Notes under the pieces: model-generated
What the model was told of the DNA's origin: nothing
Database searches by the model: none
The model's input: the letters and a program-made list of their open reading frames with translations, nothing else
NCBI GenBank assembly: GCA_900550145.1
Contig: URRF01000002.1
Coordinates: 5,228 to 69,227 of the forward strand
Length of the DNA stretch: 64,000 nt
From: an uncultured Mollicutes bacterium
Lineage (GTDB): Bacteria > Bacillota_I > Bacilli_A > RF39 > UBA660
Reading direction: 5' to 3'
Shown: positions 1 through 64,000 of the stretch, one piece after another
Numbering within the stretch: the stretch's first letter is position 1
How the letters are laid out: every line of letters begins with the position of its first letter
Program-made: the position numbers and the translations under genes

Positions 1-44
1 ATTTATAAATAAAATGTATATAATACTATTAAGGAAGTGATTAA

Positions 45-869
45 ATGATACAAAGTAAAAACAAAGTAGAAAAATGTTCAAACACACTTATAATAGTATT
101 TATGGCTTTATATCTTCTAAGTGGATTATCACTTGGAGTAAGCTTATTAACAGGAAATTTTGCAGAAATAAAAGAATATACAAAGATAGATTGTATTTAT
201 GATACACTAAATTCTATCATTGCATTTGCAATAATGGGTATTGGATTAATTATTTTAAATAGTGATAAAGTTGATTTATATAGTAATGAATATGCAACAA
301 GTAAACAAGCATTTAATTTATTTTTTACATTTAACATATTAGGAGCATTCCTAGAGTTATTTTCAATGATTCTTAAATACTTTTTATATAAAGAATTTTC
401 ATTATATGCACTTGTAGTATTATTAGTAGCAAATGTACCAGTATATATATTATCTTATTTATTCATTCGCAATCATAATGTATTAAGTAAAGATAACGAT
501 AAAAGAACTAATATAGTAAATTTCATAATTGTATATTTACTTATGTCATGTGCTTGTAATATTATTACATTACTAATTACATTTATATTTGGCAAAATAG
601 AATTTTTGCCATTCATAGAAAGAGAAGCAATAACAATCGTATCAGCATTTATAATACTAGTTGCATATAGATTAACAAATCAACAACCAGAAAGGGTAAA
701 AGATAAAAAAATAGTAGTAGAAGAAACTAAAACTAATGAAATAAAAGATGCAGTTATTGTAGAGGAAAATGAAAAAGAAACAAATGAAAACATTGAATTA
801 AAAAATAATAATAAAAGAAAACAGAAAACAAAGAATGTAGAAAAAAATAAAGACAAAAAACATGAATAA
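45..869 (+). CDS. polytopic membrane protein with Lys/Glu-rich C-terminal tail (hypothetical)
   Basis: Several hydrophobic helices, then a KE-rich low-complexity tail. Good RBS (aggaag) upstream. No recognisable catalytic motif. Confidence 0.45.
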   Translation: MIQSKNKVEKCSNTLIIVFMALYLLSGLSLGVSLLTGNFAEIKEYTKIDCIYDTLNSIIAFAIMGIGLIILNSDKVDLYSNEYATSKQAFNLFFTFNILGAFLELFSMILKYFLYKEFSLYALVVLLVANVPVYILSYLFIRNHNVLSKDNDKRTNIVNFIIVYLLMSCACNIITLLITFIFGKIEFLPFIEREAITIVSAFIILVAYRLTNQQPERVKDKKIVVEETKTNEIKDAVIVEENEKETNENIELKNNNKRKQKTKNVEKNKDKKHE

Positions 870-891
870 ATTAAACATTATTCATGTTTTC
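861..891 (+). terminator. rho-independent terminator
   Basis: CATGAATAA / TTATTCATG stem with an 8-nt loop followed by TTTT. Confidence 0.6.
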
Positions 892-905
892 TCATATACT
901 ACAGT

Positions 906-2267
906 GTGATGAATATGAATATAAAAACAAATTCTAAGAGAATAAAAAAGGGAGATACTTTTATTGCACTAAAAGGAATGACATATGATGGGCATGATTA
1001 TATAGAAGAAGCAATAGAAAATGGTGCAGAAAAAATAATATGTGAACATGGTGAATATAACGTACAAACAATTATTGTCCCTTCTACAAAAGAATATTTA
1101 AATAATTATTTAGATACCAATTACTACAATAAAATAAAAGATATTACATTAATAGGAATAACAGGCACTAATGGAAAAACCACATCTTGTTATTTTATAT
1201 ATGAACTATTAAAAATGTTAGATGTTAAATGTGCTTACATAGGAACAATTGGTTTTTTCATAGATAAAAAAGAAAGAGATTTAAATAATACAACACCAGA
1301 AATACTTGAATTATATGAAATGTTTTTAGAATGTAAAAGTAGAGGTGTAAATGTAATAGTTATGGAAGTATCAAGTCATGCACTTGAATTAGATAGAGTA
1401 CATGGATTAAAATTTAACTACGTTTGTTTTACAAATCTTACGGTTGATCATTTATTATTTCATAAAACTATGGATAATTATTTAAACGCCAAGAAAAAAT
1501 TATTTAATATGTTAAAAAAAGATGCAATTAGTATTACTAATGTTGATGATAAATATAAAGATAATTTCTTATTAGATGATACTATTACTTACGGAGAATC
1601 TAAAAGTGATTTTAATATAATAAAATATAAACTAAAGCTAGATAAAACTATATATAAATTAAGATATAATAATAAAAATTATAAAGTTAAAATGAATGTA
1701 ATAGGTAAATATAATATTTATAACTCATTAGTAGCAATTATAGTTTTAGTAAATATGGGATACAATATAAAGAAAGTTATTAAACTTTTTAAAAGAATTA
1801 AACTTCCTAGTGGTAGGTTAGACATGATCAAATATAAGAAAAATGTTATATTTGTAGATTATGCTCATACACCAGATGCAGTTAAAAATGTACTTACTAA
1901 CGCAATTAAATTTAAAAAAAACAAAATATATACAATAATTGGCTGCGGTGGAAACAGAGATAAAACAAAAAGAAAAGATATGGGAATTATAGCAACAGAA
2001 TTAAGTGATTATGTTATATTTACTAATGATAATCCTAGAAATGAAGATGAGATGAAAATAGTAAATGATATGATAAACGGCATAATAAATGAAAACTATG
2101 AAGTAATATTAGATAGAAGTAAAGCAATAAAAAGAGGTATAGATTTATTAAATAAAAAAGATATTTTATTTATACTTGGAAAAGGTCATGAAGAATATCA
2201 ACTTATAAATGGAATAAAACATCATTTTAGTGATAAAGAAGAGGTTTTAAATTATATTAACAAATAG
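906..2267 (+). CDS. Mur ligase, MurE-like paralog (UDP-MurNAc-tripeptide synthetase family), short N-terminal domain
   Basis: P-loop IGITGTNGKTT; central Mur ligase domain; C-terminal TNDNPRNED (MurE DNPR-type motif); 453 aa. Confidence 0.7.
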   Translation: MMNMNIKTNSKRIKKGDTFIALKGMTYDGHDYIEEAIENGAEKIICEHGEYNVQTIIVPSTKEYLNNYLDTNYYNKIKDITLIGITGTNGKTTSCYFIYELLKMLDVKCAYIGTIGFFIDKKERDLNNTTPEILELYEMFLECKSRGVNVIVMEVSSHALELDRVHGLKFNYVCFTNLTVDHLLFHKTMDNYLNAKKKLFNMLKKDAISITNVDDKYKDNFLLDDTITYGESKSDFNIIKYKLKLDKTIYKLRYNNKNYKVKMNVIGKYNIYNSLVAIIVLVNMGYNIKKVIKLFKRIKLPSGRLDMIKYKKNVIFVDYAHTPDAVKNVLTNAIKFKKNKIYTIIGCGGNRDKTKRKDMGIIATELSDYVIFTNDNPRNEDEMKIVNDMINGIINENYEVILDRSKAIKRGIDLLNKKDILFILGKGHEEYQLINGIKHHFSDKEEVLNYINK

Positions 2268-2285
2268 CAATAAAGTAAATATTAA

Positions 2286-2311
2286 TGTAAACTAAACAGT
2301 TTACATTTTTC
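2286..2311 (+). terminator. rho-independent terminator
   Basis: TGTAAACT-aaac-AGTTTACA hairpin plus TTTTT. Confidence 0.65.
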
Positions 2312-2356
2312 CTGTTTTACTTTATACTTATTATTAGTGTTTAAGGACGTGATATT

Positions 2357-3940
2357 ATGATAACAGTTAACAACGTTTCATTAAGATTTGGGAAAAGAAC
2401 TTTATTTGAAGGAGTAAATTTAAAATTCACACCAGGAAATTGCTATGGAATAATTGGAGCGAATGGAGCAGGTAAGTCAACATTTTTAAAATTGTTAAGT
2501 GGAGAAATAGAAACAACTAGTGGTGAAATAAACATAGGAAAAGACGAAAGAATTTCAGTATTAAAACAGGACCATAATTTATATAATGATTATAGAGTAA
2601 TAGATACAGTAATAATGGGTAATAAAAGATTATACGAAATAATAGAAGAAAAAAATTTTCTATATACAAAAGAACCATTTACTGATAAGGATGGAATAAA
2701 ACTAGGAGAATTAGAAAGTGAATTTGCTTTTCTTAATGGATGGCAAGCAGAAAGTGATGCTGCTATTCTTTTGAGTGGTTTAGGTGTAGATATTCAACTT
2801 CACGAATTAACTATGAAAGAAATCCCAACTAAAGAAAAAGTAAAAGTATTACTTGCACAAGCATTGTTTGGAAATCCAGATGTTCTTCTTTTAGATGAAC
2901 CAACTAATGGACTTGATATAGAAGCAAAAATATGGCTAGAAGAGTTTCTAATAAATTTTGAAAATACAATATTAGTAGTTAGCCATGATAGACACTTTTT
3001 AAATAAAGTATGTACGCATATAGTGGATATAGATTATGAAAAAATTACGCTATTTGTAGGTAATTATGATTTCTGGTATAAATCAAGTGAACTTATTCAA
3101 AAACAAATGCGAGATTCAAATAAGAAAAAAGAAGAAAAAATAAAAGAACTTCAAGAATTTATTGCAAGATTTAGTGCAAATGCTTCAAAAAGTAAACAAG
3201 CAACATCAAGAAAAAAATTGCTTGATAAAATAGTACTTGATGATATAAAAGCATCTAGTAGAAAATACCCATATATCAACTTTAAAGAAGAAAAATCACT
3301 AGGAAGAGATGTGCTTACTACAAAGAATCTGTGTGTAAGTGTAGATGGAATAAAATTAATAAATAACTTAAACTTAACTATAAACAATTATGATAAAATT
3401 GCATTCATTGGAAATGAAATAATAATAACGACACTATTTAAAGTATTAAGTGGAGAAATAAAACCCGATTCTGGAGAAGTGATCTGGGGGAATACAGTAT
3501 TATTATCTTATTTTCCACATAATAATGATAATTATTTTAAAAGTAGTAAAAATATAGTTGAATGGCTTATGAGTTATTCTAATGTTGATGATGTAGAGTA
3601 CGTAAGAGGATTTTTGGGAAGAATGTTATTTAGTGGTGAAGATGCATTAAAAAAAGTTGATGTGTTATCAGGTGGTGAAAAAGTAAGGTGTATGCTATCA
3701 AAAATGATGTTAAGTGGTGCTAATACACTTATACTTGATCAACCAACAGATCATTTAGATGTAGAAACAATTACTAGTTTAAATAATGCACTTATTAATT
3801 TTAAGGGTGTAGTATTATTTAGTACTCACGATCATGAATTAATGGAAACTGTTGCAAATAGAATAATAGAGTTTAAAGATGATGGCAAATATATAGATAA
3901 AATGACTACATATGAAGAGTATTTAAAGATAAATAAGTAA
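2357..3940 (+). CDS. ABC-F family ATPase (two tandem NBDs, no TMD) with one degenerate ATP site
   Basis: NBD1 has Walker A GANGAGKST and Walker B LLLDEPT, but its signature is IPTKEKVKV instead of LSGGxxxR. NBD2 has a degenerate Walker A (GNEIIITTLF, no GKS/T), a good signature LSGGEKVR, and Walker B LILDQPT (E to Q). Confidence 0.85.
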   Translation: MITVNNVSLRFGKRTLFEGVNLKFTPGNCYGIIGANGAGKSTFLKLLSGEIETTSGEINIGKDERISVLKQDHNLYNDYRVIDTVIMGNKRLYEIIEEKNFLYTKEPFTDKDGIKLGELESEFAFLNGWQAESDAAILLSGLGVDIQLHELTMKEIPTKEKVKVLLAQALFGNPDVLLLDEPTNGLDIEAKIWLEEFLINFENTILVVSHDRHFLNKVCTHIVDIDYEKITLFVGNYDFWYKSSELIQKQMRDSNKKKEEKIKELQEFIARFSANASKSKQATSRKKLLDKIVLDDIKASSRKYPYINFKEEKSLGRDVLTTKNLCVSVDGIKLINNLNLTINNYDKIAFIGNEIIITTLFKVLSGEIKPDSGEVIWGNTVLLSYFPHNNDNYFKSSKNIVEWLMSYSNVDDVEYVRGFLGRMLFSGEDALKKVDVLSGGEKVRCMLSKMMLSGANTLILDQPTDHLDVETITSLNNALINFKGVVLFSTHDHELMETVANRIIEFKDDGKYIDKMTTYEEYLKINK

Positions 3941-3943
3941 TAA

Positions 3944-3968
3944 AAAAGCTTCAAAAGAAGCTTTTATT
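3944..3968. terminator. bidirectional rho-independent terminator between convergent genes
   Basis: AAAAGCTTC-aaaa-GAAGCTTTT palindrome flanked by A/T runs. Confidence 0.65.
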
Positions 3969-4812
3969 ATTTTATAATCAACTTTTGTCCTTTAAATATT
4001 AAATTTGGATTATTACCTATAATACCTTTATTATCATCGTATATTTTTTGCCATGTAGTATTATATTTTTCAGCTATTGAAGATAAGTTATCTCCACTTT
4101 TTACTATATAAGTAATAGGAGTTTTTTCTGGTTCCTTAACTTCATTTCTATCATCCCATGCATTTAATTTATTATATTTCATAATACTTGGATAATCCTT
4201 GTATGAATAATTTTGATCAACTACTTTACCAGCAATAGTATTTCCCCTAATTAAATTAGTTTCTCCTCCATATTGCCACATTCCATAATTTCCATAAGTG
4301 TTTCTACTAGGCATTTCATTTCCCCAATAGGCAAGCCAGTAATCATATTTTTTGGACAACTTACCATAATCCATTTTATTATTGGCCCAATCTAAATTAC
4401 AGTAAACTCCAACATAACCACCAACACTTTCTATATATTCGCAAAAACCTCTAATTGCATCATTAATTGCATTTTTACTTACCTTATTCTGATATACAGT
4501 ATCTTCTACATCCATATATATAGGATATTCAAAAGTTTTACCTTTCAAACAATTATTATATAAAAATTCCGCTTCTTTCTTTCCTTCTTCATAACTAGTT
4601 GCTCTTGAAAAATAATAAGCACCAACATTTAATCCACTTTTCTTTGCATTCCTGTATAATTCTTCAAATCTGTCATCTTTTGCCTTACCCTTAGCACTTC
4701 CATATCCAGTAAAAGCACCTCTTATAATTGCAAAACTAACACCTTCATCTTTCGCTTTATCCAAATTTATTCCATTTTGAAATGTACTTATATCTATTCC
4801 AAACTGTTTCAT
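3967..4812 (-). CDS. GH25 muramidase (Cpl-1/LytC-type lysozyme) with C-terminal LysM domain; endolysin/autolysin
   Basis: N-terminus GIDISTFQG...FAIIRGAFTGYG...DVED is GH25-like. C-terminus YIVKSGDNLSSIAEKYNTTWQKIYDDN...GQKLII is LysM. Confidence 0.85.
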   Translation of the reverse strand: MKQFGIDISTFQNGINLDKAKDEGVSFAIIRGAFTGYGSAKGKAKDDRFEELYRNAKKSGLNVGAYYFSRATSYEEGKKEAEFLYNNCLKGKTFEYPIYMDVEDTVYQNKVSKNAINDAIRGFCEYIESVGGYVGVYCNLDWANNKMDYGKLSKKYDYWLAYWGNEMPSRNTYGNYGMWQYGGETNLIRGNTIAGKVVDQNYSYKDYPSIMKYNKLNAWDDRNEVKEPEKTPITYIVKSGDNLSSIAEKYNTTWQKIYDDNKGIIGNNPNLIFKGQKLIIK

Positions 4813-4823
4813 AATTCACCTCC

Positions 4824-5099
4824 TTAATTAAATTTAATTAAATCTAGTAACTTGTCCCAATCAATTTTACTCATATTGTGTAAAATATCATAGGTACCAC
4901 CTGCAGTAATTCCCGATAACGTGAGCGCTAAGGAAAAATCTTTTGTTATCAAGTAATGTATGAGTGCTGCAAGTAAACCTATTAATAAATTTTGTAATGG
5001 AATCAAATTGTTGTTAAACCATGGAACCCTCTTTGCAATTATGCCACAAATAAATGTAACAACAATTGAAAGCATTCCAATTATGTATGATGTATCCAT
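4824..5099 (-). CDS. holin-like small membrane protein (LL-H/SPP1-type phage holin-like), immediately upstream of the lysin
   Basis: 91 aa with 2-3 TM helices and a charged C-terminus. An 11-nt gap separates it from the lysin start, the classic holin-endolysin order. Confidence 0.6.
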   Translation of the reverse strand: MDTSYIIGMLSIVVTFICGIIAKRVPWFNNNLIPLQNLLIGLLAALIHYLITKDFSLALTLSGITAGGTYDILHNMSKIDWDKLLDLIKFN

Positions 5100-5174
5100 A
5101 TTATCACCTCATTTTAATATATTAAAAAAAACGATTTGAGGTAATAATGATTGACCATAAAAAAGAAGTATTTT

Positions 5175-6632
5175 TCATACTTCAAGTTTTTTTCTTTCCT
5201 TTATACATTTTTTAGCTTCTTCAATGTCATTAAAATATATTTTACCATCTTTTAATGCCTCATAAGTTTCATTACCTTTTCCAAGAATTAAAATCATATT
5301 ATCTTTCTCAGCCATATCAATAGCCCTTTTTATTGCTTCCCCTCTATCTACAACAACTTCAAATTTATCTTTCTTATCCATTACCTCACTAGTTAAATCA
5401 TTTATTATATCGATTGGATCCTCACTTCTAGGATCTTCATAAGTAAATATTACGTAATCAGCATTATCAACAAGAATTTTACCCATGATAGGCCTTTTTG
5501 TTTTATCACGCTCACCAGCAGAACCAGCAACTATAATAGTTTTATTTGCTTCTAATGTTTTAGTAAGAAGAAATAAATTTAAATATCCATTTGGAGTATG
5601 TGCATAATCCACTATAACTTTAAAATCTTGTCCTAAATCAATATTAGTCATCCTACCATCCACATATAATTTTTTATAATCAAGTTTATCTATATCAACT
5701 CCCATAATCAACAATACACTAAGTGCAGCAGTTAAATTATATACATTAAACATACCTAATAAAGGAGAATTAATTTTATATGTTTTATCCTTATATGTAA
5801 TAGTAAATAAAGTATAATCATGATTTATAACAACATCAGAAAACCTAACATCTGCTTTTTTATTACTACCATAATAAATGACTTTTCCATTACATTTTTT
5901 AAAAATCTCCTCAGAATACTTATCATCTATATTTAAAAATGAATAACCATTTTTCTTAGTTTGTTCAAATAAAATACACTTTGCATTCATATAATTTTCC
6001 ATAGATTTATGAAAATTTAAATGTTCATGAGTAAGATTTGTAAATATAGTATAATCAAATTCAATATTTTTACATCTTCCTTGAGCAAGTGCCTCACTAG
6101 CAGCTTCCATACAAACATACTTACAATCATTTAGATAAAAATTATTTAAAAACCTATGCAAATGCTCAGGAGTAGGAGTAGTATTATTAGATTTATCAGT
6201 ATAAGTTTCACAACAAACTCCATTCGTACCAATATAGCCACATTTACTAACTTGATTTAAAAGCTCATATAGTATAGTTGATGTACTTGTTTTTCCGTCA
6301 GTTCCAGTAACACCTATCATAGTCATTTTCTTACTTGGATAATCATAGAATTTAAAAGCCATATCAGAAAGCGCTTCATTCGTATTATCAACAACTATTT
6401 GTGGCAAACTCGAATTAACTTTATGATCAACCACTAATGCAGATGCACCTTTTTTTTCTGCTTCCTTCACATAATCGTGTCTATCTACATTAAATCCCTT
6501 TATACAAAAGAACAAATCTCCTTTATTTAATTCCTTTGTATTTGTTTTTATATCTTGAACCTCTGTTTCATACTCTGTATCAAATACTTGATTAAGTTTT
6601 TTCATAAAATCACCGTTAATATTATACCACAC
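5175..6632 (-). CDS. murE: UDP-N-acetylmuramoyl-tripeptide ligase MurE (canonical length)
   Basis: N-terminal MurE domain; P-loop MIGVTGTDGKTSTS; C-terminal FTYEDPRSED motif; 485 aa. Confidence 0.8.
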   Translation of the reverse strand: MWYNINGDFMKKLNQVFDTEYETEVQDIKTNTKELNKGDLFFCIKGFNVDRHDYVKEAEKKGASALVVDHKVNSSLPQIVVDNTNEALSDMAFKFYDYPSKKMTMIGVTGTDGKTSTSTILYELLNQVSKCGYIGTNGVCCETYTDKSNNTTPTPEHLHRFLNNFYLNDCKYVCMEAASEALAQGRCKNIEFDYTIFTNLTHEHLNFHKSMENYMNAKCILFEQTKKNGYSFLNIDDKYSEEIFKKCNGKVIYYGSNKKADVRFSDVVINHDYTLFTITYKDKTYKINSPLLGMFNVYNLTAALSVLLIMGVDIDKLDYKKLYVDGRMTNIDLGQDFKVIVDYAHTPNGYLNLFLLTKTLEANKTIIVAGSAGERDKTKRPIMGKILVDNADYVIFTYEDPRSEDPIDIINDLTSEVMDKKDKFEVVVDRGEAIKRAIDMAEKDNMILILGKGNETYEALKDGKIYFNDIEEAKKCIKERKKLEV

Positions 6633-6730
6633 TTTACTTACTAATAAAAATATTGTAAAATAAAATTACAAAACATTATAGCAATAGGTGGACTTTTATT
6701 AAGTGCGCTTTTTGTCGTGTAGGAGGTTGT

Positions 6731-8734
6731 ATGGCGATAAATGAAAATGATTTAAATCAAGAAAAAGCTTATTTAAACATAGTTAACAAAGAACTAAAAG
6801 AAAAAATAAGCGATATTGGGGTTTCGCTCTATCAACAAGAAGAAAAGATAAACGAGTTTAAAAAATACACATGGAATAGCAAAGCAGGAATGGATAAAGT
6901 AGAAGTAAGTGCTGCTATATTGGAAAATGATTTAGAAGTAGAATTACTTACAATGAGAGGTTTATATTTAAAAAAATTGTTAAAAAGCGAATCAAGCCCC
7001 TATTTTGGAAGAGTAGATTTTAACGGGGACAAGATATATATTGGTTTAACATATCTTGATAAAAACTACGATCACCTAATTTATGATTGGAGAAGTCCTA
7101 TATCAAATCTATTTTATGAATGTGAAATAGGAAATGCAGAATATGAAGCCAAAGAAGGAACAATAAAAGGCATTATGACCAAAAAAAGACAATACAAAAT
7201 AGAAGATGGTAAACTAATAAGAGTATTTGACAGCAACCTAAATATAGTAGATGATCTCTTACAAGAAGTGCTTGGAAGTGAATCATCTGATAAAATGAAA
7301 AATATTGTTGATACAATACAAAAAGAACAAAACGAAATAATAAGAGATGTAGCCCATAAAAATTTAATAGTAGAAGGTATAGCCGGTTCTGGAAAAACTT
7401 CAGTTGCATTACACAGAATCGCATTTTTACTATATAAAATAAATAATTTAAAATCAAAAGATATTCTAATTCTATCTCCAAATAATGTATTTAGTGAATA
7501 TATTTCAAATGTACTTCCGGAATTAGGAGAAGATAATACTCAAAATACTACTTGGAGTGATTTTGCAAATTCATTTATAAAAGAGTATAAAGGTGTAGAA
7601 AGCTTTACTAATTTTGTAAAAAGATATTATGAAAAAGAAAACATTAATGACTTTTCCAAAATAAAATTAAGTGACGAATTTAAGGATATAATAGATGAAT
7701 ATATAGCAAAATTCACAAAAAACGTAGAATTCACAAGCGGAATAGAATGCAAATATAAAGATTATGACATAGATACTTTAAATAAATTACTACACGAAAG
7801 ATATAGTACAATCCCTTTATTTGGTAGAATAGAATTAATAAGTGAAAATATTGCTAACTATAATGATGGAGGAAAATACAAAAATAAATATATTAAAGAA
7901 TTATTAACAAGATTAAATGTTTCTAAAGATTACAAAAAAATATATAAGGGCTTATTTGAAACAGATGAATTTATAAAAAAATATGGAATAATCGATACCA
8001 GTTACATAAATGACAAAATAATTAATTATGATGATTCACTAATATTTATTTATATGAAGGGTTTACTAGAGGGATTTCCATATAATGGAATTATGAAACA
8101 AATAGTAGTAGACGAAGCTCAAGATTATACACCTTTACAATATTTTATATTAAAGACGATATTTAAAAACGCATCATTTACAATCTTAGGAGATGTAAAC
8201 CAAACAATAAATCCATATTACAAATACGATACACTAAAAAAATTAGAAAAAATATTTACTAATAGAACAGCTAATTTAAGATTAACTAAAACATATAGAT
8301 CAAGTAAAGAAATTATAGAATATACAAATAAAATTCTAAACTTAGATTTCGTAAGTGCAATAAGAAATAACAATGATATACCAGTTGTTCTTAAGAAAGA
8401 AAAAAATATAAAAGAAGATTTAATAAAAGATATAAATAATCTAAAAAATAAATATAAATCAATTGCCATAATAACTAAAAATGATAAAGAAGCAAATAAA
8501 ATATATAATTTACTTAAAAATGATTTAGATATTAGTTTAATAAAAACAGATTCAAATATATTTGATAGAAATCTAGTAGTAGTGCCATCCTATGTATCAA
8601 AAGGTTTAGAATTTGATTCAGTAATAATATATACAGAAAAAGATAACAAATATACTGATGATGAAAAATACTTATATTATGTTTCATGTACTAGATGCCA
8701 ACACGAACTTGTAATTTATAATCAAGAAGATTGA
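6731..8734 (+). CDS. helD: HelD-like (helicase IV / UvrD-family) ATP-dependent helicase
   Basis: Walker A GIAGSGKTSVALHRIAFLL; VVDEAQDYTPLQ (motif II); C-terminal GLEFDSVII. Confidence 0.7.
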   Translation: MAINENDLNQEKAYLNIVNKELKEKISDIGVSLYQQEEKINEFKKYTWNSKAGMDKVEVSAAILENDLEVELLTMRGLYLKKLLKSESSPYFGRVDFNGDKIYIGLTYLDKNYDHLIYDWRSPISNLFYECEIGNAEYEAKEGTIKGIMTKKRQYKIEDGKLIRVFDSNLNIVDDLLQEVLGSESSDKMKNIVDTIQKEQNEIIRDVAHKNLIVEGIAGSGKTSVALHRIAFLLYKINNLKSKDILILSPNNVFSEYISNVLPELGEDNTQNTTWSDFANSFIKEYKGVESFTNFVKRYYEKENINDFSKIKLSDEFKDIIDEYIAKFTKNVEFTSGIECKYKDYDIDTLNKLLHERYSTIPLFGRIELISENIANYNDGGKYKNKYIKELLTRLNVSKDYKKIYKGLFETDEFIKKYGIIDTSYINDKIINYDDSLIFIYMKGLLEGFPYNGIMKQIVVDEAQDYTPLQYFILKTIFKNASFTILGDVNQTINPYYKYDTLKKLEKIFTNRTANLRLTKTYRSSKEIIEYTNKILNLDFVSAIRNNNDIPVVLKKEKNIKEDLIKDINNLKNKYKSIAIITKNDKEANKIYNLLKNDLDISLIKTDSNIFDRNLVVVPSYVSKGLEFDSVIIYTEKDNKYTDDEKYLYYVSCTRCQHELVIYNQED

Positions 8735-8785
8735 CTAACAAATAAAAACAGATTATAATTAACTGAGAATAGGAGATGTTTAAAT

Positions 8786-10396
8786 ATGAAGAAAATTAAG
8801 TTATTATTATTTCTTGTAACACTTTTTTCAGTAATAAATGTAAGTGCATTAACAAGTAAAGAAAGGTTGCAATCATATAAAGAAAAGTTATCTAATTATG
8901 AGTTTAATTTTAAATATGTTAATCAATCTGAAAATATTAAGTTAATTGAAGAAAAAAATAAAGGTACCATGTTAGGAGTTAAAGAAAACATACAAAGATA
9001 TTTCTTTAATGGTTTAATTAGAAGTGATATAGAAAGAATAATTAAATTAACTAATGAAGATGGAATAGATATTGATTGTTATCGTAAAGGTCAAACTTAT
9101 ACAATCTATGAAAATAATCAAACTCATACAGATACAGCAGACAAAGATTTTTGTAATGTAATAATATTTGATTTTAATGGAGAAAATACCGGTGAAATTA
9201 AAATAAATGGTTCTATAGAAGAAGTAAAAGGAGATGCTTTGGTACAAAAAAGAGCATCTAGCATAATTAAGAATTTAGTTGGAAATGTATATATTACAGA
9301 TATCGATATGGTTAACCACTACATAAATTACAAATCCAATTCATCAACATTCTTTGCAGGTAATAATGCAATAAAAGAATTTGCAAAATTAAAAAAAGCA
9401 AGTGAAGAAAACCCAGATTTAGATTTCTTTGTTGGTTATGAAGATACAAGAAGAGGAGATTATTTTATATCTTTTGCAGAAGGTGTAACATATATATCAA
9501 AAGATGGAATTATTTATGGATTTAGCGTTAATACTTACAATTGCGCAAACATGTTTTTCGTACCAGTTGGTACAAAAATTGAAGATTATAAAACAGTTTT
9601 AGAAAATAGAATTAAAAATTATATTAAAGATGAAAATATCACAATAAAGGTAAGTGATTTAGAAGAGTCATATAATGGAGATGTTTCAAATTATTTGCCA
9701 AATATGCTTGGAATAAAAGTAGAAGATTATTATAAAATGGTAAATACAACATTTGAAAAAGAATTAGAAAAAGCTAATGATAATGATAGAGTATATTTAG
9801 AACAAAATGGACAAGCAATAATGATGAAAGCTTATAAACTTACTATAAATGATACTGAATATGAAATTGGTATAGCAGAACTTGATGAAAAAATTAATGA
9901 ATTTGGAAAAATATTATCAATTGATAATAAAACAGGAATAATTATAAGAACTGGTTCTAGTAACGTTCCATTAGATGCATCTATTTTAGTGGATAAATAC
10001 GAATTAAATGAAAAAGAAATTGAATATTTAACTAATATTGGATACGAAAGTATAAATTCATATAATTTAAAATTATATTCAAAAATTTTAGATAAAGTAA
10101 TTAGTGAGTTTAATAATAAAAGTGAAATATTAATACCAATAGATAATATAGATACAACAGATTTAAAAGTAATATATTTAAGTGATGATGGAAAAACACA
10201 TGAAACATATGATATTAAAAAAGTAACTTACGAAGGTAAAAATTATATATCATTTAGTACAGGACATTTTAGTAATTATGTATTAGTACAATCTACTATT
10301 AAAAATCCAAATACTGGTGATAATATATATTACTTATTCATATTACTAACAATAAGTATATTAGGAACATTATATATAAAGAAAAAATGCAATTAA
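8786..10396 (+). CDS. cell-surface protein with signal peptide and C-terminal NPNTG sortase (SrtB-type) sorting signal
   Basis: N-terminal signal peptide. C-terminus is NPNTG, then a hydrophobic stretch, then KKKCN. Confidence 0.55.
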   Translation: MKKIKLLLFLVTLFSVINVSALTSKERLQSYKEKLSNYEFNFKYVNQSENIKLIEEKNKGTMLGVKENIQRYFFNGLIRSDIERIIKLTNEDGIDIDCYRKGQTYTIYENNQTHTDTADKDFCNVIIFDFNGENTGEIKINGSIEEVKGDALVQKRASSIIKNLVGNVYITDIDMVNHYINYKSNSSTFFAGNNAIKEFAKLKKASEENPDLDFFVGYEDTRRGDYFISFAEGVTYISKDGIIYGFSVNTYNCANMFFVPVGTKIEDYKTVLENRIKNYIKDENITIKVSDLEESYNGDVSNYLPNMLGIKVEDYYKMVNTTFEKELEKANDNDRVYLEQNGQAIMMKAYKLTINDTEYEIGIAELDEKINEFGKILSIDNKTGIIIRTGSSNVPLDASILVDKYELNEKEIEYLTNIGYESINSYNLKLYSKILDKVISEFNNKSEILIPIDNIDTTDLKVIYLSDDGKTHETYDIKKVTYEGKNYISFSTGHFSNYVLVQSTIKNPNTGDNIYYLFILLTISILGTLYIKKKCN

Positions 10397-10417
10397 ACTA
10401 TTTTTTCTATAAAAATA

Positions 10418-10446
10418 TTGAAAATAAGCAAAAAAAGTATTATAAT
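10418..10446 (+). promoter_or_regulatory. sigma-A type promoter for the leuS leader
   Basis: TTGAAA, 17-nt spacer, TATAAT. Confidence 0.55.
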
Positions 10447-10650
10447 CACATCATATTTATTTTGCAATGAAGAGAAATAGTAATAAATGATTTACTTAAA
10501 GAGAGTTAGTGGCAGGTGTAAACTAATAGTAATAGTTTATGAATTAAACTTGGAGCAAAATCGGATAAAACCGTTATAAAATGAGAGCATAAAATCTATG
10601 AACTAAGGTGGTACCGTTCAAGTTGAACCCTTAGATTATAGATTTTTTTT
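10447..10650 (+). promoter_or_regulatory. T-box riboswitch leader (Leu) with terminator/antiterminator
   Basis: T-box sequence AACUAAGGUGGUACCG (bulge UGGU complementary to the tRNA NCCA end). The terminator is ATCTATGAACTAAGG...CCTTAGATTATAGAT plus T8. A candidate specifier CUU-A lies in the upstream stem region. Confidence 0.7.
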
Positions 10651-10660
10651 AGGAGGAAAT

Positions 10661-13057
10661 ATGTATAATTTTAAAGAAATCGAAAAAAAATGGCAAAATT
10701 ATTGGGATAAGAACAACAGTTTTAAAACAAGCGATGACATGAGTAAAAAGAAATTTTATGGACTTGTTGAATTTCCATATCCAAGTGGTGCAGGAATGCA
10801 TGTGGGACACATAAAAGCATATAGTGGCCTTGAAGTTATAGCAAGAAAAAGAAGAATGGAAGGATATAACGTATTATTTCCTATTGGCTTTGATGCTTTC
10901 GGACTTCCTACTGAAAACTATGCAATAAAGACAAAAACTCACCCCAGAATAGTAACTGATAACAATATAAAAAGATTTACAGAGCAATTAAAAAAAGTTG
11001 GTTTTTCATTTGATTTTTCAAGAGCAATAGATACATCAGAAGAAAAATATTACAAATGGACACAATGGATATTCCTAAAAATGTATGAAAAAGGTCTTGT
11101 ATTTAAAGACAATACCTATGTTAACTATTGCCCTAGTTGTAAAGTAGTACTATCAAATGAAGATAGCCAAGGAGGAAAATGTGATATATGTCATTCAGAT
11201 ATTATTCAAAAACAAAAATTGGTATGGTATTTAAGAATAACAGAATATGCTGATAAATTACTTGATGGACTAAAAGAAGTAGATTATTTACCAAATATAA
11301 AACTTCAACAAGAGAACTGGATAGGTAAAAGCACTGGTGCATTTGTTGATTTTAAATTAAAAGAAGTAGATGAAACCTTAAGAATATATACAACTAGATG
11401 TGATACATTATTTGGAGTAACATTTATGGTTATCGCACCGGAACATCCTATAATAACTAAATATAAAGATAGAATTTCGAACATAAATACAGTTAAAGAA
11501 TATCAAGAAAAAGCAAGTAAAAAAACTGAATTTGAAAGAACTCAACTTATAAAAGACAAAACAGGAGTTAAAATAGAAGGAATAACAGCAATAAATCCAG
11601 TAAACAAAAAAGAAATACCAATATATATATCAGATTATGTAATGATGAACTATGGAACAGGTGCAATTATGGCAGTGCCTGCACACGATATGAGAGATTA
11701 TGAATTTGCACAGAAGTTTAATATAGACATTATACCAGTTATAAAAGGTGATACAAAAGATGGCGCATATATTGGTGATGGTATTCATATAAATTCAGAA
11801 TTCCTAAATAATTTAAACAAAGAAGATGCAATAGAAAAAATGCTTTTATATTTAAAAGAAAATGGTATTGGAGAAAAAGGTGTTCAATATAAGATGAAAG
11901 ATTGGGCATTCAATAGACAAAGATATTGGGGAGAACCAATTCCAATAATTTATTGTAATAAATGCGGAACAGTACCAGTTCCATATGAACAACTTCCACT
12001 AAAATTACCTAATATAACAAACTTTGAACCAGGAACAAATGGAGAAAGCCCACTTGCTAAAATTAGTGAATTCGTTAATTGTAAATGTCCAAAATGTGGT
12101 AGTGATGCAAAAAGAGAAACAGATACTATGCCACAATGGGCCGGATCCTCTTGGTATTATTTAAGATATATAGATCCATTAAATGATAAATGTTTTGCAG
12201 ATTACGATAAACTAAAATATTGGTTACCAGTTGATTGGTATAATGGTGGAATGGAACATGTTACAAGACACCTAATATATTCAAGATTTTGGCATAAATT
12301 TCTATATGACCTAAACGTAGTCCCAACAAAAGAACCATATAAAAGAAGAACTGCACAAGGTTTAATACTTGGACCAGATGGAGAAAAAATGAGCAAATCA
12401 AGAGGAAATGTAATTGATCCACTGGACATAATAGAAGAATATGGTGCAGATACACTTAGAACTTATGTGCTTTTTATGGGAGATTATAGTGTAGAATGTC
12501 CTTGGAATGAAGATGCAATAAAAGGAGTATTTAGATTCCTAGATAGAGTGTATAACTTAAAAAATAGAGTAAAAGAAGATAATAATTATACAAAGTCACT
12601 TGAAATTATAATAAACAAAACAATAAAAAAAGTTTCAAATGACATAGAAAACATGAAATTTAATACAGCAATAGCAGAACTTATGAAACTAATAAACACA
12701 TATTACGAATTAGAAAACATAACTACAAAAGATTATGAAACACTAATCAAATTATTATATCCATTCGCACCTCACATAACAGAAGAATTAAATAAAGAAG
12801 TTTTAAACAAAGATTCCTTAGTATATTCTAGTTATCCAACATATGAAGAAGAAAAAACAAAAGAAGATACATTTGAAATGATCATTCAAGTAAATGGCAA
12901 ATTAAGAGATAAAATAATAACTAAAACAGATATTACGGAAGAAGAAATGAAATCACTTGCACTTAATTCAGAAACTATAAAAAAATATACACTTGATAAA
13001 CAAATAATCAAAATAATAGTAGTAAAAGGAAAACTTATAAATATAGTAGTAAACTAG
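10661..13057 (+). CDS. leuS: leucyl-tRNA synthetase
   Basis: HMGH (HVGHIKAY) and KMSKS motifs; 798 aa; class I LeuS editing and anticodon domains. Confidence 0.95.
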   Translation: MYNFKEIEKKWQNYWDKNNSFKTSDDMSKKKFYGLVEFPYPSGAGMHVGHIKAYSGLEVIARKRRMEGYNVLFPIGFDAFGLPTENYAIKTKTHPRIVTDNNIKRFTEQLKKVGFSFDFSRAIDTSEEKYYKWTQWIFLKMYEKGLVFKDNTYVNYCPSCKVVLSNEDSQGGKCDICHSDIIQKQKLVWYLRITEYADKLLDGLKEVDYLPNIKLQQENWIGKSTGAFVDFKLKEVDETLRIYTTRCDTLFGVTFMVIAPEHPIITKYKDRISNINTVKEYQEKASKKTEFERTQLIKDKTGVKIEGITAINPVNKKEIPIYISDYVMMNYGTGAIMAVPAHDMRDYEFAQKFNIDIIPVIKGDTKDGAYIGDGIHINSEFLNNLNKEDAIEKMLLYLKENGIGEKGVQYKMKDWAFNRQRYWGEPIPIIYCNKCGTVPVPYEQLPLKLPNITNFEPGTNGESPLAKISEFVNCKCPKCGSDAKRETDTMPQWAGSSWYYLRYIDPLNDKCFADYDKLKYWLPVDWYNGGMEHVTRHLIYSRFWHKFLYDLNVVPTKEPYKRRTAQGLILGPDGEKMSKSRGNVIDPLDIIEEYGADTLRTYVLFMGDYSVECPWNEDAIKGVFRFLDRVYNLKNRVKEDNNYTKSLEIIINKTIKKVSNDIENMKFNTAIAELMKLINTYYELENITTKDYETLIKLLYPFAPHITEELNKEVLNKDSLVYSSYPTYEEEKTKEDTFEMIIQVNGKLRDKIITKTDITEEEMKSLALNSETIKKYTLDKQIIKIIVVKGKLINIVVN

Positions 13058-13078
13058 TATTCATTACTAGTTTTTTTC
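13053..13078 (+). terminator. rho-independent terminator of leuS
   Basis: ACTAGTA-ttcat-TACTAGT plus T7. Confidence 0.65.
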
Positions 13079-13113
13079 ATTTTATTATTATATAATTAAA
13101 ATGGAGGTATAAA

Positions 13114-14502
13114 ATGTATGATGTGGCTATAATAGGAGCGGGCCCGGCTGGCTTATTCGCATCCTATGAACTAATTACTAAAAATAAAAATTTAAAGATA
13201 CTACTTGTAGATAAAGGCAAAAAAGCAGAAAAAAGATTCTGCCCTATGACAAAAACAGGAAAATGTATAAATTGTAACCCATGTAATATAATGAGTGGTT
13301 ACGGTGGAGCAGGAACATTTTCAGACGGAAAACTAAATTTTATTCCAAAACTAGGTAAATCAGATTTATTTAAATACATGACAGAAAGTGAAGCATATAA
13401 ACTAATAGATGAAACAGAAGAGATATTTACAAAATTTGGTATGGATGGTGAAGTATTTCCAAGTAATGTAAAAGAAGCACAAAAAATAAAAAAAGAAGTA
13501 ACTGTAAATGGAGCAAGACTGCTACTAATAAGACAAAAACATCTTGGCTCAGATAAATTACCTAAATATATAGAAGCTTTTACTGAATACCTAAGCAAAA
13601 ATGGAGTAGATATTCTAGAAAATACAGATATAACAGATATAGAAAAAGAAGACAAAAATTACAAACTAATATCAAAAAATAAAGAATTTCTAGCAAAAAA
13701 AGTAATAGTTGCACCCGGAAGAATTGGTGCTAAATGGGTACAACAAATAGCAGATAAATACAATGTTCCATATTTATCACAAAGTATTGAAATAGGAGTA
13801 AGAGTAGAAGTTAGAAAAGAAATATTAGAAGAACTTTGCAATATAATTTATGATCCAACTATATTTATAAAAACAGATACACACAATGATGAAATAAGAA
13901 CTTTCTGTACTAACCCGGGTGGATTTGTAACAAAAGAAAATTACTATGGGTATATATGTGTAAATGGACATTCACTAAAAGACATAAAATCAAATAACAG
14001 CAATTTCGCATTTATTTCAAAAGTTAATCTAACAGAACCAGTAACTAACACAAGAGAATATGGAGAAGCAATAGCAAGAATAGCAAATGTACTAGGTGAT
14101 TCAAAACCAATAATTCAGTCCCTAAAAGACCTAAGAAGAGGAAGAAGAAGTACATGGCCAAAAATAAATAAGGGCTTTATTGAACCCACACTAAAAGATT
14201 GCGTAGCAGGAGATTTATCACTCGTACTTCCACACAGAATAGTAACCAATATACTAGAAGGACTTAGCAAATTAGATAAAATAATACCAGGTGTTAATAA
14301 CGATGAAACACTATTATATGGACCAGAAATAAAGTTTTTCAGTAACGAAATAACTACAAATAACAATTTCAAATTAGAAAACGAAGATATATATTTCATA
14401 GGAGATGGAGCAGGTAAAGCAGGAAACATAGTAACAGCAGCAGCTACCGGATTAATATCAGCAAGAGACATATTAAAAAATCAAAATAAAGGAGAATTAT
14501 GA
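13114..14502 (+). CDS. FAD-dependent oxidoreductase (COG2509-like, Cys-rich insert)
   Basis: N-terminal dinucleotide fold VAIIGAGPAGL; CPMTKTGKCINCNPC cysteine cluster; GGAGTFSDGKL. Confidence 0.6.
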   Translation: MYDVAIIGAGPAGLFASYELITKNKNLKILLVDKGKKAEKRFCPMTKTGKCINCNPCNIMSGYGGAGTFSDGKLNFIPKLGKSDLFKYMTESEAYKLIDETEEIFTKFGMDGEVFPSNVKEAQKIKKEVTVNGARLLLIRQKHLGSDKLPKYIEAFTEYLSKNGVDILENTDITDIEKEDKNYKLISKNKEFLAKKVIVAPGRIGAKWVQQIADKYNVPYLSQSIEIGVRVEVRKEILEELCNIIYDPTIFIKTDTHNDEIRTFCTNPGGFVTKENYYGYICVNGHSLKDIKSNNSNFAFISKVNLTEPVTNTREYGEAIARIANVLGDSKPIIQSLKDLRRGRRSTWPKINKGFIEPTLKDCVAGDLSLVLPHRIVTNILEGLSKLDKIIPGVNNDETLLYGPEIKFFSNEITTNNNFKLENEDIYFIGDGAGKAGNIVTAAATGLISARDILKNQNKGEL

Positions 14503-15641
14503 AAAAGAAAACATCAATAGTAATAAGTATATTAACTTATCTAACAATAATACTTATATCTTGTTATTTTATAATCATACCAAATTCAAAAAAAATCAAT
14601 GAAACAAATAAAATAAAAGATCTAACTTATGATGATAAAATTAAACTAATAGACGAAATAAACGAAAAATATATTAAACAAGAAAACAACATTAATAATA
14701 AATACCAAGTAAAATTAGAGCAAATAGATGAAAAATATCAAAAATCTTACGAAGAACTTAATTCAAAATATAAAGAATTAGAAAACGATATTAATAAAAA
14801 AATTATTGACATTAATGTAGAATCTAACCAAGAATTCATGACTAATGGTTTAAGCAAAAAATATTATGAATTAAGAGACGAATGGTCTAGCTTACATAGT
14901 GAAAAATCAAACCTAACGTCATCAAAATATAAAGAAGAAAGCGAAATAAATAACAAAAAAAGAGAAGAAAAAAATACAATTACAAATAACAAAGAATCAG
15001 AAATAAAAAAATTAAACGATAAAAAAACAAATGAAATAAATAGAATTGATAATATAAATACTAATAAAAAACAAAAAATTAAAAAATGCATAATAAATAT
15101 AATTGTAGGAATTATAATAATTCTATTACCAATAATATATGTAATACTTAAATTTAATAAATTAACTAAATTATTAAATAATGTAAAAGAAAGTTGGAGT
15201 AGTGTTGATATATTACTAAAACAAAGAGCAGATTTAATTCCAAATATACTATCAGTAGTTAAAGGATATTCCAAGCACGAAAAAGATACACTAACTAAAA
15301 TTACAGAAGCAAGAAAAGAAGTGTTAAGTGCAGAAAATAAAAAAGATAGCATAAACGCTAACGAAAAATTAAGCAATGAAATTCCAAAAATACTATTATT
15401 AAAAGAAGAATATCCAGAATTAAAAGCAAACAAAAACTTTATGAAATTACAAAACAATTTAAGTGAAGTAGAAAACAATATTGCTATTTCAAGAAGTATA
15501 TATAACAAAAATGTACTTGATTACAAAAACAATATAGAAGTTTTCCCATCAAATATTATTGCAAGCATATTTAACTTTAAACCAGAACTATTTTTTGAAA
15601 TAGATAAAGAAGAAAGAGAGAACCCAACTATAAAACTTTAA
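14499..15641 (+). CDS. membrane-anchored long coiled-coil protein fused to a C-terminal LemA-family domain
   Basis: N-terminal TM helix, then a roughly 190-aa K/E/N-rich coiled coil, then a second TM helix. The C-terminus (LKQRADLIPNILSVVKGYSKHEKDTL...) is LemA-like. Confidence 0.6.
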   Translation: MKKKTSIVISILTYLTIILISCYFIIIPNSKKINETNKIKDLTYDDKIKLIDEINEKYIKQENNINNKYQVKLEQIDEKYQKSYEELNSKYKELENDINKKIIDINVESNQEFMTNGLSKKYYELRDEWSSLHSEKSNLTSSKYKEESEINNKKREEKNTITNNKESEIKKLNDKKTNEINRIDNINTNKKQKIKKCIINIIVGIIIILLPIIYVILKFNKLTKLLNNVKESWSSVDILLKQRADLIPNILSVVKGYSKHEKDTLTKITEARKEVLSAENKKDSINANEKLSNEIPKILLLKEEYPELKANKNFMKLQNNLSEVENNIAISRSIYNKNVLDYKNNIEVFPSNIIASIFNFKPELFFEIDKEERENPTIKL

Positions 15642-15711
15642 GATAAAAGTTATGCAAAATAAATGCATAATTTTTTATTGTGTAAAATAATTTAAAAATC
15701 AAAAAAAACGC

Positions 15712-15741
15712 TTGACAAACTGGGGGGGGGGGTAATATAAT
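15712..15741 (+). promoter_or_regulatory. promoter of the pilin-LRR gene with an 11-G homopolymer in the -35/-10 spacer
   Basis: TTGACA 15712-15717; G11 15722-15732; TATAAT 15736-15741 (18-nt spacer), or alternatively TAATAT 15733-15738 (15-nt spacer). Confidence 0.55.
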
Positions 15742-15777
15742 AGAGATATAATAAAAAAATAGAGGGAGAAATAAGAT

Positions 15778-16995
15778 ATGAAAAAAGGAAATGGCTTTAC
15801 ATTAATAGAATTATTAGCAGTAATAGCAATATTAGCAATAATACTAGTAATATCAATACCTAAGATATTAGATGTAATAGAAGAATCTAAAGTAAATACT
15901 TTAAAAAATACAATAAAGTTAATAGCAGATAGTGCAGAAAAGAAATATACAGAAAATGAGGCATTTGATGAAGAAGAGGATATTACTTGTGAATCTATTT
16001 CTAAATTAAGTAGTGATGATTACAAAAAATGTACAATTACATTTGATGAAGAGGGTAAAGCAAAAGTAAATATATTGTGTAAAAATAAATTTGAAGGATA
16101 TGAATGTACAGGTAATAGTGCAAATGTGACATGTAATATGGTAACAGATGAAAAATACTTTACATATGTTGAAGTAGAAGGTGGAATAGAAATAACAGAT
16201 TATAATGAAGAAGGTGGGAAAGATGTAGTGATACCAAGTATGATAGAAGGTAGTAATGTTATAAGTATAGGAACAAGGGCATTTTACAATAATCAATTAA
16301 CAAGTGTAATCATTCCAAATAGTGTTGTAAGTATAGGGAGTGATGCATTTTATTCTAATAAATTAACTAGTGTAATTATACCAAGTAGTGTTACAACCAT
16401 AGGTTGGGGTGCATTTAGAAATAATCAACTAACCAGTGTGATAATATCAGAAGGTGTTAAAGCCATAAGCGCTATTGCTTTTATGGATAATAAAATAACA
16501 AGTGTAATCATTCCAAATAGTGTTATAAAAATAGAAGGTGGTGCGTTTAATAATAATCAGTTATCAGATAATGATGCCTTCATATATAAAAGAAATAGTG
16601 ATGGAAGTATAGATAATACAACAATAGTTAGTTATGGAGGAAAGAATAAAAGTCCTATAATACCTAATACAGTTACAACTATAGGAGTAAATGCATTTTA
16701 TTCTAATAAATTAACTAGTGTAATTATACCAAGTAGTGTTACAAGTATAGAACAAAATGCATTTTATTCTAATAAATTAACAAGTGTGACTATACCAAGT
16801 AGTGTCACAAGTATAGGTAAAAATGCATTTTATAAATCAAGTTTTTCTAATTCAAACTTAACAAAAATAATAAATAAAACAGGTAAATCTTTTGATTGGG
16901 GGATTATAGTAAATGGTAGCTCTAGTACTGATTATACTTTTATAACAGGTACAGTAGTTAATAATACTGGTAATGTAGAAATAGTAAGTGAATAA
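15778..16995 (+). CDS. type IV prepilin-like N-terminus fused to BspA/TpLRR-type leucine-rich repeat domain (putative pilus-borne adhesin)
   Basis: N-terminus is MKKGNG|FTLIELLAVIAILAIIL (class III prepilin signal, G-1/F+1/E+5). The C-terminal half holds 23-aa repeats (NxFYSNKLTSVIIPSSVTSIG) with near-identical 69-bp DNA repeats. Confidence 0.7.
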   Translation: MKKGNGFTLIELLAVIAILAIILVISIPKILDVIEESKVNTLKNTIKLIADSAEKKYTENEAFDEEEDITCESISKLSSDDYKKCTITFDEEGKAKVNILCKNKFEGYECTGNSANVTCNMVTDEKYFTYVEVEGGIEITDYNEEGGKDVVIPSMIEGSNVISIGTRAFYNNQLTSVIIPNSVVSIGSDAFYSNKLTSVIIPSSVTTIGWGAFRNNQLTSVIISEGVKAISAIAFMDNKITSVIIPNSVIKIEGGAFNNNQLSDNDAFIYKRNSDGSIDNTTIVSYGGKNKSPIIPNTVTTIGVNAFYSNKLTSVIIPSSVTSIEQNAFYSNKLTSVTIPSSVTSIGKNAFYKSSFSNSNLTKIINKTGKSFDWGIIVNGSSSTDYTFITGTVVNNTGNVEIVSE

Positions 16996-17030
16996 CAAAA
17001 AAGAATTTTTTAACAAAAGATTCTTTTTTC
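16996..17030 (+). terminator. rho-independent terminator
   Basis: AAAAGAAT...ATTCTTTTTT hairpin. Confidence 0.5.
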
Positions 17031-17097
17031 TATATTTTGATTGACTTTAGAAAAACCATAATTATAATATAGGTACAAAATTATTTAGGGAGGTTTT

Positions 17098-17784
17098 ATG
17101 AAGAAGATATTATTTGGAATTATGCTATTATTTATAGCAATAGGGGTTAATGCAACTACAAATGTAGATGTAAAAAATGTAAATATTGAAAATGTTAAGG
17201 TAGAGGTAAATGAAAAAATTGGATATAATGAAGAGATAAATATAAAATATTCAATTAATCCAAGAGATGCATCAAATCTAAGCATCACATGGAGTGTAAC
17301 TGGATTAAAAAAGGGAGTTACAGTAGAATTTGTATCTGATAAAGTAACTAAAAACTCTGATGGTGAAATTAAATTAAAGGTAAATAATACTACTAATGAA
17401 GAAGTTACATTATCTTTAATAGGTGAACAAGATGGTAAAATAGTTAATCAAACTAAATTAAATGTTCAAAATAAAGAAAATACTTTAACTAGGGTAACTG
17501 AAGAAGTTAAAAATCTTATTTTAGAATTAGATGAAAAAATAAATAATAATAATTATGAAACTAATAAGGAATTAATTGAAAAAATTCAAGATTTATTAGA
17601 TAACAATCCAGAAATTAAGGATTCAATTGATGAAGAATTATTAACAAAATTTGAGGATGTAAAAACATCTGTAAATGATTTTGATATTGATAATAATAAA
17701 ACATTTGTAAAAATTGTATCTATTGTACTAGTTGTAGTATTCTCTGCATTAATATTTTGGATTTTTAAGAAAGAAGAAAAGTAA
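17098..17784 (+). CDS. secreted protein with Ig-like region and C-terminal membrane anchor (hypothetical)
   Basis: Signal peptide; SITWSVTG Big-like segment; C-terminal TM helix followed by KKEEK. Confidence 0.4.
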   Translation: MKKILFGIMLLFIAIGVNATTNVDVKNVNIENVKVEVNEKIGYNEEINIKYSINPRDASNLSITWSVTGLKKGVTVEFVSDKVTKNSDGEIKLKVNNTTNEEVTLSLIGEQDGKIVNQTKLNVQNKENTLTRVTEEVKNLILELDEKINNNNYETNKELIEKIQDLLDNNPEIKDSIDEELLTKFEDVKTSVNDFDIDNNKTFVKIVSIVLVVVFSALIFWIFKKEEK

Positions 17785-17795
17785 TTTTTCTTCTT

Positions 17796-18329
17796 TTGTT
17801 GTATAATGATAGAGGTGAGATTATGATAAATATAGTTTTATACGAACCAGAAATTCCACAGAATACTGGTAATATTATGAGAACATGTGTTGCAACTAAT
17901 TCTAAGTTACATTTAATAAAACCACTTGGTTTTAAACTTGATGATAATCATATGAGAAGATGTGCAGTTAATTATTTAGAAAACTTAAATTATGAGGTAT
18001 ACGAAAATTGGGATGATTTTAAAGATAAGAATAAAGGAACATACTATTATTTAACTAGATATGGAAAAAAACCACATACTTCATTTGATTATAGTAACAA
18101 TAAAGAAAACATATATTTAATATTTGGTAAAGAAAGTACCGGCATACCTAAAGAAATATTAAAGAATGATCTAAAACACTGTATGAGAATACCAATGACA
18201 GATAAAGTAAGGGCTTTGAACGTATCAAATTCAGTGGCTATAATGGTTTATGAAGTATTAAGACAACAAAATTTTAATGACTTATCATTTACTGAACCAT
18301 TTAAAGGGGTAGATTATTTAGAAAAATGA
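17796..18329 (+). CDS. trmL: tRNA (cytidine/uridine34-2'-O)-methyltransferase TrmL (SPOUT)
   Basis: NIVLYEPEIPQNTGNIMRTC...LNVSNSVAIMVYE is near-identical in pattern to E. coli TrmL. Confidence 0.85.
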   Translation: MLYNDRGEIMINIVLYEPEIPQNTGNIMRTCVATNSKLHLIKPLGFKLDDNHMRRCAVNYLENLNYEVYENWDDFKDKNKGTYYYLTRYGKKPHTSFDYSNNKENIYLIFGKESTGIPKEILKNDLKHCMRIPMTDKVRALNVSNSVAIMVYEVLRQQNFNDLSFTEPFKGVDYLEK

Positions 18330-18389
18330 TGATATAATTCTCTTAGAATAGGATGTGATATTATTAAAAAGTATATATTATTACTTATT

Positions 18390-19040
18390 ATGTTAGTAGT
18401 ATTGTCGCCTATAAGAACAAAAGCAATTCATGAAGTTATTGATTCTAGATGCACTGATGAATTAAAAATATCATTAAGAGAAGAAGCATCTTTATTAACT
18501 TATAGATTAAGTAAAGTAGAAAAAAAAGGTAATGTTACTTATACTTTATATTTTTATAATATATCTGATAATTTGTATGTTCTTGATACTAAAACAAATA
18601 AAAAATATTATAAAAACGATAAAATAGAAAATATAAATCCAGGAACCATTTTAAATTTAGATATATATGCTATAGATAGCAGTTATTGTAAAACATATAA
18701 ACCAGATAGTAGAAGTATACGTGTACCTTATTATAATAAGTTTTCTACAAGCGAATTATGTATAGGTCATAAAGAATATGCTCTATGTAAAGAAGATATT
18801 AATGTTACATTAACAGAAGAACAATTTAAAGAATCGTTAAATAAATATATTGAGTCACTTGAACAAAAACGAACTACAATAACAACTAAGCAAACAACAA
18901 ATGAAGGTAATAAATTTAATATATTCGATTTTATAATAAAATATAACGAATATATTAGTGCATTTGGAGTTCTATTATTAATTATTTATATAGTAGTAGA
19001 TATTAAAATAACTAATAAAAAAAGGAGAAGTATATTATGA
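18390..19040 (+). CDS. hypothetical protein with C-terminal TM anchor
   Basis: ORF with a C-terminal hydrophobic helix followed by KKRRSIL. The stop overlaps the next start (ATGA). Confidence 0.3.
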   Translation: MLVVLSPIRTKAIHEVIDSRCTDELKISLREEASLLTYRLSKVEKKGNVTYTLYFYNISDNLYVLDTKTNKKYYKNDKIENINPGTILNLDIYAIDSSYCKTYKPDSRSIRVPYYNKFSTSELCIGHKEYALCKEDINVTLTEEQFKESLNKYIESLEQKRTTITTKQTTNEGNKFNIFDFIIKYNEYISAFGVLLLIIYIVVDIKITNKKRRSIL

Positions 19041-20299
19041 GAAAAAAGATATTAATTTTATTAAGTTTAATTTTACCAGCATTTGTATATGCAGATAGTT
19101 GTACAATCAATAATGATACACAAACTACGCAAGATAGAACTTTATCATGTGATACTAATTTTAAAAAGACAACTACTTTTAAAACGGAAAGTGAAGAAAA
19201 AATACTTGAAAATGAAGTATGTACAATAAAATGTACTGAAAGTATTATTTTTTCAATTGATCCAGTAAAAAAAGTATTAGCAGGTACAAGTTTTAGATAT
19301 CCTCTTTATTATAGTGGTGAGAGGAAATGTACAGCAACTTATAAATATCAAGAATATGAAACAAAAATTAAAAAATTAGTAGGTGAATATGAAAAACTCA
19401 CTGGAACAGATAAAGATACTAAAGCAAATGAAATAGTAAATTATTATACTTTAAAAAAGCAATGCGATGAGTTTACAAAACAAGATAGTGACTATAAAAA
19501 TGAATATAAACTAAATGCAAATGTAGAATTAAAGGTAGATACTTCTACTGGTTCTAAAACAATAAAATATGTATCATTAAAAATTAATGATTATGAATCA
19601 AATGTTAATGTTGATGAAGTAAATTATGCTTCATGTGGATATGATGAATCATTAAAAAAATGTGCTGGTTCTACAAAAACAATATCAAATTGGACTGAAA
19701 CAGCAAGAATATATGGAAAATATACCATGCCAAATACATATGTAGAAAGATATACAGGAGAAATAAAAAATGTTCCAAGTACTAAAACTTGTAATGCAGG
19801 TGATAGATACTTTGTTGATTTTAAAGAACTTACAAATCCACAAACTGGTGCGACTGATGAAACTGGGTATAGTTTAACACTTACGGCTGATGAAATAGGG
19901 AATAATATTGATAAGAGTAAAGATAAATGGAAATTATCAGTAAATTGTTCATACAAAGTAAAAAATTTAATATTTCCACAAGGCAGTTCTACTACAACAG
20001 TAGATGAAAACTATAAAAAATATGGAAGTTCAACATTTATTTATAGACAAATAGATATTGATGATCCATTTCCAAATAGAGAACCAGCTGCTAATTGGCA
20101 AGGAAAAGAAAATATAATAATATCTAAACCATATGAAACACTATTAACATTACAAAAATTTGAAATATCTTTGGATAGAGGATCTATAAAAAGAGTAAGA
20201 GATTATAATAGTAATTATCCATATGATACGTTTAATTTAAGCGAAATGGAAAAAAGTTTATTTATAATAAATAATCCGACAATTGTAAAGAGAAAGTAA
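19037..20299 (+). CDS. secreted Cys-containing protein (hypothetical)
   Basis: Signal peptide MRKKILILLSLILPAFVYA. Translationally coupled to the upstream ORF. Confidence 0.4.
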   Translation: MRKKILILLSLILPAFVYADSCTINNDTQTTQDRTLSCDTNFKKTTTFKTESEEKILENEVCTIKCTESIIFSIDPVKKVLAGTSFRYPLYYSGERKCTATYKYQEYETKIKKLVGEYEKLTGTDKDTKANEIVNYYTLKKQCDEFTKQDSDYKNEYKLNANVELKVDTSTGSKTIKYVSLKINDYESNVNVDEVNYASCGYDESLKKCAGSTKTISNWTETARIYGKYTMPNTYVERYTGEIKNVPSTKTCNAGDRYFVDFKELTNPQTGATDETGYSLTLTADEIGNNIDKSKDKWKLSVNCSYKVKNLIFPQGSSTTTVDENYKKYGSSTFIYRQIDIDDPFPNREPAANWQGKENIIISKPYETLLTLQKFEISLDRGSIKRVRDYNSNYPYDTFNLSEMEKSLFIINNPTIVKRK

Positions 20300-20318
20300 T
20301 ATACTTTTCTCTTTTCAC
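20287..20318 (+). terminator. rho-independent terminator
   Basis: AAAGAGAAAGT-aatat-ACTTTTCTCTTT hairpin. Confidence 0.5.
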
Positions 20319-20401
20319 GTCAAAAAAATTAAAATCAAGTTTACATAAAATAAAAATATGATATAATTATCTTATAATAAAAGTATGCTAGGAGGAATAA
20401 A

Positions 20402-21226
20402 ATGGGCAATTTAGGTTTCAAAATTAAAAGATTTTTACAAAACAAAAATACAGTAACAATTATAGGAGTAGCACTTATTGTTGGTATAATATACTTTGGA
20501 TATAATTATAGAATAAAACAAGCTACTAATCCTACAAAGGTTCCGTACGCAAAAACAACAATACAACCAAGAACAAAAATAACGGAAGATATGATTGGAT
20601 ACATGGATGTTATGCCTAGTATGATTAACAAATCAACAATCACAAATATAAAATATATAGTAGGTAAATGGTCTAATTATAATACAATAATACCAGAGGG
20701 AAGTTTGTTTTACACACAAACAGTTGTTACATCTGATCAATTACCAGATTCAGCATTTATTACAATACCAGAGGGCTATACACCATTTAACTTATCTGTA
20801 AACGTTAATAGTACTTATGGTAATTCAATATTTCCAAATAACTATATAGATGTATATTTTAAATATTTAAACTCTGATGGCAAGGTAACTGTAGGTAAAC
20901 TAATTGAAAATGTTAAAGTACTTGCTGTAAAAGATAGAAATGGAAAACATGTTTTTGAAAATAGTGATGAAGAAAGAGTTCCAAGCATCATAATATTTGC
21001 TGTGCCTGAAGATATGCATTTATTATTGAGAAAAGCAACATATCTATCAAATATAAGAGAAATTTCTGCAGAATTAATACCAGTACCTACAACTGAGTCA
21101 TATAGTTCTGAACCAGGCGCTATTAGATTGGCTAGTACAGCACTTAAAAACTTCATAGAATTAAATACAGGTACAGTTCCAGTAGATGAATTGCCACCAA
21201 TTTATGATCCTACTGAAGAGCAGTAG
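20402..21226 (+). CDS. CpaB/RcpC-like Flp pilus assembly protein (TM plus SAF-like domain)
   Basis: N-terminal TM helix; the VDVYF...VKVLAVKD...IIIFAVPEDMHLLLRKA pattern is typical of CpaB. Confidence 0.5.
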   Translation: MGNLGFKIKRFLQNKNTVTIIGVALIVGIIYFGYNYRIKQATNPTKVPYAKTTIQPRTKITEDMIGYMDVMPSMINKSTITNIKYIVGKWSNYNTIIPEGSLFYTQTVVTSDQLPDSAFITIPEGYTPFNLSVNVNSTYGNSIFPNNYIDVYFKYLNSDGKVTVGKLIENVKVLAVKDRNGKHVFENSDEERVPSIIIFAVPEDMHLLLRKATYLSNIREISAELIPVPTTESYSSEPGAIRLASTALKNFIELNTGTVPVDELPPIYDPTEEQ

Positions 21227-21243
21227 AAAAAAGGGAGGGCTTT

Positions 21244-22362
21244 ATGGATACGATGTTTACTAATGTTGATTTTGGCCCATTAAAAAAATATTTAGATGAT
21301 GACGATATTACTGACGTATCATATAGTAATAATGGGCAGTTATGGCTTAAATCACTTTCAAAGGGAATTTATAAGCCGGAATTGCAAGACGTTAATAATG
21401 CTATAATTGAAAAGCTTGCTTTTCAGTGCGCAAATATGATGGGTAAAACTTTCAATATGGCACACCCCTTTTTGGATGCAGAAAGTGCAGAACTTCGTCT
21501 TAACTTTGTACATGATTCAATAGCAAAAAATGGTATTGCACTTTTAATGAGAAAAACACCCGCAAAGATCAGATTAAAAAAAGAAAAAATAATAGAAGAA
21601 AAATATATAACAGAAACCATACATGACTTTCTACTTAAATGTGTTGAAGGTCATTGCAATATAATTATAAGTGGTGAAACAGGTAGTGGTAAAACAGAGT
21701 TTTTAAAATATCTAGCCGCACATACTAAAGAAAATGAAAAACTTATAACTATAGAGGATACTCTAGAACTACATTTAGATAGAATATTCCCATATAGAGA
21801 TATAGTAGCAATGAAAACTAATAATATTGCATCTTATTCAGATGTATTAGTTACATGCATGAGACAAAATCCAAAATGGATATTACTATCAGAAGTACGT
21901 AGTGCAGAAGCGGTAATGGCTGTGCGTAATTCCATTTCATCAGGACACTATATAATATCTACAATACATGCTGATAAAGCCGCTTCAATACCAAATCGTA
22001 TGTATAGTTTGCTTGAAACTAACCTTGATATTGATCAATTCTTAAAATCAGTTTATAGATATGTTCAAATAGGCGTTCATATAAGAGGATACCAAGATAA
22101 AAATACACAACGATTTATTCGTGAAGTTTGTGAAGTTTGCGAATTTTATGTTGATGATGAGAATAACGCAAAAAGTAATATAATTTATAAAAAAACACCA
22201 ACTGGACAAGTTTATTATGCAAATCCAACTAGATATCTATTGGATTATTTATCAGCACAGGGTGTAATCCTTCCTAAAGATGTTATAGTAAAGCAAGAGG
22301 AAGATGTTACAAGTACACCAACTGTGAAATCAAAATTAAGTGAAGAAATACTAGAGATATAA
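21244..22362 (+). CDS. TadA/CpaF-type secretion ATPase (type II/IV secretion NTPase family)
   Basis: Walker A IISGETGSGKTEFLK; VirB11/CpaF-like core; 372 aa. Confidence 0.8.
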   Translation: MDTMFTNVDFGPLKKYLDDDDITDVSYSNNGQLWLKSLSKGIYKPELQDVNNAIIEKLAFQCANMMGKTFNMAHPFLDAESAELRLNFVHDSIAKNGIALLMRKTPAKIRLKKEKIIEEKYITETIHDFLLKCVEGHCNIIISGETGSGKTEFLKYLAAHTKENEKLITIEDTLELHLDRIFPYRDIVAMKTNNIASYSDVLVTCMRQNPKWILLSEVRSAEAVMAVRNSISSGHYIISTIHADKAASIPNRMYSLLETNLDIDQFLKSVYRYVQIGVHIRGYQDKNTQRFIREVCEVCEFYVDDENNAKSNIIYKKTPTGQVYYANPTRYLLDYLSAQGVILPKDVIVKQEEDVTSTPTVKSKLSEEILEI

Positions 22363-22377
22363 TAAAGGAGGTATACT

Positions 22378-23271
22378 ATGGAATTTTTACTAATACTCAT
22401 TATTGCTCTATTTATAGTAATTTATAGAAAAAATACAGGTGCTATTACATATAAGTTTATAGTTGGAAAAGTAGGAGAAGCATATGATAAATTTGCACCC
22501 TACTCATTTAAAAAAATAAGAGAGAAAGTAAAAGAACTCGGCATGGAATATACCCCAAAACAATATACAGTGCAAGTAATAATGTTTGCAGGTGCTGCGT
22601 TTATAGTTTCATATTTATATTTTTACAGCATAATAATAAGTATTTTTTATGTAGTAGTAGCAGTATTAGTTATTCCATATTTAGCTTACTTAAGATGTAA
22701 AAGAGTATATAGCGAATTTATTTTTGAACAAATCCAAGTATATACAACAAATACAATAATGGAATTTGCTGTAACTGAATCATTTGTAAAATCATTAGAA
22801 GGTGTCTATTCATCTGGAGTATTAGAAGATCCCGTTTTAAGTGATGTAAAACATATGATAGATATGTCCTATGTAAATGGGTCAGTAAAAGAATCAATAG
22901 AATATATGGATAAAAAATATGACTATCATATAGTAAAAAATATGCATCAATTATTTTATCAAATTACACAAGAGGGCTCATTAGATGCTAAAGATACACT
23001 AGATGCAATGCTTGTAGATATAGATGCACTAGTAGAAGGTGTTTATAGAGATAGAATTGATAGATCTGCATTTCATAAATCATTTTTAAGATATGGAATC
23101 CTATTATACTTGATGGTAATGTTAATTCAGTATCTGCTTGGAATGGATTCGTATTTAAAATTATTAGATCAAACAGTAGTTAGAATATTATTACATGCAA
23201 TTATTATAATTAATAGTTATTTCTTACTAAATGGTGAAAAATATTATAATGAGAATGTAGGTGCTGAATAA
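22378..23271 (+). CDS. TadB-like inner-membrane platform protein (T2SSF-like)
   Basis: Polytopic membrane protein directly downstream of the ATPase; topology typical of this family. Confidence 0.45.
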   Translation: MEFLLILIIALFIVIYRKNTGAITYKFIVGKVGEAYDKFAPYSFKKIREKVKELGMEYTPKQYTVQVIMFAGAAFIVSYLYFYSIIISIFYVVVAVLVIPYLAYLRCKRVYSEFIFEQIQVYTTNTIMEFAVTESFVKSLEGVYSSGVLEDPVLSDVKHMIDMSYVNGSVKESIEYMDKKYDYHIVKNMHQLFYQITQEGSLDAKDTLDAMLVDIDALVEGVYRDRIDRSAFHKSFLRYGILLYLMVMLIQYLLGMDSYLKLLDQTVVRILLHAIIIINSYFLLNGEKYYNENVGAE

Positions 23272-24050
23272 TGGAGATATTAGTAGTTGGTATAATTATT
23301 CTTTATATATTAGAGAAGAATAAAAAAATAAATAGTGGACAATTTATACAAGAAAATACTGCATTTTTAGACAAATTAAAAGAATCAGATTATGATTTTC
23401 TAGTTAGAAGTAAGTATGGAGAAGATGTAGATCCTAACGTTCTTTTTCAAAAAAGAACAAAGAATGCATTTATAGTAATAGTATTTCTTATATTCTTATT
23501 TATTACTCAATTATCTTTTTTAAATGTATTAGCTGCATTTGTAGTTGGATTTGTTGTTTTCAAATCATCATACAGTAGTTTAAAAACCTATTACAAAAAA
23601 CATTTACATGAGATAAATTTACAATTACCATATTTTCTTAAAACACTAGAAGTATTAGCACAGCATTATACAATACCAGTAGCATTAGCAAAAAGTATTG
23701 ATAGTGCACCAGAAATATTTAGATCTGGTTTAAGAAATTTAGTAGAAAGAATAAATGAAGGAGATTCAACTGTTGAACCATATATGGATTTCGCTAAAGA
23801 ATATCCAGTAAATGATTCAATGAGAATGATGAGATTATTATATAGATTAGGTCTTGGTTCCCAGGAAAATAAACATGAACAACTTGTAATGTTCTCAAAA
23901 AGTGTATCAGCACTTCAAAATAAAGCAAGAGAAACAAGATATAAAGAAAGATTACAAGTAATGGAAAACAAGACAATGATAATGCTGGGTGCAGTTGGTG
24001 GAGGAGTAATGTTATTACTTTTAATATCAATGTTACAATCATTTTCGTAA
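23271..24050 (+). CDS. TadC-like inner-membrane platform protein (T2SSF-like); N-terminal region contains an IS-derived 64-nt segment
   Basis: TM helices flank a cytoplasmic domain. Nucleotides 23312-23375 are 63/64 identical to the IS3 orfA segment at 49030-49092 (reverse complement). Confidence 0.45.
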   Translation: MEILVVGIIILYILEKNKKINSGQFIQENTAFLDKLKESDYDFLVRSKYGEDVDPNVLFQKRTKNAFIVIVFLIFLFITQLSFLNVLAAFVVGFVVFKSSYSSLKTYYKKHLHEINLQLPYFLKTLEVLAQHYTIPVALAKSIDSAPEIFRSGLRNLVERINEGDSTVEPYMDFAKEYPVNDSMRMMRLLYRLGLGSQENKHEQLVMFSKSVSALQNKARETRYKERLQVMENKTMIMLGAVGGGVMLLLLISMLQSFS

Positions 24051-24125
24051 AAAAGTGTAAACAATAATTGCTTTGTGTATAAATATGATATATAATATAA
24101 AAAATAAAAGTAAAGGAGGTAAAAT

Positions 24126-24314
24126 ATGAAAGCTGCTACAGGTGAGTTAAACTTAACCCTTATCACAATATTAGCATTAGGAGCTGTACTTGCATTCTTC
24201 TGGGCTTTATGGCCTTCAATTAAAGACAAAATAAGAGGCAGTATAAATGATAATGATGGTAATGATCCTAATGCTACAGGTTATGTAGAAATAGTAGAAA
24301 CAGATTTAATATAA
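24126..24314 (+). CDS. small hydrophobic pilin-like protein (possible divergent Flp-type pilin)
   Basis: 62 aa: MKAATG-ELNLTLITILALGAVLAFF, a hydrophobic helix after Gly. Sits at the pilin position in the tad operon. The motif is atypical. Confidence 0.3.
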   Translation: MKAATGELNLTLITILALGAVLAFFWALWPSIKDKIRGSINDNDGNDPNATGYVEIVETDLI

Positions 24315-24329
24315 TAAAGAGGTGATAGA

Positions 24330-24731
24330 ATGAGAGAAGCAGTTGGTGGAGCTCTATTGATAAAATTAGTAATGTTTTTCATAGTAATTTACGTATGCTT
24401 TATGGCAATTGCAGTTAATTATTCTATTACTTTTAGAGTAAAAAATCAGATTATAAATCTGATAGAAGCATATGAAGGTTATGATCTTGCTGAAGAGCAT
24501 ATAAAAGAATATGTTGCTAGTGTTGGTTATTATAAAGCAAATGGCAACATGATGGTTGAAGAAGATTGTATAAACGCTGCAAGCGTAGGTGGTTATTGCA
24601 TTGAAGAATTGACATCAACAAGAGGGACATATTATAAAGTTACTACGTATGTTTCTTTTGACTTTCCTATAGTTGGAAGATTAACTAATTTTCCAGTATC
24701 CGGGGAAACAAAAGTTATTTATAGCATGTAA
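24330..24731 (+). CDS. TadE-like pseudopilin-type protein
   Basis: 133 aa with a single N-terminal TM helix, in the position typical for tadE/tadF. Confidence 0.35.
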   Translation: MREAVGGALLIKLVMFFIVIYVCFMAIAVNYSITFRVKNQIINLIEAYEGYDLAEEHIKEYVASVGYYKANGNMMVEEDCINAASVGGYCIEELTSTRGTYYKVTTYVSFDFPIVGRLTNFPVSGETKVIYSM

Positions 24732-24743
24732 GGTGGTGTATTT

Positions 24744-25736
24744 ATGAATGTAATCGTGTCTAACAAGGCAAACAATCTTTTGTCTTCTCTTCAAATAGAT
24801 GTAATTAAAAAGATTCAAGGAGAGTTTTCAGTAGAAGAAATTATTTCTATATTTGAAAACTTTTTTTACCAAAGAATGATATTGGATATTACTGCAATCA
24901 GAGATTATAAAGATGTAAAAAATATACAAAATTTATCTATACATTTAGATACGAGTAAAATAATTATTCTACTTGATGGTTCAGCAGAAACCTCTTCTAG
25001 TGAATATATTTCAAAACTCATATCCATGGGTATATATAATTTTACACAAAATATAGATGGTGTTATATATTTACTTAATCATCCTAATTCATACAAAGAT
25101 GTTGCATCAATGCACCAAATAGAAGATAAACCATTTTCTATGATGAGAGTAGAAAATAACAGAACAAAAGTTATTGGCTTTAAAAATCTAACTGAAAATG
25201 CAGGAAGTTCATCATTAATTTTTATGCTTAAAAGGCAATTGCAAAATAATTATGTAGTTAAAGCAATTGAAATTGATTCACGAGATTTTTTGTTTTATAG
25301 CGACAAAGATATGATATCAACAACTAGTGAAGACTTAGGAAAAGAATTATTAAAATTAAATGGAAATGTAGATATTGTTTTAATTGATTTAAATAAATCT
25401 GATCAAGAAAAAGCATGCAATGAAGTTCTATATTTAATTGAACCATCAATTATAAAAATGAATAAATTCGTATCAAGGAATAGAGAAAAATTACCAACTC
25501 TTTTAAGTAAAAAGGTCATTTTAAATAAAAGCTTATTATCTGAAAAAGATATTAGAGAATTTGAGATGGAGTCAGGAATTAAAATATTTTATTCCATTCC
25601 TCCTTTAAATGACAGATATCCAAGTGAAATACTTGATAATTTCTTAGTAAAATTGGGCTTTCTTAAACAAAGAGTAGAACCAAGAGAAATGTCTAATAAT
25701 AACAAATTATTTGGTATATTTAAACGTAGAAGTTGA
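24744..25736 (+). CDS. hypothetical protein (possibly a degenerate TadZ/CpaE-like assembly protein)
   Basis: 330 aa with no intact P-loop. Called from position in the operon only. Confidence 0.2.
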   Translation: MNVIVSNKANNLLSSLQIDVIKKIQGEFSVEEIISIFENFFYQRMILDITAIRDYKDVKNIQNLSIHLDTSKIIILLDGSAETSSSEYISKLISMGIYNFTQNIDGVIYLLNHPNSYKDVASMHQIEDKPFSMMRVENNRTKVIGFKNLTENAGSSSLIFMLKRQLQNNYVVKAIEIDSRDFLFYSDKDMISTTSEDLGKELLKLNGNVDIVLIDLNKSDQEKACNEVLYLIEPSIIKMNKFVSRNREKLPTLLSKKVILNKSLLSEKDIREFEMESGIKIFYSIPPLNDRYPSEILDNFLVKLGFLKQRVEPREMSNNNKLFGIFKRRS

Positions 25737-25787
25737 CAATTATAAACATATATTATAAAATTAAATTGTTATAAAGGAGGAAGAACT

Positions 25788-26102
25788 ATGAGTTTATGTG
25801 AGAATTCAGAACTACTTAGTATAATTGGAATTTTAAAAACTGTACTAAAAATTATGCAAATTGGTATACCAGTTCTATTAATAATATTTGGAACTATTGA
25901 TTTAGGTAAAGCAGTTATGGCTGGAGAAGAAAAAGAAATCAAAGCGGCTACAAGTATTTTAGTTAAAAGAGCAATTGCAGCAGTAGCAGTGTTCCTATTA
26001 GTTTTATTAGTTTCAGTTATTACTGGCTGGGTAGGCGGAGATGAATGGAAACAATGCTGGAGCGCAGCAAACACTAATGTTAAAATAAATCCTTTGGGAT
26101 AA
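25788..26102 (+). CDS. small membrane protein (hypothetical)
   Basis: Two hydrophobic helices; 104 aa. Confidence 0.3.
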   Translation: MSLCENSELLSIIGILKTVLKIMQIGIPVLLIIFGTIDLGKAVMAGEEKEIKAATSILVKRAIAAVAVFLLVLLVSVITGWVGGDEWKQCWSAANTNVKINPLG

Positions 26103-26131
26103 TTTAAATCAAAGTTAATAATTGTAAATTT

Positions 26132-26160
26132 AAAAATATCTTTTTATAGATATTTTTTTC
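26132..26160 (+). terminator. rho-independent terminator
   Basis: AAAAATATC-loop-GATATTTTT plus T-run. Confidence 0.6.
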
Positions 26161-26195
26161 TTATCGTGATATAATGTAGAAGAGTAGGTGAACTT

Positions 26196-26849
26196 ATGAA
26201 AAAAGTTTTGATACTTTTACTCTTTATCCTTACCCTATGTGGATGTGAATACAAGAGTAAATATAATGAAATGGATATAAACAAATTATTTGATACATTT
26301 TTAGCCAATAATACTAATTTAGCCAATCACTCAACTAATGGCTACAAATATTATTTACCTAGAGGTGTAAAAGTAGTAAAAAGTAAAGAATACAATGAAG
26401 AACTATATTCAAATGGAAATTATTATTATTTATATATTGATGCGGTTGGTTACTTCTATAAAAATAATATAGATTATGAATTAGATGATTCACTATATTT
26501 CTCTAAAAGCTTTGATTATAATAACAAAACAGGATATGCAAATATAAAAAAGGAAAATGATAAATATTTAATATATGTTTATTATAACTATGCCAGCATA
26601 GAAACATATGCAAGCGAGGAAAACTTAAAAAATTCAATTGTAAATATTTGTTACATACTTAATTCAATTAAGTTTAACGATTCAATTACAAACTATGCAA
26701 TAGGTGATGATAGAGGAAAACTTAAAGAAGAAACATTTGATTTCTATGTTCCAAAAAAAGAAGGAAATTTTATAGATTACATAAATAAGTACGATGAATA
26801 TGTAGATGAAAAAAATACCGAAGGAAATATCGGTAAACAAGTTGAATAA
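26196..26849 (+). CDS. lipoprotein (hypothetical)
   Basis: Lipobox LTLCGC after a signal peptide. Confidence 0.55.
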   Translation: MKKVLILLLFILTLCGCEYKSKYNEMDINKLFDTFLANNTNLANHSTNGYKYYLPRGVKVVKSKEYNEELYSNGNYYYLYIDAVGYFYKNNIDYELDDSLYFSKSFDYNNKTGYANIKKENDKYLIYVYYNYASIETYASEENLKNSIVNICYILNSIKFNDSITNYAIGDDRGKLKEETFDFYVPKKEGNFIDYINKYDEYVDEKNTEGNIGKQVE

Positions 26850-26864
26850 GAAAGGTGGATTATT

Positions 26865-27575
26865 ATGGGACTTTTTGATAAGTTAAAAAATATTTTTATA
26901 GAGGAAGAAGAAATTGAATCAGAGGAATCATATAAAAGTATTCCAAAGAAAATAGAAGTAAAAGAAGAAACAAAAAAGGAAGAAGTTGTAAAAGAAATTC
27001 CGCAAATAACAAAAGAAGATGTAGTTAGTGATAGAGATTTAATTGAAACTAATCAAAAATTTAAATTTCCTATTATATTTGAAGAAGATGATTTCAAAGA
27101 AGAAAGAAAAAAGAGTAAAAGTATAAATGTGTTAGAAAGAGAAAATACTAAATATGAACCAGAGATAAAAAGAGAAGTAAAACCGCAAAAGAAAACATTT
27201 AAACCTTCCCCAGTTATTTCTCCAGTATATGGAGTATTGGATAAAAATTATACGAAGGATGAAATCAGTTCTAAAGATGGACTTCTTACAGATAGTGAAG
27301 ATAAGGTTGATATAGATTATGTTATAAAAAAAGCATATGGTAATCAAGCTACAACAAGAGAAGAAAAAAATAAAGAAAATCAAAAAGAATCAGATGAAAT
27401 AATAGATTTATTCAAAGATAAATTAAAAGAAGATGATTTTAATAATGAAGAATTATCTAATCAAGTAGACGAAAAAATAAAGTCAATAGATGACTTACTA
27501 AAAGATACAAACGATGATTTTTATTCTTTAGTTGATAGTATGTATAAAGATGAAGAAGGAGATGAAAAAGAATGA
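26865..27575 (+). CDS. acidic K/E-rich protein with N-terminal amphipathic helix (hypothetical)
   Basis: MGLFDKLKNIF followed by low-complexity charged sequence. Confidence 0.3.
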   Translation: MGLFDKLKNIFIEEEEIESEESYKSIPKKIEVKEETKKEEVVKEIPQITKEDVVSDRDLIETNQKFKFPIIFEEDDFKEERKKSKSINVLERENTKYEPEIKREVKPQKKTFKPSPVISPVYGVLDKNYTKDEISSKDGLLTDSEDKVDIDYVIKKAYGNQATTREEKNKENQKESDEIIDLFKDKLKEDDFNNEELSNQVDEKIKSIDDLLKDTNDDFYSLVDSMYKDEEGDEKE

Positions 27576-27877
27576 GTTTTTTAGAAATATCAAAATTAAT
27601 TCTTCCGTTGTTGCTTTATGTTGCTGCAATTGCTTTACTTATAACTTTAATAGTACTATGTGTAAAACTTATAAAAATATTAGGAAAAGTAGATAAAATA
27701 GTTGATGATGTAGATAACAAAGTAAAGTCTTTAAATGGAGTTTTTAATGTAATTGATTTTTGTACAGATAAAATTTCTTATGCAACCAATAGAATAGTTG
27801 ATGGCATAACTAATTTTGTACTAAAGATTGGAAAGAGAAAATATAATAAAAAAGAGGAGGAAGAAGATTATGAGTAA
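27572..27877 (+). CDS. small TM-anchored coiled-coil protein (DUF948-like)
   Basis: N-terminal TM helix, then a charged helix. Start overlaps the upstream stop. Confidence 0.3.
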   Translation: MSFLEISKLILPLLLYVAAIALLITLIVLCVKLIKILGKVDKIVDDVDNKVKSLNGVFNVIDFCTDKISYATNRIVDGITNFVLKIGKRKYNKKEEEEDYE

Positions 27878-28271
27878 AAAAGGAAAAACATTTAGTTTCT
27901 TAGGAGGAGCACTAGTTGGACTAGGATTAGGATTTTTATTTGCTCCTAAAAGTGGTAGTGAAACAAGAAAGGAACTTGCTAATCAAATATCTAACTTATG
28001 GGATAAAGTAAGAAAATTAGATGCTAATGAAATAAAAGAAAATATATCAAATAAATTAAATGAAATAGAAGCAGAACTTAGAAGTTTAGATAAAGAAAAA
28101 GTTTTAAGTATAGCCAAAGAAAAATGTGATTTATTAAAAGTAAAAGCAGAAGAACTTGTAGAAATGGCAAAAAAAGCATCACAACCAGTAATTGAAAATG
28201 CTGCAAAAACAGTAAAAAGAGAACTTGCTAATGTAACAAGAGAGGTATTAAATAAGTTAGAAGAAAAGTAA
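27828..28271 (+). CDS. YtxH-like membrane-anchored coiled-coil protein
   Basis: FSFLGGALVGLGLGFLFAPKSGSETRKEL N-terminus is typical of YtxH-family proteins. Confidence 0.45.
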   Translation: MERENIIKKRRKKIMSKKGKTFSFLGGALVGLGLGFLFAPKSGSETRKELANQISNLWDKVRKLDANEIKENISNKLNEIEAELRSLDKEKVLSIAKEKCDLLKVKAEELVEMAKKASQPVIENAAKTVKRELANVTREVLNKLEEK

Positions 28272-28287
28272 TATGTAGGAGGTATTT

Positions 28288-28629
28288 ATGACAACTATTA
28301 GTGAAATAAATGCTGCCATTCAAAGAGCAAATAACGAAATAGAAAAGTGTAATTCATTAAAAACAGCAATATCTGAGTTGTCGGAAAACATTATTTGTTG
28401 TACAAGCAAGTTAGAAGAAGCTTCTGATTTGATAAGCGATGGTTTAATAATTAATGGCAAATCAGCAGACGATGGATCAATATCTGAAATTTCAAATAAT
28501 ATAAAGAATGCTAAAGCAAATATAGAGGAAATTAATCCATCTATTGATACAAGAATACAAGAATTGCAAAAAAATATTGCTACTTGGAAAAATGAAATAA
28601 CACAATTACAAAAAACTACAAATGTATAA
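28288..28629 (+). CDS. small coiled-coil protein (hypothetical)
   Basis: 113 aa helical protein. Stop overlaps the start of the large hydrolase gene. Confidence 0.3.
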   Translation: MTTISEINAAIQRANNEIEKCNSLKTAISELSENIICCTSKLEEASDLISDGLIINGKSADDGSISEISNNIKNAKANIEEINPSIDTRIQELQKNIATWKNEITQLQKTTNV

Positions 28630-30946
28630 GAATGTAGCGGGTGATAGTATGAATAACAAATTTATATATAATGAGATTGCCATAAATGATTTAAAAAATT
28701 GTATTAATATTGCAATATCTTATGCAAACGAAATAAAAGAAAACATATCTTCTATAAATAATTTATTATCTTATATTAATATAAATAATAATATCTCAAG
28801 CTATTTAAATAATCTTAATAATGAATTAGATAGAATTTATAATATTCCAAAAGTAATAAACGAATGGGAATTTATTATATTAATTTCAAATGGTGATTTC
28901 AAATCAAAACTAAAAAGTTGGATACTAAATGGAGAAGTGACATGTGAAGATTTAGTAAATATGTCAGATTCCTATATGAAGGTCTTAGTAGCTATTAATG
29001 GTAACGACTACTATACGCAACTAAAAGAAATACAAAATCCATATGAAGCTTTAAAAGAAGCAGGAATGAATGAAGAATATTTAAATAAACTAAATGAGGC
29101 ATTCATAGAAAAACTAGTAGATGAAGATTTAATGTATACTGGTAAAGGTGTTGCTTATATGGCATATTCCTTTACTGGTCTTTTAGCAATGTTTGGTTTA
29201 GCACTTGATTATAATTTGGGTGGAAATTATGATAGCAAAGGAAAACATGGATTCTATCTAGGAAATAGTAAAGATAGCAATATGCTTGGAACATTAGACT
29301 GTAATAACTATTACGATTGGTTATGTAGATGTGTAGGAATTACTGGAGATAATAGTGGATATAGAGCAGTAGAAAAATATAAAAGAGGTGTAGATGGAAT
29401 AACACAAGAAGATAGAATTCAAGTAAATAGCAGTTCGCCAAATTATAAAACTGGTAATTCTGGAGACATAATGAACAATGAAAGACACATGATAGTTATT
29501 CTTGAAAATACAGGTAAAGGATACTGGATTTCAGAAGAATCTGCTTGTGCAAGAATACAATATCTTACATATGAAGAATGTGCTAAAAAAGGGTACTTAC
29601 TTAATGATATGAGTGCATTATATAGAAATACAAGTAAATCCCAAAGCAGAGCACAATATCAAGATAATAACTATATACCACCAGAAGTATACAAAAATTA
29701 TTTTGGAAATTTAAAAGAAGAAACAATGACTAAATTAATTGCACAATATAACAAGAGAAATTTAGCCAATTTTGATAAACAAACTATAATTAATATATTA
29801 AATAATGGTTACGATGATGGTTCAAATAGAATTACAAATATTTCAACACTACCTAATACAAACTATAATTATGATTTAAGATATGCACTTGATAACATTG
29901 ACAATATTGACTTTGATTCAGCGTGGGATAATAGTATCATGATAAATGTAATAGATGAAAAAACAAAAAATGCAATTGGCTCTTATCCTATAGATGAATA
30001 TGTAGCAGGAGTAATATTAGGTGAATCAGTAGCTAGAATGTATTATGAAGGATATTACGAAGGAAAAAACAATAATGGACAAGTTGCTACTGATGAAGAA
30101 ATGCTTGCATCAATGATGGCATTCGCAGTTTTAGCAAGATCATATGGAATTGCACAAACAGTTGAATCTCCTAGACACGCACAAGATCATAAAATAGAAG
30201 CTGGTTCTTCTAAACAATGGTTTAACGCTTCCCGTTTAAAAGGAAATGGAGAAAGAACTGCAGATGCAGAAACTGTACAAAAATGGGCAAAACTAGCCAA
30301 ATTAGCAGCATATCTAACATCAGGAAAAGTATTATCTTTAGATGGAGATAAAGTTACAAATGCAGGATATGGTTCAGGCAAACAGCATGAACTTATACAA
30401 TATGCAATAAATAATCACGAAACAGATTACACTAAAATACTAGAAAATTGTTATTCAAATGAAGATTATAAATGGGTAAAAGCAGGTACTGAAGTATATA
30501 ATTATAATTATTCTACTGAATCTATAAATAATAAATATAACAGTGTTGAAAGAATAGATGTAAAAGAACCACAAAACAACAATAATAATGAAACAATAAA
30601 AACAGGAAATACAAATAAAAATACCGAAACTACAAAAGAAATACCAAAAAAAGAAGACATAATAATAGAAGTACCAAAACCAAATCCAATAAATGTGTTA
30701 CCAGAAAATCTATTTAGTGATATAGTACCACCTCTAAAAGAAGGAAAACTAGGATATATGGAAATAAGTAATAAACACGTAATGTATGAATTAACAAATA
30801 TAAAAGAAACAGCATACAACAGTTACATATCATTACTTGAACAAAATGGCTTTACATTTAATGGAGAAGCATTTGTAAAAGAAAATTATATAGTTAACTT
30901 AAAATATGATAATAATACACTTTCATTAACAATAAATATAGTTTGA
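28622..30946 (+). CDS. multidomain cell-wall hydrolase-like protein: papain-like (NlpC/P60 or CHAP-type) Cys/His segment plus SpoIID/LytB-like domain; no signal peptide
   Basis: LDCNNYYDWLC ... GDIMNNERHMIVILENTGKGYWISE resembles a C40-type catalytic Cys/His pair. EYVAGVILGESVARMYYEGYY...MMAFAVLARSYG matches the SpoIID/LytB signature. No N-terminal hydrophobic signal. Confidence 0.45.
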   Translation: MYKNVAGDSMNNKFIYNEIAINDLKNCINIAISYANEIKENISSINNLLSYININNNISSYLNNLNNELDRIYNIPKVINEWEFIILISNGDFKSKLKSWILNGEVTCEDLVNMSDSYMKVLVAINGNDYYTQLKEIQNPYEALKEAGMNEEYLNKLNEAFIEKLVDEDLMYTGKGVAYMAYSFTGLLAMFGLALDYNLGGNYDSKGKHGFYLGNSKDSNMLGTLDCNNYYDWLCRCVGITGDNSGYRAVEKYKRGVDGITQEDRIQVNSSSPNYKTGNSGDIMNNERHMIVILENTGKGYWISEESACARIQYLTYEECAKKGYLLNDMSALYRNTSKSQSRAQYQDNNYIPPEVYKNYFGNLKEETMTKLIAQYNKRNLANFDKQTIINILNNGYDDGSNRITNISTLPNTNYNYDLRYALDNIDNIDFDSAWDNSIMINVIDEKTKNAIGSYPIDEYVAGVILGESVARMYYEGYYEGKNNNGQVATDEEMLASMMAFAVLARSYGIAQTVESPRHAQDHKIEAGSSKQWFNASRLKGNGERTADAETVQKWAKLAKLAAYLTSGKVLSLDGDKVTNAGYGSGKQHELIQYAINNHETDYTKILENCYSNEDYKWVKAGTEVYNYNYSTESINNKYNSVERIDVKEPQNNNNNETIKTGNTNKNTETTKEIPKKEDIIIEVPKPNPINVLPENLFSDIVPPLKEGKLGYMEISNKHVMYELTNIKETAYNSYISLLEQNGFTFNGEAFVKENYIVNLKYDNNTLSLTINIV

Positions 30947-31009
30947 CATTTATAACAAAAGATAATATACTATACTTAAATTGAGATTATTAGTAGTTTA
31001 ATAATTTGA

Positions 31010-31165
31010 AATATAGAGATTTAGTGGGGATGGAAACTAAACAAATTATTAAATGAAATACTTATCAATCCCTAATCGGGTTAAAGATTAAAAGTGCATA
31101 GAATCTATGAACTAAGGTGGTACCGTTCAAATGAACCCTTAGATTATAGATTTTTTATTTTTTAT
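31010..31165 (+). promoter_or_regulatory. T-box riboswitch leader (probable Tyr) upstream of the dUTPase-like ORF and tyrS
   Basis: Contains the same AACUAAGGUGGUACCG T-box and terminator module (about 55-nt near-identity to the leuS leader) plus a U-run. A UAC/UAU-containing putative specifier region lies upstream. Confidence 0.6.
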
Positions 31166-31178
31166 AGGAGTTGTTAAT

Positions 31179-31655
31179 ATGTGGGAAGATATATTGAAAA
31201 GAAATACAAAAATAGACGAAATATTTATTAAAAAATACGAAGATAATGAACCAAATTACTTCGAAAAAAACTGTCTTAGTTTAATAACTGAAATAGCAGA
31301 GTTTTTAAACGAAACAAAATGTTTCAAATATTGGTCTATAAAAAATCCCGATAAAGATAAACTAAAAGAAGAATATGCAGATGCATTAATAATGACACTA
31401 TCGATGTTTAATTATTTAAATATAAATTTAGAGTTAGTCGAACATTCAAAAACAAGTAACATATTAGAAATATTTAATTAACTATTTAAAGATGCATCTA
31501 ATATAATGAATAAAAATATATTAAGTGTAAAAAAAGTGTTTTCAAATTTAATATACATATCAACACTACTAAATATAACTGAAGAAGAAATAAAAGATGC
31601 ATGCTATAAAAAACAAGAAATAGTAGAAAAAAGATTATCAGACGATAATTACTAG
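31179..31655 (+). pseudogene. dimeric dUTPase (YncF/YosS, dUTPase_2 family) interrupted by an in-frame TAA at 31479-31481
   Basis: LNETKCFKYWS...EEYADALI core motif. The frame continues after the TAA for 58 more codons, ending in a TEEEIKDACYKKQEI... family-like C-terminus. It ends at the tyrS RBS. Confidence 0.55.
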
Positions 31656-31663
31656 GAGGAATT

Positions 31664-32893
31664 ATGAAATTATTTGAAGAATTAAAATGGAGAGGTTTAA
31701 TAAAAGATATAGCAGGAGATGACTTAGAACATATCCTAAACGATAAAAAAATTACATTTTACTGGGGAACAGATCCAACAGCAGACAGCTTGCATTTAGG
31801 ACATTACTCATCATTACTTACTGCAAAAAGATTATCAAATTATGGACATCATCCAATACTTTTAGTAGGAGGCGCAACTGGTTTAATAGGAGATCCTAGA
31901 CCAACAGCAGAAAGAGAAATAATGAATAAAGATGTCCTAAAAAACAACTTAGAAGGTATAAAAAAACAAGTAGATAAAATATTTGATGGGAAAGCAGAAA
32001 TAGTTAACAACTATGATTGGATTAAAGACATGAATTATATTGATTTCCTAAGAGATGTAGGTAAATATATAAATGTAAACTATATGCTTGCAAAAGACAT
32101 TATAAATAGAAGATTAGAAACAGGTATAACATATGCAGAATTCTCATACACATTAATTCAAGGTTATGATTTCCTACACTTATTTGAAGAAAAAAACTGT
32201 ATATTACAAGCAGAGGGTTCCGATCAATGGGGCAATATAACAACTGGACTTGATTTAATTAAGAAAAAAACAGGAAAAGATGCATATGGATTTACAATGC
32301 CACTTGTACTTGATTCCCACGGGAATAAATTTGGCAAATCAGAAGGAAATGCATTATGGTTAGACATAAACAAAACATCATCATATGATTTGTACCAATA
32401 CCTAATAAATACAGAAGATAGCATGTGTGAATCATATTTAAAAATATTTACATTTCTAAATCCAGAAGAAATAATGGAATTAATGAATAAACACAATGAA
32501 AATCCACATCTAAGGTTAGCACAAAAAACATTAGCAAAAGAAATAATAACTGATTTGCACGGAAAAGAAGAATATGAAAAAGCAGAAAAAATAAGTCAAG
32601 TATTATTTAGTGGAAAAGTAAATGAACTTACATCAAACGAAATAGAAATTGCATTTAAAGGATTCCCTGTTTATAATGTAAACGAAAGATTAAATATAGT
32701 AGATATACTAGTTAAATATGAAATATGTTCATCAAAAAGAGAAGCAAGAGAATTTATAACAACGGGCAGTATATCAATTAATGGAAATAAAATAACAGAA
32801 TTAGATTATATAATAGACAATAACACAACAATAGATAGCAAATATGTTGTAATAAGAAAAGGAAAGAAAAAATATTTTATATTAAAATATTAG
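31664..32893 (+). CDS. tyrS: tyrosyl-tRNA synthetase
   Basis: HIGH-type motif (DSLHLGH); KMSKS-like KFGKS; C-terminal S4 domain; 409 aa. Confidence 0.95.
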   Translation: MKLFEELKWRGLIKDIAGDDLEHILNDKKITFYWGTDPTADSLHLGHYSSLLTAKRLSNYGHHPILLVGGATGLIGDPRPTAEREIMNKDVLKNNLEGIKKQVDKIFDGKAEIVNNYDWIKDMNYIDFLRDVGKYINVNYMLAKDIINRRLETGITYAEFSYTLIQGYDFLHLFEEKNCILQAEGSDQWGNITTGLDLIKKKTGKDAYGFTMPLVLDSHGNKFGKSEGNALWLDINKTSSYDLYQYLINTEDSMCESYLKIFTFLNPEEIMELMNKHNENPHLRLAQKTLAKEIITDLHGKEEYEKAEKISQVLFSGKVNELTSNEIEIAFKGFPVYNVNERLNIVDILVKYEICSSKREAREFITTGSISINGNKITELDYIIDNNTTIDSKYVVIRKGKKKYFILKY

Positions 32894-32918
32894 AGTGGTT
32901 GAATCACTCTTTTTTTTA
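32892..32918 (+). terminator. rho-independent terminator of tyrS
   Basis: AGAGTG-gttgaat-CACTCT plus T8. Confidence 0.7.
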
Positions 32919-32920
32919 AT

Positions 32921-32947
32921 AAATAAAAAGCCCCTATATATGGGCTA
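32921..32947 (-). terminator. rho-independent terminator of rlmH
   Basis: AGCCC-ctatatat-GGGCT flanked by an A-run (T-run on the minus strand). Confidence 0.55.
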
Positions 32948-32956
32948 AAACATATA

Positions 32957-33436
32957 TCATTTATGATATGTTTCATTATTAAGTATTTTATAACTTCTAT
33001 ATAATTGTTCAACAAATATCAATCTAAATAATTGATGTGGGAAAGTCATATTAGAAAATGATAATCTATAATTAGATAACTTTTTTATATCAGAAGAAAG
33101 TCCATAAGAACCACCTATTATAAAAGTTATGTCACTATTATTAACTGTTATTTTATCTATCAAATTAGCAAATTCTAATGAATTTAGTTGTTTACCTTCT
33201 ATCTCAAGTGTAATAATAAATGACTTTTTATTTAATTTTTTCTCTATTTTTTCTGCTTCTTTTTTTAAAGTTTTTTCTTTATCAAAACATTCATCATCTA
33301 ATTCAATTAATTCTATTTTCGCATATTTTGTTAATCTTTTTAAACATTCATCTATACCTTCTCTTATATATTTCTCTTTTATTTTTCCAACTGTTATTAT
33401 TGTAATCATACTTCTACTAACGAAATAATAGCACAT
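32957..33436 (-). CDS. rlmH: 23S rRNA (pseudouridine1915-N3)-methyltransferase RlmH (SPOUT)
   Basis: MITIITVGKIKEKYIREGIDEC...IIGGSYGLS...MTFPHQLFRLIFVEQLYRSYKI follows the RlmH pattern. Confidence 0.85.
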   Translation of the reverse strand: MCYYFVSRSMITIITVGKIKEKYIREGIDECLKRLTKYAKIELIELDDECFDKEKTLKKEAEKIEKKLNKKSFIITLEIEGKQLNSLEFANLIDKITVNNSDITFIIGGSYGLSSDIKKLSNYRLSFSNMTFPHQLFRLIFVEQLYRSYKILNNETYHK

Positions 33437-33642
33437 TATGATAATAAAAACTTTACTAGAAAAGATGTAGTTAATATATCATTAGATACTACAAAAGAAG
33501 ACGAGTTATTTAATTATGTTGGTTTTGAAAAAGAATATGTCCGAATGAAACATTCGGAATTAGATTATGATAGTAAGGAAAAAGATGATTTTGAATTAAG
33601 TAGATAAATGTTAAAATAGTCAACATTTATTTAAAAAATCTA

Positions 33643-33670
33643 TTGACAAATATTAAAAGTATGCTAAAAT
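33643..33670 (+). promoter_or_regulatory. sigma-A type promoter for the rel leader
   Basis: TTGACA, 16-nt spacer, TAAAAT. Confidence 0.5.
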
Positions 33671-33700
33671 TTAATTTAATTATTTTTAAGAGGAGACTGC

Positions 33701-33847
33701 ATGAAAAAAGATTCTATAATGGAATTATTAGATTTAATCAAAAAAATCAGTGCTAGGAATAAATATTATACTAACATTATTTACTCATGTTCTCTTTTAG
33801 ACTTAATTAGTAATAAGATAATAACGGTGACCGAAATTACATTATAA
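33701..33847 (+). CDS. 48-codon leader ORF upstream of rel (candidate regulatory leader peptide)
   Basis: Strong RBS (aagaggag) 8 nt upstream of the ATG. Ile/Leu-rich. Its stop lies in the loop of the hairpin at 33820-33872. Confidence 0.3.
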   Translation: MKKDSIMELLDLIKKISARNKYYTNIIYSCSLLDLISNKIITVTEITL

Positions 33848-33880
33848 TATAGTGTTTTTTGGCACCGTTATTTTATTTGT
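33820..33880 (+). promoter_or_regulatory. strong hairpin plus U-rich tract (candidate attenuator) immediately upstream of the rel RBS
   Basis: Perfect 10-bp arms AATAACGGTG / CACCGTTATT, extendable to about 15 bp, followed by TTTTATTTG. The rel RBS aggagg starts 7 nt downstream. Confidence 0.4.
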
Positions 33881-33894
33881 AGGAGGTGTTTTGA

Positions 33895-35337
33895 ATGAAT
33901 AACAGTATTACATTACAAGATTTATTGAATAAATTAAGAGAATATAATCCTGAAGAAGTAGAAATTGTTAAAAGAACTTACGAATACGCTGATACATTGC
34001 ATAAGGGGCAAATGAGACAAAGTGGCGAACCATATATTAGTCATCCATTAAATGTTGCATATATTTTGGCAGAGATGCATGCAGATAGAGATACAATATG
34101 TGCTGGACTACTTCATGATACTTTAGAAGATACAAAAGTGACTAAAGAAGAAATAGCGGAAAACTTTAACAGTGATGTCGCTAATTTAGTCGATGGAGTA
34201 ACCAAAATGAGCAAAATGAACTTTTCTTCGAAAGAAGATCAGAATTTAGCTAATACAAGAAAAATTATTACAGGGATAACAACAGACGTAAGAACAATTA
34301 TAATTAAATTGGCTGATAGACTTCATAACATGAGAACATTACAATTTAAATCGGAATTTAAGCAAAAAGAAAATGCACTTGAAACTATGGAAATATTTGT
34401 TCCACTTGCTTATTATATAGGTGCTTATAGAATAAAATCAGAGTTAGAGGATTTATCATTACAATATCTTAAACCAGATATGTATAAAAAAATAGAAGAA
34501 CGAAAATTAAGATTAGAAGAATCGAGCAATGATTGCTTAAAAGAAATGTTATATAAGATAGAAACTTTATTAAATGATAAAAACATACCTAATGAGATAA
34601 AGATAAGAACTAAAAATATTTATGGCATATATAAAAGATTAAATGAGGGTCATAAATTATCTGATATACATGATTTGTTGGCACTTAAAATAATGGTAGA
34701 TGAAGTAGAAAATTGCTATAGAACATTATATTTAATACATAATGAGTATCATCCAATAAATGATAAATTTAAAGATTATATTTGTAATCCAAAAACAAAT
34801 ATGTATCAAAGTTTGCATACAACAGTTTTTGGACCAGATGATAGATTGGTTCAAACTCAAATAAGAACTTTTGATATGGATAAGATAGCTTCATTCGGAT
34901 TATCTACATACTGGGATATAGAAAAAGGTAATGCAAGAGAAGTTATGCAAAAAGATTTAAGCGGCAAATATCAATTTTTCAATTCTTTAGTAGAAATAAA
35001 CAAAGTTTTTGGAGATAATAAAGAGTTTATAAATCAAGTTAAAAATGAACTGTTTTCAAATAAGATATATGTTTATACAACAAAAGGAGAAATAATGGAA
35101 CTTCCAAAGGGAGCTAGTGTGATAGATTTTGCTTATAAAATTCATACTGATGTTGGTAATACAATGGTGGCAGCACAAGTTAATAATGAATATGTTGATG
35201 TAATGACAGAACTAAAAAATAAAGACAGAGTAAAAATAATTACTGATGACTTATCATATGGACCAAGAGAGGATTGGGAAGATAAGGCAGTCACAACATA
35301 TGCAAAAAGAAAAATAAGAGAATTTAATAGGAGATAA
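33895..35337 (+). CDS. rel: RelA/SpoT-homolog (p)ppGpp synthetase/hydrolase, C-terminally truncated (HD + synthetase + TGS; no helical/ACT-RRM domains)
   Basis: HD motif LLHDTLEDT; synthetase motifs RLHNMRTL, KFKDYICNPKTNMYQSLHTT, IRTFDMDKIASFG; TGS segment YVYTTKGEIMELPKGASVIDFAY. 480 aa, versus about 730 for typical long Rel. Confidence 0.8.
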   Translation: MNNSITLQDLLNKLREYNPEEVEIVKRTYEYADTLHKGQMRQSGEPYISHPLNVAYILAEMHADRDTICAGLLHDTLEDTKVTKEEIAENFNSDVANLVDGVTKMSKMNFSSKEDQNLANTRKIITGITTDVRTIIIKLADRLHNMRTLQFKSEFKQKENALETMEIFVPLAYYIGAYRIKSELEDLSLQYLKPDMYKKIEERKLRLEESSNDCLKEMLYKIETLLNDKNIPNEIKIRTKNIYGIYKRLNEGHKLSDIHDLLALKIMVDEVENCYRTLYLIHNEYHPINDKFKDYICNPKTNMYQSLHTTVFGPDDRLVQTQIRTFDMDKIASFGLSTYWDIEKGNAREVMQKDLSGKYQFFNSLVEINKVFGDNKEFINQVKNELFSNKIYVYTTKGEIMELPKGASVIDFAYKIHTDVGNTMVAAQVNNEYVDVMTELKNKDRVKIITDDLSYGPREDWEDKAVTTYAKRKIREFNRR

Positions 35338-35342
35338 AAATT

Positions 35343-37163
35343 ATGCTAGATAAAATAAAAAATGATATTTTGAAAAATAAAAGAGAAATAATAGAGATTT
35401 TGTCAATAATAGAAAACAAATCTGTGGCTAGTGAAGAAATAGAATTATGTATAAAAGCATTAGGGCATAGTCAAAAATATTCTGAAAAAAAAATTAAAGT
35501 GATTTCATCATATTTGCCGATGAATTTGCCATTATATTCCTTAATAACATATGTGATAATCCCAAGATTAAACGCCGATACATGTAATTATAGGCCTTCA
35601 ACAAAAACACTTGAAATATCAAAAAAACTTCATAAATTACTCAAATTGGATTCGTATAATATAAACCTATTTGAGGGGACTAGGTTTGACTATAATAAGA
35701 ATCTTGTTAAAAATTCAGATGTAGTTATATTTATAGGCAAGCCATCTAACGCTGAGAAATTAACGAAAGAACTTTCATCAAATACACTATTTATATATTT
35801 TGGTGTTGGTCAAAACCCGGCCATTATAGCAAATGATGCCAATTTAGAACTTGCGAGTGAAAAAATTGCTGATTCTATAATGTTTAATTATGGTCAAGAT
35901 TGCGCTAAGCCAAATGTAATATTATGTAAGAGCACTATGTACCCGGAGTTTAAAAAAAAGTTATTAACTGCCATATATAATAGATTAGAACAAAAAACAA
36001 CTATAAAAAAATTGGAAGTTTTTAAGGATGTTATTAATCTCTTGATTAGAGATAAAGCATATGTAGAATTTGGAGGCAATATAAATATACCAAACCAAAC
36101 AATTGACCCTATTATTGTGACAAAAAAATTTTCTGACTTAAAATCTAATTATGATGAATATTATGCGCCGGTGTTTAGAATAATGTTATATGATAATGTT
36201 AATGATTTAAAAAAATATTTTTCAAATCAGAAATATAAAGATGAAAATATGAATATTTCTTTGTTTGGAAATTCAAGATATATTGAAAAGTTACCAGCAT
36301 CATTAGTGTTGAATAATGAAATTGTGTCTGATATAGACAATGGTTTTTGTGAATATGGAGGCTATGGTAAGAACACATCATATTTATCATATAAAGGAGT
36401 TACCATTAATAAACCATTACTTATTAATAGAGAAATTAATGATTTTTACAATAATGAAAGTTTTGTTAATTCGGCACAAAGTTTATCAAAATATAATGTT
36501 AAAAATGATACAAAATTAAAAAAAATAATGTTGAGTGAATATGAAGATAGAATTAGAACACTTTTTGGTAGTAATTTAAATTTTTCGTTTATTTTTGGTT
36601 CTTATGCAAAAAGACTCGAAAAACAAACCTCTGATGTTGATATGTTTGTATGTTTAGACGGAGAAGATAAGTTCGCTATTAATGAATTTAGAAATTGGTA
36701 TTTTAAATTTCATTATATGTATGGAAAATTTCCTGATGTTTTGTATCCGGGAGAAGTAGTAACTAGAGAAAAATTAGAAAGTATAATTGATAATAATTAT
36801 AATGTTAATTTTAATGTAATTAATGATTCTGATACGTTTGATTCATTATTTTACACCCAAATATTTACTGACAAAAAAATCAACATTATTGGGGATCAAA
36901 AAAATTTAATGGAATATGAAAAAAAATTTCAAAAATTTGTACCAGATTTTTGTGAAGCAATATTTGAAACGTTGAAAAAGAATGACAAAATTAGAGATGA
37001 TAGAGATTATATGAAGTGTTTGATTGCGTTGTCATGCAATGATCTCCTATTTTTTGGAAGAAAACTTGATTTTGAAAAAACACCACAGATGTATAATGAT
37101 ATTATTGATGAATTAGATGATGGTTTTTTGGGAAAATGTATAAAAAAAAGACAATTATTATAA
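35343..37163 (+). CDS. fusion protein: ALDH-fold domain (aldehyde dehydrogenase/acyl-CoA reductase-like) + C-terminal Pol-beta-type nucleotidyltransferase domain
   Basis: N-terminal half has PMNLP (PWNFP-like), a FGVGQNP Gly motif and MFNYGQDCAKPNV (catalytic Cys box FxNxGQxC). C-terminal half has FGSYAKRLEKQTSDVDMFV (minimal NTase hG[GS]x9-13DhD). Starts 5 nt after the rel stop. Confidence 0.55.
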   Translation: MLDKIKNDILKNKREIIEILSIIENKSVASEEIELCIKALGHSQKYSEKKIKVISSYLPMNLPLYSLITYVIIPRLNADTCNYRPSTKTLEISKKLHKLLKLDSYNINLFEGTRFDYNKNLVKNSDVVIFIGKPSNAEKLTKELSSNTLFIYFGVGQNPAIIANDANLELASEKIADSIMFNYGQDCAKPNVILCKSTMYPEFKKKLLTAIYNRLEQKTTIKKLEVFKDVINLLIRDKAYVEFGGNINIPNQTIDPIIVTKKFSDLKSNYDEYYAPVFRIMLYDNVNDLKKYFSNQKYKDENMNISLFGNSRYIEKLPASLVLNNEIVSDIDNGFCEYGGYGKNTSYLSYKGVTINKPLLINREINDFYNNESFVNSAQSLSKYNVKNDTKLKKIMLSEYEDRIRTLFGSNLNFSFIFGSYAKRLEKQTSDVDMFVCLDGEDKFAINEFRNWYFKFHYMYGKFPDVLYPGEVVTREKLESIIDNNYNVNFNVINDSDTFDSLFYTQIFTDKKINIIGDQKNLMEYEKKFQKFVPDFCEAIFETLKKNDKIRDDRDYMKCLIALSCNDLLFFGRKLDFEKTPQMYNDIIDELDDGFLGKCIKKRQLL

Positions 37164-37220
37164 TCGTTTACAACGATAAAAAAAGGTGATACAATAGCAA
37201 AAACAAAAAGGAGTGTTAAT

Positions 37221-38972
37221 ATGATAAATTTTATAAAAGAACAAGAAAAAAAACTGAAGAAAATTATCTTAGAATGTGGATATTCAATTGAAAATGTAAA
37301 TATAGTTCCGTCTTCGAGACCGGATTTAGGACAGTATCAATTTAATGGAGTTATGGAATTAGCTAAAATGAGTAAAACAAATCCAAGAATAATAGCAAAC
37401 TTAATTGTAGAAAAAATGTGTGATGATGATGATTATAAGGATGTAAATGTGGCTGGGCCTGGTTTTATAAATATAACTTTTTCTGATAAACTATTATCTA
37501 ATTATATCGAATCTACTAGAAAATATCATAATTATGATAAAAATACAATAAAAAGAAAAAAGATAGTTATAGATTATGGTGGACCTAATGTTGCAAAAAC
37601 TCTTCATGTTGGTCACTTGCGTAGTGCCAACATAGGAGAAGCCTTAAAAAGATTAAGTAAACAACTTAATTATGATGTTATAAGTGATATTCACTTAGGC
37701 GATTGGGGACGCCCAATGGGATTAATAATGTTGGAATTGAAGAAAAAACATCCAGATTGGGTTTATTTTGATGAAAATTTTAATGGAGAATATCCAAAAA
37801 GATGCCCTATTAGCAATGAAGATTTGGAAAAGCTTTATCCAATAGCAAGCGCAAAGGCTAAAATTGATGAACAGTATTTAAAAGAGGCAAGGGATATTAC
37901 AACAAAATTACAAAAAAAGCAACAAGGTTATTATGAATTGTGGAAACAAATTATAGCTATTTCAATATCAGAAATAAAACGTTTGTATGATAAATTGAAT
38001 GTATCTTTTGATTTATGGAATGGAGAAAGTGATTCTGATAAATATGTTTTAGATGTAATAAATTATTTAAAAGAAAAAGGATTAGTATACGAGAGTGATG
38101 GTGCTCTGGTTATGGATGTTAGTTTACCAGGAGATACTGTTAATATTCCACCATTATTGTTAATTAAATCTAATGGTGCTATTTCATATGAAACAACAGA
38201 TTTAGCAACATTATGGGATAGAGTTAATAGTATTAAACCAGATGAAATCTGGTATGTAGTTGATAAACGACAATCATTGCACTTTGAACAAGTTTTTAGA
38301 GCTGCTTACAAATCAGGTATTGTTCCGAAAAGTGTAAAATTAGAATTCGTTGGATTTGGTACAATGAATGGCAAAGATGGCAAACCATTTAAAACTAGGG
38401 ATGGGAGTGTTATGACGCTTTCTGCCCTAATTGAGTCTATAAAACATGAAACATTAAAAAAATTAAACCCAAATATAGTTGGTGATGCAAGAGATGAAAT
38501 ATCTGATTTAATAGCAGTTGGGGCTTTAAAATATGCTGATTTACTTCCTAACAGAAGTACTGACTATATATTTGATGAAGATAAGTTTAGTGATTTTAAC
38601 GGAAAAACCGGTGTTTATTTATTGTATTCTACAATTAGAATGAAAACATTATTGATGAAAGCTAAAGAACAAAATGTAGAAATAGGTCCGATAAATGTAT
38701 TTGTGAATGATTTTGATAGGAACATTGCATTAAAATTATTAGAAACTCCAGTTGTTTTAGATAAGGCATTTAAGGATAAATCTCTTAATGAAATAGCAGA
38801 ATATTTATATCAATTAATTAATATTTTTAATAATTTTTATGCTTCAAATCATATTTTAGCTCAAACAAATGACAAAATAAAACAATCATGGTTAGGCTTG
38901 GTTGAAACCGTTTATAATACTAGTTCTGAATTATTAGATGTTATGGGCATAGAACAGCCAAAAAGAATGTAA
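37221..38972 (+). CDS. argS: arginyl-tRNA synthetase
   Basis: HVGH (TLHVGHLRSA) class I motif; N-terminal add-1 domain; C-terminal DALR anticodon-binding domain; 583 aa. Confidence 0.95.
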   Translation: MINFIKEQEKKLKKIILECGYSIENVNIVPSSRPDLGQYQFNGVMELAKMSKTNPRIIANLIVEKMCDDDDYKDVNVAGPGFINITFSDKLLSNYIESTRKYHNYDKNTIKRKKIVIDYGGPNVAKTLHVGHLRSANIGEALKRLSKQLNYDVISDIHLGDWGRPMGLIMLELKKKHPDWVYFDENFNGEYPKRCPISNEDLEKLYPIASAKAKIDEQYLKEARDITTKLQKKQQGYYELWKQIIAISISEIKRLYDKLNVSFDLWNGESDSDKYVLDVINYLKEKGLVYESDGALVMDVSLPGDTVNIPPLLLIKSNGAISYETTDLATLWDRVNSIKPDEIWYVVDKRQSLHFEQVFRAAYKSGIVPKSVKLEFVGFGTMNGKDGKPFKTRDGSVMTLSALIESIKHETLKKLNPNIVGDARDEISDLIAVGALKYADLLPNRSTDYIFDEDKFSDFNGKTGVYLLYSTIRMKTLLMKAKEQNVEIGPINVFVNDFDRNIALKLLETPVVLDKAFKDKSLNEIAEYLYQLINIFNNFYASNHILAQTNDKIKQSWLGLVETVYNTSSELLDVMGIEQPKRM

Positions 38973-38998
38973 AATAAAAAGAAAGGGGATAATTCAAT

Positions 38999-39730
38999 TT
39001 GAATAAGTGTGTACTTATAACAGGTGCTACAAGAGGAATAGGACGAGCTACTGCTATTAAATTCGCAAAATCAGGTTACGATGTAATAATAAATTATTTG
39101 AATAATGATGATTTGGCAGAGAAATTAAAAGAAGAGCTGATTTCGAAATATTCAGCAAATATTACTCTTATTAAAGCAAATGTTAAGATCGAACAAGATG
39201 TGATTAAGTTAAAAAATGAAGTGTATAAAAAATATAAAAAAATAGATGTTTTAGTAAATAATGCTGGAGTTATTTCTGATAAAGAATTTCGAGACAGAAC
39301 AATAGATGACTTTAATGCTATTATAGGTGCTAATTTAGCTAGTGTTTTTTTAATGAGCAAATATTTTGGATTTGAAATGTATAAAGAGCATACAGGAAAA
39401 ATAATAAATATTTCTTCTACAAATGGTATAAATTCATACACACCTACTACTATAGATTATGATGCGGCAAAAGCGGGAGTGATATCTATGACAAAAAATC
39501 TAGCTGTGGAATTTTCTCCTTATGTTAATGTTAACTCTGTTGCTCCAGGATGGGTTGATACTGATATGAATAAAGATCTTCCCACTAAATTGTTGGAAGA
39601 AGAAAAGAGAAAAATTTTACTAAAACGATTTGCAAAACCAGAAGAAATAGCAAATGTTATATATTTTTTATCAAGCGATGAGTCATCATATGTAAATGGT
39701 CAAACAATAATAGTTGATGGGGGATATTAA
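38999..39730 (+). CDS. short-chain dehydrogenase/reductase (FabG-like 3-oxoacyl-ACP reductase family), TTG start
   Basis: LITGATRGIGRA Rossmann motif; NNAG; YxxxK (YDAAK) catalytic motif. Confidence 0.8.
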   Translation: MNKCVLITGATRGIGRATAIKFAKSGYDVIINYLNNDDLAEKLKEELISKYSANITLIKANVKIEQDVIKLKNEVYKKYKKIDVLVNNAGVISDKEFRDRTIDDFNAIIGANLASVFLMSKYFGFEMYKEHTGKIINISSTNGINSYTPTTIDYDAAKAGVISMTKNLAVEFSPYVNVNSVAPGWVDTDMNKDLPTKLLEEEKRKILLKRFAKPEEIANVIYFLSSDESSYVNGQTIIVDGGY

Positions 39731-39732
39731 TT

Positions 39733-40920
39733 ATGAATAAATTTGATAATGTGTTTATAGAAAATGATTTTGTAATTCCTGATTATAATAATTTGAATAT
39801 TGTTGATTTAGCTAAATACTTGTATAGTTGTTATGGAATAGAATCTGATTTCAATAAAAATTTTGAAAAATTTCAAAAATTGATTCCGAAAAATAAACAC
39901 ACTTTATTAATTTTATCAGACGGAATGGGATCAAATATCATAGAAAAGATACCTGATGATAACATTATCAAAAAAAATAAAGTTAGTGATATGATAACTG
40001 TTTTTCCTAGCACAACTGCTTGTGTTCTTACTTCATTAGTTACAGCTAAATATCCTTCGGAACATGGAATTTGGGGTTGGTATAATTACTATAGACCAAA
40101 AAATGTAAATTATTATCCATTACTTTTTTTGGAAAGAGGTAGTAATAAACCATTGTCTAATTTTGGAATTTCTCCTAAGGATATATTTATTTCAGAATCG
40201 AAATTAAAACATCTTAATTGCAAAACAACCATTTTGTTTCCGAAAGATATTAATGATAGCATTTATTCTGATTTTGTATCGTTTAAAAAAAATAGATTTG
40301 GATATAAGGATTTTAATGATATTGTTGATATCTTTAAAAAAGAATGTTTAAATTATGAAACTACTTTTACCTATTTATATTTGCCAGATATTGATAGCAT
40401 TGAGCATGATTATGGAATTGATGACGAAAAAGTTTTTAGAAAATTGAATGAAATAAGTGCTTTAGTTGAAAAATTATCAAAAATAGATGATTTAACAATA
40501 ATTGTAACAGCTGATCATGGGCAAATAAATATACATGAAGATGTTATAATGGATTATAATAAATATAATAAATATTTTTATTCGGAGCCTACTATTGATT
40601 TTGGAACAGCTTTTTATTATGTCAAAGAAGAAATGAGAAAAGACTTTGTGAATGAATTTAACAAGGATTTTAAAAACGAAATGTATTTATTTGAAACAAG
40701 TGAATTTATTAAAAAAAATATATTTAGTTTATATAAATTAGATAACTATTCAAAAGAAGGTTTAGGTGAATTTATAAGTTTGTGTAAACCTGGATTTTGT
40801 TTTATAAATTCCCAAAATGTAAAAGAATATTATCGAAAAACCTTAGGAAATCACTCTGGTTTAACGAGGGATGAAATGATTATTCCTTTGATAATAATTA
40901 GTTCAAAAAATATTAGTTAA
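39733..40920 (+). CDS. alkaline-phosphatase-superfamily phosphodiesterase/nucleotide pyrophosphatase-like protein
   Basis: LILSDGMGSN and TADHGQ metal-ligand motifs typical of type I phosphodiesterase/AlkP-like enzymes. Confidence 0.55.
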   Translation: MNKFDNVFIENDFVIPDYNNLNIVDLAKYLYSCYGIESDFNKNFEKFQKLIPKNKHTLLILSDGMGSNIIEKIPDDNIIKKNKVSDMITVFPSTTACVLTSLVTAKYPSEHGIWGWYNYYRPKNVNYYPLLFLERGSNKPLSNFGISPKDIFISESKLKHLNCKTTILFPKDINDSIYSDFVSFKKNRFGYKDFNDIVDIFKKECLNYETTFTYLYLPDIDSIEHDYGIDDEKVFRKLNEISALVEKLSKIDDLTIIVTADHGQINIHEDVIMDYNKYNKYFYSEPTIDFGTAFYYVKEEMRKDFVNEFNKDFKNEMYLFETSEFIKKNIFSLYKLDNYSKEGLGEFISLCKPGFCFINSQNVKEYYRKTLGNHSGLTRDEMIIPLIIISSKNIS

Positions 40921-40941
40921 AAATAACTTTGTAAATAGGTA

Positions 40942-41154
40942 ATGAAAAAGATTTTAATAAATGATATACCTACAAAGGAAATAAATATAGATAGTGATAT
41001 ATTATTAATTGATTTGTTAGTACTATGTTCTTTGACTAAGTATAAAACAGAAGCTAAAAGGTTGACTTTGCAAAATGGAATTAAAATAGATGGAGAAAAA
41101 GAAAAATACTATGTTAAGGATCATCATATTCCAATTATATCAAGAGAACTTTGA
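40942..41154 (+). pseudogene. 3' fragment of a second, diverged tyrS (C-terminal S4 domain only)
   Basis: LIDLLVLCSLTKYKTEAKRLTLQNGIKIDGEKE matches the TyrS C-terminal S4 module. No upstream catalytic domain. Diverged from the resident tyrS C-terminus. Confidence 0.5.
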
Positions 41155-41940
41155 AATAAATGCCAAGAAATATTAAACAAAAGAAGAAATGAAATGTCAG
41201 AGAAAGAACATCATTCTAAACATTATTGCTATAGATATACATTTAGTTCTAAAATTGAATGCGGTATATGTGGCTCAAATTATGTCCATAGAATAAGCTG
41301 TAATCAAAAAGGAAAGAAATATTTCTATTGGTCTTGTTATAATAAAGTTACTTTAAAGGAAAAATGTCCCAAATCATTAACAATTAGAGAAGATATATTA
41401 AAAGAAATGTTTATTGAAGTTTATAACTCAATTACAACTCAAAAGCATAAAACGAGAGATAGACTAATAAAAGCAATAAAAGAAACTATAACTAGCGAAG
41501 ATAATAAGAAGGAATTGAGTAAACTTTATAGTGAAGTACAAACTTTACAAAAAAGACTATCTAATTTAATTGATTTAAAACTTTATAGAATAGAAAACAA
41601 AGATGTCTATAATGAAAAAGAAAAAGAAATTTCAAATAAAATAAAAATGCTAAATGAACAAATTGAACTGTTAGAATATAAAGATAAACAGAATAAAGAT
41701 ATATCTAAAAGACTTAAAGACATTGAGAAAATCATAAATAAAGAAGAACAACCAATGGAAATGTTTGATGATGTTAAATTTGAAAATTTAGTAGAAAAAA
41801 TAATTATAGGCGAACAAGATAGAGATGGTTATATTAATTCTAATACTATAAGATTTGTTCTAAAAATTGGTACAGAGTATAAATTTAAAGATTTGTCATT
41901 TGTGCCAAACAAGAAATATAGGTGCAGTAGAGAGTTCTAA
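41155..41940 (+). pseudogene. C-terminal fragment of a large serine recombinase (zinc-ribbon + coiled-coil), abutting the tyrS fragment
   Basis: CGICGSNYVHRISCNQKGKKYFYWSC zinc ribbon followed by a coiled coil. The N-terminal resolvase and recombinase domains are absent. The frame is open from 41155, immediately after the tyrS-fragment stop. Confidence 0.55.
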
Positions 41941-42381
41941 GAAAACAGATACTTTAGAATTTTATAAGAGAGAAAGAGGAACAAATGTTAAAACATGTAC
42001 AAGTGGTAGTATTTGTAATGATAATGTGATAAGAACAACCTTTTGGAGACAGGATATGTAGCACTACCATATGTAACAGATTGGGCATATGCATGTAGTG
42101 AAAGTATATGTGAAACAAATTTGAATGCAGAAAGTTCAAATAATTTTATATGTACGAACAATAACTGGATGCATAAAAACAAGAGTTATTGGACTTTGTC
42201 GATAATTCCATGGGAAGGAATCTCTGATAATATATTGGTAATTTATGTAAAGGAAGATAATGGCGGACAAGCTGGGCGTTCGCATCAAATTTTTCCTTCA
42301 ATCTATCTAAAAAACAATGTCATAATAGAAAGTGGTACTGGTACAAATACTGATCCATATAAGTTACAAATTGAATCATAA
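41867..42381 (+). pseudogene. frameshifted Cys-rich ORF remnant (two overlapping frames)
   Basis: ORFs 41867-42061 and 42043-42381 overlap in different frames. No recognisable domain. Confidence 0.3.
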
Positions 42382-42414
42382 AAAAAGAGTGCATTTATAA
42401 AATGCATTCTTTTA
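42381..42414. terminator. bidirectional terminator between the remnant ORF (+) and rpsD (-)
   Basis: GAGTGCATTT-ataa-AAATGCATTC hairpin flanked by A6 and T4. Confidence 0.6.
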
Positions 42415-43017
42415 CTACTTATTATAGAACTCAACAACAAGTGATTCATTAACATCACTTGATAATTCACTTCTTTCAGGTAATCTTATATAAGTACCTT
42501 CAAGTTTATTCTTATCAAATGAAACATAATCAACTGTCTTAGTTACTTTTTCTAATGATTCTTTCATTGCCTTATGATCTTTAGAGTTTTCTCTAACAGC
42601 AACTACATCACCTGGTTTAACTTGATAAGATGGGATATCAACTTTTCTACCATTAACACTTACGTGACCATGATTTACAAATTGTCTAGCACCACTTCTT
42701 GTACTAGCAAGACCCATACGATAAACTATATTATCAAGTCTGCTTTCTAGTAACTTAAGGATATTCTCACCATGAATACCTTTTAATTTTGCAGCTCTTT
42801 CAAAAGTTTTCTTTAATTGCTTTTCACTTATTCCATAAATAAATCTAATCTTTTGTTTTTCAACTAATTGAACACCATAGTTAGATAATTTTCCTTTTCT
42901 ACCATTTCCATGTTGTCCAGGTCCATATGGTTTCTTAACTAATTCTTTACCATTTTCTAAAGTTGAAATACCAACACGACGACTTCTTTTATAAGCTGGT
43001 CCAGTATACCTTGACAT
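42415..43017 (-). CDS. rpsD: 30S ribosomal protein S4
   Basis: MSRYTGPAYKRSRR...S4 domain; 200 aa, Firmicutes type. Confidence 0.95.
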   Translation of the reverse strand: MSRYTGPAYKRSRRVGISTLENGKELVKKPYGPGQHGNGRKGKLSNYGVQLVEKQKIRFIYGISEKQLKKTFERAAKLKGIHGENILKLLESRLDNIVYRMGLASTRSGARQFVNHGHVSVNGRKVDIPSYQVKPGDVVAVRENSKDHKAMKESLEKVTKTVDYVSFDKNKLEGTYIRLPERSELSSDVNESLVVEFYNK

Positions 43018-43239
43018 AACATTTCTCCTTTCTTTTGTTTACTTAAACAAGAGATTATAATCTCAGTTCATAGGGTGTTTATTACTATTTTCACTAAGCA
43101 GCTAGCTACTAATATATAAAAAACAAACACATTACAAACTTAATTATAATGCTGCTAAAATGTTTAAAGCATATGTATTATAATATTTAATATGATTTTA
43201 GTCAAGATTTAGTTCTAAAATGTCAGAATATGTGGTAAA

Positions 43240-44994
43240 ATGTATATAGTATTTATAATAGGAGGAATTTCTATGAATGATATTATATTGTTAATTGTTA
43301 CTTATTATATTCTAGCCATTCTATTAATAATATTAGTACTTAATTTAATACAATATGCAAGTAAAAAGAAATATAAAGGCGAATTAGATAATTTAGATGT
43401 TGAAAAAAATGAAATAATAGACGCTCCTATAATGACGGAATTATCCAAAGTAGAGAGTTTAACTAAAACAAAATCTATAAAAGAAAAATATATACTTTGG
43501 AAAAAAGAAATAGATGACATAAAAGAAAAAATGACAATAGATGTTAATGATATGATATTAGAAGCAGATTTGTTCTTAGAACAAAAAGATTTTAAAGATT
43601 ATCTAAGTAAAAAAACAAATATAGAAATTAAATTATACGAAGCAAAAGAATTAAAAGCAAGATTATTAAAAGAAATAAAAGAAATAACTCTTAGTGAAGA
43701 GAGAAATCGTATAATGATAACAGATTTAAAAACAAAATTTAGAGATATAATACACATATTTGAAACAACTAAAGATACTTTTGAACCAGTAACTAAACCA
43801 GTTGAATTGCAGATAGAAAATATAGAAAAAATGTTTCAAGATTTTGAAGTATTTATGGAAAAACAAGATTATGTAGAAGCAAACAAAATAGTAGATATAA
43901 TAGATACACTTATTAAACATTTAGAAACAATTGTAGATGAAATACCAGGTGCACTTGCACTTGCACTTACAATTATTCCAAAAAGGATTGCAGAATTAAA
44001 AAGTTCATATGAAAACATGGTTAAAAATGGTTATCAATTAGATTATCTAAATATTGAGTATAATATGGAAGAAATAGATAAAAAGATACAAGATATAATG
44101 TCAAGAATAAGAGTATTGAATTTAGAAGATGTACTATTTGAACTAAAAACAATGTTAGAATATACTGATTCAGTATTTACAGATTTCGAAAGAGAAAAAT
44201 TAGCAAGAAAAGAATATGAAGATTCAATAACAATATTCAAATCAAAAGTAAATAAAATAAATGATGTAATGAATAAATTATATGGGAGAGTAGTAGATGC
44301 TAAATATAATTATAAATTATCAGAAGAACAACTTAGTTCATTAGATGAATTAAGTAGTGAGTTACTATCTTTAGATGAAGATTTTAATAAACTATATGAT
44401 ACGACTAAAACATCTAGTTTCCCATATACAAGATTAAATAAGGAATTAGAATTACTTATTATCAAATTATCCAGTGTAGAAGAAAAACTAGATAATTATA
44501 TGCAATCAATAGGAAATATGCAAGAAGATGAAAAAAGAGCAAGAGAACAACTTACTGATATGGAAAACTTATTAGAAAGTTCAAAATCTAAAATGAGAGA
44601 ATATAAACTTCCATTAATACCTAACATATATTTTATTGAATTAAAAGAAGCTATTGAAGCATTAAGAGAAGTAACAAAAGAATTAGATAAAAAACCAATA
44701 AATATAGATATATTAAATACAAGAGTAGATACAGCACGTGATTTAGTATTTAAATTGCATAATACATCAAATGAATTAGTTAAAACAGCAATATTAGCAG
44801 AAAATGCAATAATGTATGGAAATAGATATAGAGCAAAAAAACAATATGTTGACGATGGACTTAATAAAGCAGAATTATTATTCATAAAAGGTGAATATAA
44901 AAAAGCATTAGAGTTATCTTTAAACACAATTGATATAATTGAACCAGGTATATACAAGAAATTACTTGGATTATATGAAAAAGATTCTAAATGA
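43240..44994 (+). CDS. ezrA: septation ring formation regulator EzrA-like protein
   Basis: N-terminal TM helix, then about 550 aa of coiled coil. N-terminal pattern (KEKYILWKKEIDDI) and length (584 aa) fit. Conserved rpsD-ezrA neighbourhood. Confidence 0.65.
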   Translation: MYIVFIIGGISMNDIILLIVTYYILAILLIILVLNLIQYASKKKYKGELDNLDVEKNEIIDAPIMTELSKVESLTKTKSIKEKYILWKKEIDDIKEKMTIDVNDMILEADLFLEQKDFKDYLSKKTNIEIKLYEAKELKARLLKEIKEITLSEERNRIMITDLKTKFRDIIHIFETTKDTFEPVTKPVELQIENIEKMFQDFEVFMEKQDYVEANKIVDIIDTLIKHLETIVDEIPGALALALTIIPKRIAELKSSYENMVKNGYQLDYLNIEYNMEEIDKKIQDIMSRIRVLNLEDVLFELKTMLEYTDSVFTDFEREKLARKEYEDSITIFKSKVNKINDVMNKLYGRVVDAKYNYKLSEEQLSSLDELSSELLSLDEDFNKLYDTTKTSSFPYTRLNKELELLIIKLSSVEEKLDNYMQSIGNMQEDEKRAREQLTDMENLLESSKSKMREYKLPLIPNIYFIELKEAIEALREVTKELDKKPINIDILNTRVDTARDLVFKLHNTSNELVKTAILAENAIMYGNRYRAKKQYVDDGLNKAELLFIKGEYKKALELSLNTIDIIEPGIYKKLLGLYEKDSK

Positions 44995-45010
44995 TTTAGA
45001 ATTTTTTTAT
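44986..45010 (+). terminator. rho-independent terminator of ezrA
   Basis: TTCTAAAT-ga-TTTAGAA plus T7. Confidence 0.65.
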
Positions 45011-45038
45011 ACAAATAAAATATAATTTATTAGGTGGT

Positions 45039-45875
45039 TTGATGAAAAAGAAAATAGAATATATTTTAATGTTAATTCTTTTTGCATTAAGTTTAATTTA
45101 TACAAATTCAGCAACAAATATAATAAAAAAAGAAGATCCAATAATGAAAAGTATTATGAAAAATAAAAATGCATATAAAATAGAAAGTGTTAATGCAAAA
45201 ATAGAAAATGATACAATTACTCCTGGTGTAAATGGTTGCGAAGTTGATATAAATAAAAGTTACCAAAATATGAAAAAAATAAACGAATATACTGATAAAA
45301 TGCTTAAATATAAAGATTTAATACCAGAAATAACAATTAGTAATGTATATAATAAATATATAACAAATGGAAATGATACAAAAAGAGAAGTTTCAATAAT
45401 TGTAAACATAGATGAAAAAATAGATGAAGTAGTTACTATGGCAAATGATAACAAAATAAAAATAAATATGTTCCTAGATAGTGAAATGCTAAAAAATGGA
45501 CCAATTAAAATAGAAAAAACTTATATTCATATATATAACGGAGGAGTTAATAACAATTACGATGATATAACTATTGAATGGATGAATGACATAATAGAAG
45601 ATAACTATAATGAATCAAAATACTGTATAAATAAAAACAAAAACGATAATAATTTAATGATATGTGCAAGAAATAAAATGCATACGATAAATCCAAACTT
45701 AATAGTAATGCATTCTAATTTATACAATATTAAATCATTAATAACAAATGGAAGTATAATATATTTTGATAAAAACAATATAAATAATATAAAAAGTATC
45801 TCTAATTATATATTATCAAAGGGTTATAAGATAGTATTCCTAGATGAACTTTTAAATGAAAAAACTTGTAAATAG
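45039..45875 (+). CDS. secreted Asn/Lys-rich protein (hypothetical)
   Basis: Signal peptide; no clear catalytic motif. Confidence 0.35.
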   Translation: MMKKKIEYILMLILFALSLIYTNSATNIIKKEDPIMKSIMKNKNAYKIESVNAKIENDTITPGVNGCEVDINKSYQNMKKINEYTDKMLKYKDLIPEITISNVYNKYITNGNDTKREVSIIVNIDEKIDEVVTMANDNKIKINMFLDSEMLKNGPIKIEKTYIHIYNGGVNNNYDDITIEWMNDIIEDNYNESKYCINKNKNDNNLMICARNKMHTINPNLIVMHSNLYNIKSLITNGSIIYFDKNNINNIKSISNYILSKGYKIVFLDELLNEKTCK

Positions 45876-45883
45876 CAGAAATG

Positions 45884-45912
45884 AAGATTGAATAATCAAT
45901 CTTTTATTTTTT
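45884..45912 (+). terminator. rho-independent terminator
   Basis: AAGATTGA-ataa-TCAATCTT plus T-run. Confidence 0.65.
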
Positions 45913-46033
45913 ATAATTTACAACTTTTTTACACCCATATATTAAACATAAATATTACTACAATTGATTTTTATCTTTTTTTTTGCTATAATGCTTACGC
46001 ATTGTCTTTTTAATTTGGAAAGAAGGTTATAAA

Positions 46034-47677
46034 ATGAGTAAAATTAAAATTTTTAGTTTGGGCGGATTAAATGAAAATTCAAAAAACATGTACGTTGTTG
46101 AAGTTGATGAAGACATTTTCGTTTTTGAAGCAGGACTTAAATATGCAGATGATAAGTTTTTAGGTGTTGACTATATAATACCTGATTATAGTTATATAAA
46201 AAATAATATAAAAAGAGTAAGAGGAATATTTATAACTCACCCACACTCTGAACAAATAGGGGCTTTAGGTGATATAGTAAGTGAATTGCCAAATATAAAA
46301 ATATATGGTACAAAATTTACAATTGATTTTATTAAAAGATTACTTAATGATCACAATGTAGTTGCAAATAACCTAATAGAAATTTCTCCACATAAAAAAA
46401 TAAACTTTGGAAATGTCAGTATATTTCCAATAGCAATTACACATTCACTTCCTGACAATGTTGGATATGTAATAAACACAAGTGATGGAGCGATTGTATA
46501 TACAGGAAGTTTTATATTTGATCCTACTATGAGAGGTAGTTTTAAAACGGATATAGGTAAACTTGCATATGTAGGAAAACAAGGCGTATTATGCCTAATG
46601 AGTGAATCATTATATGCAGATAAAAAGGGCTTTACAAGTCCTAACCATAGAATATTGCCTTTAATAAACGAAACTATGATAAGAAGAGAAGGAAGAATAA
46701 TATTTAATATATTTTCTAACAATATATGTCGTATACAAGAACTATTTGATGCATTAAGTAAAAGCGTAAGAAAAATTGTTATAATGGGAAAAACTTTACA
46801 AGGTACCATTAAATATTTATTAGATAATAACTATTTATTTATAGAAAGAGAAAAAATAGGAGATTTATCAAATCTAGATGACAAAGATGTTGTAATACTT
46901 ACTTCATCAGATAATGAAAGACCGTTTTCTAACTTAGATAGAATTCTTAATGGATATGACAAATACGTAAAAATAAAAAATACTGATACAGTATTTTTCC
47001 TAGATTCTATTACTGATTCAGTAGAAAGAAGTGCAGTTAGAATATTTGATAGCATATCAAGAACAGGAGCAGAAGTAGTAACTTTATCAAAAGAAAAAAT
47101 TACTTACCACGCATCAAGTGAAGATTTAATGCTTATGCTAGATTTAATAAGTCCAGAATATTATTTTCCAGTAATGGGTGAATATCGCCATCAAGTAGCA
47201 AATGCAAATGTAGCAGGCAAGATAGGAATACCAAAAGAAAAAATACTATTAAAACAAAATGGTGATGTAGTACAGTTCCAAGATGGAAAATTAGTAGATA
47301 ATTTCGAACATATAAACGTTGATGAAATAATGATAGATGGTACATCAAGCGAAGACATAGGAGAATTAGTACTTAAAGATAGAGAAATGTTAAGTGATAA
47401 TGGTATTGTAATAGTATGTGCAACTCTTGATAAGAAAACAAAAAAAGTATTAGCAGGTCCAGTTATACTTACAAGAGGATTTGTTTATGTAAAAGACAGT
47501 GCAGATCTTATCAAAGAGATAGAAAGAATATCATTAGAAAAAATAATTGAAAATACAAATAACAATTATGTAGAATTTAATAAAATTAAAAATGCTATAA
47601 GAGAAGAAGTAGGTAAATACTTATATTATGAAACAGAGTGTAAACCAATGATTATTACAGTAATACAAGAGGTTTAA
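46034..47677 (+). CDS. rnj: ribonuclease J (beta-CASP metallo-beta-lactamase RNase) with non-canonical motif II
   Basis: RNase J architecture (MBL, beta-CASP, C-terminal domain; 547 aa). Motif II reads HPHSEQIGA instead of HGHEDHIGA. Confidence 0.8.
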   Translation: MSKIKIFSLGGLNENSKNMYVVEVDEDIFVFEAGLKYADDKFLGVDYIIPDYSYIKNNIKRVRGIFITHPHSEQIGALGDIVSELPNIKIYGTKFTIDFIKRLLNDHNVVANNLIEISPHKKINFGNVSIFPIAITHSLPDNVGYVINTSDGAIVYTGSFIFDPTMRGSFKTDIGKLAYVGKQGVLCLMSESLYADKKGFTSPNHRILPLINETMIRREGRIIFNIFSNNICRIQELFDALSKSVRKIVIMGKTLQGTIKYLLDNNYLFIEREKIGDLSNLDDKDVVILTSSDNERPFSNLDRILNGYDKYVKIKNTDTVFFLDSITDSVERSAVRIFDSISRTGAEVVTLSKEKITYHASSEDLMLMLDLISPEYYFPVMGEYRHQVANANVAGKIGIPKEKILLKQNGDVVQFQDGKLVDNFEHINVDEIMIDGTSSEDIGELVLKDREMLSDNGIVIVCATLDKKTKKVLAGPVILTRGFVYVKDSADLIKEIERISLEKIIENTNNNYVEFNKIKNAIREEVGKYLYYETECKPMIITVIQEV

Positions 47678-47910
47678 ACTCTTTTTTATTCTCCAAAAAA
47701 AGAACAAGAAAGACTGCAAATGATTACAAAGGTAAACCAATAAACTTTGATTTAATTGATTATAAACTAAATGATAGTTCTCATAATATGAGAGTATTCA
47801 AATAAAACAAATTTAATAATTTCACATCGAAGCTTTATTAAAGCCCTTCATTTAATCAAAAAAACTCTATTCTTTACAAATATGAGGAAAGATGCTGATG
47901 TATTTGGAAC

Positions 47911-48711
47911 TTACTTTTTAACACTACAAAAGAATATATGGTAAACAATTTTTATCCAACCGTTAATAGATTCCATAGCACCATTTTCAGTTGGAGAACC
48001 TGGCTTAGAAACAGAATGTATGATATTATATAGGTATAAAGATTCATTGAAACTTTTAGAGCAGTACACGGAACCTTGGTCTGAGTGGATGATCATTTCA
48101 AGGTCTGTGTACTTTTTATTTTTTTCTTCAATAAGCATAGACATAGCAATAAGATAAGCATCAGGATTGCCTTTTTTATTTGATAAATAGTAAGCAACTA
48201 TTTCGTTATTAAATAAGTCCATATAAAGTGTAAGCTCATAATAATGTTTATTTGCCAAAAAAGCAGTCATATCAGTAACAATAAGCTGAAAAGGCCTTAA
48301 AGGATTTAATTCAGCTAAAATGTAATTAAGAAAGTTTTTAAGCTCACGATTTACTTTTTTACCAAACCTTTTAAAATGTTTAGAAGCAGATTTAATATTA
48401 AGAAATTTACATATTTTGTGAGCATAATTATCAGAGTAAACGATACCGTTATCTAATCTAATTTTAGCATTTAACCAGCGATAGCCATGAGAAGGATATC
48501 TCTTATGATATTCCTCAAATTCTCTGCAAGCATAAGATCTACTTAATTCTCTTTGAGAAGGATTGTTTCTTCTACCTAACCATTTATAAAAACCAGAACG
48601 GTTAATACTCATTTCTTTACACAAAGCATTGATAGAATATTTATTAGATAATTCCAAAATTACTTCATATTTTTTTTGGAGGAAGTAACGAATACCTTTT
48701 TTCCGTACCAC
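47911..48711 (-). CDS. IS3-family transposase OrfB (DDE integrase core)
   Basis: HTH (SINALCKEMSINRSGFYKW); DDE residues in IVTDMT, HSDQGSVY, ESINGWIK. Confidence 0.85.
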   Translation of the reverse strand: MVRKKGIRYFLQKKYEVILELSNKYSINALCKEMSINRSGFYKWLGRRNNPSQRELSRSYACREFEEYHKRYPSHGYRWLNAKIRLDNGIVYSDNYAHKICKFLNIKSASKHFKRFGKKVNRELKNFLNYILAELNPLRPFQLIVTDMTAFLANKHYYELTLYMDLFNNEIVAYYLSNKKGNPDAYLIAMSMLIEEKNKKYTDLEMIIHSDQGSVYCSKSFNESLYLYNIIHSVSKPGSPTENGAMESINGWIKIVYHIFFCSVKK

Positions 48712-48846
48712 CTCCTTTCACAGTGTAAGCTTTTTTTAATCTAGCAATCTCAATATCCTTTTTCATAATAATATTTTTAAGTTCATCTTTGTTAAGGTCG
48801 TCATAATTAATATCATTGTCATTATTAACAGGATTAAAATCATAAA

Positions 48847-49113
48847 CTATTTCAGTGACATGGTCAAACAGTGAGGATTTTTATTGTAAGAAGTAATCCA
48901 TTTTTCTAATATTTTAATAGGGATATTATATTCATTAGCAGTTTTCAATGTTGAAAAATGATTAATGCAAATATTTTCACAAATTTTCTTTTTAAGTTCA
49001 CGACTATGTAGCATATTTAATTCCTCCTTATTGTCTAAAAATGCAGTATTTTCTTGCATAAATTGTCCACTATTTATTTTTTTATTCTTCTCTTTATAAT
49101 TTTCTTTAGACAT
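48847..49113 (-). CDS. IS3-family OrfA, N-terminal part (reading frame shifts near 48850-48870)
   Basis: The expected OrfA C-terminal leucine-zipper region (…DDLNKDELKNIIMKKDIEIARLKKAYTVKGGG) is found in another frame between 48712 and 48846. Confidence 0.55.
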   Translation of the reverse strand: MSKENYKEKNKKINSGQFMQENTAFLDNKEELNMLHSRELKKKICENICINHFSTLKTANEYNIPIKILEKWITSYNKNPHCLTMSLK

Positions 49114-49234
49114 ATATATATTACACCTTTCTTTATTTTACTTATAATAAGTGTAATATTTTTATATGTCCTTTTCAATGTAACTTTGTTGCACTTCAGA
49201 AAAAAATTTTCCATTTTTTAAAAATTTGACAAAA

Positions 49235-49263
49235 CATAATAAAAATGCTAGAATATGACCTAA
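49235..49263 (+). promoter_or_regulatory. sigma-A type promoter for the acyl-CoA synthetase gene
   Basis: TTGACA, 17-nt spacer, TAGAAT. Confidence 0.5.
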
Positions 49264-49280
49264 AAAAAGGGGGATTTTAA

Positions 49281-51146
49281 ATGAATACTAAAGATTTAAA
49301 ATTATTAAAACAAAAGTTACAAACATTAAATGAATTAGAAACAAAAGAAAGAGATAAATATTTAAGAGATATTGCACTAGGAAAAATATATGGACCACAA
49401 ACAAATTATCCATCAATCGATAAATCATGGTTAAAATATTATCCAGAATCTGCTATTGATGAAGAAATACCACAAATGAAAGCATATGACTATGTACATG
49501 AGAATAATAAACATAATTTAGATGATATTTGTTTATCATATTTAGGTAATAATATACCTTATAAAGAATTATTTAAAAATATAGAAATGGTTGCTAAATC
49601 ATTTAAAGAATTAGGCATTAAAAAAGGCGATATTGTTACTATGGCAATGGCAACAACACCTGAAATGGTATATATTTTATATGCTTTAAATAGAATAGGT
49701 GCATGTGTTAATGCAATAGATCCAAGATTAAAACAAGAGGAAATAAAACAAAAAATAAATGATTCAAAATCAAAAATGTTTATTGGATTAGACATGGCTG
49801 TAGAAAAAATATATGATATAAAAGATGAAACTACTATAAAAGAAATTGTTAGTGTTTCTCCATTCCAATCCGCATCACCAATAATAAAGCTTTTAACAAA
49901 ATTTAAAAGAAATAAAAGAAATGATATTAAATCATGGGATGAGTTTATATTAAATGGCCAAAAATATAATGGATTAATAGATGAAAAGTTTACTACTAAT
50001 GAGCCAGTAATTATTTTATATACAGGTGGAACTACAGGGGAACCAAAAGGAGTTACATTAACAAATGAAAATTTAAATACAATGGCTATGACACAAATAA
50101 TTTCAGAATTTAATTTAAAAAGACAAGATTTATTTTTAAATTTTTTGCCACCATTTTCTGCATATTCAATTGTTAATGCGATTCATGATCCATTGGTTCT
50201 TGGCTTTAAAACAATATTAGTACCAAAGTTTGAAGCAAAAGATTTCCCTAGATTAATGGCAAAATATAAGCCAAACCACGTTCTAAGTGGCCCTATTTTA
50301 TGGGAATACATGATGAAAGATAAAAAGTATTCTAATACAGATTTATCTAATTTAAAATCACCAATTTCAGGTGGTGATGCATTATCTGTTGAAAAAGAAA
50401 CAGAAATAAATAAATATCTAAAAGATAGAGGATGTAAGTATAAATTACAACAAGGTTATGGAATGACCGAAGTTTCTGCAGCAGCATGTTATTCTATGGA
50501 AAAATCTTATTCACTTGGAAGTGTTGGAATTCCTTACGTAAAAAATAATGTTGCTATTGTAGATTCAGATAATGAACTAGAAACAAATCAAATTGGAGAA
50601 ATAAAAATATCCACACCAACTATGATGAAGGGATATTATAATAACGAAAGGGCTACAAATGAAATCATAAAAGTTGGTTTAGATGGAAAAAGATGGATTG
50701 AAACAGGAGATTTAGGTTATATTGACAAATCAGGAAGAGTTTATGTTATTGGAAGAAAAAAACGTATGATTGTTAGATCAGGTAATAAATTATTTCCAAG
50801 TAATATAGAAAACCTATTAGTTTCTATGCAAGAAATATCACAGTGTTCTATAGTTGGAATGCCAGATGAAAAAGAAAAAACTGTTCCAGTCGCACATATT
50901 GTATTATCTGATAATTGTAAAAATATATCAAAAGAAAATCTAAAAGAACAAATAGAAAAATTAATTTCTAGTAGTTTTCCAGAATTTAATATTCCAAAAA
51001 AATATATTTTTAGAGATGAATTACCTTTAACAGGTATGTCAAAAATAGATTTCAAACAATTAGAATTAGAAAGCTTAGAATTTATTGATAATAAAAGTGA
51101 TTTAATTGTTTTGAATGAAGAAGAAAAAAATTTAATTAAAAAATAA
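49281..51146 (+). CDS. AMP-forming acyl-CoA synthetase / fatty-acid CoA ligase family enzyme
   Basis: AMP-binding motif ILYTGGTTGEPKGV; GYGMTE; C-terminal lid domain; 621 aa. Confidence 0.8.
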   Translation: MNTKDLKLLKQKLQTLNELETKERDKYLRDIALGKIYGPQTNYPSIDKSWLKYYPESAIDEEIPQMKAYDYVHENNKHNLDDICLSYLGNNIPYKELFKNIEMVAKSFKELGIKKGDIVTMAMATTPEMVYILYALNRIGACVNAIDPRLKQEEIKQKINDSKSKMFIGLDMAVEKIYDIKDETTIKEIVSVSPFQSASPIIKLLTKFKRNKRNDIKSWDEFILNGQKYNGLIDEKFTTNEPVIILYTGGTTGEPKGVTLTNENLNTMAMTQIISEFNLKRQDLFLNFLPPFSAYSIVNAIHDPLVLGFKTILVPKFEAKDFPRLMAKYKPNHVLSGPILWEYMMKDKKYSNTDLSNLKSPISGGDALSVEKETEINKYLKDRGCKYKLQQGYGMTEVSAAACYSMEKSYSLGSVGIPYVKNNVAIVDSDNELETNQIGEIKISTPTMMKGYYNNERATNEIIKVGLDGKRWIETGDLGYIDKSGRVYVIGRKKRMIVRSGNKLFPSNIENLLVSMQEISQCSIVGMPDEKEKTVPVAHIVLSDNCKNISKENLKEQIEKLISSSFPEFNIPKKYIFRDELPLTGMSKIDFKQLELESLEFIDNKSDLIVLNEEEKNLIKK

Positions 51147-51201
51147 GGATTATATTTTATAAAATATAGTCCTTTTGTGATATACTTATGTAGGTGGTAG
51201 T

Positions 51202-53403
51202 ATGTCAGAACAAAATATAGTTGTATCAATAATTTCTTTAATAAACATTATAATATTAATGTTTGTTTTCTTTGGTAAAGAACATATAAAAACTGTTGAA
51301 ACAAATCTTTATCAAGCATTACTTGTAAATAGTTTTATTACACCAGTTTTAGAAATCATATGTTACTTTACTGTAAAATTTGGATTAAAACATTTTTCAT
51401 TTACATATGCAATATTAAATAAATTAATATTAATATCATATGTAACATGGATATTGTTATTTTTGCTTTACGTTATAACAATTCTTTTAAATATTTCAAA
51501 ACAAAAATTCAGAAAATTCTTATATATATACTTAGGAATTGGTTTACTAATAATAACTCTAATTATAATAAACAAATTAGAATTTAAAACAATAGATAAC
51601 CTAATAATACCTAGTGGTTTACCATCAGTAATTGTATACTTAACAGCTGGAATATCAGATTTTATAATGATTATATTACTATTATTTAATATAAAAAAAG
51701 CAACAAGTAAAAAACTAATACCATTATACACTATGTTAGCTTTTGGTATTATGGCAATGATATTTCAAAGCACAAATCCACAATACTTTTTACTTACATC
51801 AGTATTAATTTATACAACTATTATTATGTATTTCACAATAGAAAATCCAGATTTAAAAATGATAAGTGAATTAAATATGGCAAAAGAACACGCAGAAAAA
51901 GCAAATAGAGCAAAAAGCGATTTTTTAAGTAGTATGAGTCATGAAATAAGGACACCACTTAATGCAATAGTCGGGTTATCAGAAGATATAGAAGGAAGAG
52001 AAGATTGCCCTAATTCTATTAAAGATGATTTAAGTGATATTGTATCCGCATCACATACACTTCTTGAAATAGTTGGTAATATAATGGATATTAATAAGAT
52101 TGAAAGCAATAAAGTAGAAATAATTGAAATACCTTATGATTTCAAAACAGAACTTGAAACCTTATGTAGAGTAAATAAGATAAGAATTAAAGATAAACCA
52201 ATTGATTTTAGCGTAGATATCGCACCAGATATACCATATGAATTATTAGGAGATAAACCACATATTAAACAAATTATTAACAACCTAGTTTCTAATGCTA
52301 TAAAATATACAAATAGTGGGTTTGTAAAAGTAAGTGCAAAATGCATAAATAAAGATAATATATCAACAATAATACTTACTGTACATGATTCAGGAATTGG
52401 TATCAAAGAAGAAAATATAAAAAAATTATTTACTAAATTTGAACGATTAGATGTAGAAAAAAATACAACAACAGAAGGTACAGGACTAGGACTTGCAATA
52501 ACTAAAAAATTAGTTGAACTTATGGGTGGGAAAATAAATGTGTCATCACAATATGGAAGTGGTTCTATATTTATGGTTACTATTCCACAGAAAATAAGTA
52601 AAATTAATGAGGAATTAACAAATACGCAAAAATTAAATTTAGGAATAAATGTTAAGAATGTAGATTGTAGTAATAAATCTATTCTGGTTGTTGATGATAA
52701 CAAATTAAATATAAAAGTAGCAAGAAGAAGTATAGAAGCACTTGGGTTTAAAAATATAGATGAATGTTATAATGGACAAGAATGTTTAGACAAAATAAAA
52801 AATGGTAATTACTATGATGTGATTCTTATGGATATAATGATGCCTATTATGAATGGAGAAAAATGTATACAAGAATTAAAACAGATACCTAATTTTGATA
52901 CACCAGTTATTGCACTTACAGCAGATGCAGTAGCTGGTTCAGAAGAAAAATATAAGTCCGAAGGATTTATAGATTACATAGCAAAACCATTTAGTAAAGA
53001 CCAAATAAAAGAAAAACTGGATAACATATTAACAAATCAAACTCCTACTAACGAAAAATACTTAGAAGAAAATAACATAGATTATAAAAAAGGAATAGAA
53101 TTATTCGGAAGTATAGAAATGTATAAAGAAATGTTAAAAGAATGGTATAAAACAATAAATAACAAATGGGAAAAAATAGTTACATATAAAAATAATAAAG
53201 ATATGACTAACTATAGTATAGAAGTGCATTCATTAAAAAGTGATTCAAAATATTTTGGATTTACTAAATTAATAGAATTATCATTAAATCATGAACTAAA
53301 AAGTAAAGAGAATGATATAGAATATGTAAATAATAATTTTAATGAGTTAGAGATTGAATATAGGAGAATTATGAATATAGTAAATAACTATTTAAATAAA
53401 TGA
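51202..53403 (+). CDS. hybrid sensor histidine kinase (multi-TM sensor, HisKA, HATPase, REC, HPt)
   Basis: About 6 N-terminal TM helices; H-box [11 protein letters not shown]; G-boxes [18 protein letters not shown]; [13 protein letters not shown]...[10 protein letters not shown]; C-terminal HPt (HSLKSD). Confidence 0.85.
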
Positions 53404-53440
53404 AGTGATAAAGTAATTTTTTTGTTGAATTGAAATAAAA
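53300..53440. repeat. direct repeat copy A (3' end of hybrid kinase 1 plus about 37 nt downstream)
   Basis: About 140 bp, about 98% identical to 61627-61768. Confidence 0.8.
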
Positions 53441-53475
53441 TTATAAATTAAAATTAAAAATTTCTTTTTTGTTTT

Positions 53476-53503
53476 TTGACAAATATATAAAAATATGTAT
53501 AAT
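53476..53503 (+). promoter_or_regulatory. sigma-A type promoter for the acyltransferase gene
   Basis: TTGACA, 16-nt spacer, TG-TATAAT. Confidence 0.55.
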
Positions 53504-53511
53504 ACATATCA

Positions 53512-54411
53512 ATGAAAGGGGATTTTTATATGAATAAAGAAGAATTAATTATTTATCTAAAAAACAAAAGAGAAACATTATTAGGTATAAAATTTAGAAA
53601 TATAATTCATCCAATACTTTTAAAAATTATGGAAAAAATGAGAAATTATAAATTAGAACCTAGATTAGATACAGAAAAAAATTTAGAATTATTAAGAGAA
53701 GAACTAAAAAATGGACCTGTTATTTATGCTTTTAATCATTCTAACATGCATGATGTTCCAACAGCAGGAGAAATTATAAAGGAACATAGTTATTTACTTG
53801 CAAGTGATGAAATAAGAGGAAAAATACCCGGAATGTTATTTGAATTAATGGGTGTTGTATGGACAAATAGATTTAAAGAACCATCAAAACACACTGAATT
53901 ATCACCTTTTGATCATATGTTAAAATTATTAAATGAAGGAGAATCAATAAAAACATTTCCAGAAAGAACATGGAATTTAAGCGAAAATTCATTAGTATAT
54001 CCATTTAAATGGGGAAATGTTAAAATGGCACAATGTAGTGGTAGACCTATTATACCAATAGTTATGGAATATGATTATAAGAACAATATATGCAACTATA
54101 GTATCGGTGAACCAATTCATGTTAAAAAAACAGATGATTTAGAAGAAACTAATAATAAATTAAGAGATGCACTTGCAACAATGAGATATAAAATAATTGA
54201 AACTAAGGGAATTTATGATAGAGAAACAGCTAAAAAAGAGTTTGATGAATATAAAAAACAAGTATTAGAAGAATTTCCTTTTGATGAAGAAATGGAAAAA
54301 ACAACAATTTATAGAAGATATGCTACAAATGAAGAAGTATTTGCACATCTTAACAATATTCGTCCTAATTTAGATAATGCATATTTATTTGGAAAAAGAA
54401 AAACGAAATAA
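53512..54411 (+). CDS. PlsC-like (lysophospholipid) acyltransferase
   Basis: H(X)4D motif FNHSNMHD; FPERT (FPEGTR-like) motif. Confidence 0.65.
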   Translation: MKGDFYMNKEELIIYLKNKRETLLGIKFRNIIHPILLKIMEKMRNYKLEPRLDTEKNLELLREELKNGPVIYAFNHSNMHDVPTAGEIIKEHSYLLASDEIRGKIPGMLFELMGVVWTNRFKEPSKHTELSPFDHMLKLLNEGESIKTFPERTWNLSENSLVYPFKWGNVKMAQCSGRPIIPIVMEYDYKNNICNYSIGEPIHVKKTDDLEETNNKLRDALATMRYKIIETKGIYDRETAKKEFDEYKKQVLEEFPFDEEMEKTTIYRRYATNEEVFAHLNNIRPNLDNAYLFGKRKTK

Positions 54412-54494
54412 CTACTTATAACTTTTTAAGTAGTTTTTATCTTGTTCTTTAAAAAAACATTGATATAATAAAAAAAAGATAGGAGTGATTAAAA

Positions 54495-56750
54495 ATGAGC
54501 AATTTATATTTCCCAATATGTGCCTTATTTATCTCATCATTATTATTAATTATATTTTTTTCTAAAGAAAGAATAAATATTTTAGATACAAAGCTATTTT
54601 CATTTTTATTAATTGTTAATTTTCTTGATTCATTACTTAATACCATAATAATATATTTAGGTTATACCAAACCAACAGGAATTACTTTAATAAAAATTTT
54701 AAATAGAATTGATTTTCCTTTATATATTTTATGGGCATGGCTATTTTTCTTATATATTTTTCATATAAGTACAGAAAAGAAAAAAACTCATAATTTATTT
54801 AAAATTATATTTAATATTAGTTTAGTTATTAATATTATTGCTATTTTATTTTCTATAATTTTACCTTTTGAAATACAAAATTCAAATAATATTATGTATG
54901 CTTATGGAAATAGTGTAAATGTTTTATATATAATGTGTGGTATATATATGTTTCTAACTTTATTTTGTGTTTTATTAAATATAAAAAGATTATTAAATAA
55001 AAAATATGCACCCGTTTATGTATTAATATTGTTTGCATTTATCATTGGGTATATTAGATTAATTAATCCAAGCTTAATACTCATCTCGGCTGTTATCTCT
55101 TATATTAACTTAATTCTTTATTTTACAATAGAAAATCCAGATATGAAAATGATAAGTGAGTTAAATGTTGCTAAGAATAATGCAGAAAAAGCAAATAGGG
55201 CAAAGAGTGATTTTTTATCAAGTATGTCACATGAAATAAGGACACCACTTAATGCAATTGTAGGTTTATCAGAAGATATAAAAGAAAGAGGAACATGTCC
55301 TGATAATATGAAGGAAGATTTAAATGATATTGTTTCTGCTTCTCATACTTTACTTGAAATAGTAGGTAATATAATGGATATTAATAAAATAGAAAGTGAT
55401 AAGATTAAGATTACAGAAATGCCATATAATTTTAGGGAAGAATTAGAAACTTTATGTAGAGTAAATAAAGTAAGAATAGGTGATAAACAAATTGATTTTA
55501 GAGTAAATATCGCACCTGATATTCCATATGAGTTATTAGGAGATAAACCTCATATCAAACAAGTAATTAATAATCTTGTATCTAACGCGATTAAGTATAC
55601 TAATGAAGGATTTATAGAAGTAAACGCTAAATGTATAAATAAAGATAATATATCAACAATAATCCTTACTGTACAAGATTCAGGTATGGGTATTAAAGAA
55701 GAGAATATAAAAAAATTATTTACAAAGTTTGAAAGATTAGATGTAGAAAGAAATACTACTGCAGAAGGAACAGGACTAGGTCTTGCAATAACTAAGAAAT
55801 TAGTTGAATTAATGGGTGGTAAAATAAATGTATCATCACAATATGGAACTGGTTCAATGTTTATGGTACAAATACCACAAAAGATAAGTAAGATGAATAG
55901 TGATTTAACAAATACACAAAAATTAAATCTAGGTTTAAATATTAAAAATATAGATTGTAGTAATAAATCTATCCTTGTTGTTGATGATAATAAACTAAAT
56001 ATCAAGGTAGCAAGAAGAAACATAGAGGCACTAGGATTTAAAACAATAGATGAATGCTATAATGGTAGTGAATGTTTAGAAAAGATAAAAAATGGTAATA
56101 GGTATGATTTAATATTAATGGATATAATGATGCCTGTTATGAGTGGAGAAACTTGTATAAAAGAATTAAAACAAATACCTAATTTTAAAATACCAGTAAT
56201 TGCATTAACTGCGGATGCAATATCTGGTGCAGAAGAAAAATATAAATCTATTGGATTTATTGACTATTTATCAAAACCATTTACTAAAGACCAAATAAAA
56301 GAAAAAATATCAAATTTATTTGATACTTCGGAACATGTTAATGTGAATGTAGAGGTACGTGCAGAGAATACTGAAGTTATATCAAGTGATAATTCTAAGG
56401 AAGATTATTTGAAAGAAAATAATATAGATTATAATAAGGGAATAGAATTATTTGGTAGTATGGATATGTATAATAGTATGTTATCTGATTGGTATAAAGG
56501 AATAAATGATAAATGGAATAAGATAATTAGTTATAAGAATAATAATGATATGACTAATTATGCAATAGAAGTACACTCATTAAAAAGTGACGCTAAATAC
56601 TTTGGATTTACTAAGTTAGCAGAGTTATCATTAAATCATGAATTAAAAAGTAAAGATAATGATATAGATTATGTTAATAGTAATTTTAGTGAGTTAGAGT
56701 TAGAATATAAAAGAATTCTAAATATAGTAGATAATTATTTAAATAAGTAA
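54495..56750 (+). CDS. hybrid sensor histidine kinase, paralog of 51202-53403
   Basis: Same domain order. HisKA through HPt is strongly similar to kinase 1. The N-terminal TM sensor is more diverged. Confidence 0.85.
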
Positions 56751-56780
56751 AGGTATACTTTTTAAGGTATGCCTTTTTAA
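56748..56780 (+). terminator. rho-independent terminator of hybrid kinase 2
   Basis: AAAGGTATAC-tttttaag-GTATGCCTTT (10 bp with one G-U pair) plus TTTTT. Confidence 0.6.
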
Positions 56781-56864
56781 TTATTTTTAAAAATTTATTA
56801 AATTGTTGTTGACAAAATTATTTAGAGATGATACGTTAAACTCAAATTAATTAAGAGGTTTTGT

Positions 56865-56987
56865 ATGAATAGGTTAAACATTGATAAAATTAACAAATGG
56901 AAAATGAAAGGTTTTATAAAAGAAATTTATCTTTTTTGCGCTCTTAGTCTGCTGTTTGTACAAAATAATAAGGAAATTGGTGTCTAA
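56865..56987 (+). CDS. 40-codon small ORF with RBS, followed by a hairpin plus T8 (possible leader or small hydrophobic peptide)
   Basis: aagagg RBS; MNRLNIDKINKWKMKGFIKEIYLFCALSLLFVQNNKEIGV. The hairpin TTTGCATT-tag-AATGCCAA plus T8 lies at 56991-57028. Confidence 0.25.
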   Translation: MNRLNIDKINKWKMKGFIKEIYLFCALSLLFVQNNKEIGV

Positions 56988-57075
56988 AAATGTTTTGCAT
57001 TTAGAATGCCAATTTTTTTTGATTTTTATAAGAGAAACACAAAAATTTAATTGAATTAAATAGGGGATAACAAAA

Positions 57076-58494
57076 ATGAAAAAAAATATAATGATGGTAG
57101 GTGTAGGTCCACACGCTAAAAGAATATACTTTAATTATTTTAAAAATCATAATATATGCCCTAAAATTATTGTAGATTTAGAATCGAATGAAGTTGAAAT
57201 AAAAAACTATTTAAAAATAAATGGATATGTAAATACTGTACTATGGTTATTGCCTGATAAATATAAAGATTATGAAAGAATGCCATCGAAACAATATAAT
57301 GAATTGTTGAATTTATGTAGAAAACATAAAATAAATTATATAATATCTTCAACAGAACCAAAAGCACATAACATGTATCTTTTGTTTGCACTTGAAAACA
57401 ATATTAATATATTATCCGACAAACCAATTACTGTTGTTAAAGGTATGAATTGTAAAAAAAATATTGCAAAAGTAAAAAAACAATATTATGACTTATTAAG
57501 TATTTATAATAGTGATAAATGCAAATGTAACATTATGTGTCAACGTCAATATCATAAGGGTTATATTTATATAAAGCAACTATTAAAAGAAATAGTTTCT
57601 AAATATGGTATTCCAATAACATATATAGATATTTACCATTGCGATGGAAATTGGGAAATGTTACACGATTTAGAAAAAGAGAATCATCCATATAAATATG
57701 GGTATGGTAAGTTATATCATAGTGGGTATCATTTTATTGATTTATTGGCAGAATTAATAAAATTGAATGATACGATTGATGAAAGCAAAAAAATTACAAA
57801 GTGTAAAATATATGGAGATACATTTACACCAAATGATGAAAAAATGGTTTTTAGTAAAGCTGATTATATAAATATATTTGGTTTAGATGCATCAAAAGAA
57901 GTATTAGAGGTTGAAGATAAGAATTATAATGAGTATGGAGAAAAAAATTTCTATGGTAATTTGAATTTTTACAATAAAACAGGCGAAATGATAACAAAAG
58001 CAAATATTAATCTTTTACATTATGGTTTTTCAAGGAGGGGATGGATTAAATCAAAGGATTATTATAAAAACAATGGTAGAATTAGGCATGAAAGAATAAA
58101 TATTCATGTAGGACCACTAATGAACATACAAATACATAGTTATCAATCTAAAGAGATTAAGGATAGGACAAATTCAATAAATGAAATTATGACTGGTGGT
58201 TTAGAGCATTTTGATATTGATATTTATCGAAATGTTGATTTAATTGGTGGTGTACCTTTTCAAAGGATAAAGTTAATGGATTTATATAATGATGATGTTT
58301 TAAAGAACAAATTTATTGGTTATAACGAATATAGTAGAGAAGAATTTATTAGTTCTTTTTTGAACGATAAAAAAACAAAAAGTGATCTTAAAAGTCATAA
58401 ATTAGCAATGGATATTTTAATAAATGCCTCATTAGTATCTATAAAAAAAGCCAAAGTTATAAAATTTGATGTCGTGAATTATATGGGAGAATGA
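57076..58494 (+). CDS. Gfo/Idh/MocA-like NAD(P)-dependent oxidoreductase N-terminal domain with long C-terminal region
   Basis: IMMVGVGPHAKRIY Rossmann start; EPKAHNMYLLFALENNINILSDKPIT resembles the EKP motif region. Confidence 0.4.
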   Translation: MKKNIMMVGVGPHAKRIYFNYFKNHNICPKIIVDLESNEVEIKNYLKINGYVNTVLWLLPDKYKDYERMPSKQYNELLNLCRKHKINYIISSTEPKAHNMYLLFALENNINILSDKPITVVKGMNCKKNIAKVKKQYYDLLSIYNSDKCKCNIMCQRQYHKGYIYIKQLLKEIVSKYGIPITYIDIYHCDGNWEMLHDLEKENHPYKYGYGKLYHSGYHFIDLLAELIKLNDTIDESKKITKCKIYGDTFTPNDEKMVFSKADYINIFGLDASKEVLEVEDKNYNEYGEKNFYGNLNFYNKTGEMITKANINLLHYGFSRRGWIKSKDYYKNNGRIRHERINIHVGPLMNIQIHSYQSKEIKDRTNSINEIMTGGLEHFDIDIYRNVDLIGGVPFQRIKLMDLYNDDVLKNKFIGYNEYSREEFISSFLNDKKTKSDLKSHKLAMDILINASLVSIKKAKVIKFDVVNYMGE

Positions 58495-59576
58495 TTATGA
58501 AGTTGATAGCAGAAATAAATGGTGATAAAAATTTCAATTTAAGTAAAAATAAATTAAACTCAACAGCATCAATAGTTTTTATTGTATTTAATGGACTTGG
58601 TGAAATAGGTTTAATAAAAGAAATAAATTTACATTTACCTAATATTGAAGTTGAAAATAACTATAATGAAAGTACTATTTTGGAGTGCTTTGAAAAAAAA
58701 TATAATATAAGGATAGACATAATAAGTGAAATTGGGCAAATAAGAGAAAAAAATAATAATAAAATTTTAAATTCAGATGTCTATCTTGCAAAATATGATT
58801 GTGATGATAAAAATGAATCAAAACTACATTGGAAATCATTAAGTAATATTAATGTTGACTTAAAATGTTTAATTAAACCTAGAGATATTGAAATATTAAA
58901 ATATTTTCAAAGCAGTGATAATGATGTGTGGTATAAATTGTATAGCAAATATATAGATAAAGATTTTAAAAATTGGAATCATTATTATATAACTAAGATG
59001 AAATTAAAAAGAAAATTTAATAAGCAAGTTATTAAACATTATGATAAAAGGAAGCCAGTTCTTGAATGTGGATGTGGTTTCGGTAAAACTTCAATTTTTT
59101 ATGCATCATTAGGAATGAATTCATATGCGATGGATTTAGAACAAACAATGGTTGATAAAACAAAAGAACTTTCAAGAAAGATAAATAAAAATAATGAAGT
59201 AAAATGTTTATGCGGTGATATATTTAATATACCATTTAAAGATAAATTTTTTAGTGTTACACATAGTAGTGGTGTTTTAGAGCACTTTCAAGATGATGAA
59301 ATTGTTAAAATAATTAATGAAGAATTGAGAGTTTCGGATTATATGGTTTTTAGTGTTCCAACAAAATACTTTGAGAAAAAAATGTTGGGAAATGAAAGAT
59401 TTATGTCAAAAAAAGAATGGAAAAAAATAATAAGTAGATGCAATGCAAAGATAGTAAAAATAACTGGATATCATTATAAAACATTTATAAATAGGATGCT
59501 TGATTGCATAAAAAAACCAAGGTATTTTTTGAAACCTATTGCAATGTATACATTTGTTATAAAGGAGGATAAGTAA
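58491..59576 (+). CDS. class I SAM-dependent methyltransferase with about 180-aa N-terminal extension
   Basis: Motif I VLECGCGFGKT; motif post-I AMDLE; LCGDIFNIPF. Confidence 0.6.
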   Translation: MIMKLIAEINGDKNFNLSKNKLNSTASIVFIVFNGLGEIGLIKEINLHLPNIEVENNYNESTILECFEKKYNIRIDIISEIGQIREKNNNKILNSDVYLAKYDCDDKNESKLHWKSLSNINVDLKCLIKPRDIEILKYFQSSDNDVWYKLYSKYIDKDFKNWNHYYITKMKLKRKFNKQVIKHYDKRKPVLECGCGFGKTSIFYASLGMNSYAMDLEQTMVDKTKELSRKINKNNEVKCLCGDIFNIPFKDKFFSVTHSSGVLEHFQDDEIVKIINEELRVSDYMVFSVPTKYFEKKMLGNERFMSKKEWKKIISRCNAKIVKITGYHYKTFINRMLDCIKKPRYFLKPIAMYTFVIKEDK

Positions 59577-60097
59577 TGATTTATATTGTAAGACATGGGC
59601 AAACTAAATATAATGTAGAAGGAAGATATGGAGGGAGAATAGATATACCACTTAATAACAATGGTATAAAATCGGCAAAAGAATTACGTGATAAGTTTAA
59701 AAATGTCAAATTTGATTATGTTATATGTAGTCCATTAATTAGAACACAGCAAACAGCAAAAATCATAACAAATAAAAGTTTGATTTTGGATGAAAGATTG
59801 ATTGAAAGAGATAATGGCGAACTAGAAGGAAAATTAAAAAGTGAAATACAAGAACTACCTGATTTTAATGATCCGAATGAAAATAAATACAATATAGAGT
59901 CTATTACTAATTTTAGAAATAGAATTGAAGATTTTTTTTGTGAAATTGATGAAAAATATAAAGGCAAAAATGTATTAATAGTAACTCATGCTGGAGTAGG
60001 AATATATGCTAGATGTCATTATGAAGGAGAACCTCAAAATGGGGATTATCTTATTTATAAAATGAAAAATTGTGAAGTACTTGAATATGAAAATTGA
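59576..60097 (+). CDS. histidine phosphatase family protein (phosphoglycerate mutase-like/CobC-like)
   Basis: RHG motif IYIVRHGQTKYN; second His in VTHAG. Confidence 0.75.
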   Translation: MIYIVRHGQTKYNVEGRYGGRIDIPLNNNGIKSAKELRDKFKNVKFDYVICSPLIRTQQTAKIITNKSLILDERLIERDNGELEGKLKSEIQELPDFNDPNENKYNIESITNFRNRIEDFFCEIDEKYKGKNVLIVTHAGVGIYARCHYEGEPQNGDYLIYKMKNCEVLEYEN

Positions 60098-60108
60098 TGA
60101 GGTAAATT

Positions 60109-60957
60109 ATGGGAGAAAATAAAAAATATGTGATAGAAAATGGAGAACATAAAGGGGAAGTAATTGTTTCGTGGATAATAACACATTCTTGTCCAGAAAA
60201 ATGTGCTTATTGCATAAGTCCAATAAAAAGTAAGGAAATACAGTCGTTTGAAGAACATTTAAAAATTCAAAATCAAATGATTAATACAGGATTGACTAAA
60301 TGTCGATATATTGGTGGAGAACCATTTACTGTAAATCATTTAGTGCAATTAGTTAAAGAAGCCTCAATACGAGGAGTAGATACTAGAATAAGTACTAATG
60401 GAATTCTTTTGACAAAGGAAAAACTTCTATTTTTAAGAGATTATATAAATTCTTTTGCATTTCCATTTGAGTCAGTTGATGATAAACTTAATTATAACAT
60501 TCGGGGAACATTAAATCATAGAGAAATTGTTACCGATAGAATTATTATGGTAAAAGAAATAACTGATGCGGGTGTATTAATTAATACATGTGTTCATAAA
60601 GAAAATATTAATTCGTTATATGAACTTGGTGACTATTTACAAAAATTAGATGTAGATCATTGGAAGTTAAGAAAATTTTATTCAGGGAGTGGACGTGGTG
60701 CTGTTCCTAATAAAGAACGTTTCGAAATCTCAAATGAAGAATTTTTTGATATTGTTGATTTACTTAAAAGAGAATATCCAAAAATGCAAATAGATGGAAG
60801 ACTTCCATCCAAACTTCAAACACGACTTATGTTATCTCCGCAAGGAGAATTATATAGAATGATAGGGGAAAATGATGATGAAAATCGTGTATATGGTAAT
60901 ATTTTAACAAAAAAGATTAATATAGGTGCGATTTATAAAAAAGATAAATGTAATTAA
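60109..60957 (+). CDS. radical SAM enzyme
   Basis: CxxxCxxC (HSCPEKCAYC) near the N-terminus; GGEP motif (IGGEPF). Confidence 0.7.
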   Translation: MGENKKYVIENGEHKGEVIVSWIITHSCPEKCAYCISPIKSKEIQSFEEHLKIQNQMINTGLTKCRYIGGEPFTVNHLVQLVKEASIRGVDTRISTNGILLTKEKLLFLRDYINSFAFPFESVDDKLNYNIRGTLNHREIVTDRIIMVKEITDAGVLINTCVHKENINSLYELGDYLQKLDVDHWKLRKFYSGSGRGAVPNKERFEISNEEFFDIVDLLKREYPKMQIDGRLPSKLQTRLMLSPQGELYRMIGENDDENRVYGNILTKKINIGAIYKKDKCN

Positions 60958-60966
60958 GGAGAAGTT

Positions 60967-61635
60967 ATGACTATAGAATCAAAATCATGGAATTGGAAAA
61001 TTGTTAATGCAAATAAAGAAAGAGAATGGCTATTACCATCTCAAGAAGTTTACTATTTAATAGATAGATGGAAAACACTTAATAAAAAAAGTGTTTTAGA
61101 TTTGGGATGTGGTATTGGTAGACATGCTCTATTGTTTTCAAAAAGAGGTTTTAATACTTATGGACTAGATTTGTCAGAAGATGCAATAATGAAGGCTAAA
61201 GCATATTCCGACATAAACAATGCAAAAATAGAGTATGTTGTTGCGGATATGCTAAATTTACCATATGATAGTCAGACAATGGATGCTGTTTTTGCTTATT
61301 ATTCAATTTCACACACCGATACGAGTGGCGTAATAAGAATTTTAGAAGAAATTCGTAGAATTCTTACAATTAATGGAGAATGTTATTTAACTTTTGGTTC
61401 TAAGGATTCGTGGGGGTATAAGGAAGAATGGCCAATTGTAGATGATAACACAAAAATAAGGATTGAAGATGGTCCGGATAATGGCGTTCCTCATTTCTTT
61501 GCTGATAGTGAGCTTATTTATAATTTGTTTGAAAAATATGAAATTATAGATTTGAGACAAATTCAACGTATTGAAAATGAAAATGATATAATAAAGAGTC
61601 ATCATCATTATCATGTGTTGGCAAAGAAAAAGTAA
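60967..61635 (+). CDS. class I SAM-dependent methyltransferase
   Basis: VLDLGCGIGRHAL motif I; DLSEDAI; VADMLNLPY. Confidence 0.75.
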   Translation: MTIESKSWNWKIVNANKEREWLLPSQEVYYLIDRWKTLNKKSVLDLGCGIGRHALLFSKRGFNTYGLDLSEDAIMKAKAYSDINNAKIEYVVADMLNLPYDSQTMDAVFAYYSISHTDTSGVIRILEEIRRILTINGECYLTFGSKDSWGYKEEWPIVDDNTKIRIEDGPDNGVPHFFADSELIYNLFEKYEIIDLRQIQRIENENDIIKSHHHYHVLAKKK

Positions 61636-61768
61636 AGAGAATGATATAGAATATGTAAATAATAATTTTAATGAGTTAGAGATTGAATATAGGAGAATTA
61701 TGAATATAGTAAATAACTATTTAAATAAATGAAGTGATAAAGTAGAATTTTTTTGTTGAATTGAATAA
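61627..61768. repeat. direct repeat copy B (duplicate of the 3' end of hybrid kinase 1), begins at the methyltransferase stop codon
   Basis: Near-identical to 53300-53440, with two small indels near the end. Confidence 0.8.
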
Positions 61769-61799
61769 AACAGTTGACAATATAATATATTTATAATAT

Positions 61800-61920
61800 A
61801 ATTAGACACGTAAGAAAAAGGAAAGCGATGTATTCATCCACCTGAGAGCGAGTAGTTCTAGGTATAAAGCCATAATATGTTTATGAGTTTTTGAGTGGAT
61901 ACATTGTATCTACTTTTTTA
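61800..61920 (+). promoter_or_regulatory. infC leader with terminator-like hairpin (possible L20-dependent attenuator)
   Basis: GAGTGGATAC-attg-TATCTACT hairpin followed by TTTTTT just upstream of the infC RBS. Upstream alternative pairing segments (CATCCAC / GTGGATAC). Confidence 0.35.
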
Positions 61921-61937
61921 AATTGGAGGTGCTTACT

Positions 61938-62462
61938 ATAGCAAATAAAGAACGTGATTTACCAATTAATGATCAAATAAGATGTGGATCTATGTTGGTA
62001 ATTGGACCAAAGGGAGAACAATTAGGTGTAAAGACAAAATCTGATGCTTTAACATTAGCAGATTATGCTGGATTTGATCTTGTACTTATTAATGATTCGG
62101 CTAATCCACCAGTTTGTAAATTAATGGATTATAAGAAATATAAGTATGAGAAGAAGAAGAAGCAAAAGGAAAATGATAAGAAGCAAAGGGAAACTAGTTT
62201 TGAGATTAAGGAATATAGGTTATCTGTAACAATAGATAAACATGATTTTGAGACGAAGTTAAGGAATGCAGAAAAGCAATTGCAAAAAGGAAATAAGGTT
62301 AAAGCAACTGTAAGATTTAAGGGTAGACAACTAGCACATACTGAGTTAGGTGAGGAAGTACTTAATAGGTTTAAAGAGGGTTTAAATGAAGTTAGTGTTG
62401 TTGAAATGCCACCTAAGTTTGAATTTAAAGCTATGTATATGATTTTAGCACCAAAAAAGTAA
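61938..62462 (+). CDS. infC: translation initiation factor IF-3, probable non-AUG (ATA) start
   Basis: IF3 N- and C-domains (PPVCKLMDYKKYKYE...). No ATG in frame. GGAGGTG RBS 61925-61931, then in-frame ATA at 61938. The ORF track started at TTG 61923. Confidence 0.8.
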   Translation: MANKERDLPINDQIRCGSMLVIGPKGEQLGVKTKSDALTLADYAGFDLVLINDSANPPVCKLMDYKKYKYEKKKKQKENDKKQRETSFEIKEYRLSVTIDKHDFETKLRNAEKQLQKGNKVKATVRFKGRQLAHTELGEEVLNRFKEGLNEVSVVEMPPKFEFKAMYMILAPKK

Positions 62463-62474
62463 GGAGGAAATAAT

Positions 62475-62669
62475 ATGCCAAAATTAAAAACACACAAAGG
62501 AACAAAAAAAGTATTAAAGGTTCGTAAAGGTGGAACTATATCAATGGGAAGACCTGGTAGTAGACATAATACAGGTAAGAAAAATACAAGTGCAAATAGA
62601 AAAAATAGAAAAGGATCAGTTTTGAGTAAATCAGATTCAAAGAGATTAAAAACTGTAAAATTTAATTAA
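62475..62669 (+). CDS. rpmI: 50S ribosomal protein L35
   Basis: MPKLKTHKGTKK... L35 signature; 64 aa. Confidence 0.85.
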   Translation: MPKLKTHKGTKKVLKVRKGGTISMGRPGSRHNTGKKNTSANRKNRKGSVLSKSDSKRLKTVKFN

Positions 62670-62680
62670 GGAGGTAAATT

Positions 62681-63211
62681 ATGGCAAGAGTTAAAGGCGG
62701 AACTGTAGCAAGAGCAAGAAGAAAAAAAGTTTTAAAAGAAGCTAGCGGTTACTTTGGTAGTAAACATAGATTATTTAAAACAGCAAAAGAACAATTATTA
62801 CATTCTGGTGTATATGCTTATCGTGATAGAAGACAAAAGAAAAGAGATTTTAGAAAATTATGGATTACAAGAATTAATGCTGCTTGTAGAGAGAATGAAA
62901 TTAGTTATTCTAAGTTTATAGATGGATTAAATAAAGCAGGTTTAACTGTTAATAGAAAGATGTTATCAGAACTTGCAATAGATAATCCAAAGGCATTTAG
63001 CGATTTAGTTATAATTGCTAAGGATGCTTTAAATGGTAAGGAATATAAGCCATCAAAGGTTGTTTTGGAAAGTAAGAAAGATGATAAAAAGATAGTTAAA
63101 GAAACTAAAACAGCAACTAAAAAAGTAGAAGCTAAGGAAGAGAAAACAACAAAAGGTACTACTAAGAAAGCAACTACAAAAAAGGCAACAACTAAGAAAG
63201 AAGAAAAATAG
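62681..63211 (+). CDS. rplT: 50S ribosomal protein L20 with about 58-aa Lys/Thr-rich C-terminal extension
   Basis: [19 protein letters not shown]...[19 protein letters not shown] is L20. It continues into [15 protein letters not shown] repeats (176 aa). Confidence 0.9.
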
Positions 63212-63246
63212 TACTTAGGTACTATTTTATTGTAATAGGGGTCATT

Positions 63247-63888
63247 ATGGATGAACAATTAAAAGAGTTGTTAAAAGATGTTGATGACAAATGTGAGTAC
63301 TCTGATGAAGCGATAGATGTACAAACATTTACAGATATGTTATCTTCATATTTTGTCGACTATAGAATTTTGCTTTATGAAAAAGAGAAAAAAGTTAGGG
63401 ACAGTAAAAGTTTAGAAGATATTTCATTTTATCTTGGAAATGATGTTGAGATATCTTTTGATTATCCTAAATCAAACTTTACGGTAACATATGATAAATA
63501 TAAGAAAACTTTGAATTATAGACATGAAGGAATGAGCGCATTTAAGGCGAAGGCATTTCTTGTTGCAAATTCAAAATTTATTAATAGATCAATGACTGTT
63601 TTAAGAAATGTAGATTCTATGTTAAAGAGTGATATGGCATTATATCGTTTGGAAGAATTGGAACAGGAAGTTGTGTATGGAGATATAAAAATAGTTTTTA
63701 ATATAATCGGACAGTATGCAGTTTATTTTAAGGATAGAAATATTACTAGAGAAAAAAATGTGATAAATTATGTGGATAATATTTTATCTAATATAAGAAT
63801 AAATGTTTCTGATTTGAAACCGGAATTTAAAAAATTATATTTTGAGTTTGATGAAATGTTAGGAGAAAAAGAGTACAAATATAAATAA
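63247..63888 (+). CDS. hypothetical protein
   Basis: 213-aa ORF with RBS. No recognisable motif. Confidence 0.35.
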   Translation: MDEQLKELLKDVDDKCEYSDEAIDVQTFTDMLSSYFVDYRILLYEKEKKVRDSKSLEDISFYLGNDVEISFDYPKSNFTVTYDKYKKTLNYRHEGMSAFKAKAFLVANSKFINRSMTVLRNVDSMLKSDMALYRLEELEQEVVYGDIKIVFNIIGQYAVYFKDRNITREKNVINYVDNILSNIRINVSDLKPEFKKLYFEFDEMLGEKEYKYK

Positions 63889-63893
63889 AATAA

Positions 63894-63921
63894 GGAAAAA
63901 CTTTGGTTTTTCTTTTTTTTC
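63894..63921 (+). terminator. rho-independent terminator
   Basis: GAAAAAC-tttg-GTTTTTC plus T8. Confidence 0.65.
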
Positions 63922-64000
63922 GTGATATAATTTTATTGGTGAATTATAATGCAAGACGTAATAAAAAAAATATATGATTATTCACTCGAAGAGATAATGG

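Follow-up and report, generated by a model that had tools for sequence, protein, structure and literature searches.

RESULTS

Architecture of the pilin promoter

The locus lies in a 64-kb stretch of DNA that was analyzed as a whole, referred to here as the window, and centers on a gene for a prepilin with BspA-type LRR repeats. The upstream neighbor is a LemA-family gene that ends at 15641. The elements from there to the end of the pilin transcription unit are as follows.

15645 to 15681, + strand: terminator-like A/T-rich hairpin after the LemA gene (12-bp stem, −9.9 kcal/mol, z = −2.0)
15685 to 15711, + strand: A/T-rich block AATAATTTAAAAATCAAAAAAAACGC, 5' of the −35 hexamer
15712 to 15717, + strand: −35 hexamer TTGACA (direct reading and consensus scan), kept in 26 of the 27 promoter-spanning assemblies described below
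15722 to 15732, + strand: G11 homopolymer, the hypervariable element, within the 18-nt spacer
15733 to 15738, + strand: alternative, weaker −10-like hexamer TAATAT (direct reading), overlapping the main −10 TATAAT
15736 to 15741, + strand: −10 hexamer TATAAT (consensus scan), 37 nt from its end to the ATG
15764 to 15768, + strand: predicted ribosome-binding site GGGAG (direct reading), 9 nt 5' of the ATG at 15778
15778 to 16995, + strand: regulated gene, 405 aa, prepilin plus BspA-type LRR (Pfam N_methyl and LRR_5)
16997 to 17029, + strand: terminator-like hairpin after the pilin gene (15-bp stem, −11.2 kcal/mol)

Read directly in the interval from 15400 to 16100, the promoter has the form caaaaaaaacgc-TTGACA-aact-GGGGGGGGGGG-taa-TATAAT, with an 18-nt spacer (15718 to 15735) that consists of AACT, G11, and TAA. 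This reading confirmed all of the coordinates given for TTGACA, the G run, and TATAAT in the original prediction, as well as the 18-nt spacing. In a consensus scan the promoter scored 12 of 12 and was the top site, at the motif level, between 14000 and 18500. There are three perfect TTGACA-N16-18-TATAAT sites in the 64 kb, each directly 5' of an ORF. Spacers are 16 to 17 nt long at the other strong promoter-like sites of the window, several of which end 27 to 37 nt before an ATG. The geometry of the pilin promoter is normal for this genome apart from its longer spacer. A second TATAAT was found by direct reading at 15747 to 15752. An extended −10 was considered for the window allele and rejected, as TG is missing from the required position. 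The A/T-rich block at 15685 to 15711 accompanies the promoter into differing genomic contexts and may have an UP-element-like role.

Terminator-like hairpins flank the gene on both sides, the first of them followed or overlapped by a T6 run, which indicates that TTGACA-18-TATAAT is the pilin gene's own promoter. The first hairpin would shield the pilin gene from transcription that arrives from upstream. The next gene downstream has a separate TTGACT-16-TATAAT promoter at 17041 to 17068, and this, together with the flanking hairpins, indicates that the pilin gene is monocistronic. Folding predicted an unstructured 5' untranslated region for the pilin gene, and an Rfam scan of the window gave no element at the pilin promoter. 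An explanation by a riboswitch or leader was dropped because the only Rfam element in the window is a T-box before leuS.

The window has a GC content of 25.7% and a G frequency of 0.153 by composition count. A homopolymer census of the 64 kb gave five G5 runs, one G11, and no C run of 5 or longer; besides the G11, there was no second G/C run longer than 5 in the window. From base composition, about 6e-5 G runs of 11 or longer are expected by chance in 64 kb. The claim that this is the sole G/C run longer than about 5, and unlikely by chance, was thus borne out. With a single tract in 64 kb, one cannot speak of phase-variable loci as a genome-wide set.

The pilin protein and its surroundings

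The N terminus of the encoded protein, MKKGNG-FTLIE, is a class III (prepilin) leader with a hydrophobic helix after it, and the complete type IV pilin signature is present (MKKGNG-FTLIELLAVIAILAIILVISIP, with a basic leader, Gly, F at +1, Glu at +5, and a helix). The Pfam N_methyl match had an E value of 6.6e-7 and 29.1 bits against a cutoff of 21.2. Leader and helix are followed by about 130 aa and then by LRR units of 22 aa, and the translation shows units with the ending LTSVxIP; the units are of the BspA type, and the LRR_5 match (E = 6.9e-42) extends across two stretches. The promoter had been predicted to serve a surface adhesin-like pilin, and a prepilin fused to BspA-type LRRs (N_methyl and LRR_5) agrees with that description. 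By protein look-up, the exact pilin protein is present in many human-gut metagenomes.

Pilin alleles from different strains (P0001 to P0011) are 361, 383, 405, or 427 aa long, and their sizes step by multiples of 22 aa, the length of one LRR unit. The internal DNA repeats of the gene are about 81% identical, for example, 16258 to 16404 against 16672 to 16818. The 22-aa steps and the internal repeats indicate that the protein also varies in size between strains through gain and loss of repeat units. The same repeats cause an assembly gap in L021, in which the pilin gene call is missing. That the L021 pilin is a pseudogene was considered and rejected, as an N gap lies inside the LRR repeats.

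The chromosomal surroundings are those of a walled Firmicute, with two murE genes, a LysM protein, helD, tyrS, relA, and argS, and the window also contains rpsD, ezrA, and RNase J. The two murE genes (UDP-MurNAc-tripeptide synthetase) are divergent paralogues within 6 kb, at 906 to 2267 (+) and 5175 to 6632 (−), and such a pair is unusual in a genome of about 1.2 Mb. The T-box leader lies 5' of leuS at 10458 to 10635 (98.5 bits), as expected for a Firmicute. A Tad-like set is present, with RcpC/CpaB at 20402 to 21226 and a T2SSE ATPase at 21244 to 22362; it spans 20402 to 24050, 3.4 kb downstream, and includes two unannotated proteins of 297 and 259 aa. Within the 64-kb window, neither a prepilin peptidase nor a further GFTLIE-type prepilin was found. 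Farther along lie two paralogous hybrid kinases of HisKA-HATPase_c-Response_reg architecture, at 51202 to 53403 (733 aa) and 54495 to 56750 (751 aa), and between them an acyltransferase gene preceded by a perfect TTGACA-16-TATAAT promoter at 53476. An rve-type integrase/transposase ORF at 47911 to 48711 (−) and a serine-recombinase-like fragment at 41194 to 41940 (+), the latter with a weak XisF-like match, indicate remnants of mobile elements in the window.

Tract length across assemblies

Exact-protein look-ups with the pilin, its neighbors, and allelic variants yielded 50 loci, and two collection scans added 2 more. The scan of a genome collection with the pilin gave a single distant match, L014, at 35% identity in an "uncultured Bacilli" MAG, and a gapped-pattern scan of a metagenome contig collection likewise gave a single match, L015, with G10. 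The ungapped promoter-spanning set comprised 27 sequences, the window and 26 other human-gut metagenome assemblies, which are not fully independent, as some ENA analyses may reassemble one sample (e.g., L005 and L006).

Eight clean G-run lengths, spanning 8 to 16, were found among the 27 assemblies, the consensus length from short-read assemblies being possibly off by one. There were 2 assemblies with G8, 1 with G9, 4 with G10, 8 with G11, 8 with G12, and 1 each with G13, G14, and G16; L022 showed only G6, and its sequence looks error-ridden. The corresponding spacers between −35 and −10 were 17 nt in 5 assemblies, 18 nt in 6, 19 nt in 9, 20 nt in 1, 21 nt in 2, 22 nt in 2, 23 nt in 1, and 24 nt in 1. 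None of the 27 spanning assemblies had a spacer shorter than 17 nt. Tract length is therefore the opposite of invariant across strains from different people, ranging from G8 to G16 with near-identical flanks in the 27 assemblies.

Pairwise comparisons place the differences at the tract itself. L005 and L006 align to the window over 2175 and 2045 nt, respectively, with 0 mismatches and a single gap, which is one extra G. Over 15 kb, 152 substitutions separate L015 from the window but only two indels, G11/G10 and A8/A7, both of them in the pilin promoter. Five assemblies (L030 to L034) share one 427-aa pilin allele and differ by 0 to 7 single-nucleotide polymorphisms in about 2.1 kb, and their G runs, in order, are G11, G8, G8, G11, and G12. 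The tract is a real indel hotspot where each G alters the promoter spacing. Loss or gain of a single G from the window allele had been predicted to give spacers of 17 and 19 nt, and both states, G10 and G12, exist naturally. An artefact of a single assembly had also been raised, and the tract was found with the same unique flanks in the 26 other assemblies. The A8 run lies at 15701 to 15708, just 5' of the −35 hexamer, and is A7 in 17 of the 24 intact promoters scored.

The observed lengths also bear on the choice of −10 element. With TAATAT (15733 to 15738) as the main −10, the natural spacers would be 14 to 21 nt with a mode of 16, and the optimum would fall at G13, which is rarely seen. TAATAT was rejected in this role and, because it fits more poorly than TATAAT, kept only as a secondary element.

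About 16 further assemblies break, gap, or misjoin at the tract. L010 and L012 are chimeric, with unrelated GC-rich DNA joined at the tract. Junctions of the tract with unrelated GC-rich DNA or Nextera adapter are located at 3725 to 3790 in L010, 3724 to 3805 in L012, and 1 to 43 in L007. Such breaks, gaps, and chimeras fit mixed lengths or a long homopolymer and are suggestive, not specific: Illumina sequencing is known to handle poly-G badly, and artefacts and quality loss there also yield assembly breaks. In published MAGs of this organism, breaks or chimeric joins are likely at the pilin gene.

Allele classes, relatives, and origin of the tract

There were two main promoter alleles. One reads AACT-Gn-TAA-TATAAT, with n of 10 to 12 and one case of 16, and the other, found in many strains, reads AACT-Gn-TGG-TAA-TATAAT (Gn-TGG-TAATATAAT), with n of 8 to 14. 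The T interruption in the second allele produces TGG-TAATAT, a TGn extended −10 for the overlapping TAATAT, and this might lessen the dependence of the TGG allele on the −35 spacing. Rare forms are AACAT-G10-TG-TATAAT in L023, with a spacer of 17 nt, and AAC-G11-TGATGA-TATAAT in L036.

The promoter module was found behind at least 4 distinct upstream contexts, among them LemA, hairpin DNA beside an IS30-like (HTH_38) transposase, and, in L017, a sigma-factor gene. In L016, L018, and L035, homology to the window begins at 15685, and the DNA farther upstream differs. L029 is a mosaic that joins the upstream half of one promoter class to the tract half of another, which indicates that the promoter has recombined. 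The left border of the pilin gene (window position 15685, where the conserved promoter module has its left edge; L016, L018, L029, L035, L036, L043, and L017) is a hotspot of rearrangement and recombination. A palindrome, GAACATATGTTC, lies 2 nt 5' of the −35 hexamer in related alleles (L043, about 345 to 356); near the −35 it reads GAACAAATGTTC in L029 and is degenerate in L023 and L024, and the window allele is without it. Its arrangement, GAAC-N4-GTTC, is that of the Bacillus LexA/Cheo box, and by that resemblance the pilin of some strains might be under the control of SOS or of another repressor.

More divergent homologues showed different spacers. L043, at 58% identity, has TTGACA-AGCATAGGGGAGGGGAGTG-TATAAT, and L024 has TTGGCA-AATAATATGAGAGGGGTG-TATAAT, both with interrupted G-rich spacers. 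Neither a tract nor a G-rich spacer was found in L017, which is 83% identical and lies in a different neighborhood, or in L039 to L042, which are 50 to 64% identical and represent 20 contigs. These homologues (L017, L039 to L042, L043, and L024) led us to reject the poly-G run as a family-wide feature of pilin-LRR proteins. With the pure tract missing from distant homologues, the pure homopolymer is lineage restricted and derived from a G-rich spacer, and the interrupted G-rich spacer of the relatives is a plausible precursor.

DISCUSSION

A candidate slipped-strand switch

The interpretation of the tract as a phase switch, put forward in the original prediction, is supported, and we consider the locus a well-supported candidate switch. 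The G tract is likely to be a contingency element of the simple-sequence type, located within the core promoter of a pilin/adhesin gene that is monocistronic. Replication slippage occurs at high rates in G/C runs of roughly 8 or longer, and the run is G11 in the window and G8 to G16 elsewhere. Among strains, the tract is the sole indel in 2 kb of otherwise identical sequence, and several allele backgrounds and genomic contexts have kept it as a pure tract in the face of a strong A+T bias.

In the proposed mechanism, slipped-strand mispairing at replication would add bases to the G run or remove them, and each G would move −35 and −10 closer together or farther apart by 1 bp and turn them about 34 degrees relative to each other, so that binding by RNA polymerase with its housekeeping sigma factor would shift with the spacing. 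Promoters of the sigma-70/sigma-A type have an optimal spacer of 17 bp, and their activity falls stepwise away from it. The strongest transcription would then be expected from G10 (spacer of 17), reduced transcription from G11, the state of the window (spacer of 18), and low or no transcription from G12 and longer (spacers of 19 to 24). The population would be a heritable, reversible mix of cells that display the LRR-pilin at a high level, at a low level, or not at all, and host immunity, phage, or niche would select among these states. Selection acting on the surface pilin/adhesin would also keep the tract against the strong A+T bias of the genome. In this model, expression would depend on tract length because sigma-70/sigma-A promoters depend on spacer length, and porA provides a precedent (PMC3639595). 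We likewise infer that TTGACA and TATAAT form the active promoter, that expression tracks spacer length, and that switching is fast, reversible, and intraclonal.

If the model is right, expression would be low or off in most hosts, since most natural spacers are 18 to 19 nt or longer. Alternatively, the optimal spacing, or the −10 actually used, may differ from what we assumed. The floor at 17 and the tail of long spacers could reflect selection for low expression, a bias toward expansion, or a wrong choice of −10.

Alternative explanations

The same distribution can be read as the product of a neutral mutational hotspot, in which the run slips and is not maintained for regulation, any change in expression being a by-product or being buffered by, for example, a different promoter element. 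Spacers of 19 to 24 nt, supposedly poor, do occur in 16 of the 27 assemblies, the second TATAAT at 15747 to 15752 is available, the TGn extended −10 of the TGG allele could work without the −35 spacing, and there is one tract only in 64 kb. However, an unselected run of G8 to G16 should decay to A/T at 25.7% GC, yet several allele classes and contexts still carry it. Its location, moreover, is precisely the spacer of a promoter that scores 12/12 and belongs to a surface-protein gene, and symmetric drift does not predict the absence of spacers below 17 nt. We therefore regard neutrality as unlikely. We are more skeptical of the idea that the G-rich spacer serves first of all to bind a protein or as a structural element, its length variation being secondary. 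Its attraction lies in the divergent L043 (AGCATAGGGGAGGGGAGTG) and L024 (AATAATATGAGAGGGGTG), which are G-rich without a homopolymer, an unusual composition in A+T-rich DNA; but a fixed binding site does not sit easily with lengths that differ by as much as 8 nt, L017 and L039 to L042 are without any G-rich spacer, and no regulator was identified. This reading seems to us quite improbable.

That the lengths are homopolymer errors of sequencing or assembly, the true tract being invariant, is hardly credible. Poly-G is indeed a weak point of Illumina chemistry, and many contigs end, gap, or turn chimeric at the tract, and L022 looks error-ridden as well. Such errors would have to account for differences of up to 8 nt (G8 versus G16) and for lengths that recur in near-identical strains from different analyses, with G8 in L031 and L032 and G11 in L030 and L033. 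In the 15-kb comparison with L015, moreover, the A8/A7 run in the same promoter was the sole other differing homopolymer, and allele-specific interruptions such as TGG recur in many samples.

Returning to the promoter switch, a broader reading would give this uncultured gut Firmicute, with its small genome, two layers of variation, a promoter poly-G dimmer whose range stops at the 17-nt optimum and the gain and loss of 22-aa LRR units within the pilin. We hold this combined reading only tentatively, as possible rather than probable. Within it, the dimmer may have evolved from an interrupted G-rich spacer, and the T interruption that creates the TGn extended −10 may have partly rewired some lineages.

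Significance

As a candidate, the pilin-promoter tract would be a slipped-strand switch of a well-known kind in a lineage with none described, and its mechanism would be unsurprising. A literature search for this locus or lineage found nothing specific. Most known cases of phase variation in gut commensals involve invertible promoters (Bacteroides and Clostridioides), along with a few intragenic tracts. Here, a promoter-spacer candidate switch in the style of pathogens would act on a pilin/adhesin of a reduced-genome, uncultured Firmicute that many people carry. With eight clean lengths on near-identical backgrounds, within-host switching could be traced by read counting alone, and the locus lets selection by immunity, phage, or niche be examined. 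Should host IgA or pilus-specific phage drive both layers, public metagenomes alone would suffice to study this contingency locus, and this would suggest, if true, that simple-sequence-repeat phase variation stands beside DNA inversion as a common adaptive strategy in Gram-positive gut commensals. There is a practical lesson as well, in that the tract repeatedly disrupts metagenome assemblies, so that MAGs can easily miss the gene and its regulation.

Comparison with known systems

Phase-variable promoters of the same promoter-spacer kind include the poly-C tracts of opc and fetA in Neisseria meningitidis. The vlp genes of Mycoplasma hyorhinis have poly-A tracts in the promoter spacers of surface-protein genes, and their coding regions vary through repeats. 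The vlp and pilin loci are alike in having a spacer homopolymer, a surface protein, and repeat-driven size variation, and M. hyorhinis is a low-GC Firmicute relative. The tract is poly-G and the pilin gene single here, whereas vlp has poly-A and a multigene lipoprotein family, and M. hyorhinis is wall-less, unlike the present organism with its murE, LysM protein, and ezrA.

The closest geometry is that of porA in N. meningitidis, which has 11G between −35 and −10 and is expressed in the order 11G > 10G > 9G (PMC3639595). The claim that the pilin promoter has the geometry of known spacer-length phase-variable promoters thus finds its match there (PMC3639595). In both, a run of about 11 G lies between −35 and −10 of a surface-protein gene and is polymorphic in length among strains; the graded expression with single-G steps belongs to porA. 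The two differ in the product, a pilin-LRR fusion here and a porin there, and in the host, which here is a very low-GC, Gram-positive-type, uncultured gut Firmicute. The pilin lengths also run upward from the presumed optimum (spacers of 17 to 24), not downward. In Helicobacter pylori, a T-tract in the sabA promoter tunes an adhesin stepwise through DNA geometry (PMC4081817). The sabA tract lies 5' of the −35 and aligns UP-like and core elements, whereas the pilin tract lies inside the core spacer. Further systems are those of Bifidobacterium breve of the gut, in which sortase-pilus genes are switched by G tracts (PMC9187656), and of "Ca. Mycoplasma girerdii," whose BspA-like proteins are phase variable through dinucleotide simple-sequence repeats, as detected from metagenome data (PMC5476646). 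These organisms share with the present one a mucosal or gut commensal life and pilus or BspA-LRR proteins, and their switching by slippage is like the mechanism proposed here. However, their switches work by intragenic frameshift and are on/off, whereas the candidate switch described here would be transcriptional and would act through promoter spacing.

Follow-up and report, generated by a model that had tools for sequence, protein, structure and literature searches.

The gene under study occupies positions 15778–16995, stop codon included, of the window, by which we mean the whole 64-kb stretch of DNA that was analysed; the gene, its control elements, its domains and its repeats described below lie on the + strand. 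It encodes a modular prepilin of 405 aa with an ATG start, composed of a leader peptide (MKKGNG, the class III signal; 15778–15795), a pilin module (residues 7–125; 15796–16152) and a BspA/TpLRR-type LRR solenoid (residues 126–405; 16153–16992). Upstream, promoter scanning found a −35 hexamer TTGACA (15712–15717), which was kept in contigs of the same locus, and a −10 hexamer TATAAT (15736–15741), with a G11 homopolymer, a candidate slipped-strand switch, in the spacer between them (15722–15732). The ribosome-binding site GAGGGAG (15762–15768) was read from the sequence 9 nt 5′ of the ATG, and an AT-rich hairpin of 15 bp with a U-rich 3′ side (16997–17029) directly follows the stop codon.

Protein architecture and repeat-number alleles

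We assessed the two halves of the protein against domain models, solved structures and predicted structures. The N-terminus, MKKGNG↓FTLIELLAVIAIL, scored 29.1 bits against Pfam N_methyl (cut-off 21.2) and 27.7 bits against TIGR02532 (cut-off 16.3), bearing out the class III prepilin signal proposed in the initial annotation, and in MKKGNG↓FTLIELLAVIAILAIILVISIP a Glu occupies mature position +5. When the prepilin was aligned with PDB chains of solved type IV pilins (Geobacter PilA, MshA, Myxococcus PilA, S. sanguinis PilE1 and PpdD), the mature pilins began to align at query residue 7, which fits the predicted cleavage after G6. In the AF2 model built with an alignment, the α1 helix is predicted to span residues 9–62, with E11 being E5 of the mature protein, and the pilin head to be a four-stranded β-sheet with five Cys (82–121; strands 82–89, 95–101, 108–112 and 117–121), so that the predicted module has the long α1 and antiparallel sheet of a type IV pilin, at a pLDDT of ~80–87 in this part. 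E5 and the conserved α1N were kept in all homologues. Stand-alone pilins of 132–135 aa have the same module and end in ‘...VTCS’, corresponding to about query residues 117–120; that is, they terminate where the LRR graft of the 405-aa prepilin starts.

The C-terminal part matched LRR_5 (BspA type) with 142.8 bits (gathering cut-off 27.7) in two stretches, is predicted to fold as a solenoid and consists of ~22-residue units, arranged as two cassettes, in each of which a cap hairpin precedes the 22-aa LRR units, with a C-terminal cap last. HMM searches supported both domains, including the BspA-type repeats of the initial annotation, and the presence of N_methyl and LRR_5 in one protein makes it a modular pilin in the sense of Raynaud et al. 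2021. The structure prediction likewise favored a fusion, with the pilin module joined to the LRR solenoid (pLDDT 91.8); a single-sequence AF2 run gave a poor model (pLDDT 60.5), and the alignment-based model was used instead. Top structural matches were LRR proteins of the BspA type, among them TpLRR and the adhesin PcpA of pneumococcus, in a search whose matches were dominated by the LRR part and in which the pilin head was not matched on its own.

The protein had been described as chimeric, and such LRRs as usual in large adhesins with sortase or autotransporter anchors but not on pilins. Both statements need revision, as the combination of N_methyl (IPR012902) and BspA-type LRR (IPR026906; InterPro name checked) is already catalogued among the commonest modular-pilin architectures, represented by 18 proteins and by 6 that have two LRR_5 matches (PMC8179133, Dataset S1). 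The function of the LRR class was given there as unclear (PMC8179133), and we found no characterised pilin of this architecture in the open-access literature, in line with the earlier statement. That the open reading frame is an assembly chimera of a pilin gene and an LRR surface-protein gene, for which the odd domain pair is the only argument, has next to no probability: the exact 405-aa protein was present on 21 contigs and belonged to a cluster of 163 members, a contig of about 1.2 Mb being among those that carry it, N_methyl and LRR_5 occurred together in more than 100 homologues, and the pilin–LRR junction was modelled at high pLDDT (AF2 with alignment). We therefore rejected an assembly chimera.

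The LRR units form two 66-bp tandem arrays detected by TRF, the first with 4.7 copies (16257–16563) and the second with 2.5 copies and 88% matches (16672–16833). A separate repeat search of the prepilin gene also gave a spacing of 66 nt, so the period is 66 bp or 22 residues and not 69 bp or 23 residues as first reported. The near-identity of units noted at that time was evident at the DNA level, with a 54-nt exact repeat at 16343–16396 and 16691–16744 (exact-repeat search), 89% identity between the units starting at 16690 and 16756, and 87% identity between those starting at 16342 and 16690. Repeat number differed between strains, as had been supposed, in exact 22-aa steps: alleles of 361, 383, 405 and 427 aa, with 83–97% identity, differed by clean 22-aa indels at two sites, as read from the allele alignment and the cluster member lengths. 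The first array was the site of one- and two-unit deletions (alleles P0008 and P0011; allele alignment), while the second had one additional unit in the 427-aa alleles and one unit fewer in the 383-aa alleles P0009 and P0010. A second protein cluster comprised lengths of 399, 421, 443 and 487 aa. Scanning of genome contigs revealed many paralogues per genome, the best genome-contig match to the LRR pilin having 53% identity among the matches listed, and searches with tblastn and blastn found no silent LRR or pilin cassettes within the 64-kb window.

The promoter G tract and the probable transcript end

The promoter reads TTGACA, aact, G11, taa, TATAAT, with a spacer of 18 nt, and is the sole 12/12 match to the sigma-70 consensus in 15500–17300. 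It thus carries a homopolymer between its hexamers in the manner of porA- and tp0126-type promoters, and the spacer would measure 17 nt with G10, 18 nt with G11 and 19 nt with G12. G11 was the sole run of at least seven G or C in the 64-kb window (~25% G+C), in which four overlapping G8 matches were observed compared to 0.02 expected from shuffles. Downstream, the AT-rich hairpin had a predicted folding energy of −9.8 kcal/mol (z = −4.6), with none of 200 shuffles as good; a strict scan for GC-stem terminators found none at the pilin gene. The following gene has its own promoter (TTGACT-16-TATAAT, at 17041). The hairpin is likely an intrinsic terminator and the pilin gene likely monocistronic.

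We also compared the tract among contigs, with lengths taken mostly from ENA assemblies, where most data for the organism lie. The tract keeps its position and is hypervariable between strains, in line with the variable adhesin envisaged in the initial annotation. At the same locus, contigs had G10 (L014, L101), G11 (the window, L108, L109) or G12 (L008, L009, L102), and the range was G10 to G12 among contigs encoding the window’s protein or close alleles. These are assembled consensus sequences rather than reads, and one-G differences could be artefacts, as homopolymer lengths from short-read metagenome assemblies are error-prone. L102–L111 all encode an identical protein (P0123), and among contigs encoding it the tract ranged from G8 to G12, likewise in assembled consensus; for a GnTGG allele, n was 8, 8, 9, 10, 11, 11 and 12. 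Tract polymorphism as in SSR phase-variable promoters was accordingly found on assembled consensus sequences. The spacer of the GnTGG allele to TATAAT would be 18–22 nt and mostly non-permissive, unless the alternative extended −10, TGG-TAATAT, is used, which is our own reading. A pattern scan of metagenome contigs for the promoter gave one further locus, with G10. At least seven contigs were broken or N-gapped exactly at the G tract, which is only suggestive of switching within a clone, as breaks at poly-G may reflect sequencing chemistry, L013 being such an artefact. Some close relatives, such as L002, had no G tract at all, nor did the majority of LRR pilins in other genomes.

If these differences were sequencing or assembly noise, the promoter would be effectively constitutive and the tract neutral or a structural spacer. 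Long homopolymers are indeed mis-called by short-read assemblers, and two-colour chemistry makes poly-G artefacts, for example the poly-C end of L013 and the adapter in L010. However, the observed range of 8–12 exceeds ±1, and lengths recurred across independent samples (L104 and L105, L103 and L106, L008 and L009). In addition, the position of the tract was conserved across different promoters and lineages, and the tract was strongly enriched 5′ of pilin genes in genomes of ~27% G+C, a combination for which selection for a mutable tract would be the readiest account, and we regard noise as a very improbable explanation.

Across 1.28 Mb of related gut MAG loci, 12 of 14 tracts of at least eight G were followed by a prepilin motif no more than 200 nt downstream (binomial P = 7 × 10−23, a value inflated by paralogy). 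All nine tested genes behind G tracts encoded N_methyl proteins, of 306–677 aa and with differing heads (LRR_5, DUF285, DUF6273 and Gp10_C-like), in uncultured low-GC gut Bacillota with the public labels ‘Bacilli’, ‘Tenericutes’ and ‘Clostridium sp. CAG’. The gene in the window appears to be one case of a wider habit of placing large modular pilins behind poly-G promoters.

Filament machinery and known systems

The LRR pilin gene is an orphan among housekeeping genes, and its relatives and the stand-alone homologous pilin are also orphans, with no pilus operon around them. Pfam searches of essentially all ORFs of at least 120 aa found no PilD, PilB or PilC in the 64-kb window, nor a Peptidase_A24 gene. 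The search for a prepilin peptidase that the initial annotation had called for was thus negative in the window and positive in related genomes, where PilC-like (T2SSF) and PilD genes adjoin as pairs (L022, L023, L100); none of the pilin loci had a PilB-type ATPase nearby.

The sole filament machinery in the window is a Tad-like ATPase cluster at 20402–27575, 3.4 kb downstream of the pilin gene. The gene order (pilin, 228-aa, SpoU, 216-aa, 420-aa, RcpC-like, T2SSE ATPase) was kept up to the T2SSE ATPase in every species-group contig reaching that far, while the upstream side varied, and the window holds no other filament ATPase, which is what would be seen if the synteny were functional and the LRR pilin a subunit of this Tad-like (type IVc) system. 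Tad pilins normally have a different signal, though, and we rejected a Flp/Tad (type IVc) pilin because G6 is followed by FTLIELL (E5 then L6), the classical N_methyl signal G↓FTLIE and not the Flp signal G↓xxxxEY, and because the protein has 405 aa instead of ~50–80 aa and matched N_methyl, GspG and ComGC with no match to Flp or TadE. The cluster also has small candidate pilins of its own, encoded by ORFs of 62 aa (at 24126) and 133 aa (at 24330), it is separated from the pilin gene by an unrelated tRNA/rRNA methylase gene, and homologous LRR pilins elsewhere have no nearby Tad genes, while relatives have PilC/PilD pairs. Membership of the Tad-like system is therefore improbable. A similar setting is found in the uncultured gut order TANB77, in which a Tad-like cluster includes pilin-like proteins of 143–236 aa that have no LRR module (PMC11680825). 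The window shares with TANB77 a Tad-like cluster with a CpaF-type ATPase and small pilin-like genes in low-GC human-gut Bacillota, whereas the LRR pilin lies outside the cluster and has an LRR module.

Modular pilins have been described as adhesins (Raynaud et al. 2021; PMC8179133), among them PilB (pilin and vWA) and PilC (pilin and lectin) of S. sanguinis (PMC8179133). Like these, the LRR pilin combines a small module with a class III signal and a bulky C-terminal module, here a putative ligand-binding one, in a monoderm host; it differs in having an LRR solenoid head rather than vWA or lectin, in being encoded by an orphan gene outside any pil locus, and in its promoter homopolymer and variable repeat number. 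BspA, TpLRR and PcpA, which share LRR_5, are anchored through lipid, choline-binding or cell-wall/Por-type signals, in place of which the protein studied here has a pilin module. Adhesins or subunits of type IV pili also vary stochastically in Neisseria, where PilC/PilY1 undergoes phase variation via a coding-region poly-G and pilE/pilS antigenic variation. The Neisseria systems work by translational frameshift or by gene conversion from silent copies, in contrast to the promoter tract and repeat number here, and unlike in the case of pilS no silent cassette was found in the 64-kb window. Homopolymers in the spacer also act as switches at Bordetella fim2/fim3 (poly-C) and Mycoplasma hyorhinis vlp (poly-A). 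A poly-G spacer controls transcription of N. meningitidis porA and T. pallidum tp0126, and poly-G tracts are also found at tpr genes (review PMC7864442). The present promoter resembles those of porA and tp0126 in that a surface-protein gene has a G run between its −35 and −10, with length differences that shift the spacing around the 17-nt optimum; it differs in that the putatively switched gene codes for a type IV pilin and belongs to an uncultured low-GC gut member of the Bacillota. We found no direct precedent in the open-access literature for an LRR pilin or for phase-variable pilin promoters in Firmicutes, RF39 or TANB77, which is weak evidence of absence.

Proposed function and its place in the family

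We propose, with a probability of roughly 60%, that the gene product is a modular type IV pilin with a small pilin module (residues 1–125, comprising the 6-residue leader, the α1 helix and the four-stranded sheet) and a BspA-type LRR solenoid of ~280 residues at the C-terminus, acting by the following mechanism. A PilD-type prepilin peptidase would cut after G6, and the hydrophobic α1 helix would then allow insertion into a pilus by type IV filament machinery, probably as a low-abundance or tip subunit because of the bulk of the protein, as proposed for S. sanguinis PilB. To judge from the family, the LRR face would bind a host or microbial ligand. Slipped-strand changes in the G tract would set expression stochastically by giving TTGACA/TATAAT spacings of 17, 18 or 19 nt; an effect of tract length on transcription is presumed by analogy with porA- and tp0126-type promoters. 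The natural allele series would reflect in-frame gain and loss of 66-bp units, putatively through recombination between the near-identical units, altering the binding surface. The LRR pilin therefore looks like a switchable, size-variable adhesin.

Alternatively, the class III signal could serve only for export and membrane anchoring, so that the product would be a surface LRR protein held by α1, or a short pseudopilus-like stub, and not a subunit of an extended pilus; PilD cleavage may or may not occur, and a parallel would be those archaeal sugar-binding proteins that carry class III signals. This fits a gene that, like those of its relatives, has no adjoining pilus genes, and the many paralogues per genome are more like surface-protein families than pilus subunits; a rigid graft of 280 residues, as indicated by the high pLDDT at the junction, may also fit the body of a filament poorly. 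On the other hand, residues 1–125 make up a full pilin head rather than a signal alone, and this head is common to stand-alone pilins, E5 and the conserved α1N persist in every homologue, and bulky modular pilins do enter S. sanguinis pili (PMC8179133). We consider anchoring without pilus assembly unlikely.

The modular-pilin interpretation may extend to the family. Tentatively, and with somewhat less than even odds, we suggest that these Bacillota keep a genome-wide repertoire of orphan modular pilin genes with interchangeable heads (BspA LRR, DUF285 LRR, DUF6273, phage Gp10_C or tail-fibre-like, and coiled-coil stalks), of which a subset, not most, lies behind its own poly-G switch, such that one machinery displays stochastically changing adhesins. 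If true, pilins would play in this repertoire the part that Vlp plays in Mycoplasma or Opa in Neisseria, and gain and loss of LRR units would form a second layer of variation on top of the poly-G switches.

How simple type IV filaments come by many binding functions is at present explained by modular pilins, and of their types only vWA and lectin have been studied, the LRR-headed architecture being catalogued already and never studied. The locus provides a well-supported LRR-headed case from an abundant, uncultured human-gut lineage, and its natural allele series in repeat number and tract length allows the variability to be tested directly in existing metagenomes. Should poly-G promoters and modular pilin genes prove to be linked across the family, this would account for one class of assembly break that recurs in these MAGs, and it would represent an undescribed way for hard-to-culture gut commensals to vary adhesion and surface antigens.

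Architecture and precedent of the LRR pilin

The LRR pilin gene (window 15778-16995, + strand) starts with ATG and encodes 405 aa, in surrounding DNA of ~25% G+C. Its N-terminus, MKKGNG followed by FTLIELLAVIAIL, matched Pfam N_methyl at 29.1 bits (curated threshold 21.2) and TIGR02532 at 27.7 bits (curated threshold 16.3), and LRR_5, the BspA-type LRR model, scored 142.8 bits over the C-terminal two thirds, so both the prepilin signal and the LRR recognized in the initial annotation are backed by HMMs. A PDB sequence search with residues 1-135 matched type IV pilins exclusively (Geobacter PilA, MshA, Myxococcus PilA, S. sanguinis PilE1 and PpdD), whose mature chains begin at LRR pilin residue 7, which fits the predicted cleavage after G6. 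In other metagenomes, proteins of 132-135 aa have the pilin module in common with the LRR pilin at 45-46% identity and terminate in VTCS, aligned to residues about 117-120, indicating a complete pilin in residues 1 to ~125 with the LRR grafted onto its C-terminus. In two further homologues, P0147 and P0152, the same module is joined to other C-terminal sequences.

AF2 gave a poor model from the single sequence (pLDDT 60.5) and, with a 67-sequence alignment, a model with pLDDT 91.8 and pTM 0.78, establishing a predicted fold to go with the domains: residues 9-62 form an alpha1 helix of 54 residues, residues 82-121 a small sheet of four strands and residues 128-405 an unbroken solenoid. The best structural matches were to EUBVEN_01088 (4h09, score 20.5), the pneumococcal adhesin PcpA (4cp6, 19.1) and TpLRR (6mlx, 19.1). 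An assembly chimera was rejected, as the exact protein occurred on the 21 contigs read, its 90% cluster has 163 members and both Pfam domains were present in more than 100 of the 120 best homologues.

The initial annotation described such LRRs as normally absent from pilins, a view not supported by the ‘modular pilins’ survey of Raynaud et al. 2021 (PMC8179133), where IPR012902-IPR026906 ranks seventh by frequency among architectures (18 proteins; 6 more have two IPR026906 matches) and has no function assigned. The accompanying statement that no pilin of this architecture is characterized held, since the literature searched contained no experimental study of an LRR-type pilin; the domain pair is therefore catalogued, not characterized.

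Allelic variation in the repeats and the promoter tract

TRF placed two period-66 arrays in the gene (16257-16563 and 16672-16833) and a separate repeat search also gave 66-nt spacing, correcting the repeat unit originally described as 23 residues or 69 bp to 22 residues or 66 bp. Near-identity of the DNA units was confirmed by a 54-nt exact repeat (16343-16396 and 16691-16744) and by adjacent units with up to 89% identity. The repeat-number variation suspected among strains was likewise borne out: close homologues (83-97% identity) are 361, 383, 405 and 426/427 aa long, with clean 22-aa indels at two places, one per LRR array, and near-identity elsewhere. Several of these length classes were found again in independent samples, and a more distant cluster follows a like pattern (399/421/443/487 aa). 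A 66-bp unit fits within a typical read and the alleles recur, so assembly collapse is unlikely to have produced this allele series, which we regard as established.

Upstream of the gene, TTGACA (15712) and TATAAT (ending at 15741) are separated by 18 nt and match the sigma-70 consensus 12/12, as no other site in the region does. Their spacer holds a G11 run (15722-15732), the sole G or C run of at least 7 in the window. The ribosome-binding site GAGGGAG lies 9 nt before the ATG. With its own promoter, a 15-bp AT-rich hairpin after the stop codon (-9.8 kcal/mol, z = -4.6) and a separate promoter for the downstream gene, the LRR pilin gene is a self-contained monocistronic unit.

The position of the tract was accompanied by clear polymorphism among contigs from other assemblies (L handles). 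In consensus assemblies, where a 1-base difference may be an error and L013 and L010 carry clear sequencing artefacts, pure Gn tracts were G10 (L014, L101), G11 (window, L108, L109) or G12 (L008, L009, L102), and GnTGG tracts had n = 8 (L104, L105), 9 (L001), 10 (L110), 11 (L103, L106) or 12 (L107). The TTGACA-TATAAT spacer of the pure-G allele is n+7, i.e. 17, 18 or 19 nt; judged from its sequence, the GnTGG allele would likewise have an n+7 spacer through an extended -10, TGG-TAATAT. All of L102-L111 encode an identical 427-aa protein and differ in tract, hence the tract evolves faster than the coding sequence. Among more diverged alleles, L003 has G9 within a different promoter and L002 has no G tract. 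At least seven contigs (L004-L007, L011, L110, L111) end or have an N-gap exactly at the tract, where assemblies of this organism break repeatedly. L010 and L013 also end there, in what looks like a sequencing-adapter remnant and in a 44-nt poly-C, respectively.

A homopolymer in a promoter spacer is a known type of switch; in N. meningitidis porA and in the tp0126 and tpr genes of T. pallidum, spacer length is established as a control of transcription (PMC7864442). We take the mechanism at the LRR pilin to be alike, such that tract length would alter transcription.

Poly-G tracts and modular pilins across related genomes

We surveyed 84 loci (1.28 Mb, 27.6% G+C) from GTDB representative genomes, obtained via pilin alignment. 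A prepilin motif lay within 200 nt downstream on the same strand for 12 of 14 G≥8 tracts (binomial P = 7e-23 with a target zone of ~1% of positions, a value inflated by paralogy), with at least five unrelated promoter types among the tract-linked genes. All nine tract-linked genes tested (306-677 aa) exceeded the N_methyl threshold. In these gut MAGs, G8-G13 tracts are flanked by a -35-like and a -10-like box and precede large modular pilin genes with LRR_5 heads (two tandem copies with G13, L020:7179-9267 and 9364 onward), a DUF285-type LRR head (L096:148), a DUF6273 head (L091:3572), a phage Gp10_C-like head (L033), coiled-coil stalks with unrelated tips (L033-L037) or no recognized C-terminal domain (L060:6346). 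At least six such genes (L033, L034, L036, L037, L038, L067) belong to a single MAG, MGYG-HGUT-02248. The tract was present at only 12 of 123 prepilin ORFs in the surveyed loci (~10%), and LRR pilins at L097-L100 and L022 lack it.

At L097:1862-4413, a 486-aa pilin-LRR gene precedes a 316-aa LRR_5-only gene without N_methyl match, and the same locus in another strain (L098:3097-4026) has a single 309-aa pilin-LRR gene. The difference suggests that tandem LRR genes underwent deletion or recombination, with the LRR-only ORF as a possible donor cassette. The relatives among the matches listed are MAGs of uncultured gut bacteria that carry the labels Bacilli, Tenericutes, Mycoplasmatota or Clostridium sp. 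CAG, and flanking sporulation genes point to a Bacillota member that forms spores.

Filament machinery and interpretation

The window is ordinary chromosome (leuS, tyrS, argS, mur ligases, ezrA, rnj, infC, rplT and others), and no PilD, PilB or PilC was found in its 64 kb. A Tad-like cluster (20402-27575), resembling in kind the TANB77 pilus cluster (PMC11680825), begins 3.4 kb downstream of the LRR pilin with an RcpC/CpaB-like gene (20402), followed by a CpaF-type T2SSE ATPase (21244), two membrane proteins (22378, 23271) and candidate pilins of 62 aa (24126) and 133 aa (24330); its 330-aa ORF, with no Pfam match, may be TadZ-like. Synteny with the LRR pilin gene is kept in the species group and the upstream side varies between contigs. 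Despite this synteny the LRR pilin signal is not Flp-type, and no Tad genes occurred near LRR pilin homologues elsewhere.

Just upstream of the pilin gene, synteny is lost (window 15600-15711 vs L002:9800-10000, L003:2780-3000 and L102:1-400), with the same downstream genes in all contigs. Upstream neighbours include a LemA-family gene, an ECF sigma factor, an HTH_38 gene and a 182-aa ORF, with a BclA_C/collagen-like gene ~3 kb further upstream of the last. Mosaicism between alleles extends to the N-terminus (MKKGNGFTLIE...ISIPKILDVIEESKVNT vs MKKKNAFTLIE...IAIPRILDVIETSKKDS). Invariably directly downstream in the species group, a gene with promoter TTGACT-16-TATAAT (window 17098-17784) encodes a 228-aa protein with a signal-like N-terminal segment, a hydrophobic C-terminal anchor and no Pfam match. 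Elsewhere in the window are mobile-element remnants (an ORF with a recombinase zinc-ribbon domain only, 41194-41940; an rve-family integrase gene, 47911-48711, - strand), a pair of hybrid histidine kinases (HisKA + HATPase_c + receiver) that are paralogues, almost the same in length (51202-53403, 54495-56750), and flank an acyltransferase gene, and ORFs of 536, 420 and 774 aa (8786-10396, 19037-20299, 28622-30946) without Pfam match at E ≤ 0.001-0.01.

In relatives we established a conserved pair in which a PilC-like gene precedes that of the prepilin peptidase PilD (L022:774-3863, L023:5506-8474, L100:147-3172), the PilC-like protein being unusually long (730-770 aa), with a long N-terminal extension and then two T2SSF domains. 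The pair adjoins serS in L022 and L100. An LRR pilin lies within a few kb of it in L022 and L100, and L023 has a nearby N_methyl gene without LRR_5 match. No PilB-type ATPase was adjacent to the pair in these three contigs, and pilins of this family, modular or plain, are typically orphans amid housekeeping genes. In the main rival explanation, the pilin-like N-terminus would serve only as the anchor of an LRR protein at the cell surface, and the protein would not polymerize at all.

We favor, with a probability of about 0.6, a modular type IV pilin with the LRR head as binding module, in which a mutable promoter tract tunes expression, and gain and loss of units tune length. PilD would process the prepilin, a filament would take it up, probably as a minor or tip subunit, and the LRR head would bind a ligand. 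Modular pilins are already a known kind of protein; what appears to be new is that uncultured gut Bacillota combine them with such a switch in type IV pilin genes, that a natural allele series of the LRR pilin is documented and that poly-G tracts are associated with modular pilin genes across the family. A broader and more tentative reading is that these tracts may provide a phase-variable repertoire of pilin heads.

Follow-up and report, generated by a model that had tools for sequence, protein, structure and literature searches.

Does a truncated Rel followed almost immediately by a protein combining an aldehyde dehydrogenase (ALDH)-like domain and a nucleotidyltransferase (NTase) constitute an alarmone-linked module, or does the fusion protein have a different partner? 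The question is raised by a locus in a 64,000-nucleotide stretch of DNA (hereafter the window) from a small-genome gut member of the Bacillota with 26% G+C, whose nearest named relatives are 'Clostridium sp. CAG:710' and 'uncultured Tenericutes' UMGS1185. The original prediction, which covered positions 33895-37163, described a 480-aa Rel (here Rel480), a 5-nt gap and a 606-aa protein, exactly as the open reading frames place them (Table 1). An argS gene lies just outside those positions.

The locus and its truncated Rel

The genes around the locus are of the housekeeping type (tyrS, rlmH, argS, rpsD, ezrA and leuS with a T-box) and the base composition is flat, on which grounds a mobile element or foreign DNA was rejected as its source. 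Upstream of rel480, a sigma-70-like site matches the consensus at 11 of 12 positions and scores highest within 32.8-42.5 kb, though as a consensus match only. The 48-aa gene that follows it is also called at the equivalent position in loci L001-L004 and L077, and an imperfect inverted repeat and then a T-run lie between this gene and the rel ribosome-binding site. Pattern searches found no terminator-like sites between rel and the 606-aa gene, and the placement of the Shine-Dalgarno sequence of the latter suggests that the two may be translationally coupled. The first terminator-like hairpin past the promoter-like site, likewise a pattern match only, suggests a single long transcription unit running from rel through the phosphodiesterase gene. 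The region would in that case be a co-directional housekeeping operon comprising the 48-aa ORF, rel480, aldL-nt, argS, the SDR gene and the phosphodiesterase gene.

Table 1. Features of the rel480/aldL-nt region in window coordinates
Feature	Position	Strand	Basis
Sigma-70-like promoter match, upstream of leader ORF and rel	33643..33670	+	TTGACA-16-TAAAAT with TG
48-aa leader ORF before rel	33701..33847	+	Sequence
rel480	33895..35337	+	480-aa ORF; long-RSH Rel ending just past TGS
HD_4 domain of Rel480, residues 29-173	33979..34413	+	Pfam, 143 bits
RelA_SpoT (pseudo)SYNTH domain of Rel480, residues 238-341	34606..34917	+	Pfam, 99 bits
Synthetase catalytic-Glu position, Gln320 (codon CAA)	34852..34854	+	6yxa alignment ('lEvQIRT' vs 'vQtQIRT')
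TGS domain of Rel480, residues 391-450	35065..35244	+	Pfam, 72 bits
Shine-Dalgarno AGGAGA of the 606-aa gene	35329..35334	+	Within final rel codons, 8 nt 5' of ATG
ALDHL/NTase gene (aldL-nt)	35343..37163	+	606-aa ORF
ALDH-like (ALDHL) domain, residues about 1-375	35343..36467	+	Profile, alignment, AF2 model
Codon of C187	35901..35903	+	Alignment
Pol-beta-type NTase with C-terminal helical domain, ANT(4')/KNTase-like	36540..37163	+	Profile, AF2, structure matches
argS, canonical arginine-tRNA ligase	37221..38972	+	TIGR00456, 387 bits vs cut-off 261.65
FabG-like SDR	38999..39730	+	Under every equivalog cut-off
Alkaline-phosphatase-superfamily phosphodiesterase	39733..40920	+	PF01663
First terminator-like hairpin past promoter-like site	42383..42413	+	Pattern match only

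Of the 687 positions in the TIGR00691 model, Rel480 covers just 2-449, and it aligns with residues 7-482 of Bacillus subtilis Rel (6yxa), which together place its end where the helical domain begins. Of the C-terminal regulatory region it retains only the TGS domain, the helical, zinc-finger/CC and ACT/RRM domains being absent. A frameshift or mis-assembly of rel was looked for and rejected, since four metagenome contigs from independent assemblies carry the 480/606-aa pair unchanged and, of the 120 nearest Rel protein clusters, 105 have a length of exactly 480 aa, ending just past TGS; the predicted stop after this domain is hence genuine. A phmmer comparison of the HD, SYNTH and TGS domains with all six-frame ORFs of the window turned up no further fragment of these domains, and neither a separate Rel C-terminus nor a small alarmone synthetase.

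The further supposition that loss of the regulatory domains would leave an unrestrained synthetase finds no support in the active site. The catalytic glutamate of the synthetase (B. subtilis Rel E324, RelSeq E323, SpoT E319) is replaced by Gln320 in Rel480 and by glutamine in all 120 closest clusters. The E323Q substitution abolishes synthesis by RelSeq, and E319Q abolishes synthesis by SpoT while leaving hydrolysis intact. Of the two carboxylates of the SYNTH site (RelSeq D264 and E323), Rel480 keeps only the aspartate (D260); the equivalents of R269, R295 and the AAHW motif are changed as well. The HDTLED motif of the hydrolase, on the other hand, is intact in 119/120 clusters. Given the glutamine at the catalytic position, the other degenerate synthetase positions and the intact HD site, Rel480 is most likely a hydrolase-only RSH acting on (p)ppGpp, a prediction based on one residue and the accompanying motif decay, and it most likely no longer senses the ribosome. 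At the level of sequence, these comparisons establish it as a lineage-wide, selectively maintained HD-pseudoSYNTH-TGS protein. As a natural protein of this kind it provides a simple system for studying the role of TGS without the ribosome-binding domains, as well as alarmone handling in a reduced genome.

The two halves of the 606-aa protein

Profile searches uphold both domain assignments made for the 606-aa protein, with scores of 63.9 bits against Aldedh (Pfam cut-off 23), 27.3 against Polbeta (cut-off 26.9) and 21.6 against NTP_transf_2 (cut-off 21), and the motifs originally quoted were all located, with PMNLP at residue 59, GQDCAKP at 184 and FGSYAK...SDVDMF at 418-435. A weak match to LuxC (PF05893; 25.8 bits, cut-off 21) is confined to residues 116-216, and every NCBIfam ALDH equivalog scores far under its cut-off.

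The ALDH fold of the N-terminal half is borne out by its AF2 model (pLDDT 91.8), which superposes over ~400 columns on solved ALDHs and matches Staphylococcus aureus AldH with a Foldseek E of 5e-19. However, the description of this fold as complete was overstated. Of the 461 positions of the Aldedh profile only 129-394 are covered, the segment before the PxNxP motif has only ~58 residues as compared with roughly 130-170 in aligned ALDHs, and the general-base Glu268 of the 'ELGGK' motif is replaced by the invariant G154 ('FGVGQNP' / 'NGxGHNP'). Across the 25-137 sequences over which invariance was judged, C187 and N61, the counterparts of the catalytic Cys302 and the oxyanion Asn169, are both invariant. 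Among the equivalents of NAD(P)-contacting residues, G132 (G245) and E272 (E399) are invariant and R84/K (K192) is conserved. Additionally, D186, immediately before C187, is invariant and specific to the ALDHL family.

The NTase half conserves G419-S420, D431 and D433 along with a third carboxylate (D465/E471). The best structural matches of its AF2 model (pLDDT 89.6) are 6un8, 1kny, 6sxj and 3jyy, i.e., the ANT(4'), AAD(9) and LinB enzymes, and these matches are weak (E about 1e-4, TM about 0.4, 11-14% identity). Two other affiliations of this domain were considered and rejected: a MntA/HepT type VII toxin-antitoxin (NF047752 at 22 bits vs a cut-off of 60, with no HEPN gene in the vicinity) and an anti-phage defense module, for which PADLOC gives weak NTase-core matches only, including PDC-S09.

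Spread and genomic partners of the ALDHL family

With at least 409 protein clusters, the aligned sequences establish ALDHL as a large uncharacterized clade of the ALDH superfamily. It has no specific Pfam or NCBIfam model and bears automatic names only, and no published description of the family, its fusions or its neighborhood was found in the literature; the claim that the ALDH-like and NTase combination lacks a characterized counterpart consequently stands. Papers on a MetRS paralog and a tRNA-deacylase were found to be unrelated, and the JGI label 'lysyl-tRNA synthetase class 1' on some members probably stems from the LysRS fusion proteins described below. Outside the LysRS fusions, ALDHL is always accompanied by a KNTase-like NTase, the two domains being fused in either order or split into neighboring genes. 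The family is found above all in host-dependent lineages with reduced genomes, with an ankyrin-tagged version in Babeliaceae.

The predicted coupling to a (p)ppGpp enzyme fails to extend beyond the immediate relatives of the window. Only the window and its close relatives among gut Bacilli (L001-L006, L009 and L077) have a rel gene adjoining on the upstream side; at 59%, 56%, 49% and 40% identity (L007, L078, L079 and L010, respectively) it is no longer adjacent, nor is it in other phyla, with rel absent in L007, L078, L079 and every distant lineage. In contrast, argS persists across phyla. It lies within 3.1 kb of ALDHL/NTase in 20/37 distant loci and directly adjacent in 12 of these 37, with every orientation represented, in lineages that include Bacilli, Patescibacteria, archaeal-labeled metagenome-assembled genomes (MAGs) and Bdellovibrionales among others; it is also found nearby in L077-L079. 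The remaining 17/37 loci, those of Rickettsiales, Legionella and Babeliaceae being examples of loci without argS, lack it within the available sequence, which in several cases is ended by a contig edge. The association is one of adjacency only, ArgRS never being fused to ALDHL. Further, a single co-transferred mobile cassette comprising argS and ALDHL was rejected, since in comparisons between lineages the neighboring ArgRS sequences (22-30% identity) have diverged more than the ALDHL domains (30-50%).

A comparable link involves lysine. Photorhabdus, Xenorhabdus, Pseudomonas and Saccharibacteria have proteins in which ALDHL and a complete class I LysRS are fused, in either order, and one such fusion (L067) scores 369 against TIGR00467 (cut-off 147.55). 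One metagenome contig joins ALDHL to a full class II LysRS, with DNA that on retranslation does not match the stored protein. The LysRS-ALDHL fusions are without an NTase, and 22 of them, from gammaproteobacteria, adjoin an MFS exporter. Amino-acid activation by both ArgRS and class I LysRS requires tRNA (PMC2034488).

Several other genes recur in these neighborhoods: a PhnP-like MBL (7 loci), to which RNase Z models also match weakly; a SAM methyltransferase (5 loci); a GNAT (3 adjacent, 2 fused); and ENPP-type phosphodiesterases, PLD, P-loop kinase-like proteins, SDRs, aminotransferase fusions and AstE/AspA. The FabG-like SDR is present also in L005, L006, L010 and L017, and the PF01663 phosphodiesterase is a conserved neighbor within the Bacilli clade (L005, L006, L007, L009, L021 and L077). 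These recurrent partners are small-molecule enzymes. The pairing with a resident argS or fusion to a complete LysRS indicates that the functional partner of ALDHL is an enzyme of arginine or lysine aminoacylation, and not Rel.

Candidate functions and comparison with known systems

It is tentatively proposed, as the leading possibility though one falling well short of an even chance, that the ALDHL half is a LuxC/GluTR-like reductase acting on activated arginine and that the NTase half nucleotidylates its product; the substrate, redox direction and NTase acceptor are those that we infer. ArgRS would supply an arginyl group, in the form of Arg-tRNA(Arg) or of Arg-AMP bound to the enzyme, this group would pass to Cys187, with D186 holding its alpha-ammonium, and the thioester would be reduced by NAD(P)H to argininal. 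Reduction rather than hydrolysis is favored because ALDHL lacks the general-base glutamate. The aldehyde, or the alcohol after an SDR step, would then be O-nucleotidylated by the ANT-like half, and lineage-specific phosphodiesterases, N-acetyl- or N-methyltransferases and kinases would turn over or modify the product. As ArgRS is only adjacent and the LysRS fusions are without an NTase, a single scheme leaves the NTase role unexplained. Separately, it may be remarked against the proposal that a tiny genome diverting Arg-tRNA would require tight control.

Other readings have to be set against this reductase proposal. The alarmone-linked module, in which (p)ppGpp or a similar nucleotide is the substrate of ALDHL/NTase, or the protein makes up in trans for the missing regulatory C-terminus of Rel, draws on the 5-nt gap with the Shine-Dalgarno sequence inside the last rel codons, the lack of an intervening terminator-like site and the conservation of the pair in the close gut relatives. 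It is nevertheless very unlikely in view of the loss of rel adjacency in L007, L078, L079, L010 and other phyla, the argS neighbor or LysRS fusion found instead in the widespread family, and invariant Cys, Asn and NAD-contact residues that have no obvious nucleotide-modifying role. The link of the NTase to argS and to a cyclic-phosphodiesterase-type PhnP-like MBL, the weak RNase Z matches, the recurring SAM methyltransferase and the tRNA dependence of both synthetases would also suit 3'-end or damage repair or modification of tRNA(Arg)/tRNA(Lys), wherein the NTase rebuilds the end, a PhnP-like or ENPP phosphodiesterase opens a cyclic phosphate, the methyltransferase caps and the synthetase recharges. 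Such repair leaves the invariant ALDH active site without explanation, and the NTase resembles small-molecule O-adenylyltransferases rather than CCA-adding enzymes; since the GNAT, aminotransferase, AstE/AspA, SDR and MFS partners also indicate a small amine-bearing metabolite and the LysRS fusions dispense with an NTase, we regard it as unlikely.

If ALDHL instead worked oxidatively, it could convert a basic amino aldehyde to an acyl-thioester or acid and salvage Arg or Lys for the adjacent or fused synthetase in organisms that are auxotrophic and depend on a host, with a regulatory NTase. The concentration of the family in reduced-genome lineages, the conserved hydride-transfer residues and the channeling that physical linkage with a synthetase would permit are all compatible with salvage, but the general base for hydrolytic release is missing family-wide, and the LuxC-like signal and the MFS exporters near the gammaproteobacterial fusions fit product synthesis, making it quite unlikely. 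An ordinary detoxifying ALDH fortuitously fused to an antibiotic-resistance or MntA-like NTase, with the gene order reflecting genome compaction only, would account for the generic Aldedh and Polbeta matches and the weak MntA (22 bits) and PDC-S09 hits to the NTase core. This reading is disfavored and hardly credible: the ALDH equivalogs score far under cut-off, no general base is present, MntA scores below its cut-off of 60 and a HEPN partner is lacking, and both the pairing of NTase with ALDHL and the link to argS or LysRS are found repeatedly in different phyla.

Returning to the reductase proposal, if the inferred chemistry is true, it would define a new way of making reduced, nucleotidylated amines from Arg or Lys, one that depends on a tRNA synthetase and uses an ALDH-fold reductase and not an NRPS or GluTR, and would add an entry to the few enzymes diverting aminoacyl-tRNA from translation. 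The route would span hundreds of protein clusters, mostly in organisms living on or in other cells, and a conserved 'hypothetical' protein found in Patescibacteria, RF39-like gut Bacilli and several pathogens would gain a function open to testing. A bolder version, which is something of a long shot, would make ALDHL the first ALDH-fold aminoacyl-tRNA reductase, converting Arg-tRNA, or Lys-tRNA in the case of the LysRS fusions, together with the NTase, via an amino aldehyde or alcohol, to an aminoalkyl-nucleotide used on hosts or competitors. Were this true, argininol-AMP, for example, would be a non-hydrolyzable aminoacyl-adenylate mimic and synthetase inhibitor, the aldehyde product would be a protease inhibitor, and the linked argS would be the substrate supplier and/or the resistant target. 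The users would be host-dependent microbes: Patescibacteria, the archaeal-labeled MAGs (which may be DPANN), Rickettsiales, Legionella and Babeliaceae, along with insect and plant pathogens carrying the MFS exporter.

Among characterized systems, the LuxC/LuxE fatty-acid reductase is likewise an ALDH-superfamily cysteine enzyme, as reflected in the above-cut-off LuxC match; an ATP-dependent acyl-activating partner is obligatory for LuxC, as fusion and adjacency imply for ALDHL, and the absence of the hydrolytic general base fits reduction of an acyl-enzyme to an aldehyde. However, ALDHL is partnered by an adjacent ArgRS or a fused LysRS, hence by an aminoacyl-tRNA synthetase and not an acyl-protein synthetase, and it is shorter, has an additional ANT-like NTase and a presumed basic amino acid substrate, and is of marginal sequence similarity. 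Glutamyl-tRNA reductase (HemA) offers a mechanistic analogy only: a tRNA charged by a class I synthetase that itself depends on tRNA passes its aminoacyl group to the nucleophilic cysteine of the reductase, and the thioester is reduced with NADPH to give an amino aldehyde, as proposed for ALDHL, yet the HemA fold is unrelated, the enzyme belongs to a different family and the tRNA dependence of ALDHL is only presumed. LysX (LysRS-MprF) and other aaRS paralogs devoted to uses of aminoacyl-tRNA outside the ribosome parallel the LysRS-ALDHL fusions in joining a complete LysRS to the expected consumer of its product. In the latter this consumer is an ALDH-like oxidoreductase and not a GNAT-fold transferase, and the synthetase of the window is a housekeeping-type, unfused argS. 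The NTase half shares with ANT(4')/kanamycin nucleotidyltransferase, AAD(9) and LinB the NTase-plus-helical two-domain layout and the GS...DxD motif with a third carboxylate, but differs in its fusion to ALDHL.

As for Rel480, Bacillus RshC (HD-SYNTH-TGS) is cut within the helical domain at the same end point, keeping TGS, but it is classed as [HS] and makes up a monophyletic clade of Bacillus, six strains of which carry it in addition to a full Rel (Atkinson et al. 2011; PMC3153485). The hydrolase-only SpoT proteins keep an inactive SYNTH domain (PMC9974481), and unlike Rel480 they retain the full C-terminal region. Rel480 departs from both in bringing together the truncation and a dead-looking synthetase, a combination conserved across the whole gut lineage.

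The gene pair and its truncated Rel

Both predicted genes were recovered with the quoted motifs (residues 59, 184 and 418-435 of the 606-aa protein), namely rel480, encoding a 480-aa HD-SYNTH-TGS Rel homologue (Rel480), and aldL-nt, encoding a 606-aa protein that joins an aldehyde-dehydrogenase-like (ALDHL) domain to a nucleotidyltransferase (NTase). Four independent metagenome contigs carry the same pair with identical lengths (480/606 aa), and the short Rel is not the product of a frameshift. The G+C content is flat through the region, and the surrounding genes are housekeeping ones (tyrS, rlmH, argS, rpsD, ezrA, and leuS behind a T-box).

Positions of features in the window
Feature	Position	Strand	Remark
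T-box leader	10458-10635		98.5 bits (gathering score 93); directly upstream of leucyl-tRNA synthetase gene
Leucyl-tRNA synthetase gene	10661-13057
Asn-rich protein	28622-30946		774 aa; no Pfam match
Best promoter-like site	33643-33670		upstream of conserved 48-aa ORF and rel
Interval with 48-aa ORF	33701-33894		no Rfam match in this interval
rel480 ORF	33895..35337	+	480 aa
Q320 codon CAA	34852-34854	+	Glu position of synthetase motif
Shine-Dalgarno AGGAGA of 606-aa gene	35329-35334	+	within last codons of rel480
606-aa ALDHL-NTase ORF	35343..37163	+	5 nt after rel480
argS	37221..38972	+
SDR	38999-39730
ENPP-type phosphodiesterase	39733-40920
70-aa ORF	40942-41154		weak TyrRS-C-terminal/S4-like match
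248-aa ORF	41194-41940		Zn-ribbon-recombinase-like
Hybrid histidine kinase	51202-53403		HisKA-HATPase-receiver; 733 aa
Hybrid histidine kinase	54495-56750		HisKA-HATPase-receiver; 751 aa

Rel480 matches the Pfam families HD_4, RelA_SpoT and TGS. Of the 687 positions in the RelA/SpoT model TIGR00691 it covers no more than 2-449, and over its full length it aligns to residues 7-482 of B. subtilis Rel; its end thus coincides with the beginning of the helical domain, as the original prediction of a truncation after TGS had it. Among its 120 closest protein clusters (84-100% identity), drawn from many contigs of up to 1.33 Mb, 105 have a length of exactly 480 aa, and one bears the name Clostridium sp. 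CAG:710. The truncation is thus a trait conserved in a gut lineage whose genomes are small and of 26% G+C. A precedent is RshC, found in six Bacillus strains, which likewise terminates in the helical domain (PMC3153485). The 64-kb window contains no other RSH fragments.

The proposal that this truncation frees the synthetase from autoinhibition is not supported. Glutamine replaces the glutamate of the synthetase motif xEvQIRT in all 120 clusters (Q320 in Rel480) and several further conserved synthetase positions are altered (among them R-to-K in AxRI, GRFKDY to DKFKDY, AAHW to STYW), while the HD motif HDTLED is retained in 119 of 120. In RelSeq, E323Q renders synthetase activity undetectable (PMC13299517), and E. 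coli SpoT E319Q lacks synthesis with normal hydrolysis (PMC6085430). Our reading of Rel480 is that of a putative hydrolase-only HD-pseudoSYNTH-TGS protein.

No terminator-like hairpin is found on the + strand from the best promoter-like site until 42383; thus a single transcript probably spans rel480, aldL-nt, argS, the SDR and the phosphodiesterase in the window's lineage, with argS also having a weaker promoter-like site of its own. TGS is a tRNA-end-binding domain, and co-regulation of a TGS-bearing alarmone hydrolase with an Arg-tRNA-linked enzyme is conceivable. The 48-aa ORF upstream of rel is conserved in five of the comparison loci (L001-L004 and L077), and 3' of it, immediately ahead of the rel ribosome-binding site, come an inverted repeat (ATAACGGTG...CACCGTTAT) and a T-run; together, the ORF and the repeat may control the operon as a leader peptide or an attenuator.

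Some further features of the window deserve mention. A T-box ahead of a leucyl-tRNA synthetase gene is an ordinary arrangement, and its presence shows that this lineage still employs tRNA-sensing riboswitches. Nearly all long ORFs lie on the + strand and the cumulative GC skew climbs monotonically across the whole window, which is on the leading strand of one replichore. The 70-aa and 248-aa ORFs, separate in the window and L001-L003, form a single 332-aa gene in L004; either the gene has been split or strains differ here. In L001-L004 (16.9-18.7 kb) a SAM methyltransferase and an IS-type transposase (rve, HTH_Tnp_1) stand between the Zn-ribbon gene and rpsD; both are absent from the window at about 41.9-42.4 kb. 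The Asn-rich protein differs in length from strain to strain (812-815 aa in L001-L004) and could be a variable protein that is secreted or displayed on the surface. The two hybrid histidine kinases are paralogous and lie about 1 kb apart; a similar kinase is found near an ALDHL-argS pair in L078.

The ALDHL and NTase domains

Profile searches uphold both domain assignments in the 606-aa protein, with all Pfam scores above cut-off (Aldedh 63.9 bits, LuxC 25.8, Polbeta 27.3, NTP_transf_2 21.6). In its AlphaFold2 model (25 homologues; pLDDT 91.8, pTM 0.89), the first 400 or so residues overlay known ALDH structures (S. aureus AldH, E 5e-19; also GapN and ALDH3A1), consistent with the predicted ALDH fold; the fold is nevertheless not complete as had been claimed, the domain being shortened such that the Aldedh match begins at profile position 129 and ends at 394 of 461.

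Across sets of 25, 48 and 137 homologues, N61, G132, C187 and E272 (ALDH Asn169, Gly245, Cys302 and Glu399) are invariant or nearly so, an aspartate always precedes the catalytic cysteine, a feature specific to the family, and an invariant glycine occupies the position of the general base Glu268. A cysteine-dependent NAD(P) enzyme lacking the hydrolytic base would be expected to catalyze acyl-enzyme reduction or non-hydrolytic acyl transfer, an expectation with which the LuxC match agrees. The NTase half (residues 383-606; modeled separately with pLDDT 89.6) conserves GS...DxD and a downstream D/E, and is closest, with modest E-values of 2e-4 to 1e-3, to the two-domain small-molecule O-adenylyltransferases ANT(4')/KNTase, AAD(9) and LinB, followed by MntA.

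Family architectures and genomic neighbours

Searched with a family profile, a set of 1.84 billion representative proteins yielded 409 ALDHL clusters below an E-value of 1e-30 and 2079 below 1e-10. Their source names are all automatic, every NCBIfam ALDH equivalog scores far below cut-off, and the family appears to have no description in the protein-family libraries or literature searched, bearing out the suspicion that the domain combination lacks a known counterpart. Its architectures are ALDHL+NTase (600-710 aa), NTase+ALDHL (a fusion of about 547 aa, or a pair of neighbouring genes), class I LysRS+ALDHL (about 940-990 aa; Photorhabdus, Xenorhabdus, Pseudomonas, Brenneria) and ALDHL+class I LysRS (e.g., a Saccharibacteria MAG, in which the LysRS portion scores 369 against the lysS_arch equivalog, above the cut-off of 147.55). 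Actinomycete proteins (Saccharothrix and others; 944-991 aa) resemble the LysRS fusions in length, with only an Aldedh domain by Pfam in the one scanned (L054), whose N-terminal half matches no Pfam family. In one metagenome protein a complete class II LysRS is joined to ALDHL (best PDB matches all lysine-tRNA ligases, E 2e-88); little weight is placed on it because its contig does not retranslate cleanly. Occasional fusions involve ankyrin repeats (Babeliaceae), GNAT, methyltransferase, aminotransferase, MBL, AstE/AspA and PLD domains. On a Babeliaceae chromosome (L032, 5281-7893), an ALDHL/NTase protein with an N-terminal ankyrin-repeat block adjoins a GNAT; such ankyrin architectures are characteristic of proteins sent into eukaryotic hosts.

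A scan of one genome for each species gave 72 loci. The window's own species (100% identity) is absent from these, though more than 150 public contigs encode its proteins; among genomes, UMGS1185 (74%) is the nearest match. Here the predicted coupling to Rel fails as a family trait: a rel gene upstream of aldL-nt is confined to the window and its near relatives (L001-L006, L009, L077), and in the loci compared it is missing from relatives at 59%, 56%, 49% and 40% identity and from every other phylum, whereas argS persists across phyla. On these comparative sequence data, the rel480-aldL-nt linkage is a local arrangement.

With LysRS fusions left out, argS lies within 3.1 kb of ALDHL in 20 of 37 loci and directly adjacent in 12, upstream or downstream and in co-directional, convergent or divergent orientation; L077-L079 are three further cases, and the window's own ArgRS passes the argS equivalog cut-off. 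This linkage is seen in Bacilli, several Patescibacteria classes, Bdellovibrionales, a Pseudomonadota MAG, a Bathymodiolus symbiont and an Acidimicrobiales MAG. Neighbouring ArgRSs are 22-30% identical between lineages and the ALDHL domains 30-50%, indicating linkage to each lineage's own argS; a travelling argS-ALDHL cassette is ruled out by the same figures. Two archaeal-labelled MAGs are also argS-linked. Among L046, L048 and L069, which bear the labels Woesearchaeota, Nanohaloarchaea and Paceibacterota, identity is 60-79% in ArgRS and ALDHL alike, so the two archaeal-labelled MAGs form one lineage and their binning is doubtful; either wrong MAG taxonomy or recent transfer would explain this, and the "archaeal" occurrence should not be taken at face value.

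Additional neighbours include a PhnP-like MBL phosphodiesterase (7 loci), the ENPP-type phosphodiesterase (Bacilli clade), a SAM methyltransferase between ALDHL and argS (5 loci), SDRs (4 loci, including the window), GNATs (3 loci), P-loop kinase-like proteins (Rickettsiales) and an MFS transporter adjoining 22 LysRS fusions. The 606-aa protein is one half of a conserved NTase/ALDHL pair whose persistent genomic partner is an Arg (or Lys) aminoacylation enzyme, the other partners being enzymes that acetylate, methylate, phosphorylate, nucleotidylate, reduce or export small amine-bearing molecules.

Possible functions of the family

ArgRS and class I LysRS are among the four synthetases that require tRNA for amino-acid activation (PMC2034488). 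In the scheme that we tentatively favor, ArgRS would pass an arginyl group to Cys187 of ALDHL, where NAD(P)H would reduce it to argininal; the ANT-like half could then nucleotidylate a hydroxyl of the product, possibly after an SDR step, and the phosphodiesterases would turn the nucleotidylated product over. Its weak points are that ArgRS is never fused to ALDHL, that the LysRS fusions lack the NTase, and that no argS occurs within the available DNA at 17 of the 37 non-LysRS-fusion loci. The synthetase linkage can also be read as a tRNA-end repair set, which we consider unlikely, or as an oxidative salvage enzyme feeding the synthetase, which seems marginally less likely again. The originally predicted alarmone-linked module, with rel confined to close relatives, is improbable, and a fortuitous fusion of ordinary enzymes is very improbable indeed. 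The family should be headed "ArgRS/LysRS-coupled" rather than "Rel-coupled".

The proposed scheme of arginyl transfer, reduction, nucleotidylation and turnover is drawn as a whole from analogies with LuxC/LuxE, glutamyl-tRNA reductase and LysX, and the ALDHL/NTase family, built of known folds, can be explained by known chemistry.

Follow-up and report, generated by a model that had tools for sequence, protein, structure and literature searches.

The window analysed here, a 64,000-nt stretch of DNA, comes from an abundant, small-genome species of uncultured gut Bacilli, with 25.7% G+C. The locus upstream of infC is built of tandem modules in which an enzyme gene is followed by a hybrid histidine kinase gene: kinase A follows a fatty-acyl ligase, and kinase B (kin2 in the window) an acyltransferase. 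Its features, in order, are the following.

51202–53403, + strand: kin1, hybrid histidine kinase (HisKA-HATPase-REC-HPt); stop codon at 53401–53403; ArcB model aligned over residues 221–732
53274–53341, + strand: interval of the switch from Locus 1 to Locus 2; 68 nt identical in both loci, overlapping the start of copy A
53298–53440, + strand: repeat copy A, 143 nt; last 106 nt of kin1 (‘R-type’, end of the HPt domain) plus ~37 nt downstream; 3′ end intact
53476–53503, + strand: promoter of the acyltransferase module, consensus 12/12, directly after copy A
53530–54411, + strand: PlsC-family acyltransferase, 293 aa
54495–56750, + strand: kin2, hybrid histidine kinase, 751 aa; its 3′ end (56645–56752) is a diverged third copy of the repeat
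56749–56776, + strand: predicted intrinsic terminator AGGTATACTTTTTAAGGTATGCC after the kin2-type stop (z = -3.4); motif found only in cluster-bearing contigs
57076–61635, + strand: five-gene accessory cluster encoding a 472-aa GFO/IDH/MocA-like protein, a 361-aa methyltransferase, a 173-aa histidine phosphatase, a 282-aa viperin-like radical SAM protein and a 222-aa methyltransferase
61627–61635, + strand: joint between cluster and relic, G61626 meeting A61627; AAAAAGTAA is a possible microhomology
61627–61770, + strand: repeat copy B, 144 nt; 3′ relic of a hybrid kinase gene, last 106 nt plus 38 nt downstream
61774–61802, + strand: promoter of the infC operon, consensus 12/12, directly after copy B
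61929–62462, + strand: infC, forming the conserved right flank; its structured leader contains a terminator-like hairpin (61893–61915)

Gene callers place a 40-aa ORF between kin2 and the cluster.

Copy B as the relic of a kinase gene

As a first-pass annotation of this DNA had described, copies A and B are genuine, near-identical direct repeats of ~140 bp. They are 97.9% identical over 145 aligned columns (BLAST E ~3e-66), with no substitutions and three gap positions, a 2-nt GA insertion and a 1-nt A deletion, both in the non-coding part; the coding portion is identical. The kin2 3′ end is 86% identical to copy B over 108 nt. The repeat might in principle have been duplicated or collapsed during assembly, a concern the annotation had raised itself and to which a possible chimeric join inside copy A of the window lends some substance. 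Both copies, with the same structure and flanks, recur in at least 19 contigs that different studies assembled independently with different assemblers; these contigs exclude an assembly duplication and leave an artefact with practically no probability. No Rfam match was found in copy A, copy B or the infC leader, and both copies fold no better than shuffled sequence (z = 0.13 and 0.47), so a reading of the repeat as a terminator or riboswitch was dropped.

Copy B is a gene relic. In strains that lack the five-gene cluster, the kinase that immediately precedes infC is intact and the same sequence is its live 3′ end: L089, L093, L097, L098 and L109 have a 747-aa kinase that terminates in the copy B sequence, with infC directly after it. 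In the window, copy B begins at kinase position -106; the 5′ part of the gene and its reading frame are gone, and the remnant is shifted by +1 relative to the methyltransferase frame. Its far end adjoins the infC promoter, whose TTGACA lies at 61774. The flank is closely conserved, window positions 61627–64000 matching L089 9699–12072 at 99.9% identity. Copy B is also present where copy A is absent (L095 and L110).

The upstream border of copy B is a single shared joint. Homology ends sharply between 61626 and 61627, and the joint is the same in 22 of 22 cluster-bearing contigs, where it falls at the natural stop codon of the methyltransferase gene (TAA, 61633–61635); copy B supplies the last two codons (lysine) and the stop. 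The annotation had copy B beginning precisely at that stop: the stop does lie inside the repeat, but homology starts 6 nt upstream. Its view of the repeat as recent stands, since the coding part is identical in the two copies and the relic is almost invariant across the 22 contigs, a strong conservation that reflects the young age of the relic. Truncation of the methyltransferase at the joint was considered and rejected, as the 222-aa protein is full length and its C-terminus, AKKK before the stop, matches the natural end of its homologues (AKKK or AKKR). Because these homologues end in A-rich codons, AAAAAGTAA could have been shared between the joined sequences as a microhomology. An A-rich joint at the methyltransferase stop is typical of illegitimate joining.

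Strain arrangements and kinase mosaicism

Strain contigs of the same species were found by exact-protein look-up, with flank identities of 98.9–99.9% over window positions 61627–64000. Among strains with 99% identical flanks, at least six arrangements occur between PedC and infC: both kinase modules with the cluster (arrangement 1), both modules without the cluster (2), the acyltransferase-kinase module alone (3), the ligase-kinase module alone (4), the ligase-kinase module with the cluster (5) and a form with truncated kinase A (6). The acyltransferase-kinase module is present and the cluster absent in L093 and L098; the cluster is present and the module absent in L092. The module and the cluster vary independently, and therefore the 8.3 kb between the repeats is not one inserted unit. 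The annotation had proposed a strain comparison for presence or absence of this segment; it yields six arrangements in place of the single unit with constant ends that characterizes a site-specific element. The N-terminal part of kin2 and the acyltransferase gene are 99–100% identical between cluster-bearing and cluster-less strains. Species other than this one (L010 and many others) also have ligase-kinase and acyltransferase-kinase pairs and even both in tandem.

Where the five-gene cluster is missing, the last kinase extends right up to the infC promoter. The annotation had predicted that recombination between the repeats would place a kinase next to infC, and this form occurs naturally in L090 and L096. 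The L090 joint carries the indel marker of copy A followed by the copy B/infC context, consistent with a crossover between A and B, and both the L096 kinase and kinase B of L098 switch from kin2-type to R-type in the last 15–20 nt. Few markers separate the readings, and L090, L096 and L098 could be ancestral forms or products of gene conversion instead of deletion products.

The kinase paralogs are block mosaics, in which 100% identical blocks abut blocks of about 67–86% identity (100-nt bins). The combinations of blocks differ among kinase A, kinase B (kin2) and the Locus 1 kinase, and they differ between strains; such sharp switches between identical and diverged sequence, in strain-specific combinations, are the pattern of gene conversion. 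The distant Locus 1 kinase also shares blocks (L102). Calling kinase 2 an old, diverged paralog, as had been done, is too simple, for in other strains kinase A is 99–100% identical to kin2 over ~1.4 kb. The identity of copies A and B, previously ascribed to target duplication, is explained instead by the exchange of sequence blocks between kinase paralogs.

Within the window itself, two loci meet that a 1.22-Mb reference contig has 672 kb apart and in inverted orientation. The kin1 gene corresponds to the Locus 1 kinase up to ~53273 and is of Locus 2 type from 53342, so that the switch falls in a shared kinase stretch. The same join was seen in no other contig compared; it must be due to an inversion or to chimeric assembly of the contig. 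Searching for the exact kin1 protein gave no match, because this kin1 is a hybrid with no counterpart seen outside the window; a contig scan with kin1 returned, among the matches listed, only other species, at no more than 65% identity. Neither the join nor, as a control, the kinase-acyltransferase joint was found in JGI metagenomes, a collection that does not contain the species and whose silence is thus uninformative. Inverted copies of a repeat, for example of rRNA operons, IS elements or paralogs, give rise to symmetric inter-replichore inversions. The window resembles them in joining inverted loci 672 kb apart with a switch in a shared kinase stretch, but differs in that the join is seen in one contig only, which may be a chimeric assembly.

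Origin of copy B

We consider it probable (about 0.7) that copy B is the non-functional remnant of a sensor-kinase gene's tail, one scar in a reshuffled locus, and no footprint of a mobile element. In the proposed ancestral state, the last kinase would have run to the infC promoter, its final 106 nt and the 38 nt downstream being the sequence of copy B. In a single historical event, that kinase would have been joined, 106 nt short of its stop, to a cassette made up of the 3′ end of a kin2-type kinase, terminator and promoter, and the five genes. The joint would lie at an A-rich microhomology coinciding with the methyltransferase stop codon, and the old kinase tail stranded beyond it would be copy B. 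Copy A would be the live 3′ end of an upstream paralog. The kinase genes of the species appear to swap blocks constantly by gene conversion and crossing-over, which would explain why most share the R-type tail. The repeated kinase sequences would also serve as substrates for RecA-type recombination, by which modules could be deleted or re-added, giving rise to the six strain arrangements.

The most likely route is homology-facilitated illegitimate recombination (HFIR), a RecA-dependent process of naturally competent recipients, with one homologous end in the kinase gene and one illegitimate end. HFIR occurs during natural transformation in Acinetobacter baylyi, Streptococcus pneumoniae and Pseudomonas stutzeri, with joints at 3–10 bp of microhomology (PMC6382021). 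The locus is alike in having one end in a homologous gene, since kin2 is homologous to the resident kinase throughout, and the other end may lie at a short A-rich microhomology; foreign genes would likewise have been added, with a stranded piece of the recipient gene beyond the joint. It differs in that the joint coincides exactly with a stop codon, so that the last inserted gene stays intact. A donor or pre-insertion sequence of the cassette was not found; we therefore infer the direction and order of events, the HFIR route and the microhomology from the product only. In other taxa, homologous clusters never adjoin a hybrid kinase, and one lies beside a Mob_Pre relaxase.

The annotation had instead read the whole 8.3 kb (acyltransferase, kin2 and cluster) as one circle, inserted into the kin1 3′ end by a Campbell-type or site-specific event that duplicated ~140 bp of target. 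Direct repeats do bracket the segment and natural variants with a kinase next to infC do occur, but the acyltransferase-kinase module and the cluster come and go separately (L093, L098, L092 and L089), which largely refutes this model, and we regard it as very unlikely; the tandem of ligase-kinase and acyltransferase-kinase in L010, another species, also speaks against it. The cluster is flanked not by copies A and B but by the kin2 end and copy B, which are 86% identical, and the left end of the acyltransferase module is not copy A but its promoter, which forms this edge in three different contexts. The flanks of the cluster are not the reciprocal hybrids of a Campbell event: in 19 contigs the kin2 end is wholly kin2-type and the relic wholly R-type, and in L092 kin2 has an R-type start while the relic lacks a reciprocal kin2-type start. 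The A-rich joint at the stop codon tells against such an insertion as well. The annotation was right that no integrase is present in or beside the segment, a point that weighs against its own model: Pfam and NCBIfam scans found no tyrosine or serine recombinase among the genes at 53512–61635 and their flanks. The IS3-like genes at 47911–49113, with the rve transposase at 47911–48711, and a Zn-ribbon recombinase fragment (41194–41940) are part of the other locus, where they are conserved in the absence of the segment. What endures of the insertion idea is that copy B marks the joining of foreign genes into the 3′ end of a kinase gene.

The cluster may alternatively once have been a module of its own, whose full-length kinase, kinase C, lay after the methyltransferase and before infC. 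A microhomology-mediated deletion would then have taken out the whole stretch between the methyltransferase stop and a point 106 nt short of the kinase C end. The locus is built of enzyme-then-hybrid-kinase modules, as in many relatives, and the joint at AAAAAGTAA suits such a deletion equally well. We nevertheless regard this history as unlikely, for the 22 cluster-bearing contigs all lack a longer kinase remnant, no homologous cluster elsewhere has a kinase after it, and a live kinase with exactly the same tail already stands at the same position in cluster-less strains. A functional role for the 143-bp sequence, as a cis element (terminator, UP element or RNA motif) needed by both downstream promoters, would fit the strong conservation of the relic and the position of each copy immediately 5′ of a perfect consensus promoter (53476 and 61774). 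Yet 106 of its 143 nt are in-frame kinase coding sequence in copy A, it has neither a significant fold nor an Rfam match, and its conservation is accounted for by the young age of the relic; the same acyltransferase promoter also lies behind PedC or a truncated kinase where the repeat is absent. We judge a cis element very unlikely. It is also quite unlikely that the conserved HPt-encoding tail and the 38 nt after it are a selected portable recombination anchor for swaps of whole modules of signal enzyme and receptor kinase, for docking by infC of accessory cassettes like the viperin-like cluster and perhaps for flips of about half the chromosome between two kinase loci; if true, this would amount to recombinase-free cassette exchange generating signalling types within one gut species.

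Related systems and implications

With copy B read as a stranded kinase tail, the locus invites comparison with elements that insert at gene 3′ ends, such as tRNA and tmRNA islands and prophages with attL and attR. As in these, the 3′ end of a gene is found in duplicate beside accessory genes, and the targeted gene remains intact; the locus differs in lacking an integrase, an excisionase and a short core att site, in that the repeats do not enclose a single unit, and in that the repeat is 143 bp of ordinary paralog homology. Copy B is best annotated as a pseudogene fragment and not as an att site. Recombination among tandem paralogs is exemplified by Helicobacter sabA/sabB/omp27, the staphylococcal lpl clusters and the Neisseria opa/pil loci. 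The likeness to unequal crossing-over and gene conversion in such systems lies in the block mosaics, the homogenised ends and the presence or absence of whole modules within a species. Their units are surface antigens, whereas the units here are signalling modules (an enzyme with a HisKA-REC-HPt kinase), and a paralog 672 kb away also takes part.

The repeat would be an ordinary scar, yet it draws attention to a hypervariable signalling locus of this gut species, in which enzyme-kinase modules and a viperin-like small-molecule cluster appear to come and go purely by kinase-paralog recombination between flanks that are 99% identical. Strain-resolved metagenomics is affected, as contigs break, or may turn chimeric, at these kinases. 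For studies of ligase-kinase and acyltransferase-kinase pairs, the strain variation in module content offers a ready-made comparison set. The exact infC protein occurs in 839 blocks of the collection, and the cluster methyltransferase in 282.

Two repeat copies beside hybrid kinase genes

The near-identical direct repeat reported in the first-pass annotation is real, as established by direct sequence reading and a repeat finder. The stretch that carries it, in a window with a G+C content of 25.7% for which the nearest genomes among the database matches listed are MAGs of uncultured Bacilli from the gut, contains the following features (window coordinates):

49281-51146, fatty-acyl-CoA-ligase-like gene
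51202-53403, kin1, a hybrid histidine kinase with HisKA, HATPase, REC and an HPt-like C-terminus (ArcB model aligned, residues 221-732)
53298-53440, repeat copy A (direct reading, repeat finder)
53530-54411, PlsC-family acyltransferase
54495-56750, kin2, the hybrid kinase after the acyltransferase
57076-61635, five-gene cluster: 472-aa GFO/IDH/MocA-like protein, methyltransferase, histidine phosphatase, radical SAM protein, second methyltransferase
61627-61770, repeat copy B (direct reading, repeat finder)
3' of the cluster, infC, rpmI and rplT

Copies A and B differ by no substitution (97.9% identity in a 145-column alignment; BLAST E about 3e-66); relative to A, copy B has GA inserted and one A missing, both within the non-coding part. 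Copy A comprises the last 106 nt of kin1, a tail termed R-type, and about 37 nt 3' of the gene. Copy B, shifted +1 against the kinase frame, starts 6 nt upstream of the stop codon of a 222-aa methyltransferase (60967-61635), so that its last two lysine codons and TAA lie within the repeat. Each copy is directly followed by a perfect 12-of-12 sigma-70-type promoter, that of the acyltransferase after A (53476-53503) and that of infC after B (61774-61802). The 3' end of kin2 (56645-56752) is another copy of the repeat, the third, with 86% identity to B; a genuine terminator lies after it at 56749-56776.

The infC leader (61803-61928) has a stable fold (z = -2.75) and a terminator-like hairpin at 61893-61915; it reached no Rfam gathering threshold and may be a divergent L20-type leader. 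L20 itself (62681-63211; 176 aa) has a C-terminal extension of about 60 aa and partially matches two NCBIfam models, 'L20/unknown domain fusion' and 'sunset domain variant', below the cut-off of each.

Strain variation and the kinase-gene relic

Exact look-up of the methyltransferase (protein contained in 282 blocks of the collection) returned contigs with the same gene order, six of eight spanning both repeat copies, and look-up of the acyltransferase returned more; an assembly artefact is thereby ruled out. The decisive result for interpreting the repeat is population variation: contigs found by exact infC look-up (839 blocks) are 98.9-99.9% identical to window 61627-64000, yet differ in content between PedC and infC, within the infC locus, here Locus 2.

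Arrangements at Locus 2 (kinases A and B are the ligase-paired and acyltransferase-paired kinases; L-numbers denote compared contigs)
V1: ligase' - kinase A (742 aa) - acyltransferase - kin2 (751 aa) - cluster - relic - infC; L091, L094, L001-L006, L111-L118
V2: ligase' - kinase - infC; L090, L096
V3: ligase' - kinase A (746 aa) - acyltransferase - kinase B (747 aa) - infC; L093, L098
V4: PedC - acyltransferase - kinase B (747 aa) - infC; L089, L097, L109
V5: ligase' - kinase - cluster - relic - infC; L092
V6: ligase' - 111-115-aa kinase stump - acyltransferase - kin2 - cluster - relic - infC; L095, L110

Each of the two, acyltransferase-kinase module and cluster, thus varies independently of the other, so the 8.3-kb interval from A to B is not a single unit. 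The earlier proposal of a Campbell-type or site-specific insertion into the kinase 3' end is not supported in that form; the deletion variants it predicted do exist, as V2, with a kinase adjoining infC. In V2-V4, the infC-adjacent kinase ends in copy B sequence or a recombinant thereof; the 38 nt beyond the gene are also the same and lead to the infC promoter. Window 61627-64000 matches positions 9699-12072 of L089 at 99.9% identity. Cluster-bearing strains retain just the last 106 nt of this kinase gene. Copy B in these strains is a relic, the stranded tail of a kinase gene; since V6 retains it without having copy A, B is independent of A. The joint (…GGCAAAG|AAAAAGTAAAGAG…) is the same in 22/22 cluster-bearing contigs, the relic is almost invariant in them (three alleles, 1-2 SNPs apart), and the terminator after kin2 occurs, among contigs compared, only in cluster-bearing ones, which together point to one historical event. 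The feature is a young gene relic within a modular kinase locus prone to recombination; features of this kind are known, and this one is clearly documented.

In L090, a tail of the 746-aa kinase A type, whose missing GA marks it as copy A, leads into infC context, as expected of an A x B crossover within the final 20 nt of homology. The L096 kinase and L098 kinase B have a kin2-type tail up to the last 15-20 nt, then R-type sequence and infC context, the product expected if the kin2 end had crossed over with the relic and the cluster been lost. Markers are few in all three, for which gene conversion or ancestry are alternatives to crossover. V5 resembles the product of a kinase A x kin2 crossover. 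V4 and V6 arose by illegitimate deletion, and in both the deletion has the acyltransferase promoter as its right edge.

Origin of the cluster joint

The methyltransferase at the joint is full length and its end, HHHYHVLAKKK*, agrees with the natural ends of homologues (AKKK*, AKKR*); the end of the cluster thus coincides exactly with a natural stop codon. The two joining partners may have had as many as 9 nt (AAAAAGTAA) in common. In other taxa, homologous clusters are related sets with NUDIX, methyltransferase, histidine phosphatase, methyltransferase, radical SAM, acetate-kinase-like and 472-aa proteins; none of those examined (among them L119, L120 and L124) adjoins a hybrid kinase, and one adjoins a Mob_Pre relaxase. 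These findings fit the entry of an accessory cassette by homology-facilitated illegitimate recombination, one end lying within kinase homology and the other being illegitimate (PMC6382021). The main rival is that a former third kinase was lost by microhomology deletion, which would produce an identical scar. The cluster may encode a nucleotide-modifying or defence-like pathway. Its radical SAM protein matches prokaryotic viperin models (PADLOC pVip, 5.7e-26; NCBIfam, 75 bits, under the 180 cut-off).

Kinase exchange and the Locus 1-Locus 2 join

Identity tables in 100-nt bins reveal that the cytoplasmic parts of all compared kinases are block mosaics, with 100% identity blocks beside 67-86% blocks in combinations that differ by strain. 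The 746-aa kinase A of L093 is 99-100% identical to kin2 across about 1.4 kb, although its tail is R-type, and the 747-aa kinase B of L089 joins a kin2 N-terminus to a 3' half resembling the 742-aa kinase A. Because this mosaicism accompanies an R-type tail common to kinase A (742- and 746-aa forms), kinase B (747 aa) and the relic, the identity of copies A and B reflects ongoing paralog exchange; target duplication as its cause is rejected on these grounds.

Pairs of an acyl-CoA-ligase-like gene and a hybrid HisKA-REC-HPt kinase, and likewise of a PlsC-family acyltransferase and a hybrid kinase, recur in many related uncultured Bacilli (window 49281-56750; L009-L080). Within the species, the ligase (about 70% nt identity) and kinase sensor parts are far more diverged than the flanks (99%). 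Speculatively, these may be signal-synthase/receptor pairs of strain-specific types, comparable to LuxM/LuxN or HdtS.

Exact look-up of the window ligase gene placed window 39281-53399 in a different locus, Locus 1 (rpsD, EzrA, RNase J, IS3-like element, ligase, 733-aa kinase, YceG, SpoIIGA, sigE), which on the 1.22-Mb contig CBFFOQ010008661.1 (GCA_965643355.1) is separated from the infC locus by about 672 kb and is on the opposite strand (L101 vs L094). By SNP typing, the switch to Locus 2 falls inside copy A, in a 68-nt identical stretch (53274-53341) that is shared by two kinase paralogs and overlaps the copy's start; native Locus 1 kinases differ in their last 60 nt (67% identity) and are followed by YceG. 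Look-ups of methyltransferase, infC, ligase and acyltransferase found no such join in the other contigs examined, and exact look-up of the hybrid kin1 protein found no record. Two JGI metagenome scans had no match either, in a collection from which the species is absent. Either an inversion mediated by the kinases, covering about half the chromosome, or contig chimerism explains the join; the repeat finding is independent of it, because native V1 contigs carry both copies. Ends of metagenome contigs fall within kinase genes in L007, L008, L104, L105, L107 and L108 (that of L105 at window position 52477, in a block common to paralogs), and kinase paralogs evidently break short-read assemblies.

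The IS3-like pair (47911-49113, - strand; 266-aa rve-domain protein and 88-aa ORF), between RNase J and the ligase gene, keeps its position in every Locus 1 contig; in L103 and L108 it is degraded. A ~9 kb segment (32928-41936) with an aldehyde-dehydrogenase/nucleotidyltransferase fusion, ArgRS, SDR, phosphodiesterase and a terminal serine-recombinase Zn-ribbon fragment (41194-41940) is present in the window, L099, L100 and L105, and missing in L101, L102 and L104.
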